Positions 1 to 64,000 of a stretch of 64,000 nt of DNA are shown in pieces. The notes under the pieces were generated by a model. The model ran no database searches, was not told where the DNA came from, and worked only from the letters and a program-made list of their open reading frames with translations. The position numbers and the translations under genes are program-made. The stretch lies in NCBI GenBank assembly GCA_963664875.1, contig OY761611.1, forward strand, positions 1,056,001-1,120,000, read 5' to 3'. Every line of letters begins with the position of its first letter. Position 1 is the stretch's first letter. Source of the stretch: Candidatus Kapaibacterium sp. (GTDB taxonomy: Bacteria; Bacteroidota; Ignavibacteria; Kapaibacteriales; UBA2268).

Positions 1-2
1 GA

Positions 3-122
3 TATGCAGGATTTTATATAGAGTTTGGTAGTAGCGATTCAATGATAGAAGATATAAAACCAAGAGACAAGCAATATGAAGCACTAATAAATGTAGGCTA
101 TACAATCAATTTTGATTTGTAA
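3..122 (+). CDS. 3' end of a CDS entering from the left edge, probably an outer-membrane beta-barrel protein
   Basis: Open frame YAGFYIEFGSSDSMIEDIKPRDKQYEALINVGYTINFDL* ending in an alternating hydrophobic/aromatic strand. Confidence 0.45.
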   Translation, partial: YAGFYIEFGSSDSMIEDIKPRDKQYEALINVGYTINFDL

Positions 123-254
123 ACGAATAATAAATATTGAGATTGGGACGAAATCCTCGAATTATATAATAAAATGAAAGATGAGTTAAATAGTTTATAA
201 TCTTCCACATGAGAACAGATAGCAATCCCGGGCAGCTGCATCTGTTCGTTTATA

Positions 255-2237
255 TTACTTCAAATTATATTCAAATTGCAGATAAATTCGGCGGTCAATG
301 GGTTGGAATGTTTCGTCCCAGCCGGAACTTAAGGTCAATTCGTCAGGCTTTTCGAGATATGAGTATCTCAGGGATAATTTGAAATCCGAAAGCATATATG
401 ATAAATATCCGGAGATGCGATAGCCTTTTAGATATAGTGATATAGTATTGGAATAACCGGGCAAAGCATATTCATAGTACCAAATCGCACTTTCATAGTC
501 ATCAGTTGCAAATTTTGCGACCGACAAGCCCAAATCTATTCCAAACTCGCTAATCAAAAAGGTTGATATATAAAATCCACCACCTTCGGCTATTTCAAGA
601 GGAATGTTAAAATTTGTATATTCCAACCCGGATTTTAGCCTTAAAGTCTGACCTACAAAATTATATTCCCTACGAAATTCCAATTTAATTCTCTGCTTAT
701 TGGCATCATAAAAGTCCTTATCTGTTTTTCCGGACACTAAACCATAATTCGTTTTAACTTCTCTTTTATAGAGTAGATTAAGATAGGAGCTTTGCCCCAG
801 TCTGTATTCTATATTGGTCAAAAAATCGTTCCCGGTAACTTTGCCAGGAACATAATATGTGGAGTCTTGCGAGGCAAATAAATCAAGATATGCTGAAAAT
901 TTTATGTTATAATACCTAACTGTACTAAATGCCAAATATATCCCTCTTTCATTAGAAGGATAAGAAAATTCTCCAAATGCATTAGAAAAAGGCGATCTGA
1001 ATTGTTTGGAAAAATCTCTTATATTTAGAGCAAATTGTGCAAAATCTGTCTTTGCAAGAGCTCCAAAAGTAAATGCAGAGTTATTTTCTGAATCAAAGGC
1101 ATACTCGCCGCTAAGTTTGAAATTGTCCCAATGATCGGAACTAAACTGAAGCGACTTTAACATACCATGCTTTCCATAGAAATTTGAAGCACTTGAACTG
1201 TAAATTGGCATAGAATAATCAAGATACAAAAGTGAAGTCCCAAAGCGAAAATAATCAAAATCTAATTCCAGTCCACCTCCTGCAGCTATCTCACGGAATG
1301 CATTTTTTTTGGCTATCTCTGTATCAGATCTGTAATAAGCTGTTTGATAAACTGAAGATATATAGCTACCATCTTCATTTTCTTTAATATTTCCGGATTT
1401 CATCTGATTTGAATAGAAAAAGTCTATACCTAACGCCACTTCCCCAAAAAGTCTAATATCATCATATTTTCCTGCTATTCCTCTTAATCGTCTTGCTTCT
1501 AATGTCGAAGTATAGGGACGGTTGTCTCTGTAAGAATTCGCAATTGGAGCAATTACTTCTTTGCCTTTTCTTGGAGCAAATCCGGAAGCTAATATGAGTC
1601 CGCTCCCTCTTTTGGGATAGTAATCCCCAACAATAAGGTCGATTTCTTTATACTTGTAGTTGCAATAAGCCGAATAATAATCAAATACAAGCCTTTCTCC
1701 CGCATCTCTATCGCTCAGAAAACCGGCAGTTATATTAGTATTATCTGATAAATAGGAAGATGTCAATTTTTGATAGAAGTCTATGTTCCTCCCTTCGTAT
1801 TTTTGATACCCCTTGTTTTCGTCGGGTTCAAATCCTCTGATTTTCATAAGTTTATTAGCAGACCTTGCTCTGTAATTCAATCTAAATTGAGATATTGCAT
1901 CCTTTTCGGCAGGAATTTTCACACAAAGCAATAGCAAGTCAACTTCATAATCTCTGAAGCTACCTGTGCTAAGTAAATATTCTTTCGTAAATTTGTTTTT
2001 CTTTAAAGCATCATTTACAATGTCAATTTGAAATTGAGACAAAAATATAAGTTTATTTGTTTCTTCCGGCTTATCGATGTCAAGCAATATTGGTTGAAGT
2101 AAAAGCTCTTCTATTTCGTTTAGTAACTCGCTCTGCTCACTTTCATTACCAAATTGTTCTAAAACGACCTCAAGGTTAGGCTCTTGCGAGTACGAAATAT
2201 AAGTTGCTAAAATCAGAGCAAAAATAAATCTGAACAT
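255..2237 (-). CDS. ComEA/helix-hairpin-helix-type outer-membrane protein (Bacteroidota-type, ~660 aa)
   Basis: Signal peptide MFRFIFALILATYISYS (ATG 2237 preferred over the track start at 2330, which overlaps the divergent gene). Degenerate HhH-like N-terminal region, motifs DRDAGE, IVGDYYPKRGSGL and NERGIY, C-terminal strand LQFEYNLK. Confidence 0.65.
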   Translation of the reverse strand: MFRFIFALILATYISYSQEPNLEVVLEQFGNESEQSELLNEIEELLLQPILLDIDKPEETNKLIFLSQFQIDIVNDALKKNKFTKEYLLSTGSFRDYEVDLLLLCVKIPAEKDAISQFRLNYRARSANKLMKIRGFEPDENKGYQKYEGRNIDFYQKLTSSYLSDNTNITAGFLSDRDAGERLVFDYYSAYCNYKYKEIDLIVGDYYPKRGSGLILASGFAPRKGKEVIAPIANSYRDNRPYTSTLEARRLRGIAGKYDDIRLFGEVALGIDFFYSNQMKSGNIKENEDGSYISSVYQTAYYRSDTEIAKKNAFREIAAGGGLELDFDYFRFGTSLLYLDYSMPIYSSSASNFYGKHGMLKSLQFSSDHWDNFKLSGEYAFDSENNSAFTFGALAKTDFAQFALNIRDFSKQFRSPFSNAFGEFSYPSNERGIYLAFSTVRYYNIKFSAYLDLFASQDSTYYVPGKVTGNDFLTNIEYRLGQSSYLNLLYKREVKTNYGLVSGKTDKDFYDANKQRIKLEFRREYNFVGQTLRLKSGLEYTNFNIPLEIAEGGGFYISTFLISEFGIDLGLSVAKFATDDYESAIWYYEYALPGYSNTISLYLKGYRISGYLSYMLSDFKLSLRYSYLEKPDELTLSSGWDETFQPIDRRIYLQFEYNLK

Positions 2238-2291
2238 ATATAGCCTCAATGAAATATATCGACTAAACAAAATAAAAATAAGATTATTAAT

Positions 2292-2798
2292 ATGCAAGAA
2301 TATATAATAGATGCACACAACGTCATACATACAAACTCACAATTCAGAAACCAAATTTCTCAGGGAATAGATGCTGCAAGAATGGCACTACTAAATGCTA
2401 TAGAATCATACGCTCAGGACTATCCAAGTTATACTTTCACTGTAGTTTTTGATGGTAGAAATGCAGGAATTGGTTCGGCTTACAGAATGATAAAAGTGCA
2501 GTATTCAAACAACAAATCTGCTGACGAACTGATAAAAAAAAGAATAAGGAAACTTTCCGGCAACAGAAATGTAATAATAGTAAGTAGCGACACTGAAATA
2601 CATAACTTTGCGAGAATAAATGCTATGCAGGTAGAAAGTGCAACACAGTTTGCACAAAGGATTCTATCAGGCAAAAGGAAAAACAGCTCTGCAGGTAAAT
2701 CTGCCAAATACAAAGCTGACAAATTTCAGAGCGAAAAACCAAATTCAGTTTCTAAAAGAGAAATCGAAGAAATGAAAAAACTTTTTGGTCTAAACTAA
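2292..2798 (+). CDS. NYN/PIN-domain ribonuclease, YacP/Rae1-like
   Basis: Acidic PIN motifs YIIDAHN, VVFDG, SADELI, IVSSD. Confidence 0.8.
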   Translation: MQEYIIDAHNVIHTNSQFRNQISQGIDAARMALLNAIESYAQDYPSYTFTVVFDGRNAGIGSAYRMIKVQYSNNKSADELIKKRIRKLSGNRNVIIVSSDTEIHNFARINAMQVESATQFAQRILSGKRKNSSAGKSAKYKADKFQSEKPNSVSKREIEEMKKLFGLN

Positions 2799-2845
2799 TT
2801 TTTATATCTTTGATAAGTCAATAAACTAAATAAATCGGGGTTATT

Positions 2846-3742
2846 ATGAAAAATATTCTTCTTGTTCTTGCCTTGTTTCTATTGATACCAACTTGTTTTA
2901 TGGCTGCTGAAATCGAAGCACATGTATCTGTAAATATGGAACAGCTCAATCAGGAACAACAAATCAATGTAAGCTCTATGCAGGGAGACGTAGAAAGCTA
3001 TTTGAATTCTACTCAGTTTACAGATATAGAGTGGGAAGGTCCTGCAATCCCCGTCGATGTAGCTATCTTTCTCACCGGAGGTAACGGCTATAAATATTCA
3101 GCTAGAGTCTTTATCTCTGCAAAACGCTATCTCTACGGTTCAGAAGGTGCTACTGTAACCGTAAATTTTATAGATGACAAATGGAGCTTCGAATATGCTC
3201 GCAATGCAGTCTTTTCTTATGACCCAAATAGGTTCCATGAGTTTTCATCTTTGTTAGATTTTTATATGCTTTTGATTATTGGAATGGATGCCGATACTTA
3301 CGAAGATGGTTCAGGTTATCCAATATACGAAAAAGCCAAAAATGTAGTTCGTTTAGGTAGCAATGCCAATGCTAACGGATTTGAAACATATTCACAACCA
3401 GGCGATTTCACAAGATATAATTTGGTAAACGAATTAACTGACCCTACTTACGACCCATTTAAAACTCTTGTTTTTGAATATTATGTAGATGGCTTAGACC
3501 AAATGTCAGTTAATAAAGATGAGGCAACTGCCGTTATTGCAGAAATTATATCAGACATGGCAGAGTTTAAGAAAAACAAGTTAGTTCGTTCAAGTATGTT
3601 TGTTTCTCTTTGGTTTGCAACTAAATATAGAGAGCTGGCTACTCTGTTTGAGGGCTATAAGGATACTCAGGTATTTCAGGATTTAATCTATTTGGATCCG
3701 ACTAATAGTTCTGTCTATATAGAAGCTCAAGATGCAAAATAA
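2846..3742 (+). CDS. porD: DUF4835 family protein (T9SS component PorD-like)
   Basis: Signal peptide, ~300 aa, motifs EIEAHVSVN, LNSTQFT, DDKWSFEY, LLDFYMLLIIGMDADTY, YYVDGLDQM, LDPTN. Confidence 0.7.
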   Translation: MKNILLVLALFLLIPTCFMAAEIEAHVSVNMEQLNQEQQINVSSMQGDVESYLNSTQFTDIEWEGPAIPVDVAIFLTGGNGYKYSARVFISAKRYLYGSEGATVTVNFIDDKWSFEYARNAVFSYDPNRFHEFSSLLDFYMLLIIGMDADTYEDGSGYPIYEKAKNVVRLGSNANANGFETYSQPGDFTRYNLVNELTDPTYDPFKTLVFEYYVDGLDQMSVNKDEATAVIAEIISDMAEFKKNKLVRSSMFVSLWFATKYRELATLFEGYKDTQVFQDLIYLDPTNSSVYIEAQDAK

Positions 3743-3765
3743 TACTTCCCCTCACAATCTTTAAC

Positions 3766-3804
3766 AAAACGCCTTGCGATTGCAACAATCACGAGGCGTT
3801 TTTT
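3766..3804. terminator. Bidirectional intrinsic terminator between convergent genes
   Basis: AAAACGCCTTGCGATTG-caa-CAATCACGAGGCGTTTTTT hairpin with A and T tails. Confidence 0.8.
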
Positions 3805-3829
3805 AGTTAAGTTACAATTGCTCCACTAT

Positions 3830-4042
3830 TTAACCCAGAATTTCTAATGCTCTCTGCTTTTGATTTGGAAACAAATCTGCAGGTACCGCAGGTTTTCCCA
3901 GTTTCTTCATAACCATATACCTTGCACAACCTGCATAATCTGTTTGGCAGTATTTTTTTTTGTACATATCTGCCATTGCAGGCATATTATTCATTTTGTC
4001 ATTAAAAAAAGGACAGCCGCTCATACATTCACAGTTTCCCAT
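3830..4042 (-). CDS. Small Cys-rich hypothetical protein, possibly metal-binding
   Basis: 70 aa, AGGAG Shine-Dalgarno upstream, pattern CECxxGCPFF...YC...CARY...VPADLFPN. Confidence 0.75.
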   Translation of the reverse strand: MGNCECMSGCPFFNDKMNNMPAMADMYKKKYCQTDYAGCARYMVMKKLGKPAVPADLFPNQKQRALEILG

Positions 4043-4484
4043 TGAGTATCTCCTATATTTGACCTTCGCTAATGTAATAAACGAACAAGATTGAAAATTA
4101 TGAAATCAATAACATTATATTGTTGTATAATTTTTCATTTTTAATGAGATTCTGTTTAGTTATTAGCCGGTTCTATGTTCTATATTTCGAGCAGATTGTC
4201 TGTTATTCCCATTTTTGATGCCGAATCTGCATATCCTTCAGTAGCACTATATATCCATGTGCAATATATTTTGATTAAAAAAATAATTTCGGGAAATCAA
4301 TTTTTGTCAATTATCAAGGACTCTAAGATGATTTGCATAGTGAAGCATTCAACATACAGTTTGCTATTCAAATCAGCACATTAGAAAATATTTTTAGGCT
4401 AGGCTAAATATTTTAAAATAAGACTTATATAGTCTCCGTTTTAGTAAGAAAAATATACTTCAATTATAAATCATAGAGGAAAAT

Positions 4485-5075
4485 ATGATAAAAGGCATAA
4501 TTTTCGCAATTTTTCTGGCTTTCTTGGGCTATTCAAATGCAGTTAGCTCAGATCACAAAATAGATGCACAGAAAAGTGAAATAAAATGGGTTGGCAAAAA
4601 GATACTTGGACAGCACGACGGAACTATCAACTTCAAGGATGGATATTTGAAATTTGATGGTGACAAACTTGTTGGAGGAGCCTTCACGGTTGACATGACT
4701 TCCATCAAAGTAAAAGATATCGAAGATGCTTCATACAACAAAAAACTTGTGGATCACTTAGAATCTGATGATTTCTTTTCAGTGAAATCACACAAAACTG
4801 CAGAGCTAAAAATTACTAAAGTAAACAAAACCAAATCTGAAAACGGTTGGGATTTTTATCAGGTTTTTGGCGATATGAAGATAAAAGGCATAAGCAATCA
4901 GGTAAAATTTATTGCAAAAGTAAAGAAATCTGATGCAGGTGTGCAGGCAGAAGCCAAAATTGAACTTGACAGAACTAAATGGAATGTACAATACGGTTCA
5001 TCAAGCTTCTTTGACTCACTTGGTGACAAAGCAATATATGATGATTTTGAGTTGGAGATTTATATCAAAATCTAA
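4485..5075 (+). CDS. yceI: YceI family polyisoprenoid-binding protein
   Basis: Signal peptide, motifs SEIKWVGKK, HDGTI, VDMTSI, DHLESDDFF, LDRTKWNVQYGS. Confidence 0.9.
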   Translation: MIKGIIFAIFLAFLGYSNAVSSDHKIDAQKSEIKWVGKKILGQHDGTINFKDGYLKFDGDKLVGGAFTVDMTSIKVKDIEDASYNKKLVDHLESDDFFSVKSHKTAELKITKVNKTKSENGWDFYQVFGDMKIKGISNQVKFIAKVKKSDAGVQAEAKIELDRTKWNVQYGSSSFFDSLGDKAIYDDFELEIYIKI

Positions 5076-5115
5076 AATGACTCATATAGATTTTATCTGA
5101 TAAATTTATACATTG

Positions 5116-5155
5116 AAGCGAACTGTTTTTACTTAAAGGCAGTTCGCTTTTTTTT
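5116..5155 (+). terminator. Intrinsic terminator
   Basis: AAGCGAACTG...CAGTTCGCTT followed by a T run. Confidence 0.8.
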
Positions 5156-5255
5156 GAGTAGTAACTTTTTTAGAACGAATGTGTCAATCTAATTGAGCAA
5201 TTTGATTCGATAAGTGTAATACTCTACAACTTAGAAACAATAAACCGAGGTCGAT

Positions 5256-8200
5256 ATGAGATATTTCTTACCATTGATTATGTTAGGCTTGTTCTGCTTA
5301 GATTTAAATGCAAAAGATACATATACTTTTAAATTGGCAAATGACTTTGATCCCGCTGTGGAGCAATTTATAAATAACTCCCATATTTTTGCTGCTCCTG
5401 ATTTTGATTCGTTCAAAATTAAAGTTGAAAAATTGAGCTACAAAAAAGCTGACGGGATAAATTCAAATTATAATAATTTGACACATCTTTGGGCATCCAA
5501 TCCCTTGCCTTCTATTAACTATCAAGGCAAAAAACGACATTTGGATTTAGTCCGTATTGACTTCCCTGTTTTTAAGCATTCCCCGCAAGCTGATTCTGTT
5601 TTGGTAGAATGTATATACTCGGTTGACTATGGTACTACAATCCCAAAAGTCATTACTAAAATTGATAAATTCCAAATAGCTGCATTCGCAGAAGTACAAA
5701 ACACAGACAAGCTACCTGCTTTGTTTTCACTCAAAAAGTCAAATTCGAAAGACAGGTTGCTTGCAGATAAAAATTGGATTGACAACAACCTTGACTATCT
5801 CAAACTAACTACAAAAGAAGATGGAATAGCAGCAGTTCCAACCGACAGAATTTTAGAAATATACCCATCTTGGGAAGGTCTGCCTGTTTCTAATATCCAA
5901 CTTTTGCATAATTCAGAGAAATACCCTGTATTCTTCTCTTCAAACTACTTGCAAAGTGACGGCATGATTTACTTCAAAGCTAAGCGTGCCTCCGGCGATA
6001 CAACCCATTATGACAACTATGCCGGCGAAGAACCTTTCTTTCTTGTGCGAAATAACAACGATATGCCTCTAAGCATAAATAATTTGGGTCAATCTTCCAA
6101 TCCGACTGCAACGATAAATAAAGTAAATATAAATCAGCATATAGAAAAAGAATCTGAATATAGCTTTGGTGATACAGTCTATTCCCACTACACTCTGCCT
6201 TTTGAAGGCTGGTACTGGGATATATTTGACAAGTTCGAAAAACCGGGATCGATTGCTACTAAAAGGTTTTATTATAATCATGTGATAACTCCTGCAGACG
6301 AACCTCTCTCTATAAGGCTAAAGTACAACACTCAGTTAAATTATGATGCTTCACGCTCCGATTTTGGAATTGCAATGCGTTTGAATGGTGAAGTTCACGA
6401 TTCTGTATATATTAAAGCATTGGGAGAAGGCTTTTTCGAGAACAATCCTTCTGATCAGCTTTATCCCGGAGGTCTGACTTTTGATATTCGTTCCCATGGC
6501 TATAAGGATGATATAGGCAGAGTTGGGGTTGATTACATAGAAATAGCAGGAAATGTAATTCCGTTTGCTCACAATGGCTCAGCAGAATTTTCAATACCTA
6601 AGCAATCTTCTGATTTCAAGGTTGTTATTCCGGGTTTTTCCGGCTCTTCAATCGTTGCGTATGACACACTGAATAATGCAATCGCTTTCCTTGAAGCTAC
6701 TCCCGGTACAAGTTTTAGAATAAATGCAAAAAATGAAGATGTTTCACACACATCAATTGTAATAAATGACAGCATTTACTCATCTGATTTGGCAGGCTTG
6801 CATATAGCTTCGCTCGATTCTAAAGGTCTATGGAAAACAGAATATTTCGCTGCTAATAACGACGCAGCTGCAAATGCACTTCAAGCCTTGTCAGGCAGAG
6901 GTTTTGCCATAACTATCAATCAATTCCCAATTTCAGACAAAATCAGAACAGCTTTAAATAACCTTGGAGCAAAAAATCTTCCAAACGGCAATATGGATGT
7001 TTATTGCCTTTATGGTGCAGCTAACCAAATTAAAGAAAAACTCGGGACTAATAATCTCGGTGTTGTTGAGTTTATTGACCATTCGGCAGGACTGTCCTAT
7101 AAAGCAGAATTAAAATTGAAAGCCAACACTAATTACCACTTTGTTGTCGTAGATAATAAGCACATCGACAATACAAATCTATATATGGTTGAAAAACCTG
7201 ATTTATTAGCTCAGGACAAAGAATATAAAGCAATAGTGCTGACGCATACAGAGCTTATTCCTTCTGCTATAGCATACAAAAACTACAGAGAAGCTCAAAA
7301 TATAGATGTGAAAATTGTAGATGTAAACAACATTTATAATTTTTACAACTACGGAAAAAAATCTCCTTATGCTATAAAAGAATATCTGGCTGATATTTAT
7401 AATACTTGGAATACGCCAATTCCTACTCATGTTGTCATCATAGGTGATGCCAGCTGGGACAACAGAAACGTCATGGGATTTGATAAAACTTTTGACTTTG
7501 TCCCTGCTTATGGGTGGCCTGTTACCGATTATTGGTATGTAACTCTTGACAGCCCGGCTGACCAACTGGGTGATTTTTCAATTGGCAGAATTCCTGTCAA
7601 TAACAATCAGGAAATGATAGATTATATAGACAAAATTCGAGCTTATGAAACGGCTACAAAATCTCCTTGGATGAAACGATTTATGCACTTGAGTGGCGGC
7701 GGAGATGCAGCTGAAATAAAGAAAATATATGACAAGTCAAAGATTCATGGCATGCTTCTAAACCAGCAACCACTTAATGCAGACACTGTTCACATTGTCA
7801 AACCGGTGGGTGATGTTGTCAGCGAAGCAGTGGCAAGTAAGATAAAAAATGAAATCAATAACGGCGTCAATTTTATAACTTTCTTTGGTCATGGCTCTCC
7901 TGAAGTATTTGACATTGAGGGTTGGCAGGTCGAAAAACTAAATAATCAGGATAGATATTTTGGTTTACTCACTCTTGCCTGCAATGCCGGTGCTTTTGCA
8001 GAACCTTTTTTCAAAAAATGCAGAAACGAATCCTACGTAGTCGCTGCCAATAAAGGGGCTATTATGGCTGTGGGTGGCACCGGAGTGGAAAATATCGCAC
8101 ATGTGGACACTTGGGCACAATTTTACTGGGAAGGTGCAATTCGTAAAGATTTGAATATCAGAAATTACGGCGAGTTGGTTACTTATACAAAATCAGCGAT

Positions 8201-10868
8201 TCCTCTCAGCCAAGGATATATCCCGGTTCGTTTTCAGACTAATTTTATTGGTGACCCATTAGTAGATATGAGAATCGAAAAAAATCCGGATCCATATTTA
8301 AGCAAAAACTTTACATCACTTACAAATGAACAAGGCTCAAAAGAATTTACTGATGAAAACGAGACAATTAAAATTAACGGAACTATATATAACGCAGGTA
8401 CTTCGTACACTGATTCAGTAAAGTTACGTCTGAGCTATACCTTTGAAGGCACGGAAACAACTCAGGATATTCAGTACCTTTATTTATTCAATTCCACTGA
8501 CTTTAGTTTTGTAATTCCTATCAAAGGAAAACCCGGTAAATTTAATATTAAAATAGAAATAGATCCTGAAGGCAAAATTCAAAATGACGATTTGAGCAAC
8601 AATGTCCTGCTCTATGATGTAGATGTGTACAAACGAGGTTTACTTCCTTTAGAGCCTCTCTCCTATTGGAATATCAATGGACAAAATCCTACTTTCAGAT
8701 TTATCAATCCTCTAACAGGTAGTTTTTCTTATCGTTTTATGATTACAGAAAACAAAGGTGATACTCTGTCGCCGCTATTTGTTTCGCAGGATTCGGAGAT
8801 TGACCTTCGGGAAAACTTTATCCTTTGGAACTCAACTGCCTCTCTTTCATTGGGCAAAAACTACTGGATTGCTGCTAAGCCGATTGACGCTGATATTACA
8901 AAACCATACACAGATTGGCTTTGGATACCGGTGCATGTCGAATCAGTCGAACCAAATCTGGCTTCTTACAAAAAGTCTAACAATTATTTAGAAGCTCACA
9001 ATTTCACAAATGTAGAAATAAAAGACTCAGACGGCATGCAACGCATTGCACTTAATGACGTTGCTTCGGAATTTTACCTCGTATCTATCAAAGGTTACAA
9101 TCTCGATGGTGTAAATACCAGATGGGCAACTGTAACTGTTGATAACCAAACCTACGTTGATATTTGGAGTGCCCGTGGTTTTAATGTTGTTACTTATCCA
9201 AAGTATATTGGCGGAGGTTCGCCTCGATATAAAAGATTTGACTGTTACAGACCCGATCCGAGCACAGATGAAAATCTCGACAATGTATATGCTTTACACC
9301 ATTTTCTTCGTGATTCTGTAAGTGCTGACGAATACCTCGCACTTGCAACTTGCGATAACTCATTAGCGTGGCAGGAACAAATTCAGCAAAAAACTCCATC
9401 CGATTTCGGTAGTCTCGACACTTTAAAAAATCTATTGAAAATGTATGGTGCTACTCGCATTGACTCTATCAATTCTCAGGTTTCTTATGCACTGTTTTCT
9501 TGGAAAGGAGCTAGCCCGGAAGAAGCAACTGAAGCAATCAATATGCTTAAAGATTCGGCTAAAGTGGAAGGGCAAATGACACTTTACAGAAACGAAGGTG
9601 TATTCTCTTCTGAAAAAATAGGTCCTGCTCAGAAGTGGAATTATATTCAAGTTGATGGAAATGATATCGAAAATTCTACACTTAGTGTTTCTATTTACGA
9701 TACTTTAAGTGTTGAAACCGTTTTTGGCGAATTTGAAATTGGAAAACAAATTGATTTGTCTGCCATAGATGCAAGTCTTTATCCGTATTTATCTTATAAA
9801 GTAAATTTGAAAAGGAATTCGACCACCCAAACACCTTCGATATCTTCTGTTGCTATCAGGTACAACCCTTCTCCGGAAATGGCAATAAAGAAATCTACTT
9901 TTGAGCTTGCAGAAAAAGAAATAATGCGTGGGGAAACAAACAGAGCTTATGTTGAAGCTGAAAATATTTCAGGCAGATCTACTATGACAAAATCGGACGT
10001 TCAGATAGATATTTTCAAAAATCAATCTCTATCTGAAAGTACCATTTACGAAATAGCTCAAATGCCTGTGGACGCCGGCACAGAAATAGAAAAGATTTTT
10101 GATACTGCAGGCTTATCAGAATCCAATCATATTGAAATTGAAATTAACCCGTATAAAAGGCATTTTAGCGAGCTTTATTCCGGCAATAATTCTATTTCGG
10201 AAGAATTTGTGCTTACTGAAGATACTATCCGACCGACTGCTGTAATCCTTGCTGATGATAATATCATCCAAAACGGCAGCTATATCTCAAACAACCCTCT
10301 TTTCGAACTAAGAGTCTTTGACAATTCACCTTTGGAATTTTCTGAAGGATTAGAGCAGGCTATTAGGCTAAACGGCAAATACTACACAGAGGACAACGCT
10401 GCTTTTTACGATTTGCAACTAATTGAAAACTCCGAAGAAAATCTGAAAGCAGTATTACAGGTTAAAACTGACACAATCAAATACGAAGAGTCTCTTTTAA
10501 TAGGTTATATAATGGATGCAACCGGAAATAGAGACACCATTGAATATTACCTCAATACAACTACAAAATCGCAGATTAACGAAGTTAAAGCTTCACCAAA
10601 TCCGTTTACCGACAAAACAAATATAGAGTTTACACTACTTTCAGCAAGCTCAGAAGGTAATGTAGAAATAGCTGTTTTCAGTGCAGAGGGGTCTTTGGTG
10701 AAAAGACTTGTTTTGGAAAACCTCAAAGTAGGCAAAAACAGTATCGAATGGGATGGCAATGATGAAAACGGGATCAAAGTACCCGTAGGTGCCTATTATT
10801 TCAGTGTCATAAGGAATTCCGGCATATTCACAGAGGAATCTTACGGTAAGCTGATAATGATAAAATAG
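5256..10868 (+). CDS. Large C25 (gingipain/PorU-like) cysteine peptidase with CARDB-like Ig domains and T9SS/FlgD-Ig C-terminal domain
   Basis: Signal peptide, IIGDASWD, TDYWYV, IGRIPV, catalytic-type His (FFGHGS) and Cys (LACNAG), FIGDP, CARDB-like IDPEGKIQNDDLSNN, C-terminal ASPNPF...WDGNDENG...GAYYF...GKLIMIK. Confidence 0.85.
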   Translation: MRYFLPLIMLGLFCLDLNAKDTYTFKLANDFDPAVEQFINNSHIFAAPDFDSFKIKVEKLSYKKADGINSNYNNLTHLWASNPLPSINYQGKKRHLDLVRIDFPVFKHSPQADSVLVECIYSVDYGTTIPKVITKIDKFQIAAFAEVQNTDKLPALFSLKKSNSKDRLLADKNWIDNNLDYLKLTTKEDGIAAVPTDRILEIYPSWEGLPVSNIQLLHNSEKYPVFFSSNYLQSDGMIYFKAKRASGDTTHYDNYAGEEPFFLVRNNNDMPLSINNLGQSSNPTATINKVNINQHIEKESEYSFGDTVYSHYTLPFEGWYWDIFDKFEKPGSIATKRFYYNHVITPADEPLSIRLKYNTQLNYDASRSDFGIAMRLNGEVHDSVYIKALGEGFFENNPSDQLYPGGLTFDIRSHGYKDDIGRVGVDYIEIAGNVIPFAHNGSAEFSIPKQSSDFKVVIPGFSGSSIVAYDTLNNAIAFLEATPGTSFRINAKNEDVSHTSIVINDSIYSSDLAGLHIASLDSKGLWKTEYFAANNDAAANALQALSGRGFAITINQFPISDKIRTALNNLGAKNLPNGNMDVYCLYGAANQIKEKLGTNNLGVVEFIDHSAGLSYKAELKLKANTNYHFVVVDNKHIDNTNLYMVEKPDLLAQDKEYKAIVLTHTELIPSAIAYKNYREAQNIDVKIVDVNNIYNFYNYGKKSPYAIKEYLADIYNTWNTPIPTHVVIIGDASWDNRNVMGFDKTFDFVPAYGWPVTDYWYVTLDSPADQLGDFSIGRIPVNNNQEMIDYIDKIRAYETATKSPWMKRFMHLSGGGDAAEIKKIYDKSKIHGMLLNQQPLNADTVHIVKPVGDVVSEAVASKIKNEINNGVNFITFFGHGSPEVFDIEGWQVEKLNNQDRYFGLLTLACNAGAFAEPFFKKCRNESYVVAANKGAIMAVGGTGVENIAHVDTWAQFYWEGAIRKDLNIRNYGELVTYTKSAIPLSQGYIPVRFQTNFIGDPLVDMRIEKNPDPYLSKNFTSLTNEQGSKEFTDENETIKINGTIYNAGTSYTDSVKLRLSYTFEGTETTQDIQYLYLFNSTDFSFVIPIKGKPGKFNIKIEIDPEGKIQNDDLSNNVLLYDVDVYKRGLLPLEPLSYWNINGQNPTFRFINPLTGSFSYRFMITENKGDTLSPLFVSQDSEIDLRENFILWNSTASLSLGKNYWIAAKPIDADITKPYTDWLWIPVHVESVEPNLASYKKSNNYLEAHNFTNVEIKDSDGMQRIALNDVASEFYLVSIKGYNLDGVNTRWATVTVDNQTYVDIWSARGFNVVTYPKYIGGGSPRYKRFDCYRPDPSTDENLDNVYALHHFLRDSVSADEYLALATCDNSLAWQEQIQQKTPSDFGSLDTLKNLLKMYGATRIDSINSQVSYALFSWKGASPEEATEAINMLKDSAKVEGQMTLYRNEGVFSSEKIGPAQKWNYIQVDGNDIENSTLSVSIYDTLSVETVFGEFEIGKQIDLSAIDASLYPYLSYKVNLKRNSTTQTPSISSVAIRYNPSPEMAIKKSTFELAEKEIMRGETNRAYVEAENISGRSTMTKSDVQIDIFKNQSLSESTIYEIAQMPVDAGTEIEKIFDTAGLSESNHIEIEINPYKRHFSELYSGNNSISEEFVLTEDTIRPTAVILADDNIIQNGSYISNNPLFELRVFDNSPLEFSEGLEQAIRLNGKYYTEDNAAFYDLQLIENSEENLKAVLQVKTDTIKYEESLLIGYIMDATGNRDTIEYYLNTTTKSQINEVKASPNPFTDKTNIEFTLLSASSEGNVEIAVFSAEGSLVKRLVLENLKVGKNSIEWDGNDENGIKVPVGAYYFSVIRNSGIFTEESYGKLIMIK

Positions 10869-10887
10869 AATCTACCAACTCTATTAC

Positions 10888-10932
10888 AAAGGATGTGATT
10901 TTTAATCGAATTAGACAAAAATCACATCCTTT
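10888..10932. terminator. Bidirectional terminator (long inverted repeat)
   Basis: AAAGGATGTGATTTT...AAAATCACATCCTTT, 15-bp perfect arms. Confidence 0.8.
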
Positions 10933-10959
10933 AATTTTTATGTAAACATCATCTAGTTA

Positions 10960-11079
10960 CTATTCTACTTTTCGCACGCCGTGGTCGCCAAGGTAGCTTT
11001 CTCTGTCAAGTTCCTTGCCGATGTAGGCGGTGCGCTGGTCGTCACAATTTTGTTCTTCAGAATCTATCTTTCTTAACAT
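10960..11079 (-). pseudogene. RHS repeat-associated core fragment (39 codons, below the ORF-track cutoff)
   Basis: Manual translation MLRKIDSEEQNCDDQRTAYIGKELDRESYLGDHGVRKVE*. YIGKELDRESYLGDHGVRK matches the RHS core pattern (F/Y)xGKExDxExxLxxxGxRxY. Local GC about 60% (42/70 nt at 10971-11040), well above the flanks. Confidence 0.7.
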
Positions 11080-11094
11080 CACTAAAGCTGCTAT

Positions 11095-11610
11095 TTATTC
11101 AAGATCCAACTTTATCATGTAATTTATTTTATATGGCACAACATCACCTTCCAACGTGATGACTATTTGAATGAAGTGATTGTGTCCGGATTTTTGATAT
11201 AATGACTTGTCTTTTGGATTTATAACTATATCACAACTATCACAATTTATTCTTTTGTAGACTGTGTTGTATTTCCAATTCCCTATATATTCTTGCAGTT
11301 TTGATTTAAGAAATTGGTAATCTTTATGAGCCAGATCATTTTCTTGATCTTCTCTTTCAAAACAAATATTACACTTTGCAACGTTCCCTAATGTATCCAC
11401 TTCAATATATACATAAGCCTCAACTCTTATTCCTAATACCGGTTCTGTCGAGTTTGGATAAAACGACACATTACGCACAAGTTCACTAGGCAAACTATCA
11501 TTTATGATCAAATTATCAGGTACCTTTCTATCCCAAATATTTTCATCCGACACTGATTTAGTTATTTGTAAAAACAAAAACAGTACAAGAAAAAAAATAA
11601 AATATCTCAT
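11095..11610 (-). CDS. Exported hypothetical protein, TonB-C-like alpha/beta pattern; putative orphan immunity protein
   Basis: Hydrophobic N-terminus MRYFIFFLVLFLFL (ATG 11610, just after the upstream stop), VYIEVDTLGNV...WKY pattern, AT-rich. Confidence 0.6.
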   Translation of the reverse strand: MRYFIFFLVLFLFLQITKSVSDENIWDRKVPDNLIINDSLPSELVRNVSFYPNSTEPVLGIRVEAYVYIEVDTLGNVAKCNICFEREDQENDLAHKDYQFLKSKLQEYIGNWKYNTVYKRINCDSCDIVINPKDKSLYQKSGHNHFIQIVITLEGDVVPYKINYMIKLDLE

Positions 11611-11615
11611 ATCTA

Positions 11616-12155
11616 TCACCAAATATAATATGTCTCAAAAAACTGAATTTTACTTTTTTTTCGATCTGTATCTATCACCCAAAAAACTGTATGTATTTGT
11701 TTCCCAGAGTAGGGTAAGTGAATCTTACTCAGATTTCCGTTATTTACAGCTTTTTTATATCTGTAAAGATCTTTATCCATTGTACTGTCCGGTAAATCCC
11801 AATAAATAGTTTTGAGCTCAGCTGCAAGTAATGTATTAGATATTAGAACTTGCAAAGTATCAAATATCTGATGATTTTTGGGAATGTTGTTCATAAACCC
11901 ATATAATGGTTTGAACCTGTAAACTCTCTTATCTAGAGAGGTATCAACTAAAAGTGTAACTTTAATCCATATTTTATCTACTTCAAAGTCTTTTACAAAT
12001 TCATCATCTATAAAAGATACTTTTGGGATATCTATCTTTTTAAACAATGAATCCAAGACTTGATCTTGCCTGTATATCTGTATTGTATCTTCAGCATGCA
12101 AAAAACTAACAAATAGAATTGAGATTACACCTATCAATATTATTACATATTTCAT
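11616..12155 (-). CDS. Exported hypothetical protein, distant paralogue of 11095-11610; putative orphan immunity protein
   Basis: Signal peptide ending LHA-E. Colinear shared words DSL, VSF, VDT, T(I/V)Y, DKxLY, SG..H. Confidence 0.6.
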   Translation of the reverse strand: MKYVIILIGVISILFVSFLHAEDTIQIYRQDQVLDSLFKKIDIPKVSFIDDEFVKDFEVDKIWIKVTLLVDTSLDKRVYRFKPLYGFMNNIPKNHQIFDTLQVLISNTLLAAELKTIYWDLPDSTMDKDLYRYKKAVNNGNLSKIHLPYSGKQIHTVFWVIDTDRKKSKIQFFETYYIW

Positions 12156-12233
12156 AAAAACCCTTTTATATCATACTAAGGATCAGCTATTTTAAAATCT
12201 ATTTGAAAACCGATTGTAGGGGAAATTCAAATC

Positions 12234-12446
12234 CTAAATCTCCAACCTGAGCTTATAATAATTGAAATGAGTCGAATGCAGTGACCTTAGATCTATCCTA
12301 GTAAACCTGCCCAGCCCGTAGTCCTCTTTGCGAACGACGTTGTCTCCACCTATGTCAGGAGCAAGCTTTCCAAATGGAAGATAATCAAAATTTTCGGTTT
12401 GTTTAAATACTATCTCAGATAAAAAGTAACTTCTTATATAATACAA
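12234..12446 (-). pseudogene. Degenerate, internally deleted RHS repeat-associated core fragment
   Basis: FDYLPFGK...GDNVVRKEDYGLGRFTRID...HFNY resembles RHS core YDYxPFG...GDxGVRKYDxxxGRFxxxDP...PYxY, with the GKExD segment missing. Confidence 0.65.
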
Positions 12447-12476
12447 AATCCCTGATATGCAATATACCAGGGATTT
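12446..12476 (-). terminator. Terminator of the BNR-repeat T9SS gene
   Basis: AAATCCCTG...CAGGGATTT hairpin. Confidence 0.7.
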
Positions 12477-12531
12477 ACGTTAATTTTTAATCTGTCCTTA
12501 TTTTAAGACATAATCTTAGTCAAATGCGTTG

Positions 12532-15480
12532 CTACCTTGCAATTACAAACGAAACTGCCTGCATAGAACCATCAACTTCTGCTTTAAGCATATAGGCTCC
12601 ATTTGGCAAAGAACTTACATCAGCTGTAAATTTAGTCTCATTGTTGCCGGAAACATAAGTGCCTAAATTAAGAACTTGATTGCCCAACATATCATAAACA
12701 CCAAAGCGAACATCAGCATTTTCTTTAGTGCTATAACTGATAGTAATTTCATCAATAGTAGGATTTGGAGATAAAGACACAGAATTTTCTGTCAATATCT
12801 GAGTATCTACCGCAACCGGGAAATCACCAAAAGCTAAATCATCAATGTAGTATCCGTCATAAGCAGTTGATTGATTTGTATTATCCAAGTAAAACTTCAA
12901 GAATACGACATCACCTTCCTGGAAGAACTGTTTTAAATCATAAGACACGTCGAACCAATCGGAACTTGCAACGTCATTTTTAAATTTATCACTGGTTTCT
13001 ATGTTTGTCCAGCTCAAATGTTCCCAAGTACGACCGTTATCTTTGCTGGCTAAAACTTTCATATAATGGCGTTTGTTGATAAGCGAAATAAAGCTCCATT
13101 TTACAACTGCCGGATTTTGTGAAATCACTATAGGAGCAGTAATAAAGGAAGCGGTATTGTATGGGTCGTAATTACCGTCAGGTGAATCAGTAAAGGAATA
13201 TTCGCCGGAAGCAGCTTTTAGATTAGTTGTTCCCCAGGAACCTTCTTTGTATAAAGGAATAATTTCACCATCAAAGTTTTCTGTGAAAGAAACCATCGGT
13301 GCACCCGCATAAGTAAATAAAGGCTGAGAAACAGCACTTTCACCAATAGATTCGCCACGAGTAATGACGGATTTGATAGAAAGATTATAAAATTCGCCCA
13401 ATGTTACATTTTTGAGTACATAAGTAGTAAGCTCACCCGGAGTCAAGTTATCGCTAACGCTTGCAATTTTTACATCGTCGCTATAAATATCTAAAGAAAG
13501 AGTACCATTGATTTCTGTACCTTGGTATGTCTTAGCAGGATTTTTCCATTTTAGCTCTATACCTTCGGCTACTGGCTTAGCAGCCATAAATTCAGGATTA
13601 GCAGGAGTAACGGAACCACCAGCCTGAATAGTAACGCCAACTCCTTCGCTTGTAGCTTCTTCAGTAACGATTTTGATTTCGTAGCTGTAAGTTTCACCAT
13701 CTACAACGGTTTTATCTATATACTCAGTTGTTCCCTGTGCTAATTCTGCTAATTTTGTTCCGTCTCTAAATACGTGAATTGTATAATTGTCAATAGGTAA
13801 TTCGAACATATCTTTTGCAGGATTTTTCCAAGTAAGTTTTACGCTAATATCAGTTGATACTTGATTTTCAGCAGTCAAATCAGAAATTTTGTTAATACCG
13901 AGAGAAAGGTCTGCAGTAAACAAATCAACAGAATAAGCATTAGCATCAGCAGCTGTAGGCATCCAGAAACAAGGATGTATTTTGCCGTTATAGAATACCA
14001 ATGAGGTATAATCGCCCCAATAATAATTGCCGGTACCTTGTGGCACAACATCATTATTGTCTTTTAAATACCAGGTGTCAGTTAGCTGCAGGTGGATAAA
14101 GTTTACACCATCTTGAGACACAGCAATAAAAGCATCTACACCCTGATTTTTTTCAGGATCATTTTGAGAGCTATAGTACAAAATTGCTACATTGCCGGTA
14201 ATAGGATCAACAGAGATTGAAGGGAAAAATATATCATTACGAGCTTCATTTTCATCAATTCTATAAGATTTTACCCAATTTTCTCCACCATCAGTAGAAT
14301 ATGTCAAATAAAGCCCATTGTCACCTTGTTCTTTTTCTCTTCCTGATTGAACAACATACACCCAGCCTCTTCTTGGACTATTTGAACGATCAACATCAAG
14401 ATAAGGAACAGAAGAAACTCTCATATTTGCTTTATCCTGCAAAACATAGCGTCCACTTTCAGAATTGAGTGATCCGGTATTAAATACTGTTTGGGCAATG
14501 CGAGGGTTACTCCAAGTTTTACCGCCATTTGTACTTTTTGATATTAGGGCTTCTGTTTTTCTAAAACTCTGATTATAAACAACGTGTTGCCAAACGCAAT
14601 ATACTTCACCATCAGGCCCAACGGCAGGTACAGGAGACTGAATTCCACCGGCTCCCCAAAGCATCTCATATCCTGAAAACATATCATAGTAGTCAGCCTT
14701 AGCTATAACAGCTTGATTTGGAGAAGACATTCTAGCCCAAGAAACGTAAATTCTGTCTTTATAAGGTGAATTTTCCTGATAGTCTATAGTCATAGAAAAT
14801 CTGTCATTGAAAACACTGGCGTCATTTTGCCAAATAGGCATATCTTCCGCCCAGGTTTCTCCACCATCAGTAGATTTTGAAAGATAAAGACCGTTTTCGC
14901 CGTTTCCGTCAGGTCCGTCAGTCTGGGTAAATCCATAGAGATAATATGCTTCACCAAGTGAATTGAAAGAAATACCCGGATCGAATATTGTACCGGTACT
15001 TTTTATATCTATATACATACCATCAGCTTTTGGAGTAAGAGAGTGTTTCCAAGTCTTTCCACCATCTTTCGAATACCAAGCAGACATTCTGAAGCCTGAT
15101 GATTTACTCATGTAACGCATATCGTTTGCAGTGGCTATTAGATTTTTTGGATTGTTAGGATCTATTGTTATCCATGTTTCTGATTGATGCCCTGAAGCAC
15201 CCTGAGAAATATTTGTAAGTTCCACACCTGAACCACTTAGAATTTTATCAGGTCCCGGAGGCATTTTAAAAACTTCTGCAGGTATAGGCACCGGATAAAG
15301 AACCTGTCTGTTATCTATATATCGCTGAATGTCATCTTTTGTAAATTCTGCATCGAGATAGAACGGAATTCTATCATTAGCGTTGATTGGCTTAATCTTC
15401 TCAACAGTGAATTGTGCGTTGATTGTACCCGATAAAAGGAACATACCTAATGCAGCACCAAGTAAACCTTTGATTTTCAT
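12532..15480 (-). CDS. T9SS cargo: sialidase-like Asp-box (BNR) beta-propeller, Fn3-like and jelly-roll domains, type A C-terminal sorting domain
   Basis: Signal peptide, Asp-boxes SKDGGKTW, STDGGETW, STNGGKTW, STDGGENW, WGDY, two LxWKNP Fn3-like units, CTD SPNP...VYDMLG...LPNGAYM...FVIAR. Confidence 0.85.
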   Translation of the reverse strand: MKIKGLLGAALGMFLLSGTINAQFTVEKIKPINANDRIPFYLDAEFTKDDIQRYIDNRQVLYPVPIPAEVFKMPPGPDKILSGSGVELTNISQGASGHQSETWITIDPNNPKNLIATANDMRYMSKSSGFRMSAWYSKDGGKTWKHSLTPKADGMYIDIKSTGTIFDPGISFNSLGEAYYLYGFTQTDGPDGNGENGLYLSKSTDGGETWAEDMPIWQNDASVFNDRFSMTIDYQENSPYKDRIYVSWARMSSPNQAVIAKADYYDMFSGYEMLWGAGGIQSPVPAVGPDGEVYCVWQHVVYNQSFRKTEALISKSTNGGKTWSNPRIAQTVFNTGSLNSESGRYVLQDKANMRVSSVPYLDVDRSNSPRRGWVYVVQSGREKEQGDNGLYLTYSTDGGENWVKSYRIDENEARNDIFFPSISVDPITGNVAILYYSSQNDPEKNQGVDAFIAVSQDGVNFIHLQLTDTWYLKDNNDVVPQGTGNYYWGDYTSLVFYNGKIHPCFWMPTAADANAYSVDLFTADLSLGINKISDLTAENQVSTDISVKLTWKNPAKDMFELPIDNYTIHVFRDGTKLAELAQGTTEYIDKTVVDGETYSYEIKIVTEEATSEGVGVTIQAGGSVTPANPEFMAAKPVAEGIELKWKNPAKTYQGTEINGTLSLDIYSDDVKIASVSDNLTPGELTTYVLKNVTLGEFYNLSIKSVITRGESIGESAVSQPLFTYAGAPMVSFTENFDGEIIPLYKEGSWGTTNLKAASGEYSFTDSPDGNYDPYNTASFITAPIVISQNPAVVKWSFISLINKRHYMKVLASKDNGRTWEHLSWTNIETSDKFKNDVASSDWFDVSYDLKQFFQEGDVVFLKFYLDNTNQSTAYDGYYIDDLAFGDFPVAVDTQILTENSVSLSPNPTIDEITISYSTKENADVRFGVYDMLGNQVLNLGTYVSGNNETKFTADVSSLPNGAYMLKAEVDGSMQAVSFVIAR

Positions 15481-15680
15481 GATACTTTACCTATATATTT
15501 ATTTGAAATATTTATTACTCTAAGTCTCAGGGAAAAATTTACTACTCTTTAACAAGAACAATAATTTAGCAAAAAAATAGCAATTATAAAAACATGCCTA
15601 ACTAAATAAACCTCCACATTTGAAAAAGTTACATTAGCAAAGCATGTTTTCATTATATTTAACAGTAGTTTAATTCTATG

Positions 15681-16406
15681 TTACATCAGGGAGTATTTTG
15701 CCAAAAGTTTTACTAGTACGTCAAAATCTTTCGGATATTCTGCGTTAAGTTTTATCCTTTCTTCTGTTTTTGGGTGTGTAAATTCTACGGATAATGCGTG
15801 CATAGTTTGTCTTGTGATGATTGGTTGCTCTTCACTGCCTTTTTTCAGATTGAATTTACGTTTAATAAATGAAAGGTAGAACTCAGTAGCATCTCCATAA
15901 TCTTTGTCAACCAGCAAAGGATGTCCAACTGCAGATACATGTACTCTAAGTTGGTGAGATCTACCTGTCCTAAGATCACATTCCAAAAGTGTCGCATTTC
16001 TGTATCTTTCCAAAACATTGACCAAAGTTACAGATTCTTTACCTCTTGCGGAAGGCATAGATAGTCCCTTTTTGCTTGGATTTGCCAAAATCGGAATATC
16101 AATTAGCATTTGATCTTGTGGAAAGACTCCTTTTACAACGGCATGGTAAACCTTAGAAAGAGTATGCTGTTCAAACTGTGTATTCAAATGTTTATGACTT
16201 TCAGCATCCTTCGCAAACAGCAGTACCCCGCTGGTGCCTTTATCCAATCTGTGGAGCGTAAATATTTCGCCATATTTTCTCTCTAAATATTTCTGGATAC
16301 AAGGTGCGCTTCTGTCAAACCTATCCGGGATACTTAATAGTCCTGCCGGTTTGTTAACCGCAACTATATAGTCGTCCTCGAAAACTATTTCTATTTTATT
16401 GTCCAT
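15681..16406 (-). CDS. RluA-family pseudouridine synthase
   Basis: NKPAGL, HRLDKGTSG, TGRSHQLRVH, GHPL, HA motifs. Confidence 0.95.
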   Translation of the reverse strand: MDNKIEIVFEDDYIVAVNKPAGLLSIPDRFDRSAPCIQKYLERKYGEIFTLHRLDKGTSGVLLFAKDAESHKHLNTQFEQHTLSKVYHAVVKGVFPQDQMLIDIPILANPSKKGLSMPSARGKESVTLVNVLERYRNATLLECDLRTGRSHQLRVHVSAVGHPLLVDKDYGDATEFYLSFIKRKFNLKKGSEEQPIITRQTMHALSVEFTHPKTEERIKLNAEYPKDFDVLVKLLAKYSLM

Positions 16407-16542
16407 CTTGTTTAGTTCTTCCTGAGTGAGTGTCCTGTTTCAAATAATGCAATGTATTATTTCAAAATCTAAAAAACTCTTTTTGCCAAATTTAAAAGTA
16501 TTCAAACCTTTCTTTAGCTCATTTACAATTCGATACTAATAA

Positions 16543-16591
16543 AACAAAAGAGGCTGTCTCTATTTTATTGTAGAAAACAGTCTCTTTTGTT
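16543..16591 (-). terminator. Terminator after folD
   Basis: AACAAAAGAGGCTGT...ACAGTCTCTTTTGTT hairpin. Confidence 0.75.
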
Positions 16592-16607
16592 GTATAACTA
16601 TTAACAA

Positions 16608-17492
16608 TTACATGCCAAGTTCGCCACTTGCTGACAAATAAGTATTATACATCAGCATAGCAATAGTCATTGGGCCTACTCCTCCCGGCACGGGAGTAAT
16701 AGCTGATGCTTTTTTGCCGGCTGATTCAAAGTGAACGTCTCCGACTACTTTGTATCCTTTTTCCAATGAGGAATCTTCTACTCTGTTTATACCTACATCA
16801 ATAATCACAGCACCGTCTTTGATGTCATTATCTTTTATCAATTCGGGTACTCCGACTGCAGCGATAAGGATATCTGCCTGTTTAGTATAGTAGGACAAAT
16901 CGCTTGCAGCAGAATGGCAAATTGTAACAATACCATTGGCAAAATCTTTTTTCTGATACATTAGATTAGCTATTGGTTTTCCGACTATATTAGATCTGCC
17001 AACGACTACAACATGCTTGCCTTTAGCATCTACGTCGCTTCTTTTCAGCAACTCCACAATTCCGCCAGGTGTGCATGAAACAAACCCAGGCATTCCAATT
17101 ACAAGACGTCCCATATTTTCAGGATGGAAACCATCGACGTCTTTTTTGGGTGAAATTGTATTTATAACTTTTTCTTCGTTAATATGTTTTGGAAGAGGAA
17201 GCTGAACGAGAATACCGTGAACATTGTCATCTTCATTCCATTGTTTTACCTGAGCGAGCACCTGCTCTTCAGTCGTTGAAGCATCACGAATTTCTACATA
17301 GGAGTTAAATCCTAGTGCTTCGCAGGCTTTTGCCTTACTTTTGACATAGATTGCAGATGCAGGATCATCACCAACCAATAATACTGCTAAGCCGGGTTTT
17401 ATTCCCTTTTCTTCTAAAAGCTTTGCTGTTTTGATTCTTACTTCTTCTTTAATTTCAGCAGAGATTTTTTTACCATCGATTATTTTAGTCAT
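16608..17492 (-). CDS. folD: Bifunctional methylenetetrahydrofolate dehydrogenase/cyclohydrolase
   Basis: MTKIIDGKK start (ATG 17492), HGILVQLPLP, KDVDGFHP, CTPGG, GRSNIVGKP, ITPVPGGVGPMT. Confidence 0.97.
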   Translation of the reverse strand: MTKIIDGKKISAEIKEEVRIKTAKLLEEKGIKPGLAVLLVGDDPASAIYVKSKAKACEALGFNSYVEIRDASTTEEQVLAQVKQWNEDDNVHGILVQLPLPKHINEEKVINTISPKKDVDGFHPENMGRLVIGMPGFVSCTPGGIVELLKRSDVDAKGKHVVVVGRSNIVGKPIANLMYQKKDFANGIVTICHSAASDLSYYTKQADILIAAVGVPELIKDNDIKDGAVIIDVGINRVEDSSLEKGYKVVGDVHFESAGKKASAITPVPGGVGPMTIAMLMYNTYLSASGELGM

Positions 17493-17502
17493 GATGCACC
17501 AT

Positions 17503-18762
17503 TTATATTTTGTACGATAATCCAAATTGGAGAATGTTAAATTTACCAATATTATAGTCCAAAAACAATCTAAGATTGCTAAGATCTTTTGCAATACCAA
17601 AAACTGCTTTAACATTGTTTTCTTTCAAAGTCATTTCAGCAACCTGCGGCTGAGTATCTCCGGGATAGCCAGCTGTAGGTACATGCAAACCCCGCTCAAT
17701 CAGACCAAGTTCCCACTGCACTTCGATCGGTAAAGTATAAGTGTAAGTTGCATCAATGCTGATATTGTCGTAAGCTACACCTGCAAAAATATCAAACCAG
17801 TCTTTGATAGATTTAGAAGCGTGAATATTTGCACTAAAAATGTTAGCATCTGCATCCAATTGAGCTTTTGTTACACCAACTTCGTTTTTTAATCTTGTAC
17901 CTTGGAAGACGATTTGTGCTGCAAGATCAAAAGGTTTATCTCTTTCATCTTCGTAAAAATATTGAGATATACTATGTTTCAGACCTACACCCCAAAACAT
18001 AAAATCACCGATATATTGACCGAGATTAATCTCAGGTATAAAGCGTATCAATAACTCGGTACCCCACAAAGCACCAATTTCAAACTGAGGCACGCTAGCA
18101 TATATCGAGTTCATGCCTGCTCCTTCGTACATATTAAATGTTTCAGGAAACTGACCAATAATATCTACTAACTGATTTTTTAAGTCTTCAGGTAACATCG
18201 TATAAAGATAGTGGCTTTCTACTAATTCCTTAAGGTTTTCGTGTGGCAATTTGATTTGTGTAGCTTTGTCTCCCAAAACAGTCGAAGCTTCTTCCGGAAG
18301 TTCTATATACCCCTTGTGATTGCCATATATGCCATCGTGCAAAATATTCTGAAAGAAGTAATGTATAAGCCCTGCAGTATCCTTGATGCTAAAATCTAAC
18401 TTGCCGGTCTTCAAATCAATTGAGGCGGTTCCATAATTTGATAAATCATTTAAGTCAAATGGTTTTGTAGCAATTTTGGGATTAAACATTTTATCTGATT
18501 CATTGACAAATCCCGTCATACCATGCAAACTGATTTTGAAGTATGCATTGTCAACTCTTCTTGGAACATAAGCATCGTTAAAAAAGCCGGAGTTAGAGGT
18601 AGCATTAACAGTTTTTACCATAGGAGACAAGTAGGCTATGCTATTTTCGCTAAATAAATCCTTACTAAACATACGAGCAAGATCTATAGTATATTGCGAT
18701 GCCTGCTGAGCCATAGCCGGCACTGCAATCATCAAGGCTATTAAGTACAATATTATTTTCAT
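17503..18762 (-). CDS. Outer-membrane beta-barrel protein, DUF6588-like
   Basis: Signal peptide, AYLSP, PQFEIG..GTELLIRFIP, WGVGLKHSISQY, C-terminal FGLSYKI. Confidence 0.65.
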   Translation of the reverse strand: MKIILYLIALMIAVPAMAQQASQYTIDLARMFSKDLFSENSIAYLSPMVKTVNATSNSGFFNDAYVPRRVDNAYFKISLHGMTGFVNESDKMFNPKIATKPFDLNDLSNYGTASIDLKTGKLDFSIKDTAGLIHYFFQNILHDGIYGNHKGYIELPEEASTVLGDKATQIKLPHENLKELVESHYLYTMLPEDLKNQLVDIIGQFPETFNMYEGAGMNSIYASVPQFEIGALWGTELLIRFIPEINLGQYIGDFMFWGVGLKHSISQYFYEDERDKPFDLAAQIVFQGTRLKNEVGVTKAQLDADANIFSANIHASKSIKDWFDIFAGVAYDNISIDATYTYTLPIEVQWELGLIERGLHVPTAGYPGDTQPQVAEMTLKENNVKAVFGIAKDLSNLRLFLDYNIGKFNILQFGLSYKI

Positions 18763-18764
18763 AA

Positions 18765-18953
18765 TTACCTGAATATATTTTTCTTAAACAATACGTAAAA
18801 CGGTAGAGCTAATATAACAAGAACTATCACAAAGAAAATACCAAAAACCATGCTAAGGGCAATCTTAAAAATCCATAAAACAAAATGAATGGCTACAAAA
18901 GCAACAAAAAGTGCAAAAACCAATGAAATGATATTTTTAAGTGTCTTGTTCAT
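18765..18953 (-). CDS. Small two-helix membrane protein
   Basis: AGGAG SD before MNKTLK (ATG 18953), two hydrophobic spans, 2 nt from the next gene. Confidence 0.65.
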   Translation of the reverse strand: MNKTLKNIISLVFALFVAFVAIHFVLWIFKIALSMVFGIFFVIVLVILALPFYVLFKKNIFR

Positions 18954-19030
18954 TTTATTTATTCTCCTACTAAATATCTGTCTAAATTTGACGGTATTAA
19001 AATATATCTTATTTTGTACAGAGTACAATG

Positions 19031-22000
19031 CTAAACCAAAGCAAGTTTAACATTATAAACCCCCAGAATTTCTACAAGGCCGTTCAAAACTTCTTCGTTT
19101 ACCGGTATTTCCGTTTCAGTTGTAAAATAATGCTTTTTATAATCATTAGACTCATCAAAAACATAAAAATGCATCAAAGATTTTGCATTTTCTTTTCTAA
19201 ACTTACTGTAAATACCCTTGATAGTCTCTTCAGTTACAGTTTTTCTGTCAATCCAGACAGAATATCCTTTTGCAAATCTATCAATCGACTCAATTACCGG
19301 AAAGGCGTCATCAGCTATAATCTTGATTTTATCTTCACTTACCTCAACTTTCCCTTCGATTACCACAACATTATCCTGCTGCAAAGCATGATGACATTTC
19401 TTATATGAATTAGACCAGAATATAACCTCAGCTTTTCCTCTCACATCTTCTACGTTTAAAAATGCCATAGTGTTGTTGTTTTTATCCAATTTAGTTCTCA
19501 TTTCAGTAATCAGGGCTACTATTCTGACTTGAGATTTGTCAGAAATATCTGTCTGATCAAGCTTAAAAGTAGCTACTGAGTTCCAATAAGGAACATAATC
19601 CTCCATCGGATGACCACTTATGTAAAATTTGAGTACTTCAAGCTCTTTTTCGAGAATATATTTTTTATCCCATGGTTTTATCACAGGCAACTCAGGTTCC
19701 TTCAAATCAGCGGAAACTTCACCACCGAAAAGAGAATCCATATTTGATTTGCTGCTTTCCTGTTTTGCCTTAGCATATTCCAAAGCGTCATCTATTGCAG
19801 CTATTAGCTGTGCTCTATGGCCTGACTCCAAAGAGTCAAAAGCTCCTGCATAAATCAAAGATTCAATAGCCTTTCTATTTACAAGCCTTGTATCTACTCT
19901 ACTTACAAAATCAAAGAAAGATTCAAACTTTTTCTCATTTCTTGCTTCTATAATGCTATCGACAGGCTTGATACCAACGTTACGGATCCCTGCCATGCCA
20001 AAGTATATTTCATTGCCCACAGCACGGAAATTTGCAAAAGATCTATTTACATCCGGTGGCAATACTTTTATTCCAAATTTTTTGGCTTCTTCGGTGAGTA
20101 GCACAATCTTTGCCTGATCGTTAAGCTCGGCTGTCATGTTGGCTGCAAGGAACTCAGCAGGGTAGTGTGTTTTTAACCATGCTGTCTGATAAGCAACGTA
20201 CGAATAAGCCACCGAGTGAGATTTATTGAAACCATAAGAAGCAAAAGCAACAATTAAGTCAAATATCTGTAAAGCAAGTTTGTCACTGATTCCTTTTTTA
20301 GCAGCGCCGGCAACGAACTTAGGCTTTTCCTCTTCCATGATTTCTGCTTTTTTCTTACCCATTGCTCTTCGCAGCAAATCAGCCTGACCAAGAGAGAAAT
20401 CAGCTATATCTTGCACTAACTGCATTACCTGCTCTTGATAAACTATAATGCCGTAAGTGTTCTTGAGTGATTTTTCCATAGTAGGATGCAGATACTCTAT
20501 TGGTTTGCGTCCAAATTTTCTATCGATAAAATCGGGAATATTCGCCATCGGCCCCGGTCTGTAAAGTGCGTTCATCGCAGTGATTTCTTCCAGATTTTGC
20601 GGCTTAAGTTGCTTCAAATATTCCTGCATTCCGCCGGATTCGAACTGAAAAATAGAGAGAGTTTTCCCCTGCCCCAGCAAATCATAAGTTGCTTGGTCAT
20701 GGAAATCAATTTTATCTATATCAATATCTACACCATGATTATCTTTGACCATATCAAGTGTGTTTTCAATGATTGACAGAGTACGCAAGCCTAAGAAGTC
20801 CATCTTGAGCAGTCCGGCATCTTCTATGTCTGCCATGGAATACTGTGAAGTGATTTCAACTGAAGATTCCTTTGCTTTAGCAGATTTATGCACAGGAACA
20901 AAATTTGCAACAGGTTCAGGTGCAATAACTACACCAGCGGCGTGAACGCCTGTCTGTCTAAATTTTCCTTCGAGCAGCTTAGAAAATTCTACCAGCTCTT
21001 TTAGCTTAGGATCATCTGTCTTTTTTAGCCATTCAAGATCAGGAAGTTCAATAGCTTTGGCAATAGGAGTAACTTTACCCTGAATAGCAGGTATTTGTTT
21101 AGTTATCTCTCTTAGCTTATTGAGCTCAACCCCTAAAACTCTTCCGACATCAGTAATTACGGCTTTACTCGAGAGCTTGCCAAAAGTAATAATCTGACAA
21201 ACAGCATCCTCTCCATATCTGTCTTTTACATATTCTATCACTACATCTCTTTTATCATCGGCAAAATCAATATCGACGTCGGGCATATTTACACGTTCAG
21301 GATTGAGAAAACGCTCGAAAAGCAAGTTATATGGCAATGGATCAATATTGGTAATACCCAGAGCATAAGCGACAATAGAGCCGGCAGCTGAACCACGCCC
21401 GGGACCTACTCTTACACCACGCTGGCGAGCAGCTGCTATGAAATCCTGAGTGATAAGAAAGTACCCGGGGAATCCCATATCAATAATAACTTTGAGCTCA
21501 AATTCCGTTCTTTCTTTTATTTCTTCGGTAATTTCACCATACTTTTCTTTGATACCCTTCCAAGTAAGCTCTTCGAGGTATTCGTTCAAATCTTTTGCTT
21601 GTGATTCTTTTGGAATCGGAAACTCAGGCATATATATTTTGCCGGTTTCAACTCCATAGTTACATTTATCTGCAATCTCAAGAGTGTTCTCTAAGGCATC
21701 AGGAAATTCTTTAAAAATGTCTTTCATCTCGTCCTGAGTTTTGAAATAAAACTCAGGTGTTTTGTATCGCAAATCATAGATATTTGCCTGACCTGAATTT
21801 GCCGCATTCGAATCACGAATAAGCAAAAGTACGTTATGAGCTACAGCGTGCTCTTTTTTCATGTAATGAATGTCGTTTGTAGCTATCATCTTGATGTCAA
21901 GTTCTCGTGCTATCTGAGGCACTTTATCAAGTATAATCTTGTCAGCAGGCTGAAAATGATTTTGTATTTCAAGATAAAAATCTTCACCAAAAACTTTTTT

Positions 22001-22501
22001 GTAAAAAGCTGCTTCTTCCATTGCAGCTTCAAAATCACCATTCACCAGATGATTGTTAACAATGCCACCAATACAAGCAGATGAAACGACTATACCTTCG
22101 CTGTACCTTTCCACAAGCTCACGGTCTATCCTTGGTTTATAGTAAAACCCTTCTGTATGCCCAAGTGTAGTGAGTTTAAGCAGGTTTTTGTAACCTACTT
22201 CATTTTTTGCAAGCATCACAAGATGATAGTAGTTTTTCCGTTTTCTGCCATCTTTGGTTTTTGTGCTTCTGTCAAAACGAGAACCGTTTGCAACATAGGC
22301 CTCCATTCCAATGATTGGCTTTACACCGACTTTTTTGGCAAGTTTTGTAAATTCAAGACATCCAAACATAACGCCATGATCAGTAAGTGCTATTGCTGGC
22401 TGATTATCATCTTTCGCTGCCGAAAGCAAATCCATAGGAGTAGCCATGGCATCTAAAAGTGAGTAATGAGTGTGATTGTGCAAGTGTACAAAATCAGACA
22501 T
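19031..22501 (-). CDS. dnaE: DNA polymerase III alpha subunit
   Basis: PHP HLHNHTHYSLLD/TDHG, GPGRGSAAGS, FERFLNPER, PDVDIDF, GLLKMDFLGL, YGFNKSHS, C-terminal OB fold. Confidence 0.98.
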   Translation of the reverse strand: MSDFVHLHNHTHYSLLDAMATPMDLLSAAKDDNQPAIALTDHGVMFGCLEFTKLAKKVGVKPIIGMEAYVANGSRFDRSTKTKDGRKRKNYYHLVMLAKNEVGYKNLLKLTTLGHTEGFYYKPRIDRELVERYSEGIVVSSACIGGIVNNHLVNGDFEAAMEEAAFYKKVFGEDFYLEIQNHFQPADKIILDKVPQIARELDIKMIATNDIHYMKKEHAVAHNVLLLIRDSNAANSGQANIYDLRYKTPEFYFKTQDEMKDIFKEFPDALENTLEIADKCNYGVETGKIYMPEFPIPKESQAKDLNEYLEELTWKGIKEKYGEITEEIKERTEFELKVIIDMGFPGYFLITQDFIAAARQRGVRVGPGRGSAAGSIVAYALGITNIDPLPYNLLFERFLNPERVNMPDVDIDFADDKRDVVIEYVKDRYGEDAVCQIITFGKLSSKAVITDVGRVLGVELNKLREITKQIPAIQGKVTPIAKAIELPDLEWLKKTDDPKLKELVEFSKLLEGKFRQTGVHAAGVVIAPEPVANFVPVHKSAKAKESSVEITSQYSMADIEDAGLLKMDFLGLRTLSIIENTLDMVKDNHGVDIDIDKIDFHDQATYDLLGQGKTLSIFQFESGGMQEYLKQLKPQNLEEITAMNALYRPGPMANIPDFIDRKFGRKPIEYLHPTMEKSLKNTYGIIVYQEQVMQLVQDIADFSLGQADLLRRAMGKKKAEIMEEEKPKFVAGAAKKGISDKLALQIFDLIVAFASYGFNKSHSVAYSYVAYQTAWLKTHYPAEFLAANMTAELNDQAKIVLLTEEAKKFGIKVLPPDVNRSFANFRAVGNEIYFGMAGIRNVGIKPVDSIIEARNEKKFESFFDFVSRVDTRLVNRKAIESLIYAGAFDSLESGHRAQLIAAIDDALEYAKAKQESSKSNMDSLFGGEVSADLKEPELPVIKPWDKKYILEKELEVLKFYISGHPMEDYVPYWNSVATFKLDQTDISDKSQVRIVALITEMRTKLDKNNNTMAFLNVEDVRGKAEVIFWSNSYKKCHHALQQDNVVVIEGKVEVSEDKIKIIADDAFPVIESIDRFAKGYSVWIDRKTVTEETIKGIYSKFRKENAKSLMHFYVFDESNDYKKHYFTTETEIPVNEEVLNGLVEILGVYNVKLALV

Positions 22502-22747
22502 ATATATTTTTCCGGTGATTTTTATCTAACTATAATGAACAAATATACTTATATCTGTGTTTTATTCCATATCAAGTTTTACACAAAATACAGCATATAG
22601 TTTATTCGATTTGAATATGAGATAAAAAAATGTTCGGTTGGTATTCTGATTTCTGATAAGTAAAGTGGATTGTTCTTCTTATCCCTTTATTATCAGTCCG
22701 AAAATGATTATTTTGCAAAACAGTTTATAGTCAAACAAAATAGCTTT

Positions 22748-23833
22748 ATGAGCAAGATAATACTTAAAAATATCAGCAAAATTTATCCCAACGGCATAAC
22801 AGCGGTTAATAATGCTGATTTTGAAATAGATAAAGGTGAATTTCTGGTACTTGTCGGACCTTCCGGGTGTGGCAAATCTACAATGCTTCGCATGATTGCA
22901 GGATTGGAAGAAATAAGCAGCGGTGATTTATATTTTGATGATTTGCGGGTCAATGATATAGAGCCTAAAAACAGAGATATCGGCATGGTATTCCAAAACT
23001 ATGCCCTTTACCCTCATAAGACTGTATTTGATAATATCGCATTCCCTCTTAAAGTAAGGAAAACACCAAAAATTGAGATAAAAAAACGAGTCTTAGAGGT
23101 TGCAAATTCTCTTGAACTCGAATCTCTTTTAGACCGTAAACCTAAAGAACTTTCCGGAGGTCAAAGGCAGAGAGTTGCTCTTGGCAGAGCGATAATCAGA
23201 GATCCGAAACTGTTTCTTTTCGATGAGCCTCTTTCTAATCTTGATGCTAAGCTCAGAGTACAGATGCGTGCAGAAATACAACAGTTGCACAGAAGACTGG
23301 GCACAACTGCAGTTTATGTAACTCATGATCAGGTGGAAGCTATGACTATGGGTAGCAGATTGGTAGTGATGAATAAAGGTGAAGTACAGCAAATAGCGGC
23401 TCCACAGGAACTGTATGACAAACCTGCAAATAAATTTGTTGCCGGATTTCTTGGAAGTCCACAAATGAATTTTTTTGAAGGTACTCTTGAATACAAAAAC
23501 GGATTAAGATTCGAAGAAATAAACGGAATAGCTCTTGATTTGCCCGATAGCCTCAATCGTAAAACTAACTCGGCTTCAATGAAAATTACTTTGGGAATAA
23601 GACCTGAAGACATTTTGCTCGCACCAAAAGCAGACTCAATAGCAATTAGTTTAATTATAGAAAACGTAGAATATCTTGGGCATGAGCAACTAATTTATTT
23701 CACAAGTGCCGGCAAATTGAAATGCCTTCGCACAGAAAACAGAATTAAAGTCAACTCAGGCGAAGAAATTACTGCATATCTGGATATTGAAAAACTGCAT
23801 TTCTTTGACGAATTTGAAAAAAGAATAGACTAA
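22748..23833 (+). CDS. MalK/UgpC-type sugar ABC transporter ATPase (no permease genes adjacent)
   Basis: [40 protein letters not shown]-terminal TOBE LGIRPED. Start ATG 22748. Confidence 0.93.
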
Positions 23834-23849
23834 TAACTTCGGTATATAA

Positions 23850-25787
23850 ATGATTACAATAGCAAATCTCTCTATAGAATTTAGTGGTAAAAAACTTTTT
23901 GACAATATTTCCTTTAATGTTCAAAAAGGTGATAGAATTGGGCTTATCGGAAGAAACGGAGCCGGCAAATCTACACTTCTTAAAATATTTGCCGGGGTGC
24001 TTAATCCCGAAACAGGAAATATCAGTAAACCTAACGATTATTCGATAGGTTATTTGCCTCAGGAAGTTGAAACAAAATCAACACTCCCTATTTTCGAAGA
24101 AGCTGCTGCTGCACTGTCTGAAATAAAAGAAATTGAAAGAAGAATTGATTACACTACCAATGAAATTTCTAATAGAGAAGACTACGAATCTGACGAATAT
24201 GCCAAATTATTAGAAAGTCTTGCGGAAGACAACGACAGATTAAAGATTTTGGGTGGTCATTCGATCGAAGCAGAAGTCGAACGCGTACTAACCGGTCTCG
24301 GTTTTACTCAGGAAGAACTCCAAAAACCAATGAATGAGTTCAGTGGAGGCTGGCAGATGCGCGTGGAACTTGCCAAATTACTTTTAGCCAAACCTGACTG
24401 CATATTACTCGACGAACCTACTAACCACCTGGATATAGAATCTATCGGATGGGTTGAAGTCTTTTTGAAATCATACCCGGGTGAAGTTATACTCGTTTCG
24501 CATGATAGGCAATTTCTTGACAACATCACAAACAGAACAGTCGAAATATCCCTCGGCAAGATGTATTCAAACACAATGCCTTACTCTAAATTTGTCGAAT
24601 TTAGAGCTATACAAAGAGAACAGGATTTGAGTGCTTATGCAAATCAACAAAAACAGATTGCACAGCAGGAACGTTTCATAGAAAGATTTAAAGCTAAAGC
24701 TACTCTTGCTTCCAGAGCTCAATCCAAGATGAAATTGCTTGATAAAATTGAACGAATTGAGATAGAAGACGAAGATACTTCAAAAATTGTTCTTCGCTTC
24801 CCTGAACCGCCTCGTTCGAGCAGACTTGTCGCAGAGTGTAAAAATCTATCTAAAAGTTACGGTGATAATCTTGTACTTTCAAATATAAATTTCGATATCG
24901 AACGCGGACAGCGTGTCGCATTTGTCGGAAAAAACGGTGAAGGTAAATCTACTTTGTCAAAGATACTCGGCAAATTTGAGAGTTATGATGGCACAGTAAA
25001 CTATGGAAATAACATAGAGCTTGGATATTTCGGTCAGCATCAGGCTCAGATGTTAGATGAAAATGCTGCTGTTTTTGATATTATTGACAGAGCAGCCACA
25101 GGCGAAATGAGGAAAAATATTCGAAACCTATTAGGTGCTTTCCTTTTTAGCGGTGATGATGTTTATAAAAAAGTTAAAGTTCTATCCGGCGGCGAAAAAG
25201 CAAGACTCTCTCTTGCAAGGCTATTGCTGCAACCTGTCAACTTTCTGATTATGGACGAACCAACCAATCACCTTGATATGAATTCGAAAGATGTGCTCAA
25301 AAATGCTCTTATGAATTATACTGGTACATTGATAGTCGTATCTCATGATAGAGATTTCTTGCGGGGCTTGACAGAGAGAACTATAGAATTCAAAAACCGT
25401 AAGCTCAAAACTTACGAAGGCGATATTGACTTATTCTTAGAAAAACAGCAATTAGCTTCTCTGCAGGAATTAGAAAAGAAAGACAAAGCACGCAAGGAAG
25501 AAAAAGATTCAGTGGGCAATGCTCAGGAGCAAAGAGAAAAACGAAAAGCTGCACAACGTGAGAAAAACAAAATTCAAAAGCTCTTGGATAATTGCGAAAG
25601 CAGAATCGCTCAACTGGAAGAAAAAATTGCAGAATTGGAAGCTCTTTTTGCAAATCCTGAATTTTTTAATGATATCGAAAATTCACAGATAAAGCAATCG
25701 GAACATTCAAAACTGCAAGAAGAATTAGAAATAAAAATGGAAGAATGGACAGAACTTCAGGAACAAATCGAAGCAATAGAGGAATAG
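23850..25787 (+). CDS. ABC-F family ribosome-associated ATPase
   Basis: Two ABC domains (GRNGAGKST/FSGGW/DEPTNHLD and GKNGEGKST/LSGGE/DEPTNHLD), no TM spans, C-terminal coiled coil. Confidence 0.95.
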   Translation: MITIANLSIEFSGKKLFDNISFNVQKGDRIGLIGRNGAGKSTLLKIFAGVLNPETGNISKPNDYSIGYLPQEVETKSTLPIFEEAAAALSEIKEIERRIDYTTNEISNREDYESDEYAKLLESLAEDNDRLKILGGHSIEAEVERVLTGLGFTQEELQKPMNEFSGGWQMRVELAKLLLAKPDCILLDEPTNHLDIESIGWVEVFLKSYPGEVILVSHDRQFLDNITNRTVEISLGKMYSNTMPYSKFVEFRAIQREQDLSAYANQQKQIAQQERFIERFKAKATLASRAQSKMKLLDKIERIEIEDEDTSKIVLRFPEPPRSSRLVAECKNLSKSYGDNLVLSNINFDIERGQRVAFVGKNGEGKSTLSKILGKFESYDGTVNYGNNIELGYFGQHQAQMLDENAAVFDIIDRAATGEMRKNIRNLLGAFLFSGDDVYKKVKVLSGGEKARLSLARLLLQPVNFLIMDEPTNHLDMNSKDVLKNALMNYTGTLIVVSHDRDFLRGLTERTIEFKNRKLKTYEGDIDLFLEKQQLASLQELEKKDKARKEEKDSVGNAQEQREKRKAAQREKNKIQKLLDNCESRIAQLEEKIAELEALFANPEFFNDIENSQIKQSEHSKLQEELEIKMEEWTELQEQIEAIEE

Positions 25788-26380
25788 TGGGGCTCTCTGT
25801 GTTGATTTGAATTGATTTTCTTTGATTCCACTGAATCAATTTTGGAGTTGTGTATTGAATGCATATTGCATAGAGTATGCCTCGTAAGTCAAGAAAATCA
25901 ATTTATCCTTGCGGATTTCTCATTATCCTCAGTATGATAAGTAATGCAAAATGTAGAGACGCACACTTCGCAATACTTTACCTCGACTTTGCTCAGTATA
26001 AACTAAGCTCTGTACATCGCTTTCGGTTATCGTGTATTAAAGATGCTGATAAAATTGAAAAAAATACTTATAAAACAGCCTCTATCATGCCTTATATTCT
26101 GAATAGCACAACTGACTTTTTTTACTCCACAAAAATTACTATCCGTTTATACAATATCGTTAAATATAAAATAATTTTTGAGATTCCATCTTACTTATCA
26201 TCTCAATTCTCGCAAATCACTGATGATAATAGACTTTAGCAAAACTTTGCTGCCAAATAAATATTTTCAAATTTCACGAAAAATAATTTTATATAATTCC
26301 TAATAATACATATATTACCATGTTCATTTACTAAACTTATTTCAATAACACATTTGCTAGTTACAAGGAAGGAAACACAC

Positions 26381-27508
26381 ATGTCTCAAAAGAAAACTTA
26401 CAAAATCGCCTGGCTACCGGGTGATGGTATCGGGGTTGACGTATTAGACGCAGCCAAAGTAGTATTTGACAAACTTGGCTTCGAAGCTGAGTATATTCAC
26501 GGTGACATTGGCTGGGAGTTTTGGAGAGCTGAAGGCGACGCTTTTCCTGAAAGAACAATTGAACTTTTGAAAAATGTTGATGCCGCTATGTTTGGTGCTA
26601 TCACATCTAAACCTGTCAAAGCTGCTGAAGAAGAATTAGTACCGGAATTGCAGGGCAAAGGCTTAATTTATCGTTCGCCTATCGTTAGAATGCGACAGAT
26701 GTTTGACTTATACAATTGCCAAAGACCTACAAAAGCTTACAAAGGCAACCCACTTAACTATAAAGATTTTATTGACATTGTAGTTTTCAGAGAAAACACT
26801 GAAGATCTTTACGCTGGAGTAGAATTCAACACTGTTCCTAAACAGCTTGCTGATACTCTAAGTGAATTGAATCCGAATTTCAAACGTTTTGCTGAATTAA
26901 ACGGCGACGAATATGCAATCTCTACAAAAATCAATACAAGAGAAGGCAGTCGCAAAATCATCACTGAAGCTTTTGAATTTGCTCAAAAACATAACAGAAA
27001 AAAAGTTACTGTTGTTCATAAATCAAATGTTGTAAGAGCAACTGATGGCCTTTTCCTTGAAACGGCAAAAGAAGTTGCTAAAAACTACCCTTCTATTGAA
27101 ATGGACGAAGGAAATATTGATGCAATGACTATGTGGTTGCTAAAAAATCCTGAAAGATATGATGTGCTTGTAGCTCCAAACCTCTATGGCGACGTAATCT
27201 CCGATTTATGTGCTCAGATGGTTGGCGGTCTTGGCTTTGCTTGCTCCGGCAATATCGGCAAAGAACTTGCAGTATTCGAGCCTACGCATGGTTCCGCTCC
27301 TAAATATGCAGGAAAATACGTTGCTAATCCTATTGCAACTTTCCTCTCCGGAAAAATGATGCTTGATTGGCTCGGCGAAACAGAAATGGCTGAAAGATTG
27401 GAAAAAGCAGTTGCTCAAGTCGTAGAAGAAGGTAAAGTTCGCACTTATGATATGGGTGGAAACGCTTCTACTATGGATATGGCTAATGCTGTAGCTGATA
27501 AGTTATAA
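26381..27508 (+). CDS. Isocitrate/isopropylmalate/homoisocitrate dehydrogenase family enzyme
   Basis: WLPGDGIG, FRENTEDLY, VHKSNV, NLYGDVISD, FEPTHGSAPKYAG, TYDMGG. ATG 26381 with AAGGA SD. Confidence 0.93.
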   Translation: MSQKKTYKIAWLPGDGIGVDVLDAAKVVFDKLGFEAEYIHGDIGWEFWRAEGDAFPERTIELLKNVDAAMFGAITSKPVKAAEEELVPELQGKGLIYRSPIVRMRQMFDLYNCQRPTKAYKGNPLNYKDFIDIVVFRENTEDLYAGVEFNTVPKQLADTLSELNPNFKRFAELNGDEYAISTKINTREGSRKIITEAFEFAQKHNRKKVTVVHKSNVVRATDGLFLETAKEVAKNYPSIEMDEGNIDAMTMWLLKNPERYDVLVAPNLYGDVISDLCAQMVGGLGFACSGNIGKELAVFEPTHGSAPKYAGKYVANPIATFLSGKMMLDWLGETEMAERLEKAVAQVVEEGKVRTYDMGGNASTMDMANAVADKL

Positions 27509-27532
27509 AATATTCATATTTCGATTACTCTT

Positions 27533-27571
27533 TAAAAAAAGGAGCTGCATTTTTGATTTTGCAGCTCCTTT
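27533..27571. terminator. Bidirectional terminator
   Basis: AAAAAAAGGAGCTGCA...TGCAGCTCCTTT between convergent genes. Confidence 0.85.
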
Positions 27572-27594
27572 GCTATTTTTTGCTCGTTTATAGC

Positions 27595-29685
27595 TTAGTC
27601 TTTTCGCATTTCAGCCATTACAAGAAGATTCTTCATATCTTCTACTGTATTTACCGGCATCTGACAAGCATAGTTTTTGCAGACATACGCTGTTGTTTCG
27701 CCTTCTGCTATTTTCATATTTTTCAAATACGAAGCATATAAATCTATTGCTTCATTTTGTTTATAAATTACTACCGCATTTGGCATATAAACATTTCGTA
27801 AAGCATCTATAAACTCACTATTTTCGGGTTTGTCTTTAGATGTTATTACAATCTCTACTGCAGGATTGTAAATATAATCCAAAGCACACTCAAAATATGC
27901 ATATATAGAAGGATACTGATCTACTTTTGAAGAGAAGAAATCAATTAGCTTTTGTGCTGTAACGTCATACTCTGTGTTTCCGGTGATTTTCGATAGCCTG
28001 ACTAAATTCATCAATGCTACTGAATTGCCCGAAGGCACAGCTCCATCATATAATTCTTTCATCCTATTGATTAGTTGCTCGCCGAAATCTGCCGTATTGT
28101 AATATCCGCCCTGCTCTTTATCTTCAAAGTGATTTTCTAACATATCCATCATCTCAATTGCATCTTTGATGTATTGATGCTTGAATGTTGCTCCGTAAAG
28201 CTCTATTGCTGCCCAAGTAAAGAAGGCATAGTCATCAAGCATAGCATCAATTTTTGCTTCACCTTTAGCGTATCGGTGGAGCATTCCCTGCTGAGATTTC
28301 AACTTTTCGGATATAAACTTATATGCTTTCTCAGCGATTGAGATATACTCTGAATTTTTGAATACAAAGCCAGCTTTTGCAAAAGCCGAAATCATCAATC
28401 CGTTCCAATCCATAAGTATCTTATCGTCTTTACCGGGACGAACTTTTTTCTCTCTTGCTTCGAATAATATCTCTTTACATTCTGCGATGATATTACTTAA
28501 TTCTGCTTCTTCAATATCATGTTTCTCAGCTACTTCTTTCAGGCTTGCAGTCAGATGCAGAATATTTCCTTTTTCAGGCATGTGCCCGGCTGCATTTTCG
28601 TAGTTACCTTCTTCTTTTATGTTGAAGTAATCAATAGCATATTTTGCATTTCCGCCAAGTAGCTGCTCTATTTCTTCATATTGCCAGATGTAAAACTTAC
28701 CTTCAACTCCTTCGCTGTCAGCATCTTCCGCACTGTAAAATCCACCTTCAGGTGAAGTCATATCTCTTTTTACGTAGTTCAAAGTCTCTTCTACTATTCG
28801 CTTATAGTTATCATCTTTTGTAACTAAATATGCTTCTAAGTAAGCATGAGTCAGCATCGCCTGATCGTATAGCATTTTTTCAAAGTGAGGCACTAACCAC
28901 TCTCTATCTGTAGAGTACCTCGCAAAGCCGCCTCCGAGGTGGTCGTAAATGCCACCTTTTGCCATTCTGTCCAAACTCTCTGTAGTGATTTTTAAGGCAG
29001 TTTCTTTCTCAGTGCTTCTGTTATACCTCAAACTGTACAAAAGATTGTGAGGAACGGGGAATTTAGGTTTAATTCCAAATCCTGCGTGCTTAGGATCAAA
29101 TAAATTATCAATACCGTCAAAAGCACGATCGAGAATCTTTTTATTCATTGGAACAATGCTTTCACGTTCTTCCATTTTCTGCATTTTTTGAATCAAATCA
29201 TCAGCATTAGCTTCAATATTTTTTTGCTGTTCCATCCATGCTAGTGCTACTTTAGGCAAAAGTTCCATCATACCGATTCGGTTCATCACAGACTCTTTTG
29301 GGAAATAAGTACCGGCAAAAAACGGTTTCTGCTCGGGAGTCATGATTATTGTCATTGGCCAGCCGCCTGTGCCGGTCATCATCTGACACACCTGCATATA
29401 CACAGAATCAATATCAGGGCGCTCTTCCCTATCGACTTTAATATTGATAAAAGCCTCATTCATCATTTCCGCAATTTCAGCATCCTCGAACGACTCGTGC
29501 TCCATCACGTGGCACCAGTGGCATGTCGAGTAACCAATGGAAAGAAAAATAGGTTTGTTTTGCTCCTTCGCAGCAGCAAATGCCTCTTCGCCCCAAGGGA
29601 ACCAGTCCACAGGATTGTAAGCATGCTGCAAAAGGTAAGGACTTTTCTCATGTATCAATCTATTTGATTTTGCTTTTTCGCTCAT
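27595..29685 (-). CDS. yyaL: YyaL/SSP411-type thioredoxin-domain protein (DUF255)
   Basis: [62 protein letters not shown]. Confidence 0.95.
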
Positions 29686-29917
29686 TATAGTCTTCCGCTG
29701 TTTTATTTTCAAAATCTTTCAAAATCTTTCAAAAATAAGAAAAAATATCTGTTTGTATTGCAGAGACTAAAGAAAGGGTGGTTTTATTGGAGAGGAAGAG
29801 AAGAATTGGATTATGGTAGCAGATTTGTCGCAGTACCTTAAAAAGATACCCCTTCAGCTCAGATCATTGCTCAAGAGGTAAATTATATATACATTCATGA
29901 TAATAGAAATGTAAAAA

Positions 29918-30769
29918 CTATTCCTGTGTTTTGATAAATTTCACTACGCCTTCAGATGTTTGCAGAAAATAAACACCTGCCCTTAAGCTACTTATATCTA
30001 TCATATTATCAGTTCCAATTTCAAGCCTACCTATTTTAATTTGTGCTCCTCTTAAGTCAAAAATGCTGTAGTCGCCTGCTTTTTTGATGTCAGATACTAT
30101 AATGTTATTATCATGAATTTGAAGATTGTTACTCTGTTTATCAATCACAGAATAAGGTGGTTGAACTGCTCTATCGTGAATATTTAATCCTAAAGTCGTG
30201 AGTAGCTCTTCAATATGTTTGAAAGAAACAAACTTATTGAAACTAATAGCCAAATAATATGGCTCGAATGCATCCTCTTCTATTTTATGATAAGCATAAG
30301 CGTATATTTCATAGCTCCCAATCTGGTCTAATTTATTCTTTAGTTCAGCAAATAGATTGCTATAATCATCCTTTATATCATCAGCTGATATTTTTATTAC
30401 ATCTATTTGTTCAGTTGCAGGTTTGACAATATTAAGTGGTTCAAATTGGCTCCCCATATTAATTGCAACAAATTGATTACTGTATATTGCATTGCTATCA
30501 ATCAGTTCTTCAAAAAAAACATCTACCAACCCAAGACTATTGACATGATCGAGCGGTTTAGGCCATTCCTGTAAGTATTCCCTTTGTAACAGGTCGGTTT
30601 TATTGCAAGTATCAATTCCGACCTCACGTTGAAAATCGTTCATAAAATTAATGGTATATTTATGATATACCTCAAAAAAACATTCCGGCAACTCTTCATA
30701 AGCTAAAGAATCTTGTGCAAGAACCGGGGCTGCACTAAACAGTAATATAGCTATAAATAGATGTTTCAT
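29918..30769 (-). CDS. Hypothetical T9SS cargo protein with type A C-terminal sorting domain
   Basis: Signal peptide ending VLA-Q, C-terminal IFDLRG...IDISSLRAGVYFL...KFIK. Confidence 0.75.
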   Translation of the reverse strand: MKHLFIAILLFSAAPVLAQDSLAYEELPECFFEVYHKYTINFMNDFQREVGIDTCNKTDLLQREYLQEWPKPLDHVNSLGLVDVFFEELIDSNAIYSNQFVAINMGSQFEPLNIVKPATEQIDVIKISADDIKDDYSNLFAELKNKLDQIGSYEIYAYAYHKIEEDAFEPYYLAISFNKFVSFKHIEELLTTLGLNIHDRAVQPPYSVIDKQSNNLQIHDNNIIVSDIKKAGDYSIFDLRGAQIKIGRLEIGTDNMIDISSLRAGVYFLQTSEGVVKFIKTQE

Positions 30770-30910
30770 TTTAGGTCTCCCATTTTTGTACTATTGTTTT
30801 TTTTTCATATTTATAAAAGTCAAAATATATAATTTAAAGCAAACAAACAAATAATATTATTTGTATATTTCAAATAAGAGAACATATTTACACCTTATCC
30901 CCATTTGCTA

Positions 30911-30952
30911 TAAAAAAAGCCCTTCAATACTCTATCTATACTGAAGGGCTTT
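30911..30952 (-). terminator. Terminator closing the flagellar operon
   Basis: AAAAAAAAGCCCTTCA...TGAAGGGCTTT, giving a U-tail on the minus strand. Confidence 0.8.
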
Positions 30953-30977
30953 GACAAAATTTTAACAATACTGAATA

Positions 30978-31517
30978 TTACCAGGCATATCCGATTTTTA
31001 AATTCAAAAACAGAGGATTACCGTTGTCTCTACCATCTACTGTAAGTGCGTCTAACATCAAGTTAATTGACGGTTCTAAAGAGAAGCCATCCCATACCCA
31101 TTTGTATGCCGCCTCACCACCTATAGATAGATCCGATCCACTGTGATTTTCATAAAACACATTTTTATTCCCTACTATCTTATATTGCGGATAGTCGCTC
31201 TTCCAAAATGACATAACAGCGACAGGGCCAAAAGAAAAGCCTTCCAAGTTGCGTTTTTTATCTTTAAATGGAGAAATATACCACCTGTAGGATCCCCCTA
31301 TACCGTAGCCTGTCCAGTACTCAACATATTTAGTGTTGTACGATTGCAAAAATACGGTAAAGGAATTCAGATTGTCGATTTTGTGTTCGTAGGTGATGTT
31401 AAAAACACCATACAATAAAGCAAACGGATTTGCAGAAATATTGTTATTATACTGTGCCTTAGCCGGTGTTGATAAAAAGGCTATGCTCATTATCAACACA
31501 AGAATTAGTTTTTTCAT
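30978..31517 (-). CDS. Small outer-membrane beta-barrel protein (DUF3575-like)
   Basis: Signal peptide AKA-Q, ISANP..LLYG..NITYE, GSYRWY, GFSFGP, C-terminal LKIGYAW. Confidence 0.7.
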   Translation of the reverse strand: MKKLILVLIMSIAFLSTPAKAQYNNNISANPFALLYGVFNITYEHKIDNLNSFTVFLQSYNTKYVEYWTGYGIGGSYRWYISPFKDKKRNLEGFSFGPVAVMSFWKSDYPQYKIVGNKNVFYENHSGSDLSIGGEAAYKWVWDGFSLEPSINLMLDALTVDGRDNGNPLFLNLKIGYAW

Positions 31518-31525
31518 CTCTTTTC

Positions 31526-32362
31526 CTATTTAGTAGTTTGTTGTTCTTCGCTGCTTTGTGTAGGTATCTGTTGACGAAGCATATCCATATTTCCTTTAAG
31601 GAGCTTCTGCTGTGTAGAAAGAGGGAAAGCACTAATTAGTTTGTTTCTTATGACTGACGGAGTTTCTCCAAGCTGAACGGAATGCACACCTTCGAGCATA
31701 ACCTGCATGATATACATCTCATCTTCATGTATTTTGCGTAGCTTATCTCCAACAGGTAGCCATACTATGTTAGCCATCAAAATACCCCACATTGTTGCTA
31801 TAAATGCGGAAGATATGTGACGGACAAGTTCTGTAACATCTTCGCCGGCTGCAGCAAGAGTTGCTATAAGTCCCATCACAGTACCGATAATACCCATGGT
31901 CGGGCTATACCCACCAAGCTTCACTAAAAGACCAATGTTTTGCTCATGTCTGTCAGTGATGTACTGCATCTCGTTTTCTACGATAGTCTGGAGAGTATCA
32001 GGGTCTGTGCCGTCTATGCTGATTTCGAATAGTTTTTTTAGATAGGGGTGCTTGACCTGATCTAATCGGTCTTCAAGCGATAAAATACCTTCTCTTCTGG
32101 CAATACCTGCAAAAAGTACAATTTGATTTATGATAGCTTCCAAATCATACCTTGGCGGCACAAAAGCTATTCTAAATAAAGTGGGCAATCTAAACATCTG
32201 CTCGAATGAAGTGGAAGCAGTTCCTGCTGCCAAAGTGCCCCCAAAAACAATAAGCATAGCAGGCAACATAAAAAGCGAATCAAATGTTCCGCCTTCCCAC
32301 AAGTAGCCTCCAAATATCGCAAGGAATCCTGCGACGATACCTATTATAGTGCTAATTTTCAT
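31526..32362 (-). CDS. motA: Flagellar stator A subunit (MotA/PomA family)
   Basis: TIIGI..G...EGG, IVFGGT, ARREGILSLE, GGYSPTMGIIGTVMGLI, AFIATMWG..ANIVWLP. Confidence 0.92.
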   Translation of the reverse strand: MKISTIIGIVAGFLAIFGGYLWEGGTFDSLFMLPAMLIVFGGTLAAGTASTSFEQMFRLPTLFRIAFVPPRYDLEAIINQIVLFAGIARREGILSLEDRLDQVKHPYLKKLFEISIDGTDPDTLQTIVENEMQYITDRHEQNIGLLVKLGGYSPTMGIIGTVMGLIATLAAAGEDVTELVRHISSAFIATMWGILMANIVWLPVGDKLRKIHEDEMYIMQVMLEGVHSVQLGETPSVIRNKLISAFPLSTQQKLLKGNMDMLRQQIPTQSSEEQQTTK

Positions 32363-32380
32363 AAGGGCAATTTATTGGTA

Positions 32381-33376
32381 TTATCTGAGAAAATCAAATA
32401 AAGTATTTTGAGAAATTTTTGCTCCTATTTGTAAGGCGTATTGTAGAGCAATTTCGTTTTTTTTCAGATTGATTGTTGCTTCTGCTATGTCTGTGTCATT
32501 TGATTCAGACTTAAAGGCGTTCAATCTTGTATTTTCTTCTTTCAAAAGGAGCACTCCCTGCTCTATTCTATTGATTTTAGAACCATTCCTACCACCTAAA
32601 TCAATAATTTTCTCATTATACTCAGCAACCTCTCTTTGATACTGATTCAGCATTCCTATATCGCTTTTATTGAAAGTATCGTCTTTTTCTCGAAGCTGCC
32701 CTTGGTCATTATATGCAAATAGGTTATACAGATTGATAATAGAGTCAAACATTTCTGTACCGCTTGATCCAAATAATTTATCAGGAGTTGTATTGACTTG
32801 TTCCTGAGTTTGTACATCTTTGTTTATCATTCTCTCTTTGAAATTGCCTTTGAAGACAACAGACAAACCGGATGGGTTGTCCTCTGTGGGTTCGCCTTCC
32901 ACTATTTCAAAAGGCATATTATTTTCTGCAGGAGGAGTTCTGTCTAAAGATTCAGGAGTTGTTTTATTACCTGAAAAAAGATAATTGCCGTTAAATTCAG
33001 CATTTGCCTCTTTTACTATGTCATCTAACAATCCGCGAATATAAATCCCAAGTGTTTGCAAGTTACCAAGGTTTCCCGTCTTAGAACCATCTACAGCTAA
33101 ATCTCGAATACTATTTAAATGATCAGATATGGCGGTAATAGATTCATCTACGGCGTATAGCTCTCCTATAGCTTTCTCGTTTACGCGGATATACTGATCA
33201 TTTTCAGACATCCTGTTTGTCAGTTTTTTTATGTCAATCATAGCTTCCGGGTCATCAGCCATAGTAATTAGCCTCTGGCCTGTAGAAACCTGAATTTCTG
33301 CACGGTACTTTTCTTCCTGCACTCTGCTGACATTATTGCCGAAACCGATATATGAAGAATTTGAAGTAACTCTCAT
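32381..33376 (-). CDS. flgL: Flagellar hook-filament junction protein FlgL
   Basis: MRVT, VSTGQRL...DDP, NGNYLFSG, DTDIAE, TLFDFLR. Follows flgK. Confidence 0.9.
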   Translation of the reverse strand: MRVTSNSSYIGFGNNVSRVQEEKYRAEIQVSTGQRLITMADDPEAMIDIKKLTNRMSENDQYIRVNEKAIGELYAVDESITAISDHLNSIRDLAVDGSKTGNLGNLQTLGIYIRGLLDDIVKEANAEFNGNYLFSGNKTTPESLDRTPPAENNMPFEIVEGEPTEDNPSGLSVVFKGNFKERMINKDVQTQEQVNTTPDKLFGSSGTEMFDSIINLYNLFAYNDQGQLREKDDTFNKSDIGMLNQYQREVAEYNEKIIDLGGRNGSKINRIEQGVLLLKEENTRLNAFKSESNDTDIAEATINLKKNEIALQYALQIGAKISQNTLFDFLR

Positions 33377-33397
33377 TGTGCCTTTCCCCCTCTTTTA

Positions 33398-34840
33398 CTA
33401 TCTGCCAAGATTAACTATAGTAGTCAAAATCTCATCAGTAACATTTACGATTCTTGATGATGCTTCAAATGCTTTTTGGAATTTCACTAATGAAATTGCT
33501 TCTTCATCTAAATTCACACCAACAATAGACTCTCTCTGAGTATCAAGTTGCTGACCTATTAGCTGAGTAGTTTTCCTACCGCTAATTGCTTCTTTGCCCA
33601 TATTCCCGATTTTATTCAATATCGTAGCATAATACTCTGTAGGAGTACTGTCTTCAATGAAATTTTCATAAGAGCTGAGCCGTGCAATCTTCAGCGCTAT
33701 GCTGTTATTGCCATCTTCGCCTGCTACATCAGAAAGTGGAATATCATCCGGTTTATTCCAAACATCATCGGAGACTCTGATATTTATTGCCTTGGCAGCT
33801 CCTACCACAGGCTCAAAGAAATTTCTTCCCGGAGGAGTAGTGCCGGTATCGTTCAGACCATAGCCTGTATTCATCAGTGCATTTACCTGCTGAACTATTC
33901 CGTTTGCAAACTCATCTAACTTTTTAGCAACAGAGTAGCCTGAACTTGTATCATTATCGTCTAAAGTTTCGTTATACAGCGTTACTTTGGTAGCTAATTC
34001 GCCATTTTGGAGAGTCAAAGTTTCAACATTTTTACCGTTCAAATCTTCTTTTGTAATGTTGATAGTCCTCTCGCCTGTGGCTGAATTTAATGACTCATTT
34101 GCTTTTACTTCGCTATACATCGTATCGGTAATAATATTAATACCATTGATAAATACATTAACGGAGCCATTGTCATTAGTGCCAAGTGTAATATTAGCAA
34201 ATTTAGATAACTCTTCTAATTTGACCTCACGCTCATCTACATAAGTCTGTGCTTCTATGCTCGTCTCAGCTTTAGTCAAACCAATCGAACGATTGAGCTC
34301 CGCAATATCTTTGAGAAGGTGATTGATATTGGAAACATCTGATTCTATGTTTGCACGAATGTCATCTCTCATATCTACAACCTGCTTAGCAGTCAAATTG
34401 AACCTATCTGTCAGCTGCTTTGCAGTATCAAGCAGGTGATCTCTCAGAGCGGTATCGTGTGGGTTAGTAGATATTTCGTCAAAAGTATTGAAAAAGGAGG
34501 TAGTAAGCTCGCTAAGTCCATTATCTGATGGCTCAGCGAGAATAGATTCTAATCTTGTAAGCAATGATTCCTGCAGAGCATAGCCCGCATTATTTGAGAT
34601 GTTGTTTCGGATTTCTTTATCCTGCATTTCGCTACGAAACGAACGGAGCTTGTCAGTCAAAACACCGGTACCTAAAAACTGACCGGAAATATTGACCGGA
34701 GTAGTTTCGGACATGACTGCCTGTCTTCGGGAATAACCAACAGTATTTATGTTGGCAATGTTATTGGAAGTAACATCCAATCCGAATTTTTGGGCAAGCA
34801 GAGCCCTTTTGCCTATCTCAAGTGAAGAAAAGCTACTCAT
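33398..34840 (-). CDS. flgK: Flagellar hook-associated protein FlgK
   Basis: VTSNNIANINTVGYSRR, LGTGV, GVNLDEE..LVKFQKAFEAS. Confidence 0.95.
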   Translation of the reverse strand: MSSFSSLEIGKRALLAQKFGLDVTSNNIANINTVGYSRRQAVMSETTPVNISGQFLGTGVLTDKLRSFRSEMQDKEIRNNISNNAGYALQESLLTRLESILAEPSDNGLSELTTSFFNTFDEISTNPHDTALRDHLLDTAKQLTDRFNLTAKQVVDMRDDIRANIESDVSNINHLLKDIAELNRSIGLTKAETSIEAQTYVDEREVKLEELSKFANITLGTNDNGSVNVFINGINIITDTMYSEVKANESLNSATGERTINITKEDLNGKNVETLTLQNGELATKVTLYNETLDDNDTSSGYSVAKKLDEFANGIVQQVNALMNTGYGLNDTGTTPPGRNFFEPVVGAAKAINIRVSDDVWNKPDDIPLSDVAGEDGNNSIALKIARLSSYENFIEDSTPTEYYATILNKIGNMGKEAISGRKTTQLIGQQLDTQRESIVGVNLDEEAISLVKFQKAFEASSRIVNVTDEILTTIVNLGR

Positions 34841-34859
34841 AGAAATCCTTTCGTATTAG

Positions 34860-34873
34860 TGCCGTCCGTGGCA
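34860..34873 (-). promoter_or_regulatory. Putative CsrA/RsmA-binding hairpin in the flgK leader
   Basis: mRNA-sense TGCC-ACGGAC-GGCA (ANGGAN hexaloop), with a second AAGGA in the SD shortly downstream. Confidence 0.6.
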
Positions 34874-34882
34874 GAAATATAC

Positions 34883-35236
34883 TTAGTTGATACCTGTGAA
34901 CTGATGCTGTTTAATGACTTCAGAAATTTCATCGGCCATCGAAAGCAAGTTGTTAGTATCAGAGTATTTCAATTTGTTAATAAGAGCCAAATAGTCTTTG
35001 CACTCATCTAAAAAGCCTGTTGCTTTTATAAGAGAACGAATCCTTTCGATTCTCTTGCTTTGTTTCATTCCTTCTTCTAAACTTCTTGGAACTGAGTTAG
35101 CACATTCGTTTAGTCTAACTTTAACTCCGTAAATTTCCGAAGACGGTATGCTTTCTGTAAGCTCGTTTACTGACTGCACGAACAGTTCTGTAATCTGCCA
35201 TACATTAGTGCTTGTTATGCTTTTAGGTGAACTCAT
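34883..35236 (-). CDS. Divergent four-helix-bundle protein (23S rRNA IVP/TIGR02436/Avd-like)
   Basis: NVWQ...LTESIPSSEIYG...ANSVPRSLEEG...GFLDECKDYL matches the family pattern VWQ...FPxxExYGL...AxSIxxNIxEG...GSLxExxxxL. 117 aa, strong SD. Confidence 0.7.
   Translation of the reverse strand: MSSPKSITSTNVWQITELFVQSVNELTESIPSSEIYGVKVRLNECANSVPRSLEEGMKQSKRIERIRSLIKATGFLDECKDYLALINKLKYSDTNNLLSMADEISEVIKQHQFTGIN
34929..34956 (-). promoter_or_regulatory. Candidate sigma-28 (FliA/SigD) promoter for flgK-flgL-motA
   Basis: Minus strand CTAAC-N15-GCCGATGA versus consensus TAAA-N15-GCCGATAA: exact spacing, one mismatch per box, ~90 nt upstream of flgK. Confidence 0.45.
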
Positions 35237-35238
35237 TT

Positions 35239-35252
35239 GTACCTCCTTGTAC
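35239..35252 (-). promoter_or_regulatory. Putative CsrA-binding hairpin over the SD of the four-helix-bundle gene
   Basis: mRNA-sense GTAC-AAGGAG-GTAC, close to the CsrA consensus RUACARGGAUGU. Confidence 0.55.
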
Positions 35253-35266
35253 CTTGCTTTAGTCCG

Positions 35267-35704
35267 TTATACCGTTACATTGCAAACGTGTTTTTTTTCT
35301 TCCCTGAATACTTCTAAAAATTCAGCGAAAGTGCGACGAGCGCGATTGGATAAAATCCTGTTATCCATATTTATCTTTTTCAATTTTTCAGTCAAAATCA
35401 TCATATAGTCTTTCAATGCAGAAATTTCTACAAGCTCCTCGCCGTGAAAGTGTTTCTCCAAATCAGACATTTTGATTTGCATTGCAGATGTTCTCGAAAC
35501 TTTCAACCAATTCATCATCATTTTGATTCTTTGGTTCTCTGCATTTCTTAACGATTTAAGAGCTTCTTCCTGCATTTCTGCAGTTTTTAGTACGGTTTCA
35601 ATATCAATCTGTACTAATGCTTTCTGCTGTTGCTCTGCATAGCTTATTAGCTGCTCGAGTAATTGCTGTTCAAATTTCAAATATGTAAAAAGTTGGGTCA
35701 GCAT
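35267..35704 (-). CDS. flgN: Flagellar export chaperone FlgN
   Basis: 145-aa helical protein, EQQQKALVQ.D.E...E..R...LKKINMDNRIL, position upstream of flgK. Confidence 0.75.
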   Translation of the reverse strand: MLTQLFTYLKFEQQLLEQLISYAEQQQKALVQIDIETVLKTAEMQEEALKSLRNAENQRIKMMMNWLKVSRTSAMQIKMSDLEKHFHGEELVEISALKDYMMILTEKLKKINMDNRILSNRARRTFAEFLEVFREEKKHVCNVTV

Positions 35705-35714
35705 ATTTACTCCT

Positions 35715-36596
35715 TTAATCTAAGTTCTCGTCATATTTGCCAAGATAATTAAGTACTTTTTTTACATAATTCTGAGTTTCGTTGAAAGGAGGCACTCCCC
35801 CATATTTTTCGACATTGCCCGGGCCTGCATTATAAGCTGCCAAAGCAGTAGTCGTGTCGTTTCCGAATCTATCAAGTAAATATCTAAGATACTTAGTGCC
35901 ACCCATAATATTCTGCACAGGGTCAAACGAATCGCGTACGCCCATGTCGCTTGCAGTTCCATCCATAAGTTGCATCAAACCTTTTGCTCCCACCGGAGAA
36001 ACAGCGTTATATTTGCCGGCAGACTCAGTTCTGATTACGCTTTTGATCAGATTTTCTGAGATACCGTATTTGTCAGCAGCTTGTTTTATAATCGGCATAA
36101 ATTGCTCGATTCTATCGTTTAATTTATTAGCATTAACAGCTTTAAATGCATTATTTACCTGTTCGGTATTTTTGCTTTCTTCAAATACTGGTAATGAGCT
36201 TTGTCTGATTAAATCAGAATATCCTTCTACAGAGTTTGTGATATTGCTTATCTCATGCCCACCGGTCATTTGCTTGAAAACCATTTCTGCTATTCCAATC
36301 CCCTTGCCGGTTTTCGCAATATCATCAGACAAAAGCATATCTGCATATCCGCCTAATGTATCAGCTCCGAAAGTTTCTTCCTCTTTGTTTTCTTCCAACA
36401 TCGAACTTTTCATCTGTTTGATAAGCATATTGACAAACATTGACTCAAAGCCGCGAGCAGCTTTTTCGTATTGTGTCCTTTCTTCCTTAGACAAATCCCT
36501 TTTAGCAGAAAGTGCCTGCACTCCGCTAAGTTGGTCTAACTTCGATTTGAATAAAGATTCGTTGTTAGAAATATTATTTAATTCAGAAACATTCAT
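35715..36596 (-). CDS. flgJ: FlgJ rod-binding domain fused to an SLT lytic transglycosylase
   Basis: N-terminal KAARGFESMFVNMLIKQMKSS...GIGIAEMVFKQM. C-terminal SVIRTES, AVSPVGAKGLMQLM, ALAAYNAGPG, ETQNYV. Confidence 0.85.
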   Translation of the reverse strand: MNVSELNNISNNESLFKSKLDQLSGVQALSAKRDLSKEERTQYEKAARGFESMFVNMLIKQMKSSMLEENKEEETFGADTLGGYADMLLSDDIAKTGKGIGIAEMVFKQMTGGHEISNITNSVEGYSDLIRQSSLPVFEESKNTEQVNNAFKAVNANKLNDRIEQFMPIIKQAADKYGISENLIKSVIRTESAGKYNAVSPVGAKGLMQLMDGTASDMGVRDSFDPVQNIMGGTKYLRYLLDRFGNDTTTALAAYNAGPGNVEKYGGVPPFNETQNYVKKVLNYLGKYDENLD

Positions 36597-36600
36597 ATCA

Positions 36601-37734
36601 CTACTGAATAATTAGTTCGCCTTGTAATGAACCGGCTTCTTTAAGTGCCTGGAATATGGCTATTAAATCTCTTGGTCTTACTTCAAGTAGATTGAGAGCA
36701 TTCGACATATCCTGAACATTAGCACCTACACCGTTGATAGCTATTGCTTTTTTGACTTCCTCATTTGCAGAAATTTCTGCAGTTTCGGCTGGCTGTGGTG
36801 GTCTTATCGTGAATGGAGCCGGTTGTGGCACCAGTACTTGCTTTTCTATCGTGATTTCTAAACCACCATGAGCAATAGTCGCAGGTAAAAGCTCTACATT
36901 ACCTCCGACAACTACTGTGCCAGTCCTTTCGTTGATAACGACCTTTGCGATTGGATCTGATTGAATATTATCTATAGTTTCTATTGCAGCTATAGTTTGC
37001 ATTGATTCCGTAACATCTTGTCCTGCAGGGAGTTGCACCTGCACAGTGCCGGGGTCTAATACCTTCGCAGCATCGGCATCGAGCCCATCCAAACCTGCAC
37101 TATTTATGGCATTTGCAATGATTGTAGCAGTCGTAAAATCAGGTTCTTTGAGGCTAATATTGACCTGCTGGTTAGAAATAACCTCACTATTCATTTGCAT
37201 TTCCAGTATAAGACCATTGGGAACTCTGCCTGTAGTAGTTGAGTTTTTACTAACCATAGAACCAAGAGCTCTATAGTCAAACCCACCTATGGAAACCGGA
37301 CCTTGAGCCATTCCGACTATGTTCCCGTCACTCATCGATATAGGAGTCATTAGCAATACGCCGCCCTGCAAAGAAGTAGCATCTCCTATTGAGGAAACTA
37401 CTACGTCTATTTTGGAGCCTCGGTTAGAAAATGCAGGTATATTGGCAGTTACCATTACTGCTGCAACGTTTCTGACTCTGGGATTGCTTGTAGGTATTGT
37501 AAGACCGAATCTTTTTAGCATATTTGATACTGATTGCACTGTGTAGGAAGTCTGTTGATTATCACCTGTCTGATTGAGACCGGTAACCAATCCGTAGCCT
37601 ATCACCTGCACCGTCGAATTCCCTTCTATAGAAGCAATATCTTTGATTCTTGCACCACTAAGCTCTACGGGTGCAAACAGGAGCACCCATAGAGTTGTGA
37701 GTATGAGGGTAATATGTATGAGTATTTTAATCAA
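36601..37734 (-). CDS. flgI: Flagellar P-ring protein
   Basis: ARIKDIA, GYGLVTGLNQTGD, NVAAVMVTA, SIGDATSLQGG, VINERTGTVV, ALKEAGSL. Confidence 0.96.
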   Translation of the reverse strand: MIKILIHITLILTTLWVLLFAPVELSGARIKDIASIEGNSTVQVIGYGLVTGLNQTGDNQQTSYTVQSVSNMLKRFGLTIPTSNPRVRNVAAVMVTANIPAFSNRGSKIDVVVSSIGDATSLQGGVLLMTPISMSDGNIVGMAQGPVSIGGFDYRALGSMVSKNSTTTGRVPNGLILEMQMNSEVISNQQVNISLKEPDFTTATIIANAINSAGLDGLDADAAKVLDPGTVQVQLPAGQDVTESMQTIAAIETIDNIQSDPIAKVVINERTGTVVVGGNVELLPATIAHGGLEITIEKQVLVPQPAPFTIRPPQPAETAEISANEEVKKAIAINGVGANVQDMSNALNLLEVRPRDLIAIFQALKEAGSLQGELIIQ

Positions 37735-38315
37735 AACAGCATTCTCAAAAACTTAGTTATCAAACCCGGTTCCTGAATCTCTGAAATTTCCCCCTGCCCC
37801 TCTATTCGGAGTGTGAGGTCTAAAATATTATATGACATTACAGAATTATCAGGTGCAATATCCACCTTCCTGACAATCCCCTCGATAAATATCTTTTGCT
37901 CTTCGTTGTTTATCTTTGTGGTACGTGTACCTTGAATCTTCAGATCTCCGTTTTCAAGTACTTCAATTACTCTTGCACTTAGCTTTGATCTGATTTTTTC
38001 ACTTCTTCCGGTGTTGCCTGAGGCTGAATGTTTATTTCCTGTACCGATACCGGCACCGACACTACCACCTGAGCTGCCTACATTACCTGAAACGCCAAGG
38101 CTCAAATCTGTAGATCTTCCTGTCGTGGTCTCAGCAGAATGATCCGCTTCTGTGTCTTCCATGATATAAACCATCACGGCGTCGCCGGTCTGAAATGCTT
38201 TCACATCAGAAAACAAAGATCGCTGACTGCTTTGTATAAATTGGGCATTCGCGGAAAAATTTCCGCAAATGCCTATTAAAAGTGCAGCGATAAATATGTT
38301 TCGGATAAAAATCAT
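37731..38315 (-). CDS. flgH: Flagellar L-ring protein
   Basis: LFSDVKA..GD, ARVIEVLENGDLKIQG, GIVRKVDIAPDNSV, QEPGLITKF. Confidence 0.9.
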   Translation of the reverse strand: MIFIRNIFIAALLIGICGNFSANAQFIQSSQRSLFSDVKAFQTGDAVMVYIMEDTEADHSAETTTGRSTDLSLGVSGNVGSSGGSVGAGIGTGNKHSASGNTGRSEKIRSKLSARVIEVLENGDLKIQGTRTTKINNEEQKIFIEGIVRKVDIAPDNSVMSYNILDLTLRIEGQGEISEIQEPGLITKFLRMLF

Positions 38316-39037
38316 TTCGTCCCTGAAATTTCTGATACATCCTTGTAATAATCCGGTGGAGCAATTACTACACTGCCATCCTTGGCAACTATTCCTTGTA
38401 GTACCTTGCTCTCACCTGTTCTTTTTATCCGAATGTTATCTCCTGCGCAAGCATCCTGCAGAGAAACTGCGTTTGCTCTGATTTTGACTGCACCGGAAAT
38501 AACAAGCAGCTCCACCATATCGCCGCGTTTGACTAAGAGTGGTCCTTTGGTGTCGCTGTAAGCGATTGGTTCTCCACGTCTAATATTTTTAGCCATAGTT
38601 CTGCCAATCAACTCTTGTGTGTCGTAATTCTGTTTTTTTAATGTTGAGATTTCAACTCTTTCTAAAGTGATATCATCTGAAGTAATCTCATCGCCTTGTT
38701 TCAAATGCTTGGAAGCAACAGGGAGCAAAGCAAATTCTTTTACTTCAAGTTTGACCTGAATTGTTTTTTCTATAGTATCACCTGATTTGAAAACTATTGT
38801 TACCATAGCAATACCTTTCAAATCACCTGACCCTTTTATTTCTGCATGTATATTGTCTTTTTGAAAGACAAGATCCGGAGTCAAGCCAAACATTTTAATT
38901 TCGAAATCACCGCTAAGTTTTGATTCTACATAGCTTTTGGCGGCAGCTTCCAATCTCTCTCCCTTAAATGAAGAAGCTGCCTCGCCGGCATATACAAATA
39001 AGCATATTAAAAAGCTATATAGTAGTATCTGTTTCAT
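38312..39037 (-). CDS. flgA: Flagellar P-ring chaperone
   Basis: Signal peptide, SAF domain, LVKRGDMV...A.SLQD...GDNIRI. Lies between flgG and flgH. Confidence 0.88.
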   Translation of the reverse strand: MKQILLYSFLICLFVYAGEAASSFKGERLEAAAKSYVESKLSGDFEIKMFGLTPDLVFQKDNIHAEIKGSGDLKGIAMVTIVFKSGDTIEKTIQVKLEVKEFALLPVASKHLKQGDEITSDDITLERVEISTLKKQNYDTQELIGRTMAKNIRRGEPIAYSDTKGPLLVKRGDMVELLVISGAVKIRANAVSLQDACAGDNIRIKRTGESKVLQGIVAKDGSVVIAPPDYYKDVSEISGTK

Positions 39038-39825
39038 TAGCGTTTCAAATTTACTGCAGTGTTTAAAATATTATCTGCTGTCTGCACTGATTTCGAATTC
39101 AATTCGTATGCTCTTTGCGCAGTTATCATATTTACCATTTCTTCTACGATATCTACGTTCGATGTCTCTAAGTGTGATTGCAATATCTGACCTGTATTGT
39201 TTTCTCCCGGCACTTCAAACACAGCATCGCCCGAAGCAGGTGTTTCAAGATAAAGATTATTGCCTTCTGCTCTCAATCCGGCAGGATTAACAAATCTTGC
39301 AAGTGTAAGCTGACCGAGTGAATTGAACTGTGTAGAATTTTCTGGTAGGTAGCTGACTACGCCATCGGGCGAGACACTTACCTCTATTGCATCAGACGGA
39401 ATATTGAAACCCGGGTCTAAAGCATAGCCCTGATTATTTACAAGTACTCCGTTTTTATTTAGCTTAAACGATCCATCGCGTGTATAGGCAAGGCTGTTAT
39501 CCGGTTTTTGTACAACAAAGAACCCATTTCCATTGATTGCTAAATCCAGCTGATTGTTTGTCGATTCGATCACACCTTGACCGAAGTGCTTTGTTGTAGC
39601 TGTGAGTTCTGTACCCGAACCAATTTGCACTTCATTTAGTGGCTCCACTCCGCTTCTGGCTACATTGCCGGCTGGGCGAAGTGTTTCATAGAGCAAATCT
39701 TGAAATTCGGGTCTTACTTTTTTGAAACCGGTCGTATTTACGTTCGCAAGGTTATTAGAGATAATCTCTACATAGCGTTGCTGGGCAGATAAACCGGTTG
39801 ATGCTGTGCGTAGCGTCTTATCCAT
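39037..39825 (-). CDS. flgG: Flagellar distal rod protein
   Basis: ISNNLANVNTTGFKK, FQDLLY, DLAINGNGFF, YTRDGSF, LETSNVDIVEEMVNMITAQRAYELNSK. Confidence 0.96.
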   Translation of the reverse strand: MDKTLRTASTGLSAQQRYVEIISNNLANVNTTGFKKVRPEFQDLLYETLRPAGNVARSGVEPLNEVQIGSGTELTATTKHFGQGVIESTNNQLDLAINGNGFFVVQKPDNSLAYTRDGSFKLNKNGVLVNNQGYALDPGFNIPSDAIEVSVSPDGVVSYLPENSTQFNSLGQLTLARFVNPAGLRAEGNNLYLETPASGDAVFEVPGENNTGQILQSHLETSNVDIVEEMVNMITAQRAYELNSKSVQTADNILNTAVNLKR

Positions 39826-39827
39826 AA

Positions 39828-39866
39828 GTTACCTCCATGTAACATCAGAATATTAATCCATTAATA
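39828..39866 (-). promoter_or_regulatory. Tandem putative CsrA-binding hairpins in the flgF-flgG spacer
   Basis: mRNA-sense TATTA-ATGGAT-TAATA then GTTAC-ATGGAG-GTAAC. The second loop is the flgG SD. Confidence 0.6.
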
Positions 39867-40640
39867 ATATCTGCCCAAGCGAATACTATTAGTAAGGGTA
39901 TCGTCATTCGTTTTGATTACTTTGCTTCCTGCTTCGTACATTCTTTGCAGTTCTATCATCTCAATCATTTCGTTGACCACATTCACGTTTGAACCTTCTA
40001 ACCAGCCCTGCCTCAAAGTAATCTGACTTTCGTCTATTTCTTCGAGCTCAGTCCAGTTAGTAGCAATAAACTCAGAATTTGATATACGCTGCAAAGATTC
40101 TTCATTTTGAACTTTGACTAAAGGGATGGAACCTACTTCTTTGCCGTTGGCATAGACCTGACCTTTTTCATTTATTTTTATTTCAAGAGAGCGAACATCC
40201 ATGTTTGCTGTACCTTCTTCCATGAACTCTTGAAATACATTTATGGGGCCTTCCTTGCCCAGTAAAGTTTTGCCATCCATGGCAGTAATAGTTCCGTCTT
40301 CAGTAAGTTTGAACCTTCCGGCTCTTGTCAGAAATTTTTTGCCTTCTGCGTCCTGCAAGGCAAAAAATCCCTTATTTTCTATAGCCACATCCAATGGGTT
40401 TTCTGTCTGAGTAAAGCTTCCTGCTGAATAATCGACATAAGAACCAATCGGAGGGTCATTTTGCTCCAAATCGCCCGGCGTGTTATAGAAATTAGCTCTG
40501 GCATCTATAAGATTTCGCTCAAAAGCCTGCGAACGCTTATAGCCTGAAGTATTTGCATTAGCTAAGTTGTTAGCTGTTACCTCAAGTTTGGTCTGCTGAT
40601 TTTGCATCCCAAGTGCTGCTGTGAATAATTCCTTTAACAT
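39861..40640 (-). CDS. flgF: Flagellar basal-body rod protein FlgF
   Basis: ANNLANANTSGYK, TENPLDVAI..GFF, TRAGRF, LEGSNVNVVNEMIEMI..QRMYE. Precedes flgG. Confidence 0.88.
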   Translation of the reverse strand: MLKELFTAALGMQNQQTKLEVTANNLANANTSGYKRSQAFERNLIDARANFYNTPGDLEQNDPPIGSYVDYSAGSFTQTENPLDVAIENKGFFALQDAEGKKFLTRAGRFKLTEDGTITAMDGKTLLGKEGPINVFQEFMEEGTANMDVRSLEIKINEKGQVYANGKEVGSIPLVKVQNEESLQRISNSEFIATNWTELEEIDESQITLRQGWLEGSNVNVVNEMIEMIELQRMYEAGSKVIKTNDDTLTNSIRLGRYY

Positions 40641-40667
40641 TTTGTGCTTCCTGCATCAATTTCCTGA

Positions 40668-40940
40668 TTATGAAAAAGCCCGGCTACTGGTTACGAACAT
40701 TTTTCCGACAATATCAGCTATCGGCTCGAGCAACTTTTGCGGCACATTTCCTTTTGCCTCAAGTTTAGCCAACAGCTTCATAATTTGCTCATCACGCTCA
40801 ATATCCAAATTCCTTTTGCGATTAAGCGAAATGATACTCTGAGTCAGAGAGCCTTTGCGTCCTGCAATGCTTACTTCTATCTGCGCGTCCTTTGCTTCAA
40901 ATAGTAAGCTTATAGCATCTCTAAAATTCTTTTTTTCCAT
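40668..40940 (-). CDS. Divergent stand-alone FlhB C-terminal-like protein (FlhX/YlqH type)
   Basis: 90 aa. AISLLF...GRKGSLTQSII...IERD..IMKLLAKL....VP..L..PIADIV parallels AVALxY...AKGxGxxAxxII...IxED..L..LL..L....IP..LY.AVAEIL. First gene of the flagellar cluster. Confidence 0.55.
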   Translation of the reverse strand: MEKKNFRDAISLLFEAKDAQIEVSIAGRKGSLTQSIISLNRKRNLDIERDEQIMKLLAKLEAKGNVPQKLLEPIADIVGKMFVTSSRAFS

Positions 40941-41293
40941 TTCAAATAACTTAGATTATTGTCCATCCTGAATTATCTTCTCACATACATGTATAAAATT
41001 GATACCAATTTCGATATGATTGCCGCTATTGAAATCAAATCCCCGGTGTAATCTATTGATATATTTAGAATTGTAGAATCTCAAAGATTTTTTTCCCCCT
41101 TTTCGTAGGCTCAAAAAAAGCGAATTGAAACAGTAGATTTTTAGCCAATGTATAATATTAGCATACAGTGTGGTTGTTTTTGTGCAGAGGGTGGAAAAGA
41201 AAAAGGATGTGATAATAGAAGTGTTCATCATCTATCACATCCTATTATTTCATCCATATAACATAGGGAAGACAGAGTATCTTTCACAATCAA

Positions 41294-42223
41294 CTACTTT
41301 TCTTCCCGGACTAATCTGTGTATCTCAATTTTTCTATTCACTGTTTCAATACCAGTTTCGTCAGTTTTTATAGTAACATTTTCTATACTCATATAAGTTG
41401 CGATTCCTGTATCTGCATCTATCAAAAATTCTTTGTTAATAGTAAGAGAAACTTGTTTGATATTAGAGGCTAAAGTTTCTTTACCTATTTCTTTTTCATA
41501 TTTTTGGATGGCTTCAATGTAGGTTTCAGAAGATGCTTTTTCTGCTACATTTATTCTGTAAAGATCTTTTCCGCTTCTTCGTTTATCTGATAGTTTTGTT
41601 ATCATAACATTTTGTGATGTAGGTATTTGACCTGCCAAAGGCAAGGTGTAATTAGCATCAAGAGTAAGAGGTTTATCAACATCTGAACCATTATAAATTG
41701 CATGGTTCGTCAAATCAAAAGAATTTTGCACTTTTGTTAAAAATCTATCTTTTGTGTACAGTAATTTCGAGATAGAGTCAATCGAATTGAGTGCTTTTTC
41801 CTTTACTTCACCTTCCGTCATTTCAGCAATCATTTTAATAGGCTCTACAAAATCGTTAAACATCTTTTCGTATATTTCATTTTTATTTTGAATACTCAAG
41901 ATTTTGCCATACAAATCTGTAGTAATAACCACTTTTAGAGATGTAACCTTCATTTTTTTAGCTATCTCATTTGGCTCTTCAATATAAATTAAGGTAAAAC
42001 CATTCTCATCTTTTTCTACAACCTCAACATGATGTTGTGTCTTTGTAGTATCATCTAAAAATATATCTCCATCGTAGTATTGCTCTGAAATAGTCATGAC
42101 CTCATAACTATACTTAGCACCTTTTTCCAAATTGATTTTGACATCATACTTCTCAGCTTGGAGTTCTAATGATATAAAAGTAAATAGTAAAATTAGCCCA
42201 AAGAGTCTAAATAGTTTCATCAT
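41294..42223 (-). CDS. Exported hypothetical protein
   Basis: Signal peptide LQA-E, NLEKGAKYSY N-terminal pattern, 309-aa ORF. Confidence 0.7.
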   Translation of the reverse strand: MMKLFRLFGLILLFTFISLELQAEKYDVKINLEKGAKYSYEVMTISEQYYDGDIFLDDTTKTQHHVEVVEKDENGFTLIYIEEPNEIAKKMKVTSLKVVITTDLYGKILSIQNKNEIYEKMFNDFVEPIKMIAEMTEGEVKEKALNSIDSISKLLYTKDRFLTKVQNSFDLTNHAIYNGSDVDKPLTLDANYTLPLAGQIPTSQNVMITKLSDKRRSGKDLYRINVAEKASSETYIEAIQKYEKEIGKETLASNIKQVSLTINKEFLIDADTGIATYMSIENVTIKTDETGIETVNRKIEIHRLVREEK

Positions 42224-42292
42224 ACACCTGATTACATAATGGTTAACTCTGTAATAATAAGACGCAATATACAGACTTAATTTGTAATAAAT

Positions 42293-42331
42293 AAAAAAAA
42301 AGCCCCTTCAAATGTCAAATCTGAAGAGGCT
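42293..42331 (-). terminator. Terminator after dsbD
   Basis: A9-GCCCCTTCA...TGAAGAGGCT hairpin. Confidence 0.75.
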
Positions 42332-42353
42332 GGGTAATTTATCAAGAGAACTC

Positions 42354-44321
42354 TTATTTTACAGCATTAAGCCCTTTATCTAAGAATTCTAAGAATTGTG
42401 CTTCGTCTCTAGTGAAACTATTGGAAGCAATAAACTCACCATCAGGTGTTAACAAAACATATAATGGGAGCTCGATAGAACCAAATCTTTCCAGTTGCAT
42501 TTTTTGATTAGAAATATATGGTTCTTTTTTACGATCTGTAAATAATTTTACTCTGACCATTTGTTCCATTTTTTCTAGTATCGCAGGTTTTGGAAACATC
42601 TTAGTTTCCATATAGCGACAGTTAGTACAAGTAAATCCTGTAAAATCTATAAAAAGTATTTTATTCTCTTTTTTAGCTAGATCTAAGCCTTCTTGGTAGT
42701 TTTTAAGCCATCCTTGCATAGCTCGGTCTTTCATAGCTTTATCACCACCACCCATAGTAGAACCTCCTATAACAACAGCATCACCGGTGCCGTCTCCCAT
42801 CATTTCTGAGTAATTCGGAGGTGGGATAAAGGCATCCAACTCTCCTAATGAACCACCACTAAGCCCTGAAAATAGGAAGATCGTAATTGCCAGGAAAACA
42901 GTTGCAAAAGTTATTCTCATCGGACCAACACCATTGATAGGTGCATCATGTGCTAATTTAAATTTACCTAAAATGTATAATACAATCATGATTGTGCACG
43001 CTATCCATATTGCAAGGAAAATAACAGGAGGCATAATTCCCCAATTCCAGACTAAGTCTGCATTAGAAATAAATTTGATTGCCGCCGCTATTTCTAAAAA
43101 ACCCATAACAACTTTTACGTTGTTCATCCATCCACCTGCTTTAGGCATCTTCTGCATAAAAGTAGGAAATAAAGCTAATAAGAAAAATGGAGCTGCAAAA
43201 ACACCTGAAAAGGCTAACATGCCTATAATAGGATAAAACCATTCTCCATTTGCTGTTGAAACAAGAGTTGTTCCGACAAATGGTACTGTACATGTAAAAG
43301 ATGTTAGAGAGAATGTTAAACCCATCAATAATACACTTACTATACCTGAACCTTGGCTCTTAGTATTTAATTTATTCATCAGCCCTGTAGGCACTTGAAT
43401 CTCAAAAGCACCAAACAAGTTAAAAGCAAAAACAATAAATAGAGCTGCAATAAACATATTTACCCAGCCATTAGTCGCAAAGTTACTAATTCCAGAAGCA
43501 CCATAAATTAGAGCTAAGATCATACCAAGAGCAGTAAAGGTTGCCATGATACCAATCGCATACAAAGAGGCATCTCTAACGCCTTTACCTTTTTCCTGCT
43601 CAGCTCTTTTTGTAAAGAATGAAACAGTAATAGGAATCATTGGAAACACACAAGGAGTCAAAAGAGCTAACGCACCTGCACCCATAGCAAACCATAGGAA
43701 TGACATCACACCTTTTTTCTTAACTTCTTCGATTTCTGAAGTAGCATCAGTTTGGAATGCTTTATCTTCTTTCTTTTCTACCTTATCTTCTTTAGGTTCA
43801 GGAAGAGTAGAAGATACTGCTTCATCTGTATATTCAATAGGAACTTCAAATTCTGTCGGAGGCAGACATCTTGAGGTGTCGCATTGCTGAAGATAGACAA
43901 GCACCTTTTCTTTACCTGATTCCAAAGTAAAATCTTGTTTTGCTTTAGCTACCAAAATAAAGACAGCATCATGCTTATAGACTTCTATATTCATCTCAAA
44001 GCCTTCGTCAAATTTTGTTACCGGCTTTTGTGCAACAATAGATTCAGGTGAAAACTCGAACAAATCTGTGTTTTTCATTGTAATTTCGGTAGCAGTAGGC
44101 CCGATACCTTCATCATTCAATTGCATTTTCATACTGTAAGTGTACCAGTGCTCTTTAATATCAAAGCTAAGTCTGATAATAAAAGTTTCGCCTGCTTTCA
44201 GTTCTTTTGCATTTGTAATGGCTTTGAAATTGATATTTTTATTGTCATCCTGCCCATACGATGAATTAAGCAGAAGTACAAAGGCTGCTAAAAAAAGCAT
44301 TAAGCCAAATCGTTTCAGCAT
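42354..44321 (-). CDS. dsbD: Thiol:disulfide interchange protein DsbD
   Basis: N-domain CDTSRCLPP, TM domain LTPCVFPMIPITV and SFTCTVP, thioredoxin DFTGFTCTNCR. Confidence 0.93.
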   Translation of the reverse strand: MLKRFGLMLFLAAFVLLLNSSYGQDDNKNINFKAITNAKELKAGETFIIRLSFDIKEHWYTYSMKMQLNDEGIGPTATEITMKNTDLFEFSPESIVAQKPVTKFDEGFEMNIEVYKHDAVFILVAKAKQDFTLESGKEKVLVYLQQCDTSRCLPPTEFEVPIEYTDEAVSSTLPEPKEDKVEKKEDKAFQTDATSEIEEVKKKGVMSFLWFAMGAGALALLTPCVFPMIPITVSFFTKRAEQEKGKGVRDASLYAIGIMATFTALGMILALIYGASGISNFATNGWVNMFIAALFIVFAFNLFGAFEIQVPTGLMNKLNTKSQGSGIVSVLLMGLTFSLTSFTCTVPFVGTTLVSTANGEWFYPIIGMLAFSGVFAAPFFLLALFPTFMQKMPKAGGWMNNVKVVMGFLEIAAAIKFISNADLVWNWGIMPPVIFLAIWIACTIMIVLYILGKFKLAHDAPINGVGPMRITFATVFLAITIFLFSGLSGGSLGELDAFIPPPNYSEMMGDGTGDAVVIGGSTMGGGDKAMKDRAMQGWLKNYQEGLDLAKKENKILFIDFTGFTCTNCRYMETKMFPKPAILEKMEQMVRVKLFTDRKKEPYISNQKMQLERFGSIELPLYVLLTPDGEFIASNSFTRDEAQFLEFLDKGLNAVK

Positions 44322-44514
44322 AGTAAAAGCACCTTTTGTTAATTTTTATTTATTGCAATACTTTATTTTCTACTAAATTAAACAAATATCCATAATAAGC
44401 TACATGTTTTATGTCAAAAATCTTATTACTTGATATTTTTAAATAGCAATTCATACTGTATTTTGCTTGCTAAATTTAGTTCACAAGAACATCATAAGAA
44501 TATGCAAAGGTTGC

Positions 44515-45534
44515 TTATTCCCTATCCCCTTGGAAGTAGTTGATTATCCTTCGGTCATTGAATCCTCTGCCCATAGTCGATTTTTGTCTTATAGTTTCCG
44601 ATAGCCTTTCAGAAAATACATTTGCAGAGTTATATCCATAAGTCCGAAGAAGATAGTTAAGTGCAATAACCTCAGCAATAACTGTAATATTCTTGCCCGG
44701 GAATATTGGTAATTTAATAGTTTCCAAATCAATTCCCAAAACATTTGTCGTAACTTCATCTAATCCTGTTCTTGTGTAATCGCTGGCATTAGTATAATCT
44801 TCCAGCTCAACTATTATTTCCAAACGCTTTTGGAAACGTATAGATCGAATCCCAAATATCTGCCTTATGTCAATCATGCCTAAGCCACGAAACTCCATAA
44901 AATGCTGCACAAGTGAAGTCCCGGTGCCCATAAGGATGCTCCCTCGCTTTTTAGTAAGCATGACTATATCATCAGCTACTAACCTATGCCCTCTTTCAAT
45001 CAAATCTAATGCAATTTCGCTTTTGCCAATTCCGCTTCTTCCTACAAATAGAATCCCGACTCCATAAACATCAACAAAGGAGCCATGGATAACTACCTGC
45101 AATGCAAACTGATCATCTAAATAATCAGAAAGCAGATAAGAAGTCTTCGTCGTATCAAATGAAGTGCGAAAAACTGCTATATTGTTTTGAGTCGCTATGT
45201 CGAGAAGCTCCTGATCTATCCTATTGTTATTTGTGATAATGATGCAGGGAATCGGAAACGTGCAAATACCATTGAACGCTTTGATTCTTTGTTCCAATGG
45301 CATATCTTCGAGGTAATACATTTCAGTGTTACCAAAAATTTGAATTCTTTTATAAGTAAACAAACCCACATAACCGGAAAGAGCCAACTGAGGTCTGTAC
45401 AAATTTTTATCATAAATTAGATTATCGAGACCTACCGGCTCATTCAGATGAACTAATTCGCAGGGTGAGCCAAGCAGAGTATCTACTTTTATTTCATTAG
45501 GCGTAAGAGGTTGCAGATTTTTTAGCTGATCCAT
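44515..45534 (-). CDS. hprK: HPr(Ser) kinase/phosphorylase
   Basis: HGSFVDVYGVG, Walker A GRSGIGKSE, GHRLVADD, MEFRGLG. Confidence 0.96.
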   Translation of the reverse strand: MDQLKNLQPLTPNEIKVDTLLGSPCELVHLNEPVGLDNLIYDKNLYRPQLALSGYVGLFTYKRIQIFGNTEMYYLEDMPLEQRIKAFNGICTFPIPCIIITNNNRIDQELLDIATQNNIAVFRTSFDTTKTSYLLSDYLDDQFALQVVIHGSFVDVYGVGILFVGRSGIGKSEIALDLIERGHRLVADDIVMLTKKRGSILMGTGTSLVQHFMEFRGLGMIDIRQIFGIRSIRFQKRLEIIVELEDYTNASDYTRTGLDEVTTNVLGIDLETIKLPIFPGKNITVIAEVIALNYLLRTYGYNSANVFSERLSETIRQKSTMGRGFNDRRIINYFQGDRE

Positions 45535-45560
45535 AATGTTTTACACTCTAAATAATAAAG

Positions 45561-45586
45561 AAAAAAGGTCGGCATAGCCGACCTTC
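45561..45586 (-). terminator. Terminator after hpf
   Basis: AAAAAAGGTCGGC-ata-GCCGACCTT. Confidence 0.8.
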
Positions 45587-45607
45587 TTAAAATAAACAAA
45601 AAAAAGA

Positions 45608-45895
45608 TTATTTATGTGAATTCTTTGTTTTCCATTTTCTGATTTGCATTTTTACCTTATCAGAAGCTAAGTTTAAACTCTTATGAAAATCATCGCTTTG
45701 CTCTCTTGCGACTATTGTATCTCCCTGCAGATTCAACGTAAATTGTACTATTTTGTCCTGCTCGTTTATAAAATCAATACTTGCCGAAAGTATCCCATCA
45801 TGGAACTTCTCAAAACTTTTTACAGAATCCAAAGCTGCCTGATGTAATTTTGGATGTTGCCCGCTAAAATGTCGGAATGTTACGTTAGTCTGCAT
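45608..45895 (-). CDS. hpf: Ribosome hibernation promoting factor (short HPF/RaiA)
   Basis: MQTNVTFRH start (ATG 45895, GAGGTG SD), ARE.SDDFHKSL..ASDK...QIRKWK, ~95 aa, adjacent to hprK. Confidence 0.8.
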   Translation of the reverse strand: MQTNVTFRHFSGQHPKLHQAALDSVKSFEKFHDGILSASIDFINEQDKIVQFTLNLQGDTIVAREQSDDFHKSLNLASDKVKMQIRKWKTKNSHK

Positions 45896-45989
45896 ATTCA
45901 CCTCGTCCAATAACAAATTTCAAAAATAATTCTGTTAATTTCAGGATAAATCAGTAATTATCCACCAACGAATAGCTTATTGATAGTTA

Positions 45990-46796
45990 TTAGTTCTTAT
46001 TAGCTGTGAAGAATTTCTCGCTCAAATTAAATGATACAAGCATAGATAAATTTAAAGAACCCGGGGTAACATTGTACCCCTTACCTAAATCAACGGGCAA
46101 ACTAAAATTTTGTTGCGGTACTTTTTCAAATATTTTTGAAGAACTATAGTTCAGAGTATATGAAAGCTCGAAACAGATAGAACCTAAGAATGAATAATCA
46201 AGGGTTTCGTCAAATGCAAGTTCCACTCCTGTGTGAAATTTTAAAGAAGGAATTGTCTCCGACTTTTCAAAATGAGCTCCTCCTTTATAAAGATCTAAAC
46301 GAGTATTGGTATTTGCATATTCTGTCCATCTTATAGTGGAGCTCACAAAACCAATCCCAACACCAAAATATGATTTGTACGCCCTTTGGAACGGCACATA
46401 ATCACATACGAAGTAGATAGGTAAGTTCTGTATTTCAATTTCCTGCACTAATTCCCTTTCAAACACTCCCGTAGCCAATGGCACTTCTACTATATATTTG
46501 TCGTTATATTTCAGATTGTAATATGCCAAATCGAATCCGATTCTGAAATCTCCGAAGGGTTTGAGTTTAAACATCAATTGAAGCATAGTTGAGCCATCGA
46601 GCGTATTTTCTTTGCCACCGAGATATTTATTGAAATCATCAAAAAACTCATTAGAATTGATCACAAAAGGATATCCTATGCCAAGATAGAGTTGATGATA
46701 CCTATGCTGGTCATCTTCTTTTTTGGGAGTTAAATCAGTTGAATAAACTTCTATAATCGATAAACAAAGCAACACACCAATTAGCCATATCTTCAT
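45990..46796 (-). CDS. Hypothetical outer-membrane beta-barrel protein
   Basis: Signal peptide, amphipathic strands LPIYF..DY, YFGVGIG, FHTGVEL, LVSFNL. Confidence 0.6.
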   Translation of the reverse strand: MKIWLIGVLLCLSIIEVYSTDLTPKKEDDQHRYHQLYLGIGYPFVINSNEFFDDFNKYLGGKENTLDGSTMLQLMFKLKPFGDFRIGFDLAYYNLKYNDKYIVEVPLATGVFERELVQEIEIQNLPIYFVCDYVPFQRAYKSYFGVGIGFVSSTIRWTEYANTNTRLDLYKGGAHFEKSETIPSLKFHTGVELAFDETLDYSFLGSICFELSYTLNYSSSKIFEKVPQQNFSLPVDLGKGYNVTPGSLNLSMLVSFNLSEKFFTANKN

Positions 46797-46797
46797 A

Positions 46798-47637
46798 TTA
46801 GAATCCGTACCATCTGATTAATTCGGAAATTGTATTTTTCAGGTCTTTTCTGTGTACTATCATGTCGAGAAATCCATGTTCCAATAGGAATTCTGATTTT
46901 TGGAACCCCTGAGGCAGTTTTTTTCTGATAGTTTGCTCTATGACTCGCGGTCCTGCAAAACCAATCAAAGCACCCGGCTCAGCAATATTAACATCTCCCA
47001 ACATAGCATAAGAAGCACTCACACCACCGGTAGTCGGATCTGTCAGAAATGAAATGTAAGGTATATTATTTTCTGCCAGCTCGCCCAGAATTGCACTGGT
47101 TTTTGCCATTTGCATCAAAGAGTAAGCAGCTTCCTGCATCCTTGCCCCGCCGGAAGCAGAGAGCACCAATAACGGCATTTTGTGTTCCAAAGAGTATTTG
47201 GCTGCTCTATATATCTTTTCTCCTGCTACTGAACCCAAAGAACCACCTATGTAATTAAAATTCATAAGTGCAACAGATAAGTTTCTGCCATTGACCAAAC
47301 CGTAGCCTGAAGTTACAGAATCATTCAAACCTGACTTCCTGTCTCCTTCTTCTATTCTTTGGGGATAGGGTTTTGTATCTTCAAATTGAAGAGGATCAGC
47401 AGATTTGATTTCTGTATTAGTCTCGCAGAAAGTACCTTTGTCAAAAATAATATCAATATAGTCTTTAGTTCCAATGCGGAAATGATTGCCACATTTGAAG
47501 CAGGTGTATAGTTCATCTTCCAATTGGTCTTTATATATTACCTCTTTGCAGGAAGAGCACTTAGTCCATAATCCATTAGGCATTTCTTTAGATTTTTGAT
47601 TCTCTATGTTCTGTTTAGTTCTAAGAAACCAAGCCAT
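46798..47637 (-). CDS. accD: Acetyl-CoA carboxylase carboxyltransferase beta subunit
   Basis: GLWTKCSSC...CFKC zinc finger, GGSLG, SGGARMQE, PTTGGVSAS, GFAGPRVI. Confidence 0.97.
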   Translation of the reverse strand: MAWFLRTKQNIENQKSKEMPNGLWTKCSSCKEVIYKDQLEDELYTCFKCGNHFRIGTKDYIDIIFDKGTFCETNTEIKSADPLQFEDTKPYPQRIEEGDRKSGLNDSVTSGYGLVNGRNLSVALMNFNYIGGSLGSVAGEKIYRAAKYSLEHKMPLLVLSASGGARMQEAAYSLMQMAKTSAILGELAENNIPYISFLTDPTTGGVSASYAMLGDVNIAEPGALIGFAGPRVIEQTIRKKLPQGFQKSEFLLEHGFLDMIVHRKDLKNTISELIRWYGF

Positions 47638-47726
47638 TATATTTCGTATCCTATGTTATCAGAATAAATCTTTTAAACGCTTAATCTATACAAATCTTTT
47701 ATACTATACAATTACTTGTTAAAAAC

Positions 47727-49205
47727 TTATAAAGTTTCAAAAAACTTTGATTTAATATCTTGATTAAGTCGTGCTGCATCACGCAAGTCTATATCAATTA
47801 TAGAAATATCGCCTGTTATCCCTGCAGCTGCGGTGTCCACATTTATCGTAGCCAAACCCAATCTTCGTTGAAATATTGTCTGATGTATCCTAAATGTCTG
47901 AATTTTTCTGATAGGTATCACTGTTAAGCTTTTGAACCAAACTCCTTGCTTGACTGCAAGTTTATCACCGGATATTATATAACCTCGATTCACAAAACGA
48001 AGATGTGCGTAATAATATAGTATCGGATAAAATAAAGCTATAACAAACATATAATAACCAAAGAAATAAACCAGCGAGGTTAGTACCACTGTATGGAAAA
48101 AGGCAAGTTTAATAAATGCCCTACGAACACTTAGCGGCGAAATCCCCTTTAGAGAATCAGGAAGTTGGAAGTCAAAAATATCTTCTATCAGCTTCAATAT
48201 TTTTTCTTTTTTTGAAAAGGGAACTACTGCTTCCGGTTTGACACTGTTTTCACCAAACCCGGCAGTTTGAATATCCAGAGAATAAAAATCGAAATATTTT
48301 TTTATTACGTTTGTCCTCAGAGTTAAAGATTGAAGCCGTTTAAGTGGTATAGTTCCTCTTTTTGTACTTGTAAATCCAAAAGAAGTATGCAATTTCCCTT
48401 TCGCAAGCCTCAAGCTAAATTTATAGTATCTGTTCACAGTTAGCACTATATCTGCAAGCCATGAAGTAACTATTACTGCAACAACAAGAACTGAAAGATA
48501 GAAAACAAGCTCAGTCCCGTTCAAACTCGCAAAAAAATCTATAATATGATCAAATTCTTCCGAGTCATTATTGAATAAAAAAGGTTGTGCAAAAGAATAA
48601 AGCCAAGACATAAATAGAAGGACAACAGGCCTGAACCTCAGCATCCCAAATCTCAACAACTCCCGATTCGAAAGTTTAAATATTTCGTCAGTTGTTTCTA
48701 CAGCATTTATTGATGCTGCCGGAACAACTTCTAACGTAGTTCCATCAATTATATCAATCGGTTCTTTGGAAATAATACTTTCTTTTTTTGCCTGAATATA
48801 ATCTTGAATGTTTAATGCTTCTTTGTAAGAAATGAACTGCAGTGCAGCCTCTGATGTTGCATCGCCGGCAGTTTCTAATTTGAGTTGAGTAATTCTTAGT
48901 ATCTTTTGAAGAAAGTTCTGTTCGATGTTGATATTTTGTATTTTAGACAGAGGTATCACTCTCTGCTTTTTTGCAAATATTCCTGATTTTATAGTAACTT
49001 CAGTTTCGTTAATCTCATACTTGAAAAAGTAATAATTGAGAACAGCCACAGGAATCACAAAAATCAGTGCAAAAAGACCTAAAATGAAAAACAATTTTTC
49101 TTCGTAGCGGCTTTGGTTGCTATAAATCAAATAAGCCGGAATCAGATAATTCGGGGCTCCAACTATCACTCGGTAAATTATAGTATTAGGATGAAGTCTT
49201 TTCAT
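47727..49205 (-). CDS. ydbT: YdbT-like membrane protein with three bacterial PH domains
   Basis: KRLHP, three IP..(K/R)(I/L)Q...TA(G/A) repeats, TM spans. Confidence 0.8.
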   Translation of the reverse strand: MKRLHPNTIIYRVIVGAPNYLIPAYLIYSNQSRYEEKLFFILGLFALIFVIPVAVLNYYFFKYEINETEVTIKSGIFAKKQRVIPLSKIQNINIEQNFLQKILRITQLKLETAGDATSEAALQFISYKEALNIQDYIQAKKESIISKEPIDIIDGTTLEVVPAASINAVETTDEIFKLSNRELLRFGMLRFRPVVLLFMSWLYSFAQPFLFNNDSEEFDHIIDFFASLNGTELVFYLSVLVVAVIVTSWLADIVLTVNRYYKFSLRLAKGKLHTSFGFTSTKRGTIPLKRLQSLTLRTNVIKKYFDFYSLDIQTAGFGENSVKPEAVVPFSKKEKILKLIEDIFDFQLPDSLKGISPLSVRRAFIKLAFFHTVVLTSLVYFFGYYMFVIALFYPILYYYAHLRFVNRGYIISGDKLAVKQGVWFKSLTVIPIRKIQTFRIHQTIFQRRLGLATINVDTAAAGITGDISIIDIDLRDAARLNQDIKSKFFETL

Positions 49206-49206
49206 A

Positions 49207-49677
49207 TTAGAACTCTTCTGTGCTAATTAAGTCTTTTAGACTATCACGCATATCCTCAGCATACTCCAAGGGCAAACCGGGAATTAAAATATCAGCTCCG
49301 CGAGAGCCGGCTGTGTATATAATCAGTTTTGCAAGACCATGCATCCTATCCAAAATGCTTTGTTGCACATCTATATGCTGAATCCTTACAAAAGGAGCTG
49401 TAGTAGTTACTCTTGTAAAGACTCCGTATTTTATCCTTATTTCATTGTCTTCTATTGCAAATCTCCAATATTTATATCTGTAGATAGGTATTATCACAGC
49501 CCAAGTGAGCCCAAATGCAAAAAGTAATGCACTTATCAGCCCAAATGGCACGTTCCAAACAATATTCGGAGAAATCAACAGCCATTCTACCACTAAAAAT
49601 GCAAGTGAATAAAACACATAACGCATAATTATATTTATTCGCCATATATTTTTGACTGCAGGGTCTAATTGATTCAT
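49207..49677 (-). CDS. ydbS: YdbS-like membrane protein with a bacterial PH domain
   Basis: Two TM spans, YKYWRF, PFVRIQHID, TAG, IPGL. Confidence 0.85.
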   Translation of the reverse strand: MNQLDPAVKNIWRINIIMRYVFYSLAFLVVEWLLISPNIVWNVPFGLISALLFAFGLTWAVIIPIYRYKYWRFAIEDNEIRIKYGVFTRVTTTAPFVRIQHIDVQQSILDRMHGLAKLIIYTAGSRGADILIPGLPLEYAEDMRDSLKDLISTEEF

Positions 49678-49681
49678 TGGC

Positions 49682-50803
49682 TTACTTCTTCTTTAAATAA
49701 ACATTTGATTGAGCAGAGACGTTCAGCAGGATTCCTATTGCAGCTGCATTAAAAAGCACAGCCGTTCCGCCATAGCTTATAAACGGCATAGGCACACCGG
49801 TTGTAGGCAGTAAACCTGTATTTACACCGGCATTAACAAACACATAAACTGCAAAAGTCAGCACGATGCCCGCTGATAAAAAGTAGCCAAAATTGTCAGG
49901 AGCATTTTTTGCAATTTTGAATCCTCTATAAAACACCCATGCAAAAACTAATAAAATTACAACCAAGCCTATGAAGCCGTATTCCTCTCCGATAATCGAG
50001 AAAATAAAATCCCCATAGGGCTCCGGCAAGAAATTGCTTTGGCGGTTCTGACCCGGGCCGAGACCAGTTAGTCCTCCGTTTCCAAGAGCAATAAGAGCCT
50101 GATCTAACTGATAGTTTTCGTTCTGAGCTGCTGATGTGGAATCATTCATTCCAAAAAACGACAATAGACGCTGCATCCTATAATCAGCCGAAACTGCATA
50201 AATTCCTGCAAAAACTAAACCTATTCCACCAGTGGTAATTATATGCAATACATTAGTATTTCCAATGAAAAGCATCATAAATGCGATAATAAAAATTACC
50301 ATCATTGTCGAAAAGTTTGGCTGCATTGCTATAAGAGCACAAGTTGCTCCTATCCAGACTAACAAAGGTACAAATCCTTTTTCTAAGTCTTTAATTACAG
50401 CCTGTTTTGCGTTTAGCATGGCTGCAAGGTTAATTACCAAAGCAAACTTTGCAAACTCTGCCGGTTGGATATTAAACAAGCCGAAATCTAACCATCTTGT
50501 AGCACCATTATAAGTTTTACCTATCACCAATACCAAAAAGAGCAATAACAATCCTAATAACATTGTCGGTTTTGCCCATTTTTCCCAATGGTGATAATCT
50601 ATCTTAGCAAAGGTTATCATAAAAAATATACCTAAGCCGATTCTAAGGATGTGTTTCCAAAGCAAGGTATCTGAAGCACCAAAATCTATTGCAGACTTTA
50701 CCGCACTTGCAGAATATACAAATGAACTGCTAAACAGCATTAATGCTGCGATAGGCAAAAGGACAAACCAGTCAATATGCCCCTTATTATTCAATTTATC
50801 CAT
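49682..50803 (-). CDS. ftsW: SEDS peptidoglycan polymerase FtsW
   Basis: VYSAS, NGATRW, IQPAEFAK, QPNFST, LPEPYGDFIF..IGEE, LPTTGVPMPFISYGGT. Follows murD. Confidence 0.92.
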   Translation of the reverse strand: MDKLNNKGHIDWFVLLPIAALMLFSSSFVYSASAVKSAIDFGASDTLLWKHILRIGLGIFFMITFAKIDYHHWEKWAKPTMLLGLLLLFLVLVIGKTYNGATRWLDFGLFNIQPAEFAKFALVINLAAMLNAKQAVIKDLEKGFVPLLVWIGATCALIAMQPNFSTMMVIFIIAFMMLFIGNTNVLHIITTGGIGLVFAGIYAVSADYRMQRLLSFFGMNDSTSAAQNENYQLDQALIALGNGGLTGLGPGQNRQSNFLPEPYGDFIFSIIGEEYGFIGLVVILLVFAWVFYRGFKIAKNAPDNFGYFLSAGIVLTFAVYVFVNAGVNTGLLPTTGVPMPFISYGGTAVLFNAAAIGILLNVSAQSNVYLKKK

Positions 50804-50974
50804 CTATTCTTCCCCCCTCAGGAATTTAGGATATTTGATATGTATTTTGTCTCAATAGCAAAGATAAAAAGACACTTGCGTTTATCAATCAAAATCTTTT
50901 ATAAACGCATATCTCTTTCCCTTACACTTCAATTTTTTGCATTTAATCTATTCAATATTGAGTTTATCTAACAT

Positions 50975-52309
50975 CTAAAGAGAATTTACTGCAGATTTGA
51001 AAACCTGCCCTCTGTGCTCGAAGTTATCAAACATATCAAATGATTTGCAGGCAGGAGTAAATAAAACTAACTCACCGAAATCAGCAATTTCTGCTGCCAA
51101 CCTGACTGCTTCTTCAAGAGTGTGAGCTCTATCTACTTTGGTTTTTAAACAAAAATGATTGAAAATAGCATCTGCTTCTTCGCCTATAGCTATTATACTT
51201 TTCACATTTTTATCTACTAGAGAGTCTAACTGCGAATAGTCATTATTATCTCCTCTGCCTCCGGCTATCCATATTATCGGTTTTTTATAACTTGAGAGTG
51301 CATACCAAGTTGCATTGATATTTGTTGCTTTCGAATCATTTACAAAATCCACTCCCATAAAGCTCCTTACAAATTCTAATCTGTGCTCAACCCCTTGGAA
51401 GCTCATCAGACTATCTCTGATGTTTTCATTGCGAATCTCGAGAACGCGAGCAGCCAATGCCGCCGCCATTGAATTGTAAGTATTATGAATACCCGGTAGA
51501 GATAATTTTTCTACTGCCATTAGTTCCTCCGTTTTATGCTGCTGTGAGACGGTATATTTGATAGTTCCACCTTCTGTATAAATCCCCCGATTTAAAGGTG
51601 AAACCGAAAAGAATAATAAATTGGCTTTGGTCTTTATGTCGGACGCTATTAATGCGTCGTCATCGCCGTTTATTATTAAATAATCTTCTGCTGTTTGATT
51701 AGCTGTAATTTTGTACTTTGCCTCTCTGTAATTATCCAAACTCCCATGATAGCTGAGATGATCAGGAGTCAAATTTAAAATAATAGCCACATCAGGACGG
51801 AATTTCTTAGTTCTGTCTAACTGATAGCTGCTAAGTTCTAATACTATTACAGAATCTTTCTGCAAGTCGGGAATGACTGCGGAAAGAGGTGTGCCGATAT
51901 TGCCACAAACATGAACATCTACCCCTGCCTGTTGCAATATATGACCGGTCAGTGCAGTAGTAGTAGTTTTGCCGTTGGTGCCTGTGATAGCTATAATTTT
52001 GTGGTTTGTAAATTCCCAGGCAAATTCTAACTCACTTATAATATCCATTTCTCTTTTTTCCGCTTCGACAATAAAATCAGCTGTCGGAGGTACCCCCGGA
52101 GAAAGGATAATTCTGTCAGAATCAAGTATCTTTTCGTTAGTGTTAGTGCCGAACTCAAATTCTACTCCGATTTTTTCGAGTTCAATTGCAGTTTCGGCAT
52201 ATTTTTCTTTTGGTTTGCTTTCGGATAAGAATACATCATATCCTTTGGAGCGGGCTAATTTTGCTGCTGCAAGTCCGCTTCTTCCTGCTCCTATTATAGA
52301 AATCTTCAT
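50975..52309 (-). CDS. murD: UDP-N-acetylmuramoyl-L-alanine:D-glutamate ligase
   Basis: SPGVP, ITGTNGKTTT, GNIG, ELSSYQL, PDHL, HRLE, NDSKATN, PACKSFD..NFEHRG. Confidence 0.97.
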   Translation of the reverse strand: MKISIIGAGRSGLAAAKLARSKGYDVFLSESKPKEKYAETAIELEKIGVEFEFGTNTNEKILDSDRIILSPGVPPTADFIVEAEKREMDIISELEFAWEFTNHKIIAITGTNGKTTTTALTGHILQQAGVDVHVCGNIGTPLSAVIPDLQKDSVIVLELSSYQLDRTKKFRPDVAIILNLTPDHLSYHGSLDNYREAKYKITANQTAEDYLIINGDDDALIASDIKTKANLLFFSVSPLNRGIYTEGGTIKYTVSQQHKTEELMAVEKLSLPGIHNTYNSMAAALAARVLEIRNENIRDSLMSFQGVEHRLEFVRSFMGVDFVNDSKATNINATWYALSSYKKPIIWIAGGRGDNNDYSQLDSLVDKNVKSIIAIGEEADAIFNHFCLKTKVDRAHTLEEAVRLAAEIADFGELVLFTPACKSFDMFDNFEHRGQVFKSAVNSL

Positions 52310-52491
52310 AACTGTAGTTACTCTTATGCAAAAATTTCTTAAATTGACTTTATGCTGCTTGAAGTAGCAAATTTACATATTATTCAGTAATTTTATTTAA
52401 TTTTTATGCTTACGTGGAAAACTTTATATTTGAAATAAAGACAAAAACAGTCCGTTTTATTTGATAAATGTTAAACTAAACAAAGTTATTT

Positions 52492-53067
52492 ATGGCTGTA
52501 TTACCAATATACAACAGTTTTCATCCCATTCTCAAAAACAAAGCTTCCAAAGTAGAAGCGATTGACGATTCGGTCAGGCAATTGGTAGATGATATGTTTG
52601 AGACTCTATACAATATAAGCAACGGGGTCGGACTTGCTGCAAATCAGGTAGGCGACAAACGTGCGGTAATTATTATAGACCTCGGAGTCGGAGAAGATGA
52701 AGAAGAAAAGCTAAGCGAAAAAATAGTAATGATCAATCCGGAAATAATTGACAGCTCCGAAAATACTGATGACGACTACGAAGGTTGCCTTAGCGTGCCC
52801 GAATATTTTGAGAAAGTTGTACGCCCTGCTCAAATCAAAGTAAAATATTACGACTTAGATATGCAAGAGATTGTCCGAGATGTTGATGGTTTCCTTGCCA
52901 GATGCATGCAGCACGAAATCGACCATCTCAATGGTGTACTTTTCTACGAAAGACTTTCCGGTCTAAGGAAGACACTTGGACAAAACAAGTTGAAAAAAAT
53001 CAAAAAGGGCAACATAGTACCTGATTATCCTATGATAAATGCTGACGGGAAACCGCAAAAGCAATAG
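52492..53067 (+). CDS. def: Peptide deformylase
   Basis: GVGLAANQVG, EGCLSVP, QHEIDHLNG. Confidence 0.97.
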   Translation: MAVLPIYNSFHPILKNKASKVEAIDDSVRQLVDDMFETLYNISNGVGLAANQVGDKRAVIIIDLGVGEDEEEKLSEKIVMINPEIIDSSENTDDDYEGCLSVPEYFEKVVRPAQIKVKYYDLDMQEIVRDVDGFLARCMQHEIDHLNGVLFYERLSGLRKTLGQNKLKKIKKGNIVPDYPMINADGKPQKQ

Positions 53068-53096
53068 GAGTAAGTAGTTTAAGATTGCGTAAGATT

Positions 53097-53190
53097 AGCC
53101 AAAGAAGTCAGTTCTCTTTTGGCTCTAAAAATACCCTGAATAAAGTTTGTCGAATCGCTAAACATAGAGGGGGAAAGAACAATCCCCCCT
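53097..53190. terminator. Two hairpins between convergent def and the T9SS array
   Basis: AGCCAAAGAAG...CTCTTTTGGCT and AGGGGGA...TCCCCCCT. Confidence 0.5.
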
Positions 53191-53212
53191 ATTACTAAAA
53201 TATATTTGCCAT

Positions 53213-53241
53213 ATTAAAAACAAGAAAAAGAGTTTACTCAT
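53213..53241 (-). pseudogene. Stub of a seventh start (MSKLFFLFLI) downstream of the last copy
   Basis: ATGAGTAAACTCTTTTTCTTGTTTTTAAT, 2 nt after the copy-6 stop, nearly identical to the copy-2 start ATGAGTAAATTCTTTTTCTTGTTTTTTAT. Similarity then ends abruptly. Confidence 0.8.
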
Positions 53242-53243
53242 AT

Positions 53244-54557
53244 CTATTCTCCTTTTATGAGTTTATAAGAAATTGCTGTGTCGGCGTAAACTATCTGAAG
53301 AATATACATACCTTTAGCAAGTTTATCCAAAATTAGAGCAATACCTTCTTCATTTGTATTTATCTGTACGAGATAAGTAACTTCTCTTCCGCCTTCATCA
53401 AATAGTTTTATATTTTCCCTAGGAATGTAATATTTGCAAGGAAGAAAAACTTGGTTTGTAGTAGGATTTGGATATAAGACAGTTCCTTCCAAGTCTTCTA
53501 CAATGCTTGAGTCAAAGAAATACTTGCCTGAAGAGATATTGTAAGGGCTGCTACCAATAATAACATCCTTTGTAGAAATGATAGGACGAAACCATCCATA
53601 ATGATAATCATTCTCTTTATCATAGAGAGATATTTTATTACTGATATCAATAATTATAGTTTGCAGACTTAACGTTGTGAGTATGAAGGTTTCTTCCTTA
53701 AAAAAATCGATAGTGCCACCACCGTATTGATTGCCCTTTATGTCAAAAGAGTTATTAATAATAGAATTTTTATCAATACTGAATATAAAAAATCCCATGT
53801 GGTTTTCATCGGTAGAATTGTGTTTAAAGATTCCAGAAATATATAATAAATCAGAATTTGAAGGTGAAAATTTCAAATCTCCTGGAGAACCCCATTTCTC
53901 AGTAGTTTGCGGAACTAATTCATAATCCACAACTAATTTATTCGTTTCAGTTTCCCAAACAAAGAGTCGAGAATGTCCCTCGCTAACAGAAGCAAAATAT
54001 CTGTTATCCGGAGAGATAGCAAAAATATAGAAATAGTTATTGTGTTGATTCTCGGTAGTTAACTCGAATTTTTCAGTAAGTGATTCTGCATCATAAACTC
54101 TAATTTCATGATAATAGCTGTAATTACCAGCATCATTAAATTGATATTCTAAGTTTAAATAAATATTGTTCCTGTCATTATCAACAGCAATGTTTTTGTA
54201 TCGTATTTCCCAACCATCTTTTACAGTAGGCAGAGTTTCTTCCTGAATAATATTCATCTCATTCAGATCTACCTTAACCAGTCGCGCACCTGAAAGCACT
54301 AGAGCAGTTTGCCCGCCTTTCATGAGTTCAAACTTAGAGGCATCAATTTCAGGAATTCGGCGAAGCAACTCACCAGTTTCAGAGTTATGCACAGCTAAGT
54401 CCACATTAGACCCGGCAACGAACTCTTCGTCGTTATTGATAAAATGCAACGAATAGACATTTTTGTCAGGGGTCGGAATTGACCATAAAAACTTCATTTC
54501 ACCTGCCTGAGTGGCAAGTGTTAGGAGAATAAAACACAAGAAAAAGATCTTACTCAT
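53244..54557 (-). CDS. Array copy 6: T9SS cargo, WD40/YVTN-like beta-propeller plus type A CTD
   Basis: Signal peptide TQA-G, propeller-like FAISPDNRYFAS...LFVWETETNKL and LKFSPS, CTD LYPNP...LAKGMYIL...YKLIK. Confidence 0.85.
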   Translation of the reverse strand: MSKIFFLCFILLTLATQAGEMKFLWSIPTPDKNVYSLHFINNDEEFVAGSNVDLAVHNSETGELLRRIPEIDASKFELMKGGQTALVLSGARLVKVDLNEMNIIQEETLPTVKDGWEIRYKNIAVDNDRNNIYLNLEYQFNDAGNYSYYHEIRVYDAESLTEKFELTTENQHNNYFYIFAISPDNRYFASVSEGHSRLFVWETETNKLVVDYELVPQTTEKWGSPGDLKFSPSNSDLLYISGIFKHNSTDENHMGFFIFSIDKNSIINNSFDIKGNQYGGGTIDFFKEETFILTTLSLQTIIIDISNKISLYDKENDYHYGWFRPIISTKDVIIGSSPYNISSGKYFFDSSIVEDLEGTVLYPNPTTNQVFLPCKYYIPRENIKLFDEGGREVTYLVQINTNEEGIALILDKLAKGMYILQIVYADTAISYKLIKGE

Positions 54558-54559
54558 CT

Positions 54560-55870
54560 CTACTCTCCTTTTATGAGTTTATAAGAAATAGCCGTGTCGG
54601 CATAAACTATCTGAAGAATATACATACCTTTAGCAAGTTCATTCAAAATTAGAGTAATACCTTCTTCATTTGTATTTATCTGTACGAGATAAGTAACATC
54701 TCTTCCGCCTTCATCAAATACTTTAATGTTTTCTCTTGGGATGAAATATTCGCAAGGAAGGAAAACCTGATTTGTCGTAGGGTTAGGATATAAGACAGTA
54801 TCTTCCAAGTCTTCCACAATGCTGGAGTCAAAATAGTATCTACCCGAAGATATCCCATCTGGACTACTACCAATAATTAAATCATTTTTGGAAATAATCG
54901 GACGGTACCATCCATAATTATAATCGTGTCTTTCATTATAAATAGTTTGATTTTGATTTACATTGACTATTATAGTACGATAACCTACAGTAATGAGTAT
55001 ATCATTATCATTAGTAAAGAAATCAACAGTTCCTGTCCAAAAAGGTTTTTCTATAAAAAATGTATTGCTTACTATTGAGTTACTATTTATACTAAACATA
55101 AAAAATCCTCTATGAATATCATCGTTAGAATTATGTCTAAATGCTCCTGAAACAAACAATAAATCAGAATCAGAAGGAGAAAATTCTAAGTCTGCAGGAT
55201 TGCCCCATTCGTTTGAGGATTCAGGCATTAAAGGATAATCTACTACTAATTTATTCGTTTCAGTTTCCCAAACAAAGAGTCGAGAATGTCCCTCGCTAAC
55301 AGAAGCAAAATATCTGTTATCAGGAGAGATAGCAAAAATATAGAAATAGTTATTGTGTTGATTCTCGGTGGTTAACTCAAATTTTTCAGTAAGTGATTCT
55401 GCATCATAAACTCGAATTTCATGAAAATAGCTGTAATGACCAGCATCATTAAATTGATATTCTAAGTTCAAATAGATATTGTTTCTGTCATTATCAACAG
55501 CAATGTTTTTGTATTGTATTTCCCAACCATCTTTTACAGTCGGCAGAGTTTCTTCCTGAATAATATTCATCTCATTCAGATCTACCTTAACCAGTCGTGC
55601 ACCTGAAAGTACTAAAGCAGTTTGCCCGCCTTTCATGAGCTCAAACTTAGAGGCATCAAGTTCAGTAAGGCGACGAATCAGTTCACCTGTTTCAGAGTTA
55701 TGCACAGCTAAATCCACATTAGACCCGGCAACAAATTCCTCATCGTTATTGATGAAACGAAGCATAAAAACATTTTTATCCGGCGTAGGCACCGACCATA
55801 AAAACTTCATTTCACCTGCCTGAGTGGCAAGTGTCAGGAGAATAAAAAACAAGAAAATGAATTTACTCAT
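54560..55870 (-). CDS. Array copy 5: T9SS cargo beta-propeller protein
   Basis: Intact 436-aa paralogue with the same architecture. Confidence 0.85.
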   Translation of the reverse strand: MSKFIFLFFILLTLATQAGEMKFLWSVPTPDKNVFMLRFINNDEEFVAGSNVDLAVHNSETGELIRRLTELDASKFELMKGGQTALVLSGARLVKVDLNEMNIIQEETLPTVKDGWEIQYKNIAVDNDRNNIYLNLEYQFNDAGHYSYFHEIRVYDAESLTEKFELTTENQHNNYFYIFAISPDNRYFASVSEGHSRLFVWETETNKLVVDYPLMPESSNEWGNPADLEFSPSDSDLLFVSGAFRHNSNDDIHRGFFMFSINSNSIVSNTFFIEKPFWTGTVDFFTNDNDILITVGYRTIIVNVNQNQTIYNERHDYNYGWYRPIISKNDLIIGSSPDGISSGRYYFDSSIVEDLEDTVLYPNPTTNQVFLPCEYFIPRENIKVFDEGGRDVTYLVQINTNEEGITLILNELAKGMYILQIVYADTAISYKLIKGE

Positions 55871-55872
55871 CT

Positions 55873-57187
55873 CTATTCTCCTTTTATGAGTTTATAAGAA
55901 ATAGCCGTGTCAGCATAAACTATCTGAAGAATATACATACCTTTAGCCAGTTTATCCAGAATTACTGTAATACCTTCTTCATTTGTATTTATCTGAACAA
56001 GATAAGTAACTTCTCTTCCGCCTTTATCAAATACTTTAATGTTTTCTCTTGGGATGAAATATTCGCAAGGAAGGAAAACCTGATTTGTCGTAGGATTTGG
56101 GTATAAGATTGTTTCTTCCAAGTTTTCCACAATGCTTGAGTCGAAGGAATATTTACCAGCTGATAAACTTAATTGACTCGCCCCTATTATTAGATTATCA
56201 CTTTTAGTGATGATTGGATCTGACCAAATATAGTTATCAGAATTAAGTGCGCTAAAAACAATTTTGTTTTCCATAATATCTAAAATTTTAACTATTTCTC
56301 TGCTAGTGTTTAGAATATAATTCTCATTTTTAAAAAATGCAACTGTACTCCATCCTAATTGAGAGTCGTATTGATCAAATGCAGAATTTATTATCTCATT
56401 CTTTTCTATATCAAATATCTTAATACCTTGATGGTTTTCATCCGAAGCGGATTGTTTAAAACGACCAGTTAATAATATTATATTAGCGTTATCTAAAGAA
56501 AACTCTATATCTGCGGGATATCCCCATTCCAAAGTAGTTTGAGGAACTAATTCATAATCCACAACTAATTTATTCGTTTCAGTTTCCCAAACAAAGAGTC
56601 GAGTGTCCCTCACTAACAGAAGCAAAATATCTGTTATCCGGAGAGATAGCAAAAATATAGAAATAGTTATTGTGTTGATTCTCGGTGGTTAACTCAAATT
56701 TTTCAGTAAGTGATTCTGCATCATAAACTCGAATTTCATGATAATAGCTGTAATTACCAGCATCATTAAATTGATATTCTAAGTTTAAATAAATATTGTT
56801 CCTGTCATTATCAACAGCAATGTTTTTGTATTGTATTTCCCAACCATCTTTTACAGTCGGCAGAGTTTCTTCCTGAATAATATTCATCTCATTCAGATCT
56901 ACCTTAACCAGTCGTGCACCTGAAAGTACTAAAGCAGTTTGCCCGCCTTTCATGAGCTCAAACTTAGAGGCATCAAGTTCAGTAAGGCGACGAATCAGTT
57001 CACCTGTTTCAGAGTTATGCACAGCTAAATCCACATTAGACCCGGCAACAAATTCCTCATCGTTATTGATGAAACGAAGCATAAAAACATTTTTATCCGG
57101 TGTAGGCACCGACCATAAAAACTTCATTTCACCTGCCTGAGTGGCAAGTGTCAGGAGAATAAAAAACAAGAAAATGAATTTACTCAT
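55873..57187 (-). pseudogene. Array copy 4, frameshifted by a 2-nt deletion at ~56603
   Basis: GGA CAT TCT CGA CTC (GHSRL) in the sibling copies versus GGA CAC TCG ACT C here. Gene span is 1315 nt, and restoring 2 nt gives 439 codons. Confidence 0.85.
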
Positions 57188-57189
57188 CT

Positions 57190-58497
57190 CTATTCTCCTT
57201 TTATGAGTTTATAAGAAATAGCCGTGTCAGCATAAACTATCTGAAGAATATACATACCTTTAGCCAGTTTATCCAGAATTACTGTAATACCTTCTTCATT
57301 TGTATTTATCTGAACAAGATAAGTAACTTCTCTTCCGCCTTTATCAAATACTTTAATGTTTTCTCTTGGGATGAAATATTCGCAAGGAAGGAAAACCTGA
57401 TTTGTCGTAGGATTTGGGTATAAGACAGTTTCTTCCAAGTCTTCTACTATGCTTGAATCAAAGAAGTATTTACCGGCGGATAATTGATAAGCTGCTCCAA
57501 TTATTATATCTTCTCTCGAAATTATTGGAGAAGGCCAACTATATGTATAATGATGAGCTTCGTTGTAAATAATATTTTTATGATTCAAATCATAAATAAA
57601 ACATAAGTCATTTCTTGTAAGCAACAAATAATTTATATTTTTAAAAAAGTTTATAATGCCCGAGTGTTGAAGACCAGACACATTAAATGTATTGTCAATA
57701 ATTATTTTTTTGTTAATGTCGAAAATAAAAATACCCTGATGGTCTTCATCTTTAGAATTATGTCTAAATGCTCCTGATACATACAATAAATCAGAATCAG
57801 AAGGAGAAAATTCTAAGTCTGCAGGATTGCCCCATTCGTTTGAGGATTCAGGCATTAAAGGATAATCCACTACTAATTTATTAGTTTCAGTTTCCCAAAC
57901 AAAGAGTCGAGAATGTCCTTGAGTAACAGAAGCAAAGTACTTGCAATCCACTGATATTTTAAAGACTGCAAATAAGTATTTACGTTGCTCACCTGTCGTA
58001 AGTTCAAATTCTTCTTTCAGAGTTTCCGCACTATAAACCATGATTTTATGATAGAATGTTTCATTACCTCCATCATTAAAATTTAATCGAGCATCCAAAT
58101 ATATTTTACTTCTTATAGGATCTAAAACTAATGCTCTATAGCTTATAGACCAACCATTCTCATCTGTCTTTAGTGTTTCTTCCTGAATAATATTCATCTC
58201 GTTCAGATCTACCTTAACAAGGCGTGCACCTGAAAGCACTAGAGCAGTTTGCCCGCCTTTCATAAGCTCAAACTTAGAGGCATCAATTTCAGGGAGGCGA
58301 CGAAGCAGTTCACCTGTTTCAGAGTTATGCACAGCCAAGTCCACATTAGATCCGGCAACAAATTCTTCATCGTTATTGATAAAATGCAACGAATAGACAT
58401 TTTTATCAGGGGTCGGAATTGACCATAAAAACTTCATTTCACCTGCCTGAGTGGCAAGTGTCAGGAGAATAAAACACAAGAACAAGATCTTACTCAT
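57190..58497 (-). CDS. Array copy 3: T9SS cargo beta-propeller protein
   Basis: Intact 435-aa paralogue with a unique central block KTDENGWSISY... Confidence 0.85.
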   Translation of the reverse strand: MSKILFLCFILLTLATQAGEMKFLWSIPTPDKNVYSLHFINNDEEFVAGSNVDLAVHNSETGELLRRLPEIDASKFELMKGGQTALVLSGARLVKVDLNEMNIIQEETLKTDENGWSISYRALVLDPIRSKIYLDARLNFNDGGNETFYHKIMVYSAETLKEEFELTTGEQRKYLFAVFKISVDCKYFASVTQGHSRLFVWETETNKLVVDYPLMPESSNEWGNPADLEFSPSDSDLLYVSGAFRHNSKDEDHQGIFIFDINKKIIIDNTFNVSGLQHSGIINFFKNINYLLLTRNDLCFIYDLNHKNIIYNEAHHYTYSWPSPIISREDIIIGAAYQLSAGKYFFDSSIVEDLEETVLYPNPTTNQVFLPCEYFIPRENIKVFDKGGREVTYLVQINTNEEGITVILDKLAKGMYILQIVYADTAISYKLIKGE

Positions 58498-58499
58498 CT

Positions 58500-59804
58500 C
58501 TATTCTCCCTTAATAATTTTGTATGAAATAGCTTCATTAGCATAAACTACCTGAAGAACATACATACCTTTAGCAAGTTCATTCAAAAATAGCGTAATAC
58601 CTTCTTCATTTGTATTTATCTCAACAAAAGAAGTAACTTCTCTTCCGCCCTGATCAAATACTTTTATATTTTCTAGAGGAATGTCATATTCACAAGGAAG
58701 GAATACCTGATTTGTTGTAGGATTTGGATATAACACGGTTCCCTCTAAATCTTCAACGATGCTGGAGTCAAAGAAGTATCTTCCCGAAGATAATCCATCA
58801 GGACTGCTACCAATGATTACATCATTTTTTGAAATTAGCTGACGATACCAACCATACTTAAAATCATGTCTTTCATTGTAGATAGTTTCATTTTGACTGA
58901 CATTCACTATTATTGTAGTATTACTTATAGTCATCAGCATAAAGTTATTATTTGTAAAGAAATCTATTGTACCATTCCAAAATGGATTTACTATATAAAA
59001 ATAATCATCTACTATTTTTGTATTACTTATATTGAAAATAAAAAATCCTCTATGATCATTATTTGAATTTTGTTTAAAAGCACCTGAAACATATAATAAG
59101 TTAGAATTGGAAGGTGAAAAGTTTAAATCATCAGGAGATCCCCATTCATTTGAGGATTCAGGCATTAAAGGATAATCTACTACTAATTTATTAGTTTCAG
59201 TTTCCCAAACACGAAGGTAGGATTTTCCATCATTAACTGCTGCGAAATACTTACAATCTGCCGAAATAGTAAAATAGAAAGGGTCGTCATGTTGATCTTC
59301 TGTTGTAAGTTCAAATTTTTCAGTAAGTGATTCCAAATCGTAAACTCGAATTTCATTTGAGTAACTGAAGTTTCCTGCATCATTAAATTGATATTCTAAA
59401 CTTAAGTATATATTGTTTCTGTTTGTGTCAATTGTTAAATTTTTGTATTGTATTTCCCAACCATCTTTTACAGTAGGCAGAGTTTCTTCCTGAATAATAT
59501 TCATCTCATTCAGATCTACCTTAACAAGGCTTGCTCCTGAAAGTACTAGAGCAGTTTGCCCGCCTTTCATAAGCTCAAACTTAGAGGCATCAATTTCAGG
59601 AATGCTACGAAGCAGTTCACCTGTTTGAGAGTTATGTACAGCTATATCCACATTAGACCCGGCAACAAATTCCTCATCGTTATTGATGAAACGAAGCATA
59701 AAAACATTTTTATCCGGCGTAGGCACCGACCACAAAAACTTCATTTCACCTGCCTGAGTGGCAAGTGTCAGGAGAATAAAAAACAAGAAAAAGAATTTAC
59801 TCAT
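58500..59804 (-). CDS. Array copy 2: T9SS cargo beta-propeller protein
   Basis: Intact 434-aa paralogue with the most divergent CTD. Confidence 0.85.
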   Translation of the reverse strand: MSKFFFLFFILLTLATQAGEMKFLWSVPTPDKNVFMLRFINNDEEFVAGSNVDIAVHNSQTGELLRSIPEIDASKFELMKGGQTALVLSGASLVKVDLNEMNIIQEETLPTVKDGWEIQYKNLTIDTNRNNIYLSLEYQFNDAGNFSYSNEIRVYDLESLTEKFELTTEDQHDDPFYFTISADCKYFAAVNDGKSYLRVWETETNKLVVDYPLMPESSNEWGSPDDLNFSPSNSNLLYVSGAFKQNSNNDHRGFFIFNISNTKIVDDYFYIVNPFWNGTIDFFTNNNFMLMTISNTTIIVNVSQNETIYNERHDFKYGWYRQLISKNDVIIGSSPDGLSSGRYFFDSSIVEDLEGTVLYPNPTTNQVFLPCEYDIPLENIKVFDQGGREVTSFVEINTNEEGITLFLNELAKGMYVLQVVYANEAISYKIIKGE

Positions 59805-59806
59805 CT

Positions 59807-61117
59807 CTATTCTCCTTTTATGAGTTTATAAGAAATAGCCGTGTCAGCGTAAACTAGCTGAAGAATATACATACCTTTAGCAAGTTTGTCCAGAATTAGA
59901 GTAATACCTTCTTCATTCGAATTTATCTGAACGAGATAAGTAACTTCTCTTCCACCTTCATCAAATACTTTGATGTTTTCTCTTGGGATGAAATATTCGC
60001 AAGGAAGGAAAACCTGATTTGTAGTAGGGTTAGGATATAATACAGTTACTTCCAAGTCTTCAACTATACTTGAATCAAAGTAGTATTTACCGGCGGATAA
60101 TTGATAAGCTGCTCCAATTATTATATCTTCTCTCGAAATTATTGGAGAAGGCCAACTATATGTATAATGATGAGCTTCGTTGTAAATAATATTTTTATGA
60201 TTCAAATCATAAATAAAACACAAGTCATTTCTTGTAAGCAACAAATAATTTATATTTTTAAAAAAGTTTATAATGCCCGAGTGTTGAAGACCAGACACAT
60301 TAAATGTATTGTCAATAATTATTTTTTTGTTAATGTCAAAAATAAAAAAACCCATGTGGTCTTAATCGTTAGAATTATGTCTAAATGCTCCTGAAACAAA
60401 CAATAAATCAGAATCAGAAGGAGAAAATTCTATGTCTGCAGGATTGCCCCGTTCGTTTGAGGATTCAGGCATTAAGGGATAATCCACAACTAATTTATTT
60501 GTTTCAGTCTCCCAAACACGAAGGTGAGACTTCCCATCATTAACTGCTGCGAAATACTTACAATCTGCCGAAATAGTAAAATAGAAAGGGTCGTCATGTT
60601 GATCTTCTGTTGTAAGTTCAAATTTTTCGGTAAGTGATTCCAAATCGTAAACTCGAATTTCATTTGAGTAACTGAAGTTTCCTGCATCATTAAATTGATA
60701 TTCTAAACTTAAGTATATATTGTTTCTGTTTGTGTCAATTGTTAAATTTTTGTATTGTATTTCCCAACCATCTTTTACAGTAGGCAGAGTTTCATCCTGA
60801 ATAATATTCATCTCATTCAGATCTACCTTAACAAGGCTTGCTCCTGAAAGTACTAAAGCAGTTTGCCCGCCTTTCATAAGCTCAAACTTAGAGGCATCAA
60901 TTTCAACGAGGCGACGAATCAGTTCACCTGTTTCACTGTTATGTACAGCTATATCCACATTAGACCCGGCAACAAATTCCTCATCGTTATTGATGAAACG
61001 AAGCATAAAAACATTTTTATCCGGCGTAGGCACCGACCATAAAAACTTCATTTCACCCGCCTGTGTGGCAAGTGTCAGGAGAATAAAAAGAGGTAAAAAG
61101 AGTAAAGAAAGTCGCAT
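59807..61117 (-). pseudogene. Array copy 1 (promoter-proximal), interrupted by an in-frame TAA at 60362-60364
   Basis: HNSND*DHMG versus HNSKDEDHQG in copy 3 (GAA to TAA). Both halves are in one frame, 437 codons from ATG 61117. Confidence 0.85.
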
Positions 61118-61204
61118 ATATCTAATCCTGTTTTGCATTATTGATTTATTACATAATAAGCAGGATTTCGTTCATACAGAAGCGGAATTTTTAGATTTAG
61201 ATAT

Positions 61205-61232
61205 AAAAAAAGCTGCCCTATCGGACAGCTTA
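61205..61232 (-). terminator. Terminator after the 2-oxoacid oxidoreductase operon
   Basis: AAAAAAAGCTGCCC-tatc-GGACAGCTT hairpin, giving a U-tail on the minus strand. Confidence 0.75.
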
Positions 61233-61256
61233 ATATATCTAATTAATATCAGATTC

Positions 61257-61793
61257 TTATTTTACAAAGCTCGCACCTACTTCGAAGGCTTGCTTGTTCA
61301 ATGGAATAAGTTTATGGTGGCGTTCAGGAAGTACTTGTTCCAATGCTTTGAAAATAGTTTCAGGAGCAACTGTACTAGTACCTTGGATAAATGCACCAAG
61401 CATAATCATATTCAATACTTTGATGTTTTTCAACTTAACAGCTTCTTCAGAGCCCGGTATAGCATAGATTTTAATATCTGTGCGAGTAGGAGCTTTCAAG
61501 ATATTTGTGCTGTCATAAAACATACATCCGCCCGGTTTGATTCTGCTTTCGAATTTATCAACAGAAGGTTGGTTCAAAGCAACAACCGAATCAAACATAG
61601 AGATATATGGAGAGCTAACTTTTCTATCAGAAACGATAGTAGTTGCGTTAGCAGTACCGCCGCGCATTTCCGGACCGTAAGAAGGCATCCAGCATACTTC
61701 TTTGTCTTCGATCATGCCTGCATAAGCAAGGATCATACCCATAGAAAGTACACCCTGTCCGCCAAATCCTGCAAAAATAGCTTCTTGTGTCAT
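61257..61793 (-). CDS. 2-oxoacid:ferredoxin oxidoreductase gamma subunit
   Basis: AGFGGQGV, PSYGPEMRGGTA, NMIMLGA. Confidence 0.95.
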   Translation of the reverse strand: MTQEAIFAGFGGQGVLSMGMILAYAGMIEDKEVCWMPSYGPEMRGGTANATTIVSDRKVSSPYISMFDSVVALNQPSVDKFESRIKPGGCMFYDSTNILKAPTRTDIKIYAIPGSEEAVKLKNIKVLNMIMLGAFIQGTSTVAPETIFKALEQVLPERHHKLIPLNKQAFEVGASFVK

Positions 61794-61794
61794 A

Positions 61795-62598
61795 TTACTT
61801 CACCTCCGGTACTTTAATGTCGCCAAGCGGATAATAAGGAATCATTTTTTCTTCAACGAATTTGTTTGATTGCAATGGAGTCATTTTCCAGTTAGATGGG
61901 CAGTTAGAAACCACTTCAACCATGCAATATCCGAGACCTTCCTGTTGGTATTTGATAGCTTTCTGAATAGCTTTTTTGAGTTTTCTTACGTTAGCAGCAG
62001 TATGTACTGACTGACGTGTAACATAAGCAACACCCGGTAATGGAGCAATCATATCAGAAATTTTCAAAGGATGTCCCATAGTTTCAACGTCTCTACCAAA
62101 AGGAGAAGTAGAAGAAACCATACCCGGTAAGGTAGTAGGAGCCATCTGACCGCTGGTCATACCATAGATACCGTTATTCACAAATATAGTAAGGATTTTT
62201 TCGCCTCTGTTGGCAGCGTGTACAGTTTCAGCAGTACCGATAGCAGCCAAGTCGCCGTCACCTTGATATGTGAAAACGAATCTTTCAGGGAAAACGCGTT
62301 TGATACCTGTAGCTACAGCACAAGCTCTACCGTGAGCAGCTTCAGACATATCTACGTTCATGTAGTGATATGCAAATACAGAACAACCAACCGGTGCAAC
62401 ACCGATAGTATCATTTTGCAATCCCATTTCTTTTACAACTTCCATAAGCACTTTGTGAATAGTGCCATGACCGCAACCAGGGCAGTAATGGAGAGGCGTA
62501 TCAGTAAGTGTTTCAGGTTTATCCCAAACGATATTTTCTTTTTGGCATATTTCTTCAGGTGCAAAACCTTCAGCCACATTCATTGTATTTTCAGCCAT
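61795..62598 (-). CDS. vorA: 2-oxoacid:ferredoxin oxidoreductase beta (TPP-binding) subunit, VorA-type
   Basis: HYCPGCGHG, PVGC, AHGRA, YQGDGD...NNGIYGMTSGQ. Confidence 0.9.
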   Translation of the reverse strand: MAENTMNVAEGFAPEEICQKENIVWDKPETLTDTPLHYCPGCGHGTIHKVLMEVVKEMGLQNDTIGVAPVGCSVFAYHYMNVDMSEAAHGRACAVATGIKRVFPERFVFTYQGDGDLAAIGTAETVHAANRGEKILTIFVNNGIYGMTSGQMAPTTLPGMVSSTSPFGRDVETMGHPLKISDMIAPLPGVAYVTRQSVHTAANVRKLKKAIQKAIKYQQEGLGYCMVEVVSNCPSNWKMTPLQSNKFVEEKMIPYYPLGDIKVPEVK

Positions 62599-63668
62599 TA
62601 CTTGCCTCCTTCAATAAACATTTTTTCGAAGTTTTCAAGGATTTCTTCAGGAGAAGGAATCATACCGCCTGCACGACCAAAGAACTTAACATCAGTTTTG
62701 CCGTTTACAGAAAGTCTTACGTCTTCCACCATTTGACCGTAGTTCATCTCTACGTCAAAGATACCTTTTACTTTTGGTGCAGTTTCAGCATAGATTTCAG
62801 TTGGGAAAGGGAACAAAGAGATAGGTCTGATTAGACCGATTTTGTAACCTTTTTCTCTACCTAATTCCATAGCTTTCATACAGATTCTTGCACCTAGACC
62901 AAAGCCTGTAAATACGTATTCAGCATCTTCTAAGTTCATTGTTTCATAGCGAACTTCGTTTTCCTGAATAGTTTTGTACTTACGTTGAAGGTGAAGGTTA
63001 ACCTGTTCCATTTTTTCGGATTCGATGTGAAGAGAAGTGATGTATCTTCTGTCAGCATCTTTAGGTTTGCCTGTGTGAGCCCATTCAGGGAACTCAGTTT
63101 TGCGAGGCATTTGATCGAAAAGTTCAACTTTTTCCATCATCTGACCGATAGCACCATCAGCAAGAATCATAACAGGATTGCGGTATTTTTCAGCTAAATC
63201 AAAACCATCTCTAACGAAATCAACCATTTCCTGAACGCTTGATGGAGCAAGCACGATCATTTTATAATCGCCATGTCCGCCACCTTTTACAGCTTGGAAA
63301 TAGTCTGCCTGAGAAGGCTGGATAGTACCAAGACCAGGGCCACCACGGTTTACGTTACATAAAACGCAAGGAAGCTCAGCGCCTGCGATGTAAGAAATAC
63401 CTTCCATCATTAGTGACATACCAGGAGAAGAAGAAGTAGTCATTACTCTTTTACCTGTTCCGGCAGCACCATAAATCATATTGATAGAAGCCACTTCAGA
63501 TTCAGCTTGAAGCACAACCATACCAGTTCTTGCATTTGCTTCGTTTGCTAAATATTCTAATACTTCGGATTGTGGAGTGATAGGGTATCCAAAATAGGCA
63601 TCACAACCGGCTCTAATCATAGCCTCTGCGAGTGCCTCATTACCTTTCATAAGTTTGATTTCACCCAT
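62598..63668 (-). CDS. vorB: 2-oxoacid:ferredoxin oxidoreductase alpha subunit, VorB-type
   Basis: LMKGNEA, GYPITPQSE, QAESE, TSSSPG, RGGPGLG, EMNYGQM. Confidence 0.92.
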   Translation of the reverse strand: MGEIKLMKGNEALAEAMIRAGCDAYFGYPITPQSEVLEYLANEANARTGMVVLQAESEVASINMIYGAAGTGKRVMTTSSSPGMSLMMEGISYIAGAELPCVLCNVNRGGPGLGTIQPSQADYFQAVKGGGHGDYKMIVLAPSSVQEMVDFVRDGFDLAEKYRNPVMILADGAIGQMMEKVELFDQMPRKTEFPEWAHTGKPKDADRRYITSLHIESEKMEQVNLHLQRKYKTIQENEVRYETMNLEDAEYVFTGFGLGARICMKAMELGREKGYKIGLIRPISLFPFPTEIYAETAPKVKGIFDVEMNYGQMVEDVRLSVNGKTDVKFFGRAGGMIPSPEEILENFEKMFIEGGK

Positions 63669-63701
63669 GGCGTATCCTTATTAACTTAATTATTTAAATT
63701 A

Positions 63702-63929
63702 TTAATTCTTTTTAGTTTTTCTGTAAACAGTAATAACAGAATCCGGACACATCAACGCACAACTTGTACAGCCAGTACAGTTTTTATTTACATTCACTGC
63801 GTAGCGATAACCTTTTTGGTTGATTGTATCAGCGAGGGCAAGAGTATTTTCAGGACAAGCGTCTATACACAGTTCGCAGCCCTTGCATCTTTCGATGTCT
63901 ATTATTACTTCGCCAAATACTTTAGCCAT
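63702..63929 (-). CDS. 2[4Fe-4S] ferredoxin, oxidoreductase delta subunit
   Basis: CKGCELCIDACP and CTGCTSCALMCPD. Confidence 0.95.
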   Translation of the reverse strand: MAKVFGEVIIDIERCKGCELCIDACPENTLALADTINQKGYRYAVNVNKNCTGCTSCALMCPDSVITVYRKTKKN

Positions 63930-64000
63930 TACTACCTCGGCTTTATGTTAATCGAAAAAATTTGATTCAATTGTTTATTGCCTCAGCTAAGAAATTAAAT

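Follow-up and report, generated by a model that had tools for sequence, protein, structure and literature searches.

A tandem array of six T9SS-linked propeller genes in Candidatus Kapaibacterium: a probable duplication-founded family with a recombination mosaic

We analyzed a window of 64,000 nucleotides from Candidatus Kapaibacterium sp. (GCA_963664875.1 OY761611.1:1056001-1120000); positions are counted from its first letter. ORF calls and reading of the junctions placed six tandem paralogues, c1 to c6, on the minus strand at 53244-61138, all in the same orientation and with a repeat unit of about 1313 nt (Table 1). The spacer between neighboring copies is 2 nt, and all five junctions read TAG-2 nt-ATG. 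This agrees with an earlier note on this DNA, which had described six same-strand paralogues spaced 2 nt apart. The note had also counted six genes of about 435 codons; the six copies stand, but only four of them (c1, c2, c4, and c5; 434 to 437 codons) are intact ORFs. The frameshift in c3 leaves two ORFs, one of 202 aa (56579-57187) and one of 259 aa (55873-56652), and codon 259 of c6 is TAA where the c4 equivalent is GAA. Both lesions lie outside repeat tracts in the alignment, and the downstream frames remain intact in both broken copies. The end of the array had been set at 61117, which is the second ATG of c6 and an alternative start; c6, which has its own unique 5' end, reaches 61138. 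Tandem Repeats Finder returned no rows; the longest period that it handles is 500, below the array unit.

Table 1. Genes and other features of the array and its two flanks
Feature	Position	Strand	Description	Evidence
def	52492..53067	+	Peptide deformylase, flank	PF01327 177.8 bits, TIGR00079 161.3 bits
Hairpin	53168..53190	-	Terminator-like, closing the array, convergent with def	Hairpin scan
Relic	53213..53241	-	Remnant of the 5' end of a copy, 2 nt past the c1 stop codon	5' ends and 3' flank side by side
c1	53244..54557	-	Intact, 437 aa: predicted signal peptide, 7-blade WD40-type propeller, T9SS type A CTD; final array gene	ORF; PF18962 32.7 bits, TIGR04183 36.3 bits, both above cutoff
c2	54560..55870	-	Intact, 436 aa; copy used for AF2 modeling	ORF, profile matches, AF2, Foldseek, VIA-align
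c3	55873..57187	-	Broken, 2-nt deletion near 56603 (codon ~196)	1315 nt, not divisible by 3; gap at alignment columns 612-613
c4	57190..58497	-	Intact, 435 aa; V1 private, V2 common to c4 and c6	ORF, profile matches, block comparison
c5	58500..59804	-	Intact, 434 aa; V1 common to c5 and c6, V2 related to c2 V2	ORF, profile matches, block comparison, block trees
c6	59807..61138	-	First array gene; broken by in-frame TAA at 60362-60364 (codon 259)	ORF reading, alignment
Hairpin	61210..61231	-	Terminator-like, after the vor gamma-subunit gene; upstream boundary of the array transcription unit	Hairpin scan
vor genes	61257..63668	-	2-oxoacid:ferredoxin oxidoreductase gamma, beta, and VorB-type alpha genes, flank	PF01558, PF02775, PF01855; NF005507 538.9 bits

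Pfam, TIGRFAM, and NF profile matches on both flanks confirmed that the array is inserted between def and the vor operon, as had been claimed. Because terminator-like hairpins occur solely at the two ends of the array, we infer that the six genes form one operon, with a promoter presumed to lie within 61139-61209. Inverted repeats around the presumed promoter were limited to short and weak matches, with no convincing pairs, and a scan for sigma-70-type promoters was uninformative (45 sites versus 39.3 ± 6.9 in shuffles). The relic past c1 matches the starts of the internal copies over about 26 nt and then diverges. It is what remains of the junction, at a run of T, that founded the array by duplication.

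The T9SS type A CTD scored above the curated cutoff in all four intact proteins (TIGR04183, 36.3 to 39.9 bits against a cutoff of 23; PF18962, 32.7 to 36.4 bits against a cutoff of 27), and a six-frame genome scan gave CTD matches above the cutoff at all six copies. The genome also encodes the T9SS core, with SprA (TIGR04189, 786 bits), PorU (NF033707, 865 bits), and PorV (NF033710, 257 bits) all above the cutoff. In the N-terminal sequence, a hydrophobic segment preceded by a short, basic n-region leads to TQA and then GE; AF2 predicts a helix at residues 2-14 and then a low-confidence linker. The AF2 model of c2 (pLDDT 88.2, pTM 0.74) has 28 strands in residues 20-346, which make up seven four-stranded blades with velcro closure, the N-terminal strand 20-28 being assigned as strand D of blade 7. 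The top matches of this model were 7-blade propellers with both Foldseek (5yzv_B, E 6.4e-13, TM 0.78) and VIA-align (3vgz_A, Z 28.6, rmsd 2.8 Å over 292 residues). The profile scores and the structural matches together bear out the claim of T9SS cargo with a propeller passenger. None of the Pfam WD40-type models exceeded its gathering score, the best being PF24817 with 29.4 bits against a cutoff of 109.9. WD-repeat sequence similarity is confined to residues ~147-213, which match WD repeats of many large proteins, and a canonical WD-type strand C-D motif is found in one blade. The fold itself is common, as in E. coli YncE (3vgz_A) and in bacterial and eukaryotic WD40 domains (5yzv_B, WDR5), but identity to these is 9 to 17%, and here the propeller is fused to a T9SS CTD. 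Since the best structural matches are generic 7-blade propellers (YncE, WDR5, Gβ, and RACK1), we drew no functional inference from the fold. For family members, the searches gave no name beyond "T9SS type A sorting domain-containing protein." The Atlas neighbors, taken as leads only, are either T9SS proteins without a name or clusters of the lactonase/YncE-type propeller-plus-CTD kind. We put the chance that the proteins are non-enzymatic binding or adhesion modules at about even.

In the alignment of the six copies, the mature N terminus, roughly the first 117 residues, and the CTD are near-invariant, and the central word VWETETNKLVVDY (the WD word, in blade 4) is identical in all six. Residues 118-205 (V1) and 222-346 (V2) split into sharply different classes. 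Both the constant frame with variable blocks and the repertoire of alternative blocks between conserved parts, which the note had proposed, were recovered in this alignment. Judged from the sequences, the block pattern is a recombination mosaic. The nearest neighbor changes along the gene: c3 equals c2 over the first 600 nt and c4 in columns 1100-1344, c5 equals c6 in columns 280-640, and c4 equals c6 in columns 780-1090. The scan thus divides c3 into 600 nt of 5' sequence near-identical to c2, a unique V2 block, and 240 nt of 3' sequence identical to c4; c6 pairs a c5-class V1 with a c4-class V2. PHI was 0.216, compared to a permuted mean of 0.427 (sd 0.006), and was as low in 0 of 1000 permutations, which puts the pattern well outside chance. 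For 12 of the 15 pairs, none of 500 permutations exceeded the longest concordant run; for two pairs 1 of 500 did so, and for c1-c4 21 of 500. Moreover, the two block trees conflict. V1 unites c1, c2, c3, and P0002, a protein from another sample, at 100/100, and V2 unites c4, c6, P0002, and gene a of the congener G001 at 98/95 and c2 with c5 at 99/96. The V1/V2 combination of P0002 is absent from the source genome. The resemblance to cassette arrays suggested earlier holds in that blocks are exchanged via recombination; it fails in that there is no single expression site and purifying selection acts on the variable blocks.

The source genome carries a second array, array B, of five copies with the same habit and a different part kept constant. 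Its central block has a pS of ~0.1 among b1-b4 and of 0.57-0.58 against b5; b3 and b4 are identical over residues 281-352 and have a pS of 0.60 over residues 25-200. That the constant part differs in array B argues that the constant parts are largely gene-conversion tracts; a functionally fixed constant frame was not supported. In G001, an intact gene is 86% identical to c6, and a WD40 propeller that is unrelated (~20% identity) is joined to a CTD of 74-82% identity. In congeners, relatives sit at other loci, and the arrays there show the same organization. The genes def and vor are adjacent in none of four congeners, no second strain with def-vor flanks was found, and the congener G003 (100% complete) gave no family match at all. 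Across the taxonomic family, relatives are present in 36 of 130 genomes, often in multiple copies. With at least 12 close copies in the source genome, besides several that are more distant, the family could merit a functional test. Several further tandem arrays of T9SS cargo genes occur in the same genome. In a JGI metagenome scan with c2, none of 123 pattern matches was confirmed by tblastn. The 1510-aa downstream partner of the singleton had a sub-threshold CTD match as its only Pfam trace.

Between classes, pS was 0.66-0.83 in V1 and 0.49-0.73 in V2, with ω of 0.14-0.43 (NG86 estimates here and below, which are rough given saturation and recombination). Synonymous sites are saturated between classes, and therefore the variable blocks are old and not fast-evolving. 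No region or pair had a dN/dS above 1 (range 0.05-0.85). Across species, V2 of G001 gene a gave a dS of 0.32 and ω of 0.15 against c6 and a dS of 0.26 and ω of 0.21 against c4. The variable blocks are under purifying selection where dS is measurable. Their ω, 0.14-0.61, is higher than that of the CTD, 0.06-0.16, and episodic positive selection may have acted at a few sites. By blade, the mean pairwise difference is 0.04-0.11 in blades 1-2 and 0.41-0.63 in blades 5-7, and strands are nearly as variable as loops; blades and faces were assigned from the DSSP strand order of the AF2 model and canonical WD40 topology, with no coordinates used. The note had predicted diversifying selection, with variable residues on one propeller face. 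Neither was borne out: dN/dS never exceeded 1, V2 had ω of 0.15-0.21 across species, and in the model the variation follows blades, as a sector. With dN/dS uniformly low and variation not on one face, the selection reading fails on the terms that the note itself had set.

Taken together, these data make it probable that the array is a lineage-specific multigene T9SS cargo family, founded by duplication and shaped into a mosaic by recombination. Cargo with a type A CTD is normally cleaved by PorU and then attached to the surface or released. Judging from the domains, each product would be exported by Sec through a signal peptide ending in TQA just before GEMKFLWS, would fold as a single seven-bladed WD40-type propeller, and would be handed to the type IX secretion system by its CTD. 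On the sequence evidence, one ancestral gene was duplicated when an illegitimate junction, formed at a run of T, fused its 3' flank with a position within the signal-peptide coding sequence. The internal copies therefore start in the old 3' flank, lie 2 nt apart, and leave no space for promoters of their own. The array then grew and was reshaped by homologous recombination between copies, through unequal crossing-over and gene conversion, which are indistinguishable from one genome. Purifying selection and conversion each account in part for the likeness of the conserved stretches (the signal-peptide end and blades 1-2, the blade 4 WD word, and the CTD), which double as sites of exchange. Between these stretches, the blocks (blade 3 into early blade 4, and blades 5-7) are old, diverged allele classes shuffled as units. 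The outcome would be a standing combinatorial repertoire of putative propeller binding modules, four of them presumably functional at present. Against this explanation, we counted the stop codon in the first gene of the presumed operon and the frameshift in one of its middle genes; these lesions could mean that the locus is decaying rather than maintained.

Tandem families of bacterial surface proteins show concerted evolution through interlocus gene conversion and unequal crossing-over. As expected there, the array combines near-identical with anciently diverged patches, incongruent block trees, homogenized tracts of low dS, and breakpoints in conserved stretches. The mechanism is no different; it is the family itself that is undescribed. 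Block swapping here is a familiar mode of bacterial surface-protein family evolution and no new variation system. In Neisseria pilE/pilS and Borrelia vlsE, one expression site is accompanied by silent donor cassettes. As in those systems, variable blocks are exchanged segmentally and bounded by conserved sequence, and the two broken copies could be donors in principle. Unlike them, the array has no single expression locus, all copies being full length with an ATG in one apparent operon; it shows no sign of unidirectional or high-frequency conversion, and its blocks are under purifying selection.

The earlier note did not recognize any described T9SS cargo system of this form; the tandem LRR locus of Flavobacterium psychrophilum is one (PMC10392669). 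Excerpts from the papers on this cell-surface locus report up to 19-23 same-locus paralogues of a putative surface protein, with variable middles, extensive recombination signatures, gene fragments, and microhomology junctions, and suggest adhesion or phage reception as the role (Altae-Tran et al. 2020 PMC10392669; PMC8400371; PMC5682007). Both loci consist of tandem paralogues on one strand in which the signal peptide and the T9SS CTD are conserved, and both show recombination signatures and fragmentation with microhomology junctions, here one junction only (26-nt relic, T-run). The passenger is an LRR solenoid in F. psychrophilum and a seven-bladed WD40-type propeller here. Variation there lies, according to the same excerpts, in repeat number and in hypervariable positions on one side, whereas here whole blade blocks are exchanged among few old allele classes. 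Unlike that locus, the array has six copies, 2-nt spacers, and one small relic fragment. Strain-to-strain turnover, which the excerpts document for F. psychrophilum, is hinted at here by P0002. The literature matches listed contained no account of a tandem T9SS array of WD40 propellers, and nothing related was found on T9SS together with gene conversion, judged by title and the start of the abstract. With its founding duplication preserved as a clean molecular fossil, the locus documents expansion and blade-block shuffling in an uncharacterized T9SS propeller family. It also indicates that a constant frame with hypervariable blocks in tandem surface-protein genes need not imply diversifying selection; the source of the pattern here is probably patchy gene conversion over old paralogues under purifying selection.

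Other readings were weighed against this duplication and recombination model. We think it unlikely that the islands (signal-peptide end with blades 1-2, WD word, and CTD) are maintained as hinges at which, under phage or predator pressure, ancient V1/V2 blocks are reshuffled within arrays or between strains into surface-receptor combinations, with the broken copies as donors. If true, this would make the array the propeller equivalent of the F. psychrophilum LRR locus, and it may extend to many tandem T9SS cargo arrays of the source genome and its relatives. A dedicated antigenic- or receptor-variation repertoire, driven by diversifying selection from phage, predators, or hosts, with islands evolved as hinges and broken copies as silent donors, seems to us decidedly improbable. 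Whole-block exchange at conserved islands, the V1/V2 pairing of P0002, and the intact downstream frames of c3 and c6 would fit it, and an excerpt links the F. psychrophilum locus to phage challenge (PMC10392669). However, ω never exceeds 1, the allele classes are kept across species under purifying selection, and in the model the variation goes by blade and not by face. Moreover, the copies are all full length, each has a start codon, and they share one apparent operon rather than a single expression site; invertible-promoter repeats were not found around the presumed promoter, the lesions lie outside repeat tracts, and the sole reverse-transcriptase match in the genome (PF00078, at C1:3527056-3527478) is ~2.4 Mb away. 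A diversity-generating retroelement target was rejected given this distance and the nature of the differences, which include saturated synonymous changes and indels.

It is very unlikely that the array is a near-neutral, decaying tandem expansion of redundant copies heading to pseudogenization, with the mosaic as a by-product of recombination. Two of the six copies are broken, the promoter-proximal one included, the def-vor position is not conserved in the four congeners, and G003 is without any match. Nevertheless, four frames remain open with ω well below 1 in every block, one V2 allele class is conserved between species, and the family persists, often in several copies, in more than a quarter of the genomes surveyed.

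The array is real. The genome is closed, as a single contig of 3,827,814 bp (completeness 100%, contamination 1.09%). In short-read contigs from four public runs (at most three samples, two studies), which may include the source sample of the assembly, the private blocks of all six copies were present with 0 differences, and no alternative letter or indel was seen at the c3 and c6 lesions. As a weak hint in the same direction, the k-mer depth in run X2 was ~37 for two-copy blocks (records 12 and 15) and 18-23 for private blocks. Concatenation of strain variants of one or two genes into a false array is extremely improbable on this evidence and given the same organization in array B and in the congener arrays, even though tandem repeats of 1.3-kb period with long identical tracts are hard to assemble and the short-read contigs break within the array, none of those examined spanning it. 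A joint from 53213 to 55497, on one contig with a 21-nt side, was set aside as a repeat artifact. Run X6 left bins 55292-55565, 58032-58305, and 59676-59949 uncovered and had more contigs running on unlike the window; it may represent another strain.

The propeller genes form a head-to-tail array of six paralogues on the minus strand (array A, copies c1 to c6), in which the direction of transcription would be from c6 to c1. The earlier note had described six same-strand paralogues; six copies are indeed present, but c3 and c6 are broken, so that only four are intact. In c3, 2 nt are missing near window position 56603, leaving ORFs of 202 and 259 aa, while c6 carries an in-frame TAA (60362-60364) at a codon whose equivalent in c4 is GAA. 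Simple repeats were found at neither lesion. The flanking genes are those originally reported: peptide deformylase (def, plus strand) and the 2-oxoacid:ferredoxin oxidoreductase gamma, beta, and VorB-type genes (minus strand), with murD and ftsW beyond def. All five junctions within the array read stop-2 nt-ATG. The only terminator-like hairpins found are two that bracket the array, preceding c6 and following c1; combined with the 2-nt spacers, this suggests that array A would be transcribed as one operon. The conserved C-terminal codons of each copy (K-G-E-stop; e.g., 54560-54575) read as an AAGGAG-like putative Shine-Dalgarno motif, located about 7 to 9 nt 5' of the ATG of the next copy.

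Locations of array A and of other loci discussed in the text (C1, contig of the genome holding the window; G001, a congener)
Feature	Location	Strand	Remarks
c1	window 53244-54557	-	intact, 437 aa
c2	window 54560-55870	-	intact, 436 aa
c3	window 55873-57187	-	broken
c4	window 57190-58497	-	intact, 435 aa
c5	window 58500-59804	-	intact, 434 aa
c6	window 59807-61138	-	broken
1870-aa ORF	window 5256-10868	+	partial PorU-type similarity
Array B (locus L035)	C1:2199405-2206032		five intact copies, outside the window
Singleton family member	C1:1365615-1366946		
Singleton with 1510-aa partner (locus L034)	C1:1361081-1366946		
Tandem T9SS cargo array, example	C1:924078-931173		
Tandem T9SS cargo array, example	C1:1655889-1660773		
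Tandem T9SS cargo array, example	C1:1823036-1827665		
Tandem T9SS cargo array, example	C1:2593248-2599227		
Tandem T9SS cargo array, example	C1:3436557-3440121		
Tandem T9SS cargo array, example	C1:2439495-2445912		
Middle gene of G001 cluster	L019:9986-11230		canonical-WD40 propeller

The genome is closed (a single contig of 3,827,814 bp; completeness, 100%; contamination, 1.09%). The private blocks of all six copies were matched with 0 differences by contigs of four public runs, which represent at most three samples from two studies and may include the genome's own source sample. None of these contigs spans array A. The run contigs contained no alternative letter or indel at the c3 and c6 lesions, and the lesion bins had depth in 4/4 runs. 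In one run (X2), the k-mer depth of two-copy blocks was about 2 times that of private blocks, which is only a hint.

Each of the four intact proteins carries a T9SS type A C-terminal sorting domain (CTD) above curated cut-offs, and a six-frame scan detected the CTD at all six copies. SprA, PorU, and PorV are encoded in the genome, all above cut-off. A separate 1870-aa ORF in the window partially resembles the PorU-type T9SS sortase model but, at 127.6 bits, falls short of the cut-off of 420; the true PorU lies elsewhere in the genome. We modeled c2 with AF2, using a 41-sequence family alignment as input (pLDDT 88.2, pTM 0.74). The model displays 28 strands across residues 20 to 346, followed by a beta-sandwich CTD (residues 355 to 434). 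Using Foldseek and VIA-align, the top folds were seven-bladed propellers, including 5yzv_B, a bacterial WD40 protein (E 6.4e-13, TM 0.78), and YncE 3vgz_A (Z 28.6, rmsd 2.8 Å over 292 residues). Pfam WD40-type models scored under their cut-offs on array A proteins. Residues 147 to 213, which include the invariant 13-aa word, resemble WD repeats of many large proteins, which identifies the word as the C-D strand motif of a blade of the WD type. Domain, sequence, and neighbor searches returned no catalytic signature or named relative.

The protein alignment of the copies agrees with the claimed pattern of constant and variable blocks, the latter being V1 (approximately blade 3 to early blade 4) and V2 (approximately blades 5 to 7). 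At the DNA level, the closest copy switches along the gene for every copy of array A. Thus the first 600 nt of c3 are near-identical to those of c2, and c3 is identical to c4 over columns 1100 to 1344; c6 is matched exactly, or nearly so, by c5 over columns 280 to 640 and by c4 over columns 780 to 1090. The PHI statistic was 0.216, compared to 0.427 ± 0.006 in permuted alignments (0/1000 permutations as low). The longest concordant runs were exceeded in 0/500 permutations for 12 of the 15 pairs, in 1/500 for two pairs, and in 21/500 for c1-c4. Block trees were built from nine rows, omitting the middle gene of the G001 cluster, whose propeller is non-homologous. The V1 and V2 trees were incongruent, with strong support: V1 grouped c1, c2, and c3 with the protein P0002, while V2 grouped c4, c6, P0002, and the G001 gene G001-a, and also c2 with c5. 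P0002 was found in another sample, on a contig of 6581 bp. It is 95 to 99% identical to the c1/c2/c3 class in V1 and 85 to 93% identical to the c4/c6 class in V2, a pairing absent from the genome studied here. By these alignments, statistics, and trees, the constant/variable pattern of array A is a recombination mosaic.

Spaced by 1 nt, the genes of a second array in the same genome (array B, copies b1 to b5) encode proteins of 439 to 442 aa that share about 33% identity with those of array A. Array B is also mosaic, and its constant part is another one. Over residues 201 to 280, the proportion of synonymous differences (pS) is about 0.1 among b1 to b4 and 0.57 to 0.58 versus b5; the N-terminal blades fall into two classes, and b3 equals b4 over residues 281 to 352. 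That array B keeps a different part constant argues that the "constant" parts are largely conversion tracts.

Diversifying selection had been proposed for the variable blocks. We estimated dN/dS (ω) by the Nei-Gojobori method, which is rough here and distorted by saturation and recombination. Between allele classes, synonymous differences were saturated (pS of 0.66 to 0.83 in V1 and 0.49 to 0.73 in V2), with ω of 0.14 to 0.43. The conserved parts had lower pS (N-terminal part, 0.01 to 0.42; CTD, 0.11 to 0.57) and ω of about 0.06 to 0.3, except for c5-c6 (0.85), because the signal-peptide start of c6 differs. The most telling comparison is that of same-class V2 across species: the G001 gene versus c6 and c4 gave dS of 0.32 and 0.26, dN of 0.05 to 0.06, and ω of 0.15 and 0.21. 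The highest ω in any variable block was 0.61, and no value exceeded 1, contrary to the proposal. Given the saturated pS and low ω, these rough estimates indicate that the variable blocks are old and constrained rather than fast-evolving. Individual sites within them may be under positive selection.

The variable residues had also been predicted to cluster on one propeller face. Blades were assigned by placing the DSSP strands of the c2 model in the order that is canonical for WD40 domains, with its top/bottom loop convention. Mean pairwise amino acid difference was 0.11, 0.04, 0.26, 0.24, 0.41, 0.63, and 0.45 for blades 1 to 7, respectively, 0.06 for the closing strand, and 0.11 for the CTD. 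Within V2, strands vary nearly as much as loops (strands, 0.45; top loops, 0.59; bottom loops, 0.49). Variation on the model therefore tracks a sector of blades instead of one face, with only a slight top-loop excess.

The murD-def neighbors are retained in 4/4 congeners, while def-vor adjacency occurs in this genome only (0/4 congeners). Array A sits at a synteny break (window 53068-53243 and 61139-61256). In the four congeners, neither the 12 kb that follow vorC nor the 1.5 kb that follow def contained a relative of array A. The nearest relatives belong to a looser cluster of three genes in G001, with smc on one side and purB on the other; one intact gene of this cluster is 86% identical to c6. 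Between two close relatives of array A in this cluster lies an unrelated propeller gene, about 20% identical in the propeller, whose CTD is 74 to 82% identical to array A CTDs. On sequence, the CTD looks like it has been homogenized at the domain level between adjoining genes.

The first ~26 nt of coding sequence of the internal copies recur in the 3' flank of c1, beyond which the flank diverges. The 5' sequence of c6 is unique as far as a T run and common to the copies from there. These two features show a founding junction at T-run microhomology: the founding duplication fused the ancestral 3' flank with a site inside the signal-peptide region, and the start codons of the internal copies derive from that flank. 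No invertible-promoter repeats were found near array A. The sole reverse-transcriptase hit in the genome is about 2.4 Mb distant, which speaks against a reverse-transcriptase mechanism.

The earlier note recognized no described T9SS cargo system of this form, but one exists: the Flavobacterium psychrophilum LRR locus is a tandem array of T9SS surface proteins that are conserved at the ends and variable in the middle, with extensive recombination and junctions at microhomology (PMC10392669; PMC8400371). TIGR04183 is present in several members of that locus, which appear in the secretome (PMC5682007). Array A differs from that locus in fold, a WD40-type propeller, and in varying by entire blade blocks. 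The original observation on array A is largely right save for the two broken copies; its selection and novelty claims are unsupported.

At least 150 type A CTD (TIGR04183) hits exceed the cut-off in the genome (150 of 202 candidates scored). A family profile search of the genome also detected full-length members at greater distance, a number of which stand in tandem. T9SS cargo genes of similar size form several other tandem arrays, and some are distant full-length relatives. Across the taxonomic family, matches at E ≤ 1e-20 occurred in 36/130 genomes and 16/55 genera, frequently as tandem genes; copy numbers are minimum values, as no more than 13 candidates were scored in each genome. A single-protein query matched in 8/41 genomes, and phmmer against 1.84 billion representatives returned 303 proteins at E ≤ 1e-3, of which 10 reached E ≤ 1e-30. 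The genome also contains a singleton member, whose stop codon is followed after 2 nt by a gene for a 1510-aa protein with only a sub-threshold CTD match. The last array B copy is followed by a truncated 88-aa remnant of a gene like this partner; the propeller and the 1510-aa protein may represent an ancestral gene pair.

Follow-up and report, generated by a model that had tools for sequence, protein, structure and literature searches.

How do variable blocks of sequence come to be shared between non-adjacent members of a tandem gene family, each block grouping the copies differently? The question is raised by six tandem paralogs at positions 53244-61138 on the minus strand of the window, that is, the whole 64,000-nucleotide stretch of a Candidatus Kapaibacterium sp. 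genome analysed here. A preliminary description of this DNA had proposed that recurrent gene conversion or unequal crossover assembles new propellers from blade modules. We analysed the layout of the array, the predicted products, the block structure of the copies and the related arrays, and we weighed recombination between the copies against the other explanations.

Organization of the array

The six genes, all read from the minus strand like the other features given below, measure about 1.31 kb each and follow one another at a start-to-start spacing of 1307-1317 nt, with 2-nt gaps that read TAG-AG-ATG (stop-spacer-start). Each start is preceded by a Shine-Dalgarno-like GGAG made by the last codons of the preceding copy, and ATG, leader and upstream GGAG are present in 6/6 copies. 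Copy 1 (59807..61138, likely start ATG at 61117) is interrupted in frame by TAA at 60362-60364, and copy 4 (55873..57187) has lost 2 nt between 56604 and 56603, which shifts its frame. Both defects had escaped the preliminary description, and both are point lesions in full-length genes. The TAA is retained in contigs of the public runs X1, X2 and X6, and a relative from run X7 has GAA. The other four genes are intact: copy 2 (58500..59804, 434 aa), copy 3 (57190..58497, 435 aa), copy 5 (54560..55870, 436 aa) and copy 6 (53244..54557, 437 aa). Directly past the copy 6 stop, at 53213..53241, lies the remnant of a seventh unit, consisting of its first ~28 nt (ATGAGTAAACTC...), a trace of where the tandem duplication ends. 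Upstream, an intrinsic-type terminator-like hairpin with a T run (61210..61231) ends the 2-oxoacid:ferredoxin oxidoreductase genes, and the array would therefore need its own promoter, presumably within 61139-61209. A second terminator-like element, a G+C-rich hairpin with a weak T run, is located downstream at 53168..53190. The upstream terminator, the 2-nt spacers and the GGAG motifs suggest that the six copies form a single transcription unit.

The products are predicted to be exported beta-propellers

Each gene encodes a putative signal peptide, a seven-bladed WD40-like beta-propeller and a type A sorting domain of the type IX secretion system (T9SS). The leader, MSKFFFLFFILLTLATQA|GE, reads as hydrophobic and forms a helix at residues 3-13 of the predicted structure. 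In the three copies scanned (2, 3 and 6), the C-terminal domain (CTD) matched both PF18962 (Por_Secre_tail; 32.7-36.4 bits, cut-off 27) and TIGR04183 (36.3-37.7 bits, cut-off 23). The same genome holds a 2324-aa open frame scoring 786 bits (cut-off 200) with the SprA translocon model TIGR04189; with the GldM model TIGR03517 there was no match in the genome and none in the control genomes either, so that this result is uninformative. Since a predicted Sec signal peptide and a type A sorting domain are combined, the products are most likely exported and would serve as putative binding modules, either displayed at the cell surface or released from it. The AlphaFold model (pLDDT 84.2, pTM 0.74) contains 28 strands within residues 20-344, arranged as seven groups of four, and every one of the highest-ranking Foldseek hits is a WD40 propeller of seven blades (E about 1e-11 to 1e-12; TM-score relative to target length, 0.77). 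The Pfam WD40-type models stayed below their gathering scores (WD40_WDHD1_1st, 29.4 against 109.9; PF00400, 14.2 against 27). WDR5 and E. coli YncE have the same fold as the predicted structure, but their identity to the array protein is only 10-14% and the latter carries a T9SS CTD and is predicted to be secreted; the function of such fold matches cannot be carried over. The six paralogs belong to a rare, lineage-restricted family.

Different blocks group the copies differently

We checked the block groupings on translations and alignments of the six copies, and every grouping that had been listed between non-adjacent genes was present. In block A, SIPTPDKNVYSLHF occurs in copies 3 and 6 and SVPTPDKNVFMLRF in copies 1, 2, 4 and 5. 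Block B reads NIAVDNDR...FAISPDNRY in copies 4, 5 and 6 and NLTIDTNR...TISADCKY in copies 1 and 2, and is unique in copy 3; block C reads ELVPQTT in copies 4 and 6 and PLMPESSNE in copies 1, 2, 3 and 5, and all four possible combinations of block A and block C alleles are found in the array. In block D, exactly 88 residues (FIFDINKK...LSAGKY) are identical in copies 1 and 3, PFW(N/T)GT alleles are found in copies 2 and 5, and copies 4 and 6 each have a block D that is unique within the array, that of copy 4 being related to the third copy of a congener's array (copy G1c of genome G001). Copy 1 is thus A(1245) B(12) C(1235) D(13), the digits naming the copies that carry the allele. The CTDs of copies 3 and 4, described as essentially identical, have their last 236 nt in common without a difference, and the CTD of copy 2 is the most divergent of the array and resembles the congener's type. 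The micro-patches reported in copy 1 fared unequally. The copy-5-like one corresponds to a 68-nt identical tract (60365..60432, equal to 55121-55188), which spans 39 polymorphic sites and was matched by 0/2000 permutations. The reading of HMGFF as a patch taken from copy 6 did not hold: the same junction of HMGFF with FIFDINKK is found in the congener's first copy, G1a, and it is therefore probably ancestral to the block D allele of copies 1 and 3.

Recombination accounts for the conflict between blocks

Two of the checks proposed with the preliminary description, a test for recombination and block-wise trees, gave clear answers. The PHI statistic was 0.218 on 282 informative sites; permutations averaged 0.427 (sd 0.006), and 0/2000 were as low as the observed value. 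The block-wise trees are incongruent: in AU tests, the five segments left 5, 8, 28, 17 and 18 of the 105 topologies non-rejected, and 0/105 were accepted by all five. The AU segments were picked after inspection of the data, a weakness from which PHI and a blind segmentation are free; in the latter, four free breakpoints lowered the parsimony length from 855 to 756, below all lengths obtained under site permutation (minimum 832, n=100). Runs of consecutive polymorphic sites shared between copies extend over 39-93 sites, against a permutation maximum of 27 (n=2000). Synonymous divergence points the same way. Within a single gene pair, dS varies from 0.04 to 2.0 between blocks: it is 2.0 in block B and 0.04 in block D for copies 1 and 3, and 0.08 in block B and 2.0 in block D for copies 1 and 2. 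Differential constraint cannot account for such a range. Pairwise dN/dS was 0.03-0.8 throughout and does not directly indicate that the variable blocks are under positive selection.

Duplication followed by drift under uneven constraint, with no recombination, would fit the alternation of conserved and variable segments along the gene, but the 25- to 50-fold differences in same-pair synonymous divergence between blocks, the strongly supported conflicts between block groupings and the four block A/block C combinations leave it a vanishingly small probability; PHI, the AU tests, the dS contrasts and the blind segmentation all refute it.

Shared tracts and their borders

At least eight distinct pairwise tracts are shared between the copies, and several of them are recent. 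The block D tract of copy 1 (60082..60337) and its counterpart in copy 3 (57465-57720) differ at a single one of 265 alignment columns, and the block B tract of copy 1 (60534..60793) also has one mismatch to 59227-59486 of copy 2. Copies 3 and 5 share 85 identical nucleotides (57783..57867 and 55156-55240), and the copy 4 region 56613..56831 holds two tracts identical to copy 6 (56732-56831 equal to 54102-54201; 56613-56686 equal to 53983-54056). The longest tract crosses a gene boundary. It runs for 624 nt (56802..57425) from the CTD of copy 3 across the 2-nt spacer into the 5' part of copy 4, and recurs with one mismatch at 55485-56108, where it comprises the copy 4 CTD, the spacer and the 5' part of copy 5. 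This sequence appears to be a unit of conversion or duplication spanning the gene boundary; it is the only tract found to cross such a boundary in the six copies.

With the incongruent block trees, the dS range within one pair, the pairwise tracts and, in a protein of another assembly (P0003), a combination of B and D blocks absent from this genome, the claim of recurrent recombination between copies is well founded. The accompanying idea that propellers are built from blade modules stands only in part. The block D tract (residues 258-344, strand groups 6 and 7) and the CTD tract (residues 357-434) match module borders and are the only ones to do so. In contrast, 11 of the 16 internal tract ends listed (at residues 119, 129, 149, 152, 168, 182, 191, 193, 227, 238 and 248) and three of the four blind breakpoints fall inside strand groups, and the 624-nt tract disregards even gene borders, crossing a stop and a start.

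A second array, a singleton and related genomes

The same mosaicism recurs elsewhere. The genome contains a second array of five copies and, 830 kb away, a dispersed singleton, which are also mosaic (PHI, 0/1000 permutations). Arrays in the related genomes G001 and G004 behave likewise, although PHI on the G004 array was uninformative, with only three distinct sequences. Block D alleles of the congener G001 cluster with copies 1 and 3 (support 96) and with copy 4 (support 98), and its block A alleles cluster by genome (support 100); its divergent middle gene has 226 of 237 CTD nucleotides in common with its neighbour. P0003 joins a block B of the type of copies 4, 5 and 6 to a block D of the type of copies 1 and 3. 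The arrays occupy different genomic contexts in congeners. These between-strain comparisons draw on one congener array (G001), one protein (P0003) and short contigs.

Mechanism and alternatives

We consider it very probable that the locus is a six-paralog transcription unit of predicted T9SS propellers that became mosaic through homologous recombination between misaligned copies. The cell's general homologous recombination would act between them, by gene conversion and/or repeated unequal crossing-over, two routes that cannot be told apart from one genome. Exchange would be seeded in the well-conserved stretches, namely the leader, blades 1-2, the VWETETNKLVVDY linker and the CTD, and short-to-medium tracts (68-624 nt) have been copied from paralog to paralog many times. 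Two effects follow: the leader, blades 1-2 and the CTD stay nearly uniform within the genome by concerted evolution, and old, highly diverged alleles of blades 3-7 are re-assorted. A RecA-type mechanism presumably lies behind the exchanges, and the mosaicism may bring a selective benefit; two broken copies out of six are as compatible with neutral turnover as with an adaptive scheme of any kind.

Could the mosaics have been made during assembly, by chimeric joins of near-identical repeats or collapsed strains? The perfect repeats (236-624 nt) are longer than the k-mer size and nearly as long as short reads, and public contigs break within the array. The genome is nevertheless closed, a single 3.83-Mb contig scored 100% complete, and the blocks are shared by the sequences themselves, whatever their order. 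Independent contigs agree without indels: 61/62 (X1), 57/60 (X2) and 43/45 (X6) of the Logan contig pieces are at least 99% alike, with the proviso that runs X1-X6 may contain the source sample of the genome, and a 369-nt wastewater-metagenome contig from X7, with 13 differences, bridges the B/C/D junctions of copy 1. Inside the array the public-run contigs are at most 734 nt long and none joins two copies, which makes them silent on order, number and population variants. Word depth in X2, 36.8 for the piece within the block common to copies 1 and 3 against 17.6-22.8 for unique pieces, is a weak hint in the same direction, contig depth not being a copy number and X6 being noisy. With the mosaicism repeated in the second array, G001 and G004, we regard an artefact as very improbable. 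A programmed variation of the cassette type is itself quite unlikely. Here copy 1 would be the expression site and the downstream copies, including the broken ones, a reservoir, frequent shuffling varying a surface protein against phages or predators, for example, or for kin recognition. Such a scheme would suit the conserved stretches that separate the variable blocks, the perfect tracts that broken copies still share with intact ones, the different block B of P0003, the first copy in a related array, and the retention of old block D alleles across species. Against it, the promoter-adjacent copy is itself interrupted by the TAA, also in X1, X2 and X6, and none of the six copies is a silent, 5'-truncated donor cassette lacking start, leader or promoter, since each has its start codon, putative signal peptide and GGAG. 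Apart from one weak joint (side 21), which was set aside, no joint was reported in the contigs; 4 of the 11 loose-end rows listed (54579, 54648) map to another genomic locus and 7 are unplaced. The immediate flanks examined (FtsW, MurD, Def, KorGBA) hold no recombinase or special element.

Exchange between strains, in which diverged alleles are imported by transformation or another transfer and integrated at conserved stretches, deserves a little more credit, though we still hold it to be rather unlikely as the main source of the mosaics. The D allele of copies 1 and 3 is found in G001 and P0003, that of copy 4 is related to the third copy of G001, congener arrays lie in different genomic contexts, and the published lpl model allows this route (PMC2568036). 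However, the youngest tracts (236, 265, 263 and 624 nt) are identical or one base apart within the genome, and the closest alleles from elsewhere are several percent diverged (13/369 nt for the X7 contig; G001 alleles), so those events were intragenomic. Import may explain the unique alleles, that is, block B of copy 3 and block D of copies 4 and 6.

Comparison with known systems

Segmental gene conversion re-assorts variable segments flanked by conserved sequence in Neisseria pilE/pilS, Borrelia vlsE and Mycoplasma genitalium MgPa, and cassette-type antigenic variation pairs one expressed gene with silent, promoterless, truncated cassettes. The present array differs in that every copy is a complete gene and the promoter-proximal one is broken.

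Among the systems compared, the closest precedent for a mosaic propeller array is the lpl cluster of tandem lipoprotein-like paralogs in Staphylococcus aureus, as described by Tsuru & Kobayashi 2008 (PMC2568036). Both loci hold tandem paralogs for exported (here, predicted) proteins, both use conserved intragenic sequence as the site of homologous recombination, and in both the trees of variable regions from the same ORF disagree; a conserved unit can reach from the 3' region of an ORF across the spacer into the 5' region of its neighbour, as does the 624-nt repeat here. Head-to-tail paralogs, conserved stretches flanked by variable regions and incongruent trees within ORFs are thus all found in our array. 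The differences are that four to five blocks re-assort instead of two variable regions, that the products are predicted T9SS beta-propellers and not lipoproteins, that 2-nt spacers point to a single operon, that a dispersed singleton also takes part, and that the host is an environmental Kapabacteria-type bacterium and not a pathogen. For T9SS cargo of Porphyromonas gingivalis (the Kgp/RgpA/HagA adhesin domains), PMC5266723 reports domain rearrangement and allelic exchange, with variants forming a mosaic unrelated to genome phylogeny. On that account, type IX surface proteins (predicted ones here) are diversified by homologous recombination in both cases, but in P. gingivalis most of the exchange involves different strains and scattered genes that carry repeated adhesin domains, whereas our array consists of tandem whole-gene paralogs of propeller fold in one genome. 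The mechanism is an ordinary one, previously described and known from other bacterial surface-protein gene clusters.

What the array means

The array is a statistically strong case of inter-paralog recombination in a family of predicted secreted proteins from an uncultured environmental lineage of Kapabacteria type, in a closed genome with three interacting loci. It shows that predicted T9SS cargo beyond the well-studied oral and gliding Bacteroidota can evolve in two ways at once, the export parts (leader and CTD) in concert and the putative binding part through re-assortment of its old alleles. In annotation, such arrays allow neither simple orthology nor one gene tree.

A bolder reading, to which we give a low probability, treats both arrays, together with the singleton, as one permanent system for the combinatorial diversification of a binding propeller displayed on the surface of a free-living wastewater bacterium. 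The conserved stretches may then be kept as recombination anchors and the point-damaged copies serve as a reservoir, selection for diversity may maintain the old alleles of blades 3-7 across species, and re-assortment may be frequent enough to give many block combinations per population. Such a system would be a functional equivalent of the antigenic variation of pathogens, directed against phages or predators or serving partner recognition, and, if shuffling is ongoing, the locus would be a model of surface variation without a host immune system.

Six predicted propeller genes in a putative operon

The array comprises six paralogs placed head-to-tail on the minus strand (53244-61138), with start-to-start spacings of 1307-1317 nt; we number them from the promoter side (copy 1, 59807-61138; copy 6, 53244-54557). 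For copy 1, a start at ATG 61117, as assumed in the preliminary description, is likely; P0003, the product of a related first copy in a different assembly, begins at the matching Met. Successive copies are separated by a 2-nt spacer, the stop codon being followed by AG and then ATG (...AAAGGAGAATAG AG ATG). The final 12 nt of each copy (53244-59806) read AAA GGA GAA TAG, the last codons thus being K-G-E, and GGAG lies ~8 nt before the following ATG. The GGAG ahead of the next start therefore stems from the K-G-E codons. Being Shine-Dalgarno-like and supplied by the preceding gene, it may make the translation of each copy independent of the preceding copy. On the upstream side, the 2-oxoacid:ferredoxin oxidoreductase genes end at an intrinsic-terminator-like hairpin plus T run (61210-61231), beyond which the array is uninterrupted by gaps. 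Directly past the stop of copy 6 comes the start of a seventh unit (~28 nt, 53213-53241), with a G+C-rich hairpin beyond this remnant (53168-53190); the gene on the far side, for a peptide deformylase, is convergent with the array. Read from the sequence, the layout appears to be that of a single predicted operon built through tandem duplication.

A T9SS type A sorting domain (CTD) scored above curated cut-offs in copies 2, 3 and 6 (3/6 copies scanned), with 32.7-36.4 bits for PF18962 (cut-off 27) and 36.3-37.7 bits for TIGR04183 (cut-off 23). WD40-type Pfam models scored far under their cut-offs on the copies. We modelled copy 2 with AlphaFold from a 22-sequence family alignment. The model (pLDDT 84.2, pTM 0.74) holds 28 strands in residues 20-344, forming seven groups of four, followed by the CTD, and its Foldseek matches in the PDB were seven-bladed WD40 propellers, such as WDR5 (TM-score ~0.77, target-length normalised; E ~1e-11) and E. 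coli YncE. The ESM Atlas returned generic propeller clusters only, at scores of 0.81-0.84 against a lead threshold of 0.9. The SprA translocon is encoded in the genome (786 bits, cut-off 200); the GldM model found no match there and none in the control genomes either, and is hence uninformative. In all copies, the motif AGEMKFLWS stands right behind the leader (residues ~18-26); it also occurs at the family loci L008-L012, L015 and L020 outside the window, and is kept across two subfamilies only ~34% identical and in congeners. Its conservation suggests a conserved mature N-terminus or a processing site.

Mosaic structure of the copies

The preliminary description had divided the genes into successive parts (blocks A, B, C, D and CTD) that group the copies differently. 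All of these groupings were present on the translations and alignments, and block D of copies 1 and 3 encodes exactly 88 identical residues. Overall DNA identity among the copies is 74.5-85.0%, while that of 60-nt windows varies between 52% and 100%, and which copy is nearest to a given one shifts along the gene. The PHI test, proposed alongside the block groupings, gave 0.218 for a permutation mean of 0.427 (sd 0.006; 282 informative sites), a value as low being reached in 0/2000 permutations. In a GENECONV-like test, we then scored runs of consecutive polymorphic sites common to two copies. Permuting the sites 2000 times gave runs of up to 27 sites across all pairs, whereas the observed runs held 39-93: copies 4 and 5 share alignment columns 115-413 (from column 1 with one mismatch), copies 1 and 2 columns 346-608 (one mismatch), copies 4 and 6 columns 384-483 and 529-602, copies 3 and 5 columns 658-742, copies 1 and 5 columns 710-777, copies 1 and 3 columns 805-1069 (one mismatch), and copies 3 and 4 columns 1109-1344. 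Ten short runs from column 1 (35-41 columns) were dropped because copies 2-6 have a 27-column leader gap in common.

Blind segmentation used Fitch lengths for all 105 six-taxon topologies over 547 variable columns with free breakpoints. The length fell from 855 on one tree to 756 with four breakpoints; in 100 site permutations, four breakpoints gave a mean of 839 and never less than 832. The breakpoints (alignment 288/297, 684/685, 773/774 and 1086/1089) lie near the borders of the blocks first described. Congruence of the block trees was assessed by AU tests of the 105 topologies on five segments: 5, 8, 28, 17 and 18 topologies went unrejected, none of them common to all five segments, and four segment pairs had no topology in common. 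These segments were picked post hoc, with the data already seen, a weakness of which PHI and the blind segmentation are free. The two alleles each of blocks A and C occur in all four combinations inside the array (copies 1, 4, 3 and 6), as do the B alleles of copies 1/2 and 4/5/6 with the D alleles of copies 1/3 and 2/5 once P0003 is added. We did not take the Hudson-Kaplan Rm of 52 as an event count, because block D synonymous sites are saturated and recurrent mutation violates the infinite-sites assumption. With four kinds of test concordant, the mosaic is confirmed as real.

Between copies 1 and 3, dS is 2.0 in block B, 0.04 in block D and 0.08 in block C; between copies 1 and 2, it is 0.08 in block B and 2.0 in block D. 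This 25- to 50-fold contrast across blocks within one gene pair reflects history rather than constraint. Pairwise dN/dS (0.03-0.8, mostly 0.1-0.45) gave no sign of positive selection. Diversity is found mainly in blades 3-7, with a maximum in blade 6; the leader, blades 1-2 and the CTD are almost uniform.

Assembly and sequencing runs

A mosaic could also be an artefact of assembly. Against this explanation, the genome is a single 3.83-Mb contig scored 100% complete, and in the Logan contigs of public sequencing runs, pieces at least 99% alike amounted to 61/62 (run X1), 57/60 (X2) and 43/45 (X6). In addition, a 369-nt contig of run X7, from a related organism in a wastewater metagenome, spans the D/C/B junctions of copy 1 with 13 differences. 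Word depth in X2 was 36.8 for a piece in the block common to copies 1 and 3 versus 17.6-22.8 for unique pieces, a mere hint since contig depth is not copy number and X6 is inconsistent. Public contigs inside the array reach at most 734 nt and none bridges two copies, so that copy order and number come from the assembly alone; parts without cover in X2, X6 and X7 were left uninterpreted. No RNA run was listed among those containing the array.

A joint from 53213 to 55497 (side of 21 letters, X2 only) was disregarded as lying under the reliability bound for joints. Loose ends at 54579 and 54648 were rejected as alternative array ends, both mapping to G000:C1:3802521-3802650, where a CTD of the family has decayed. 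This intergenic relic (L028, G000:C1:3802526-3802620, plus strand) retains the last ~32 CTD codons, 88% identical to copy 5, and, upstream of them, a degraded portion lying in a different frame. It accounts for the loose ends in contigs of X1, X2 and X6. Contigs of X1 and X2 carry C instead of A at 55322, the sole position in this part at which copy 5 differs from copies 4 and 6, and at 54057 and 54066, two positions specific to copy 6, an X6 contig has the state of copies 4 and 5. These differences could be mis-placed paralogous contigs or small between-sample conversion differences.

Two of the copies, 1 and 4, are broken, a fact absent from the preliminary description. An in-frame TAA interrupts copy 1 at 60362-60364, a position at which copy 3 reads GAA. 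This site is covered by contigs of X1, X2 and X6 (three runs, two studies), none showing an alternative letter; X7 has C at plus-strand position 60364, giving GAA instead of TAA. Copy 4 is frame-shifted by 2 nt missing between 56604 and 56603. No indel was reported in the contigs of any run; at this deletion, contig depth was seen for the surrounding bin only, in X1 and X2. Copies 5 and 6 contain a small perfect hairpin, CGAG-GGACATT-CTCG, at 55281-55295 and 53968-53982, and the copy 4 deletion (56603/56604) falls in the loop of the same element.

Recombination tracts and blade modules

PHI, blind segmentation, AU tests, shared runs and dS contrasts support the reading that the array was shaped by recombination. 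Tract lengths are 68-624 nt. The longest (56802-57425) links the copy 3 CTD, its stop codon and the 2-nt spacer to the initial ~386 nt of copy 4, and recurs at 55485-56108, one unit further downstream, with only one mismatch. Such a boundary-spanning repeat of 624 nt is what would be expected of conversion or crossing-over if the copies were offset by one unit. A single unequal crossover does not account for copy 4, because its blocks C and D are unlike either neighbour; several independent events are needed. The preliminary description had also singled out a patch in copy 1, HMGFF as in copy 6, but HMGFF occurs in the genes of the congener genome G001 too, so that a separate event is unnecessary.

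Seven stretches of at least 14 nt are identical in all six copies (longest, 21 nt), five of them within alignment columns 82-344, and pairwise identical stretches in the conserved parts are much longer than these. General homologous recombination is the most likely pathway. No dedicated recombinase was found in the immediate flanks examined. A diversity-generating retroelement (DGR) and an invertible promoter were considered; the plain copy-to-copy identity of the tracts does not fit adenine-targeted mutagenesis.

It had further been proposed that new propellers are assembled from blade modules. The block D tract (residues 258-344, strand groups 6 and 7) and the CTD tract (residues 357-434) do fit module borders, whereas 11 of the 16 listed internal tract ends fall inside strand groups (residues 119, 129, 149, 152, 168, 182, 191, 193, 227, 238 and 248), and among the blind breakpoints (~87-90, 218, 247 and 350) only that at 350 coincides with a domain border. 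Since most tract ends are off module borders and blades were assigned by strand order in the predicted model, blade-module assembly is only partly supported.

Relatives of the array

The propeller family is rare. We found 51 cluster representatives at E <= 1e-10 among 1.84 billion, seven proteins at E <= 1e-20 in a word-indexed protein search (three of them from the same genome as the array), and members in 7/41 related genomes, including the one studied. A metagenome contig collection scanned with the close-family alignment gave 593 pattern matches and no relative. No published account of the family or of T9SS-propeller arrays was found among titles and abstract openings on T9SS recombination, T9SS propellers and Kapabacteria secretion.

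The same genome carries a second array of five paralogs (L012/L009/L008/L011, G000:C1:2199405-2206032) with 1-nt spacers and ~34% protein identity to the window copies, and, 830 kb from it, a singleton (L010, G000:C1:1365615-1366946). These six genes are mutually mosaic, as much so as the window copies (PHI, 0/1000 permutations), and the singleton shares 100% identical 60-nt windows with array members.

In G001, a three-gene array has other surroundings, with purB on one side and smc on the other. The block D alleles of G001 cluster with copies 1/3 (support 96) and copy 4 (98), indicating that those alleles are older than the species split; its block A alleles cluster by genome (support 100). 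The middle gene (L026:7986-9230, minus strand) has a strongly diverged, poorly alignable propeller, yet its CTD, from YPNPTTNQ on, shares 226/237 nt with its neighbour, indicating that the sorting domain is homogenised independently of the passenger domain. Recombination thus has two effects, making the export-related parts uniform and reshuffling long-standing alleles of the binding part. The block combination of copy 1 recurs in the first G001 gene and in the X7 contig, from which we infer that block D of copy 3 probably came from copy 1. Because the four-copy array of the congener G004 contains only three distinct sequences, PHI could tell nothing there, its observed and permuted values both being 0.

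The window array sits at a synteny break: the flanking deformylase (52492-53067) and oxidoreductase gamma-subunit (61257-61793) genes lie 39-155 kb from each other in three congeners, and a fourth has them on separate contigs (compared with G001, G003 and G004). The genes purB and smc, which flank the G001 and G004 arrays, are 1.19 Mb apart in the studied genome. Family arrays may mark, or cause, rearrangement points.

Discussion

Silent truncated cassettes are the defining feature of cassette-type antigenic variation; the outcome is alike here, but such cassettes are absent from the window array. The nearest precedent is the tandem lpl paralogs of S. aureus. Their recombination site is a conserved intragenic region, the trees of the two variable regions within an ORF are incongruent, and one conserved unit reaches from the 3' region of an ORF across the spacer into the 5' region of the next (PMC2568036). 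Among T9SS cargo of P. gingivalis, recombination is described as driving surface-protein mosaics (PMC5266723). The kind of system is thus already known, and the window array is a well-documented further case of it. Its significance is moderate, and would be greater if population data reveal ongoing shuffling.
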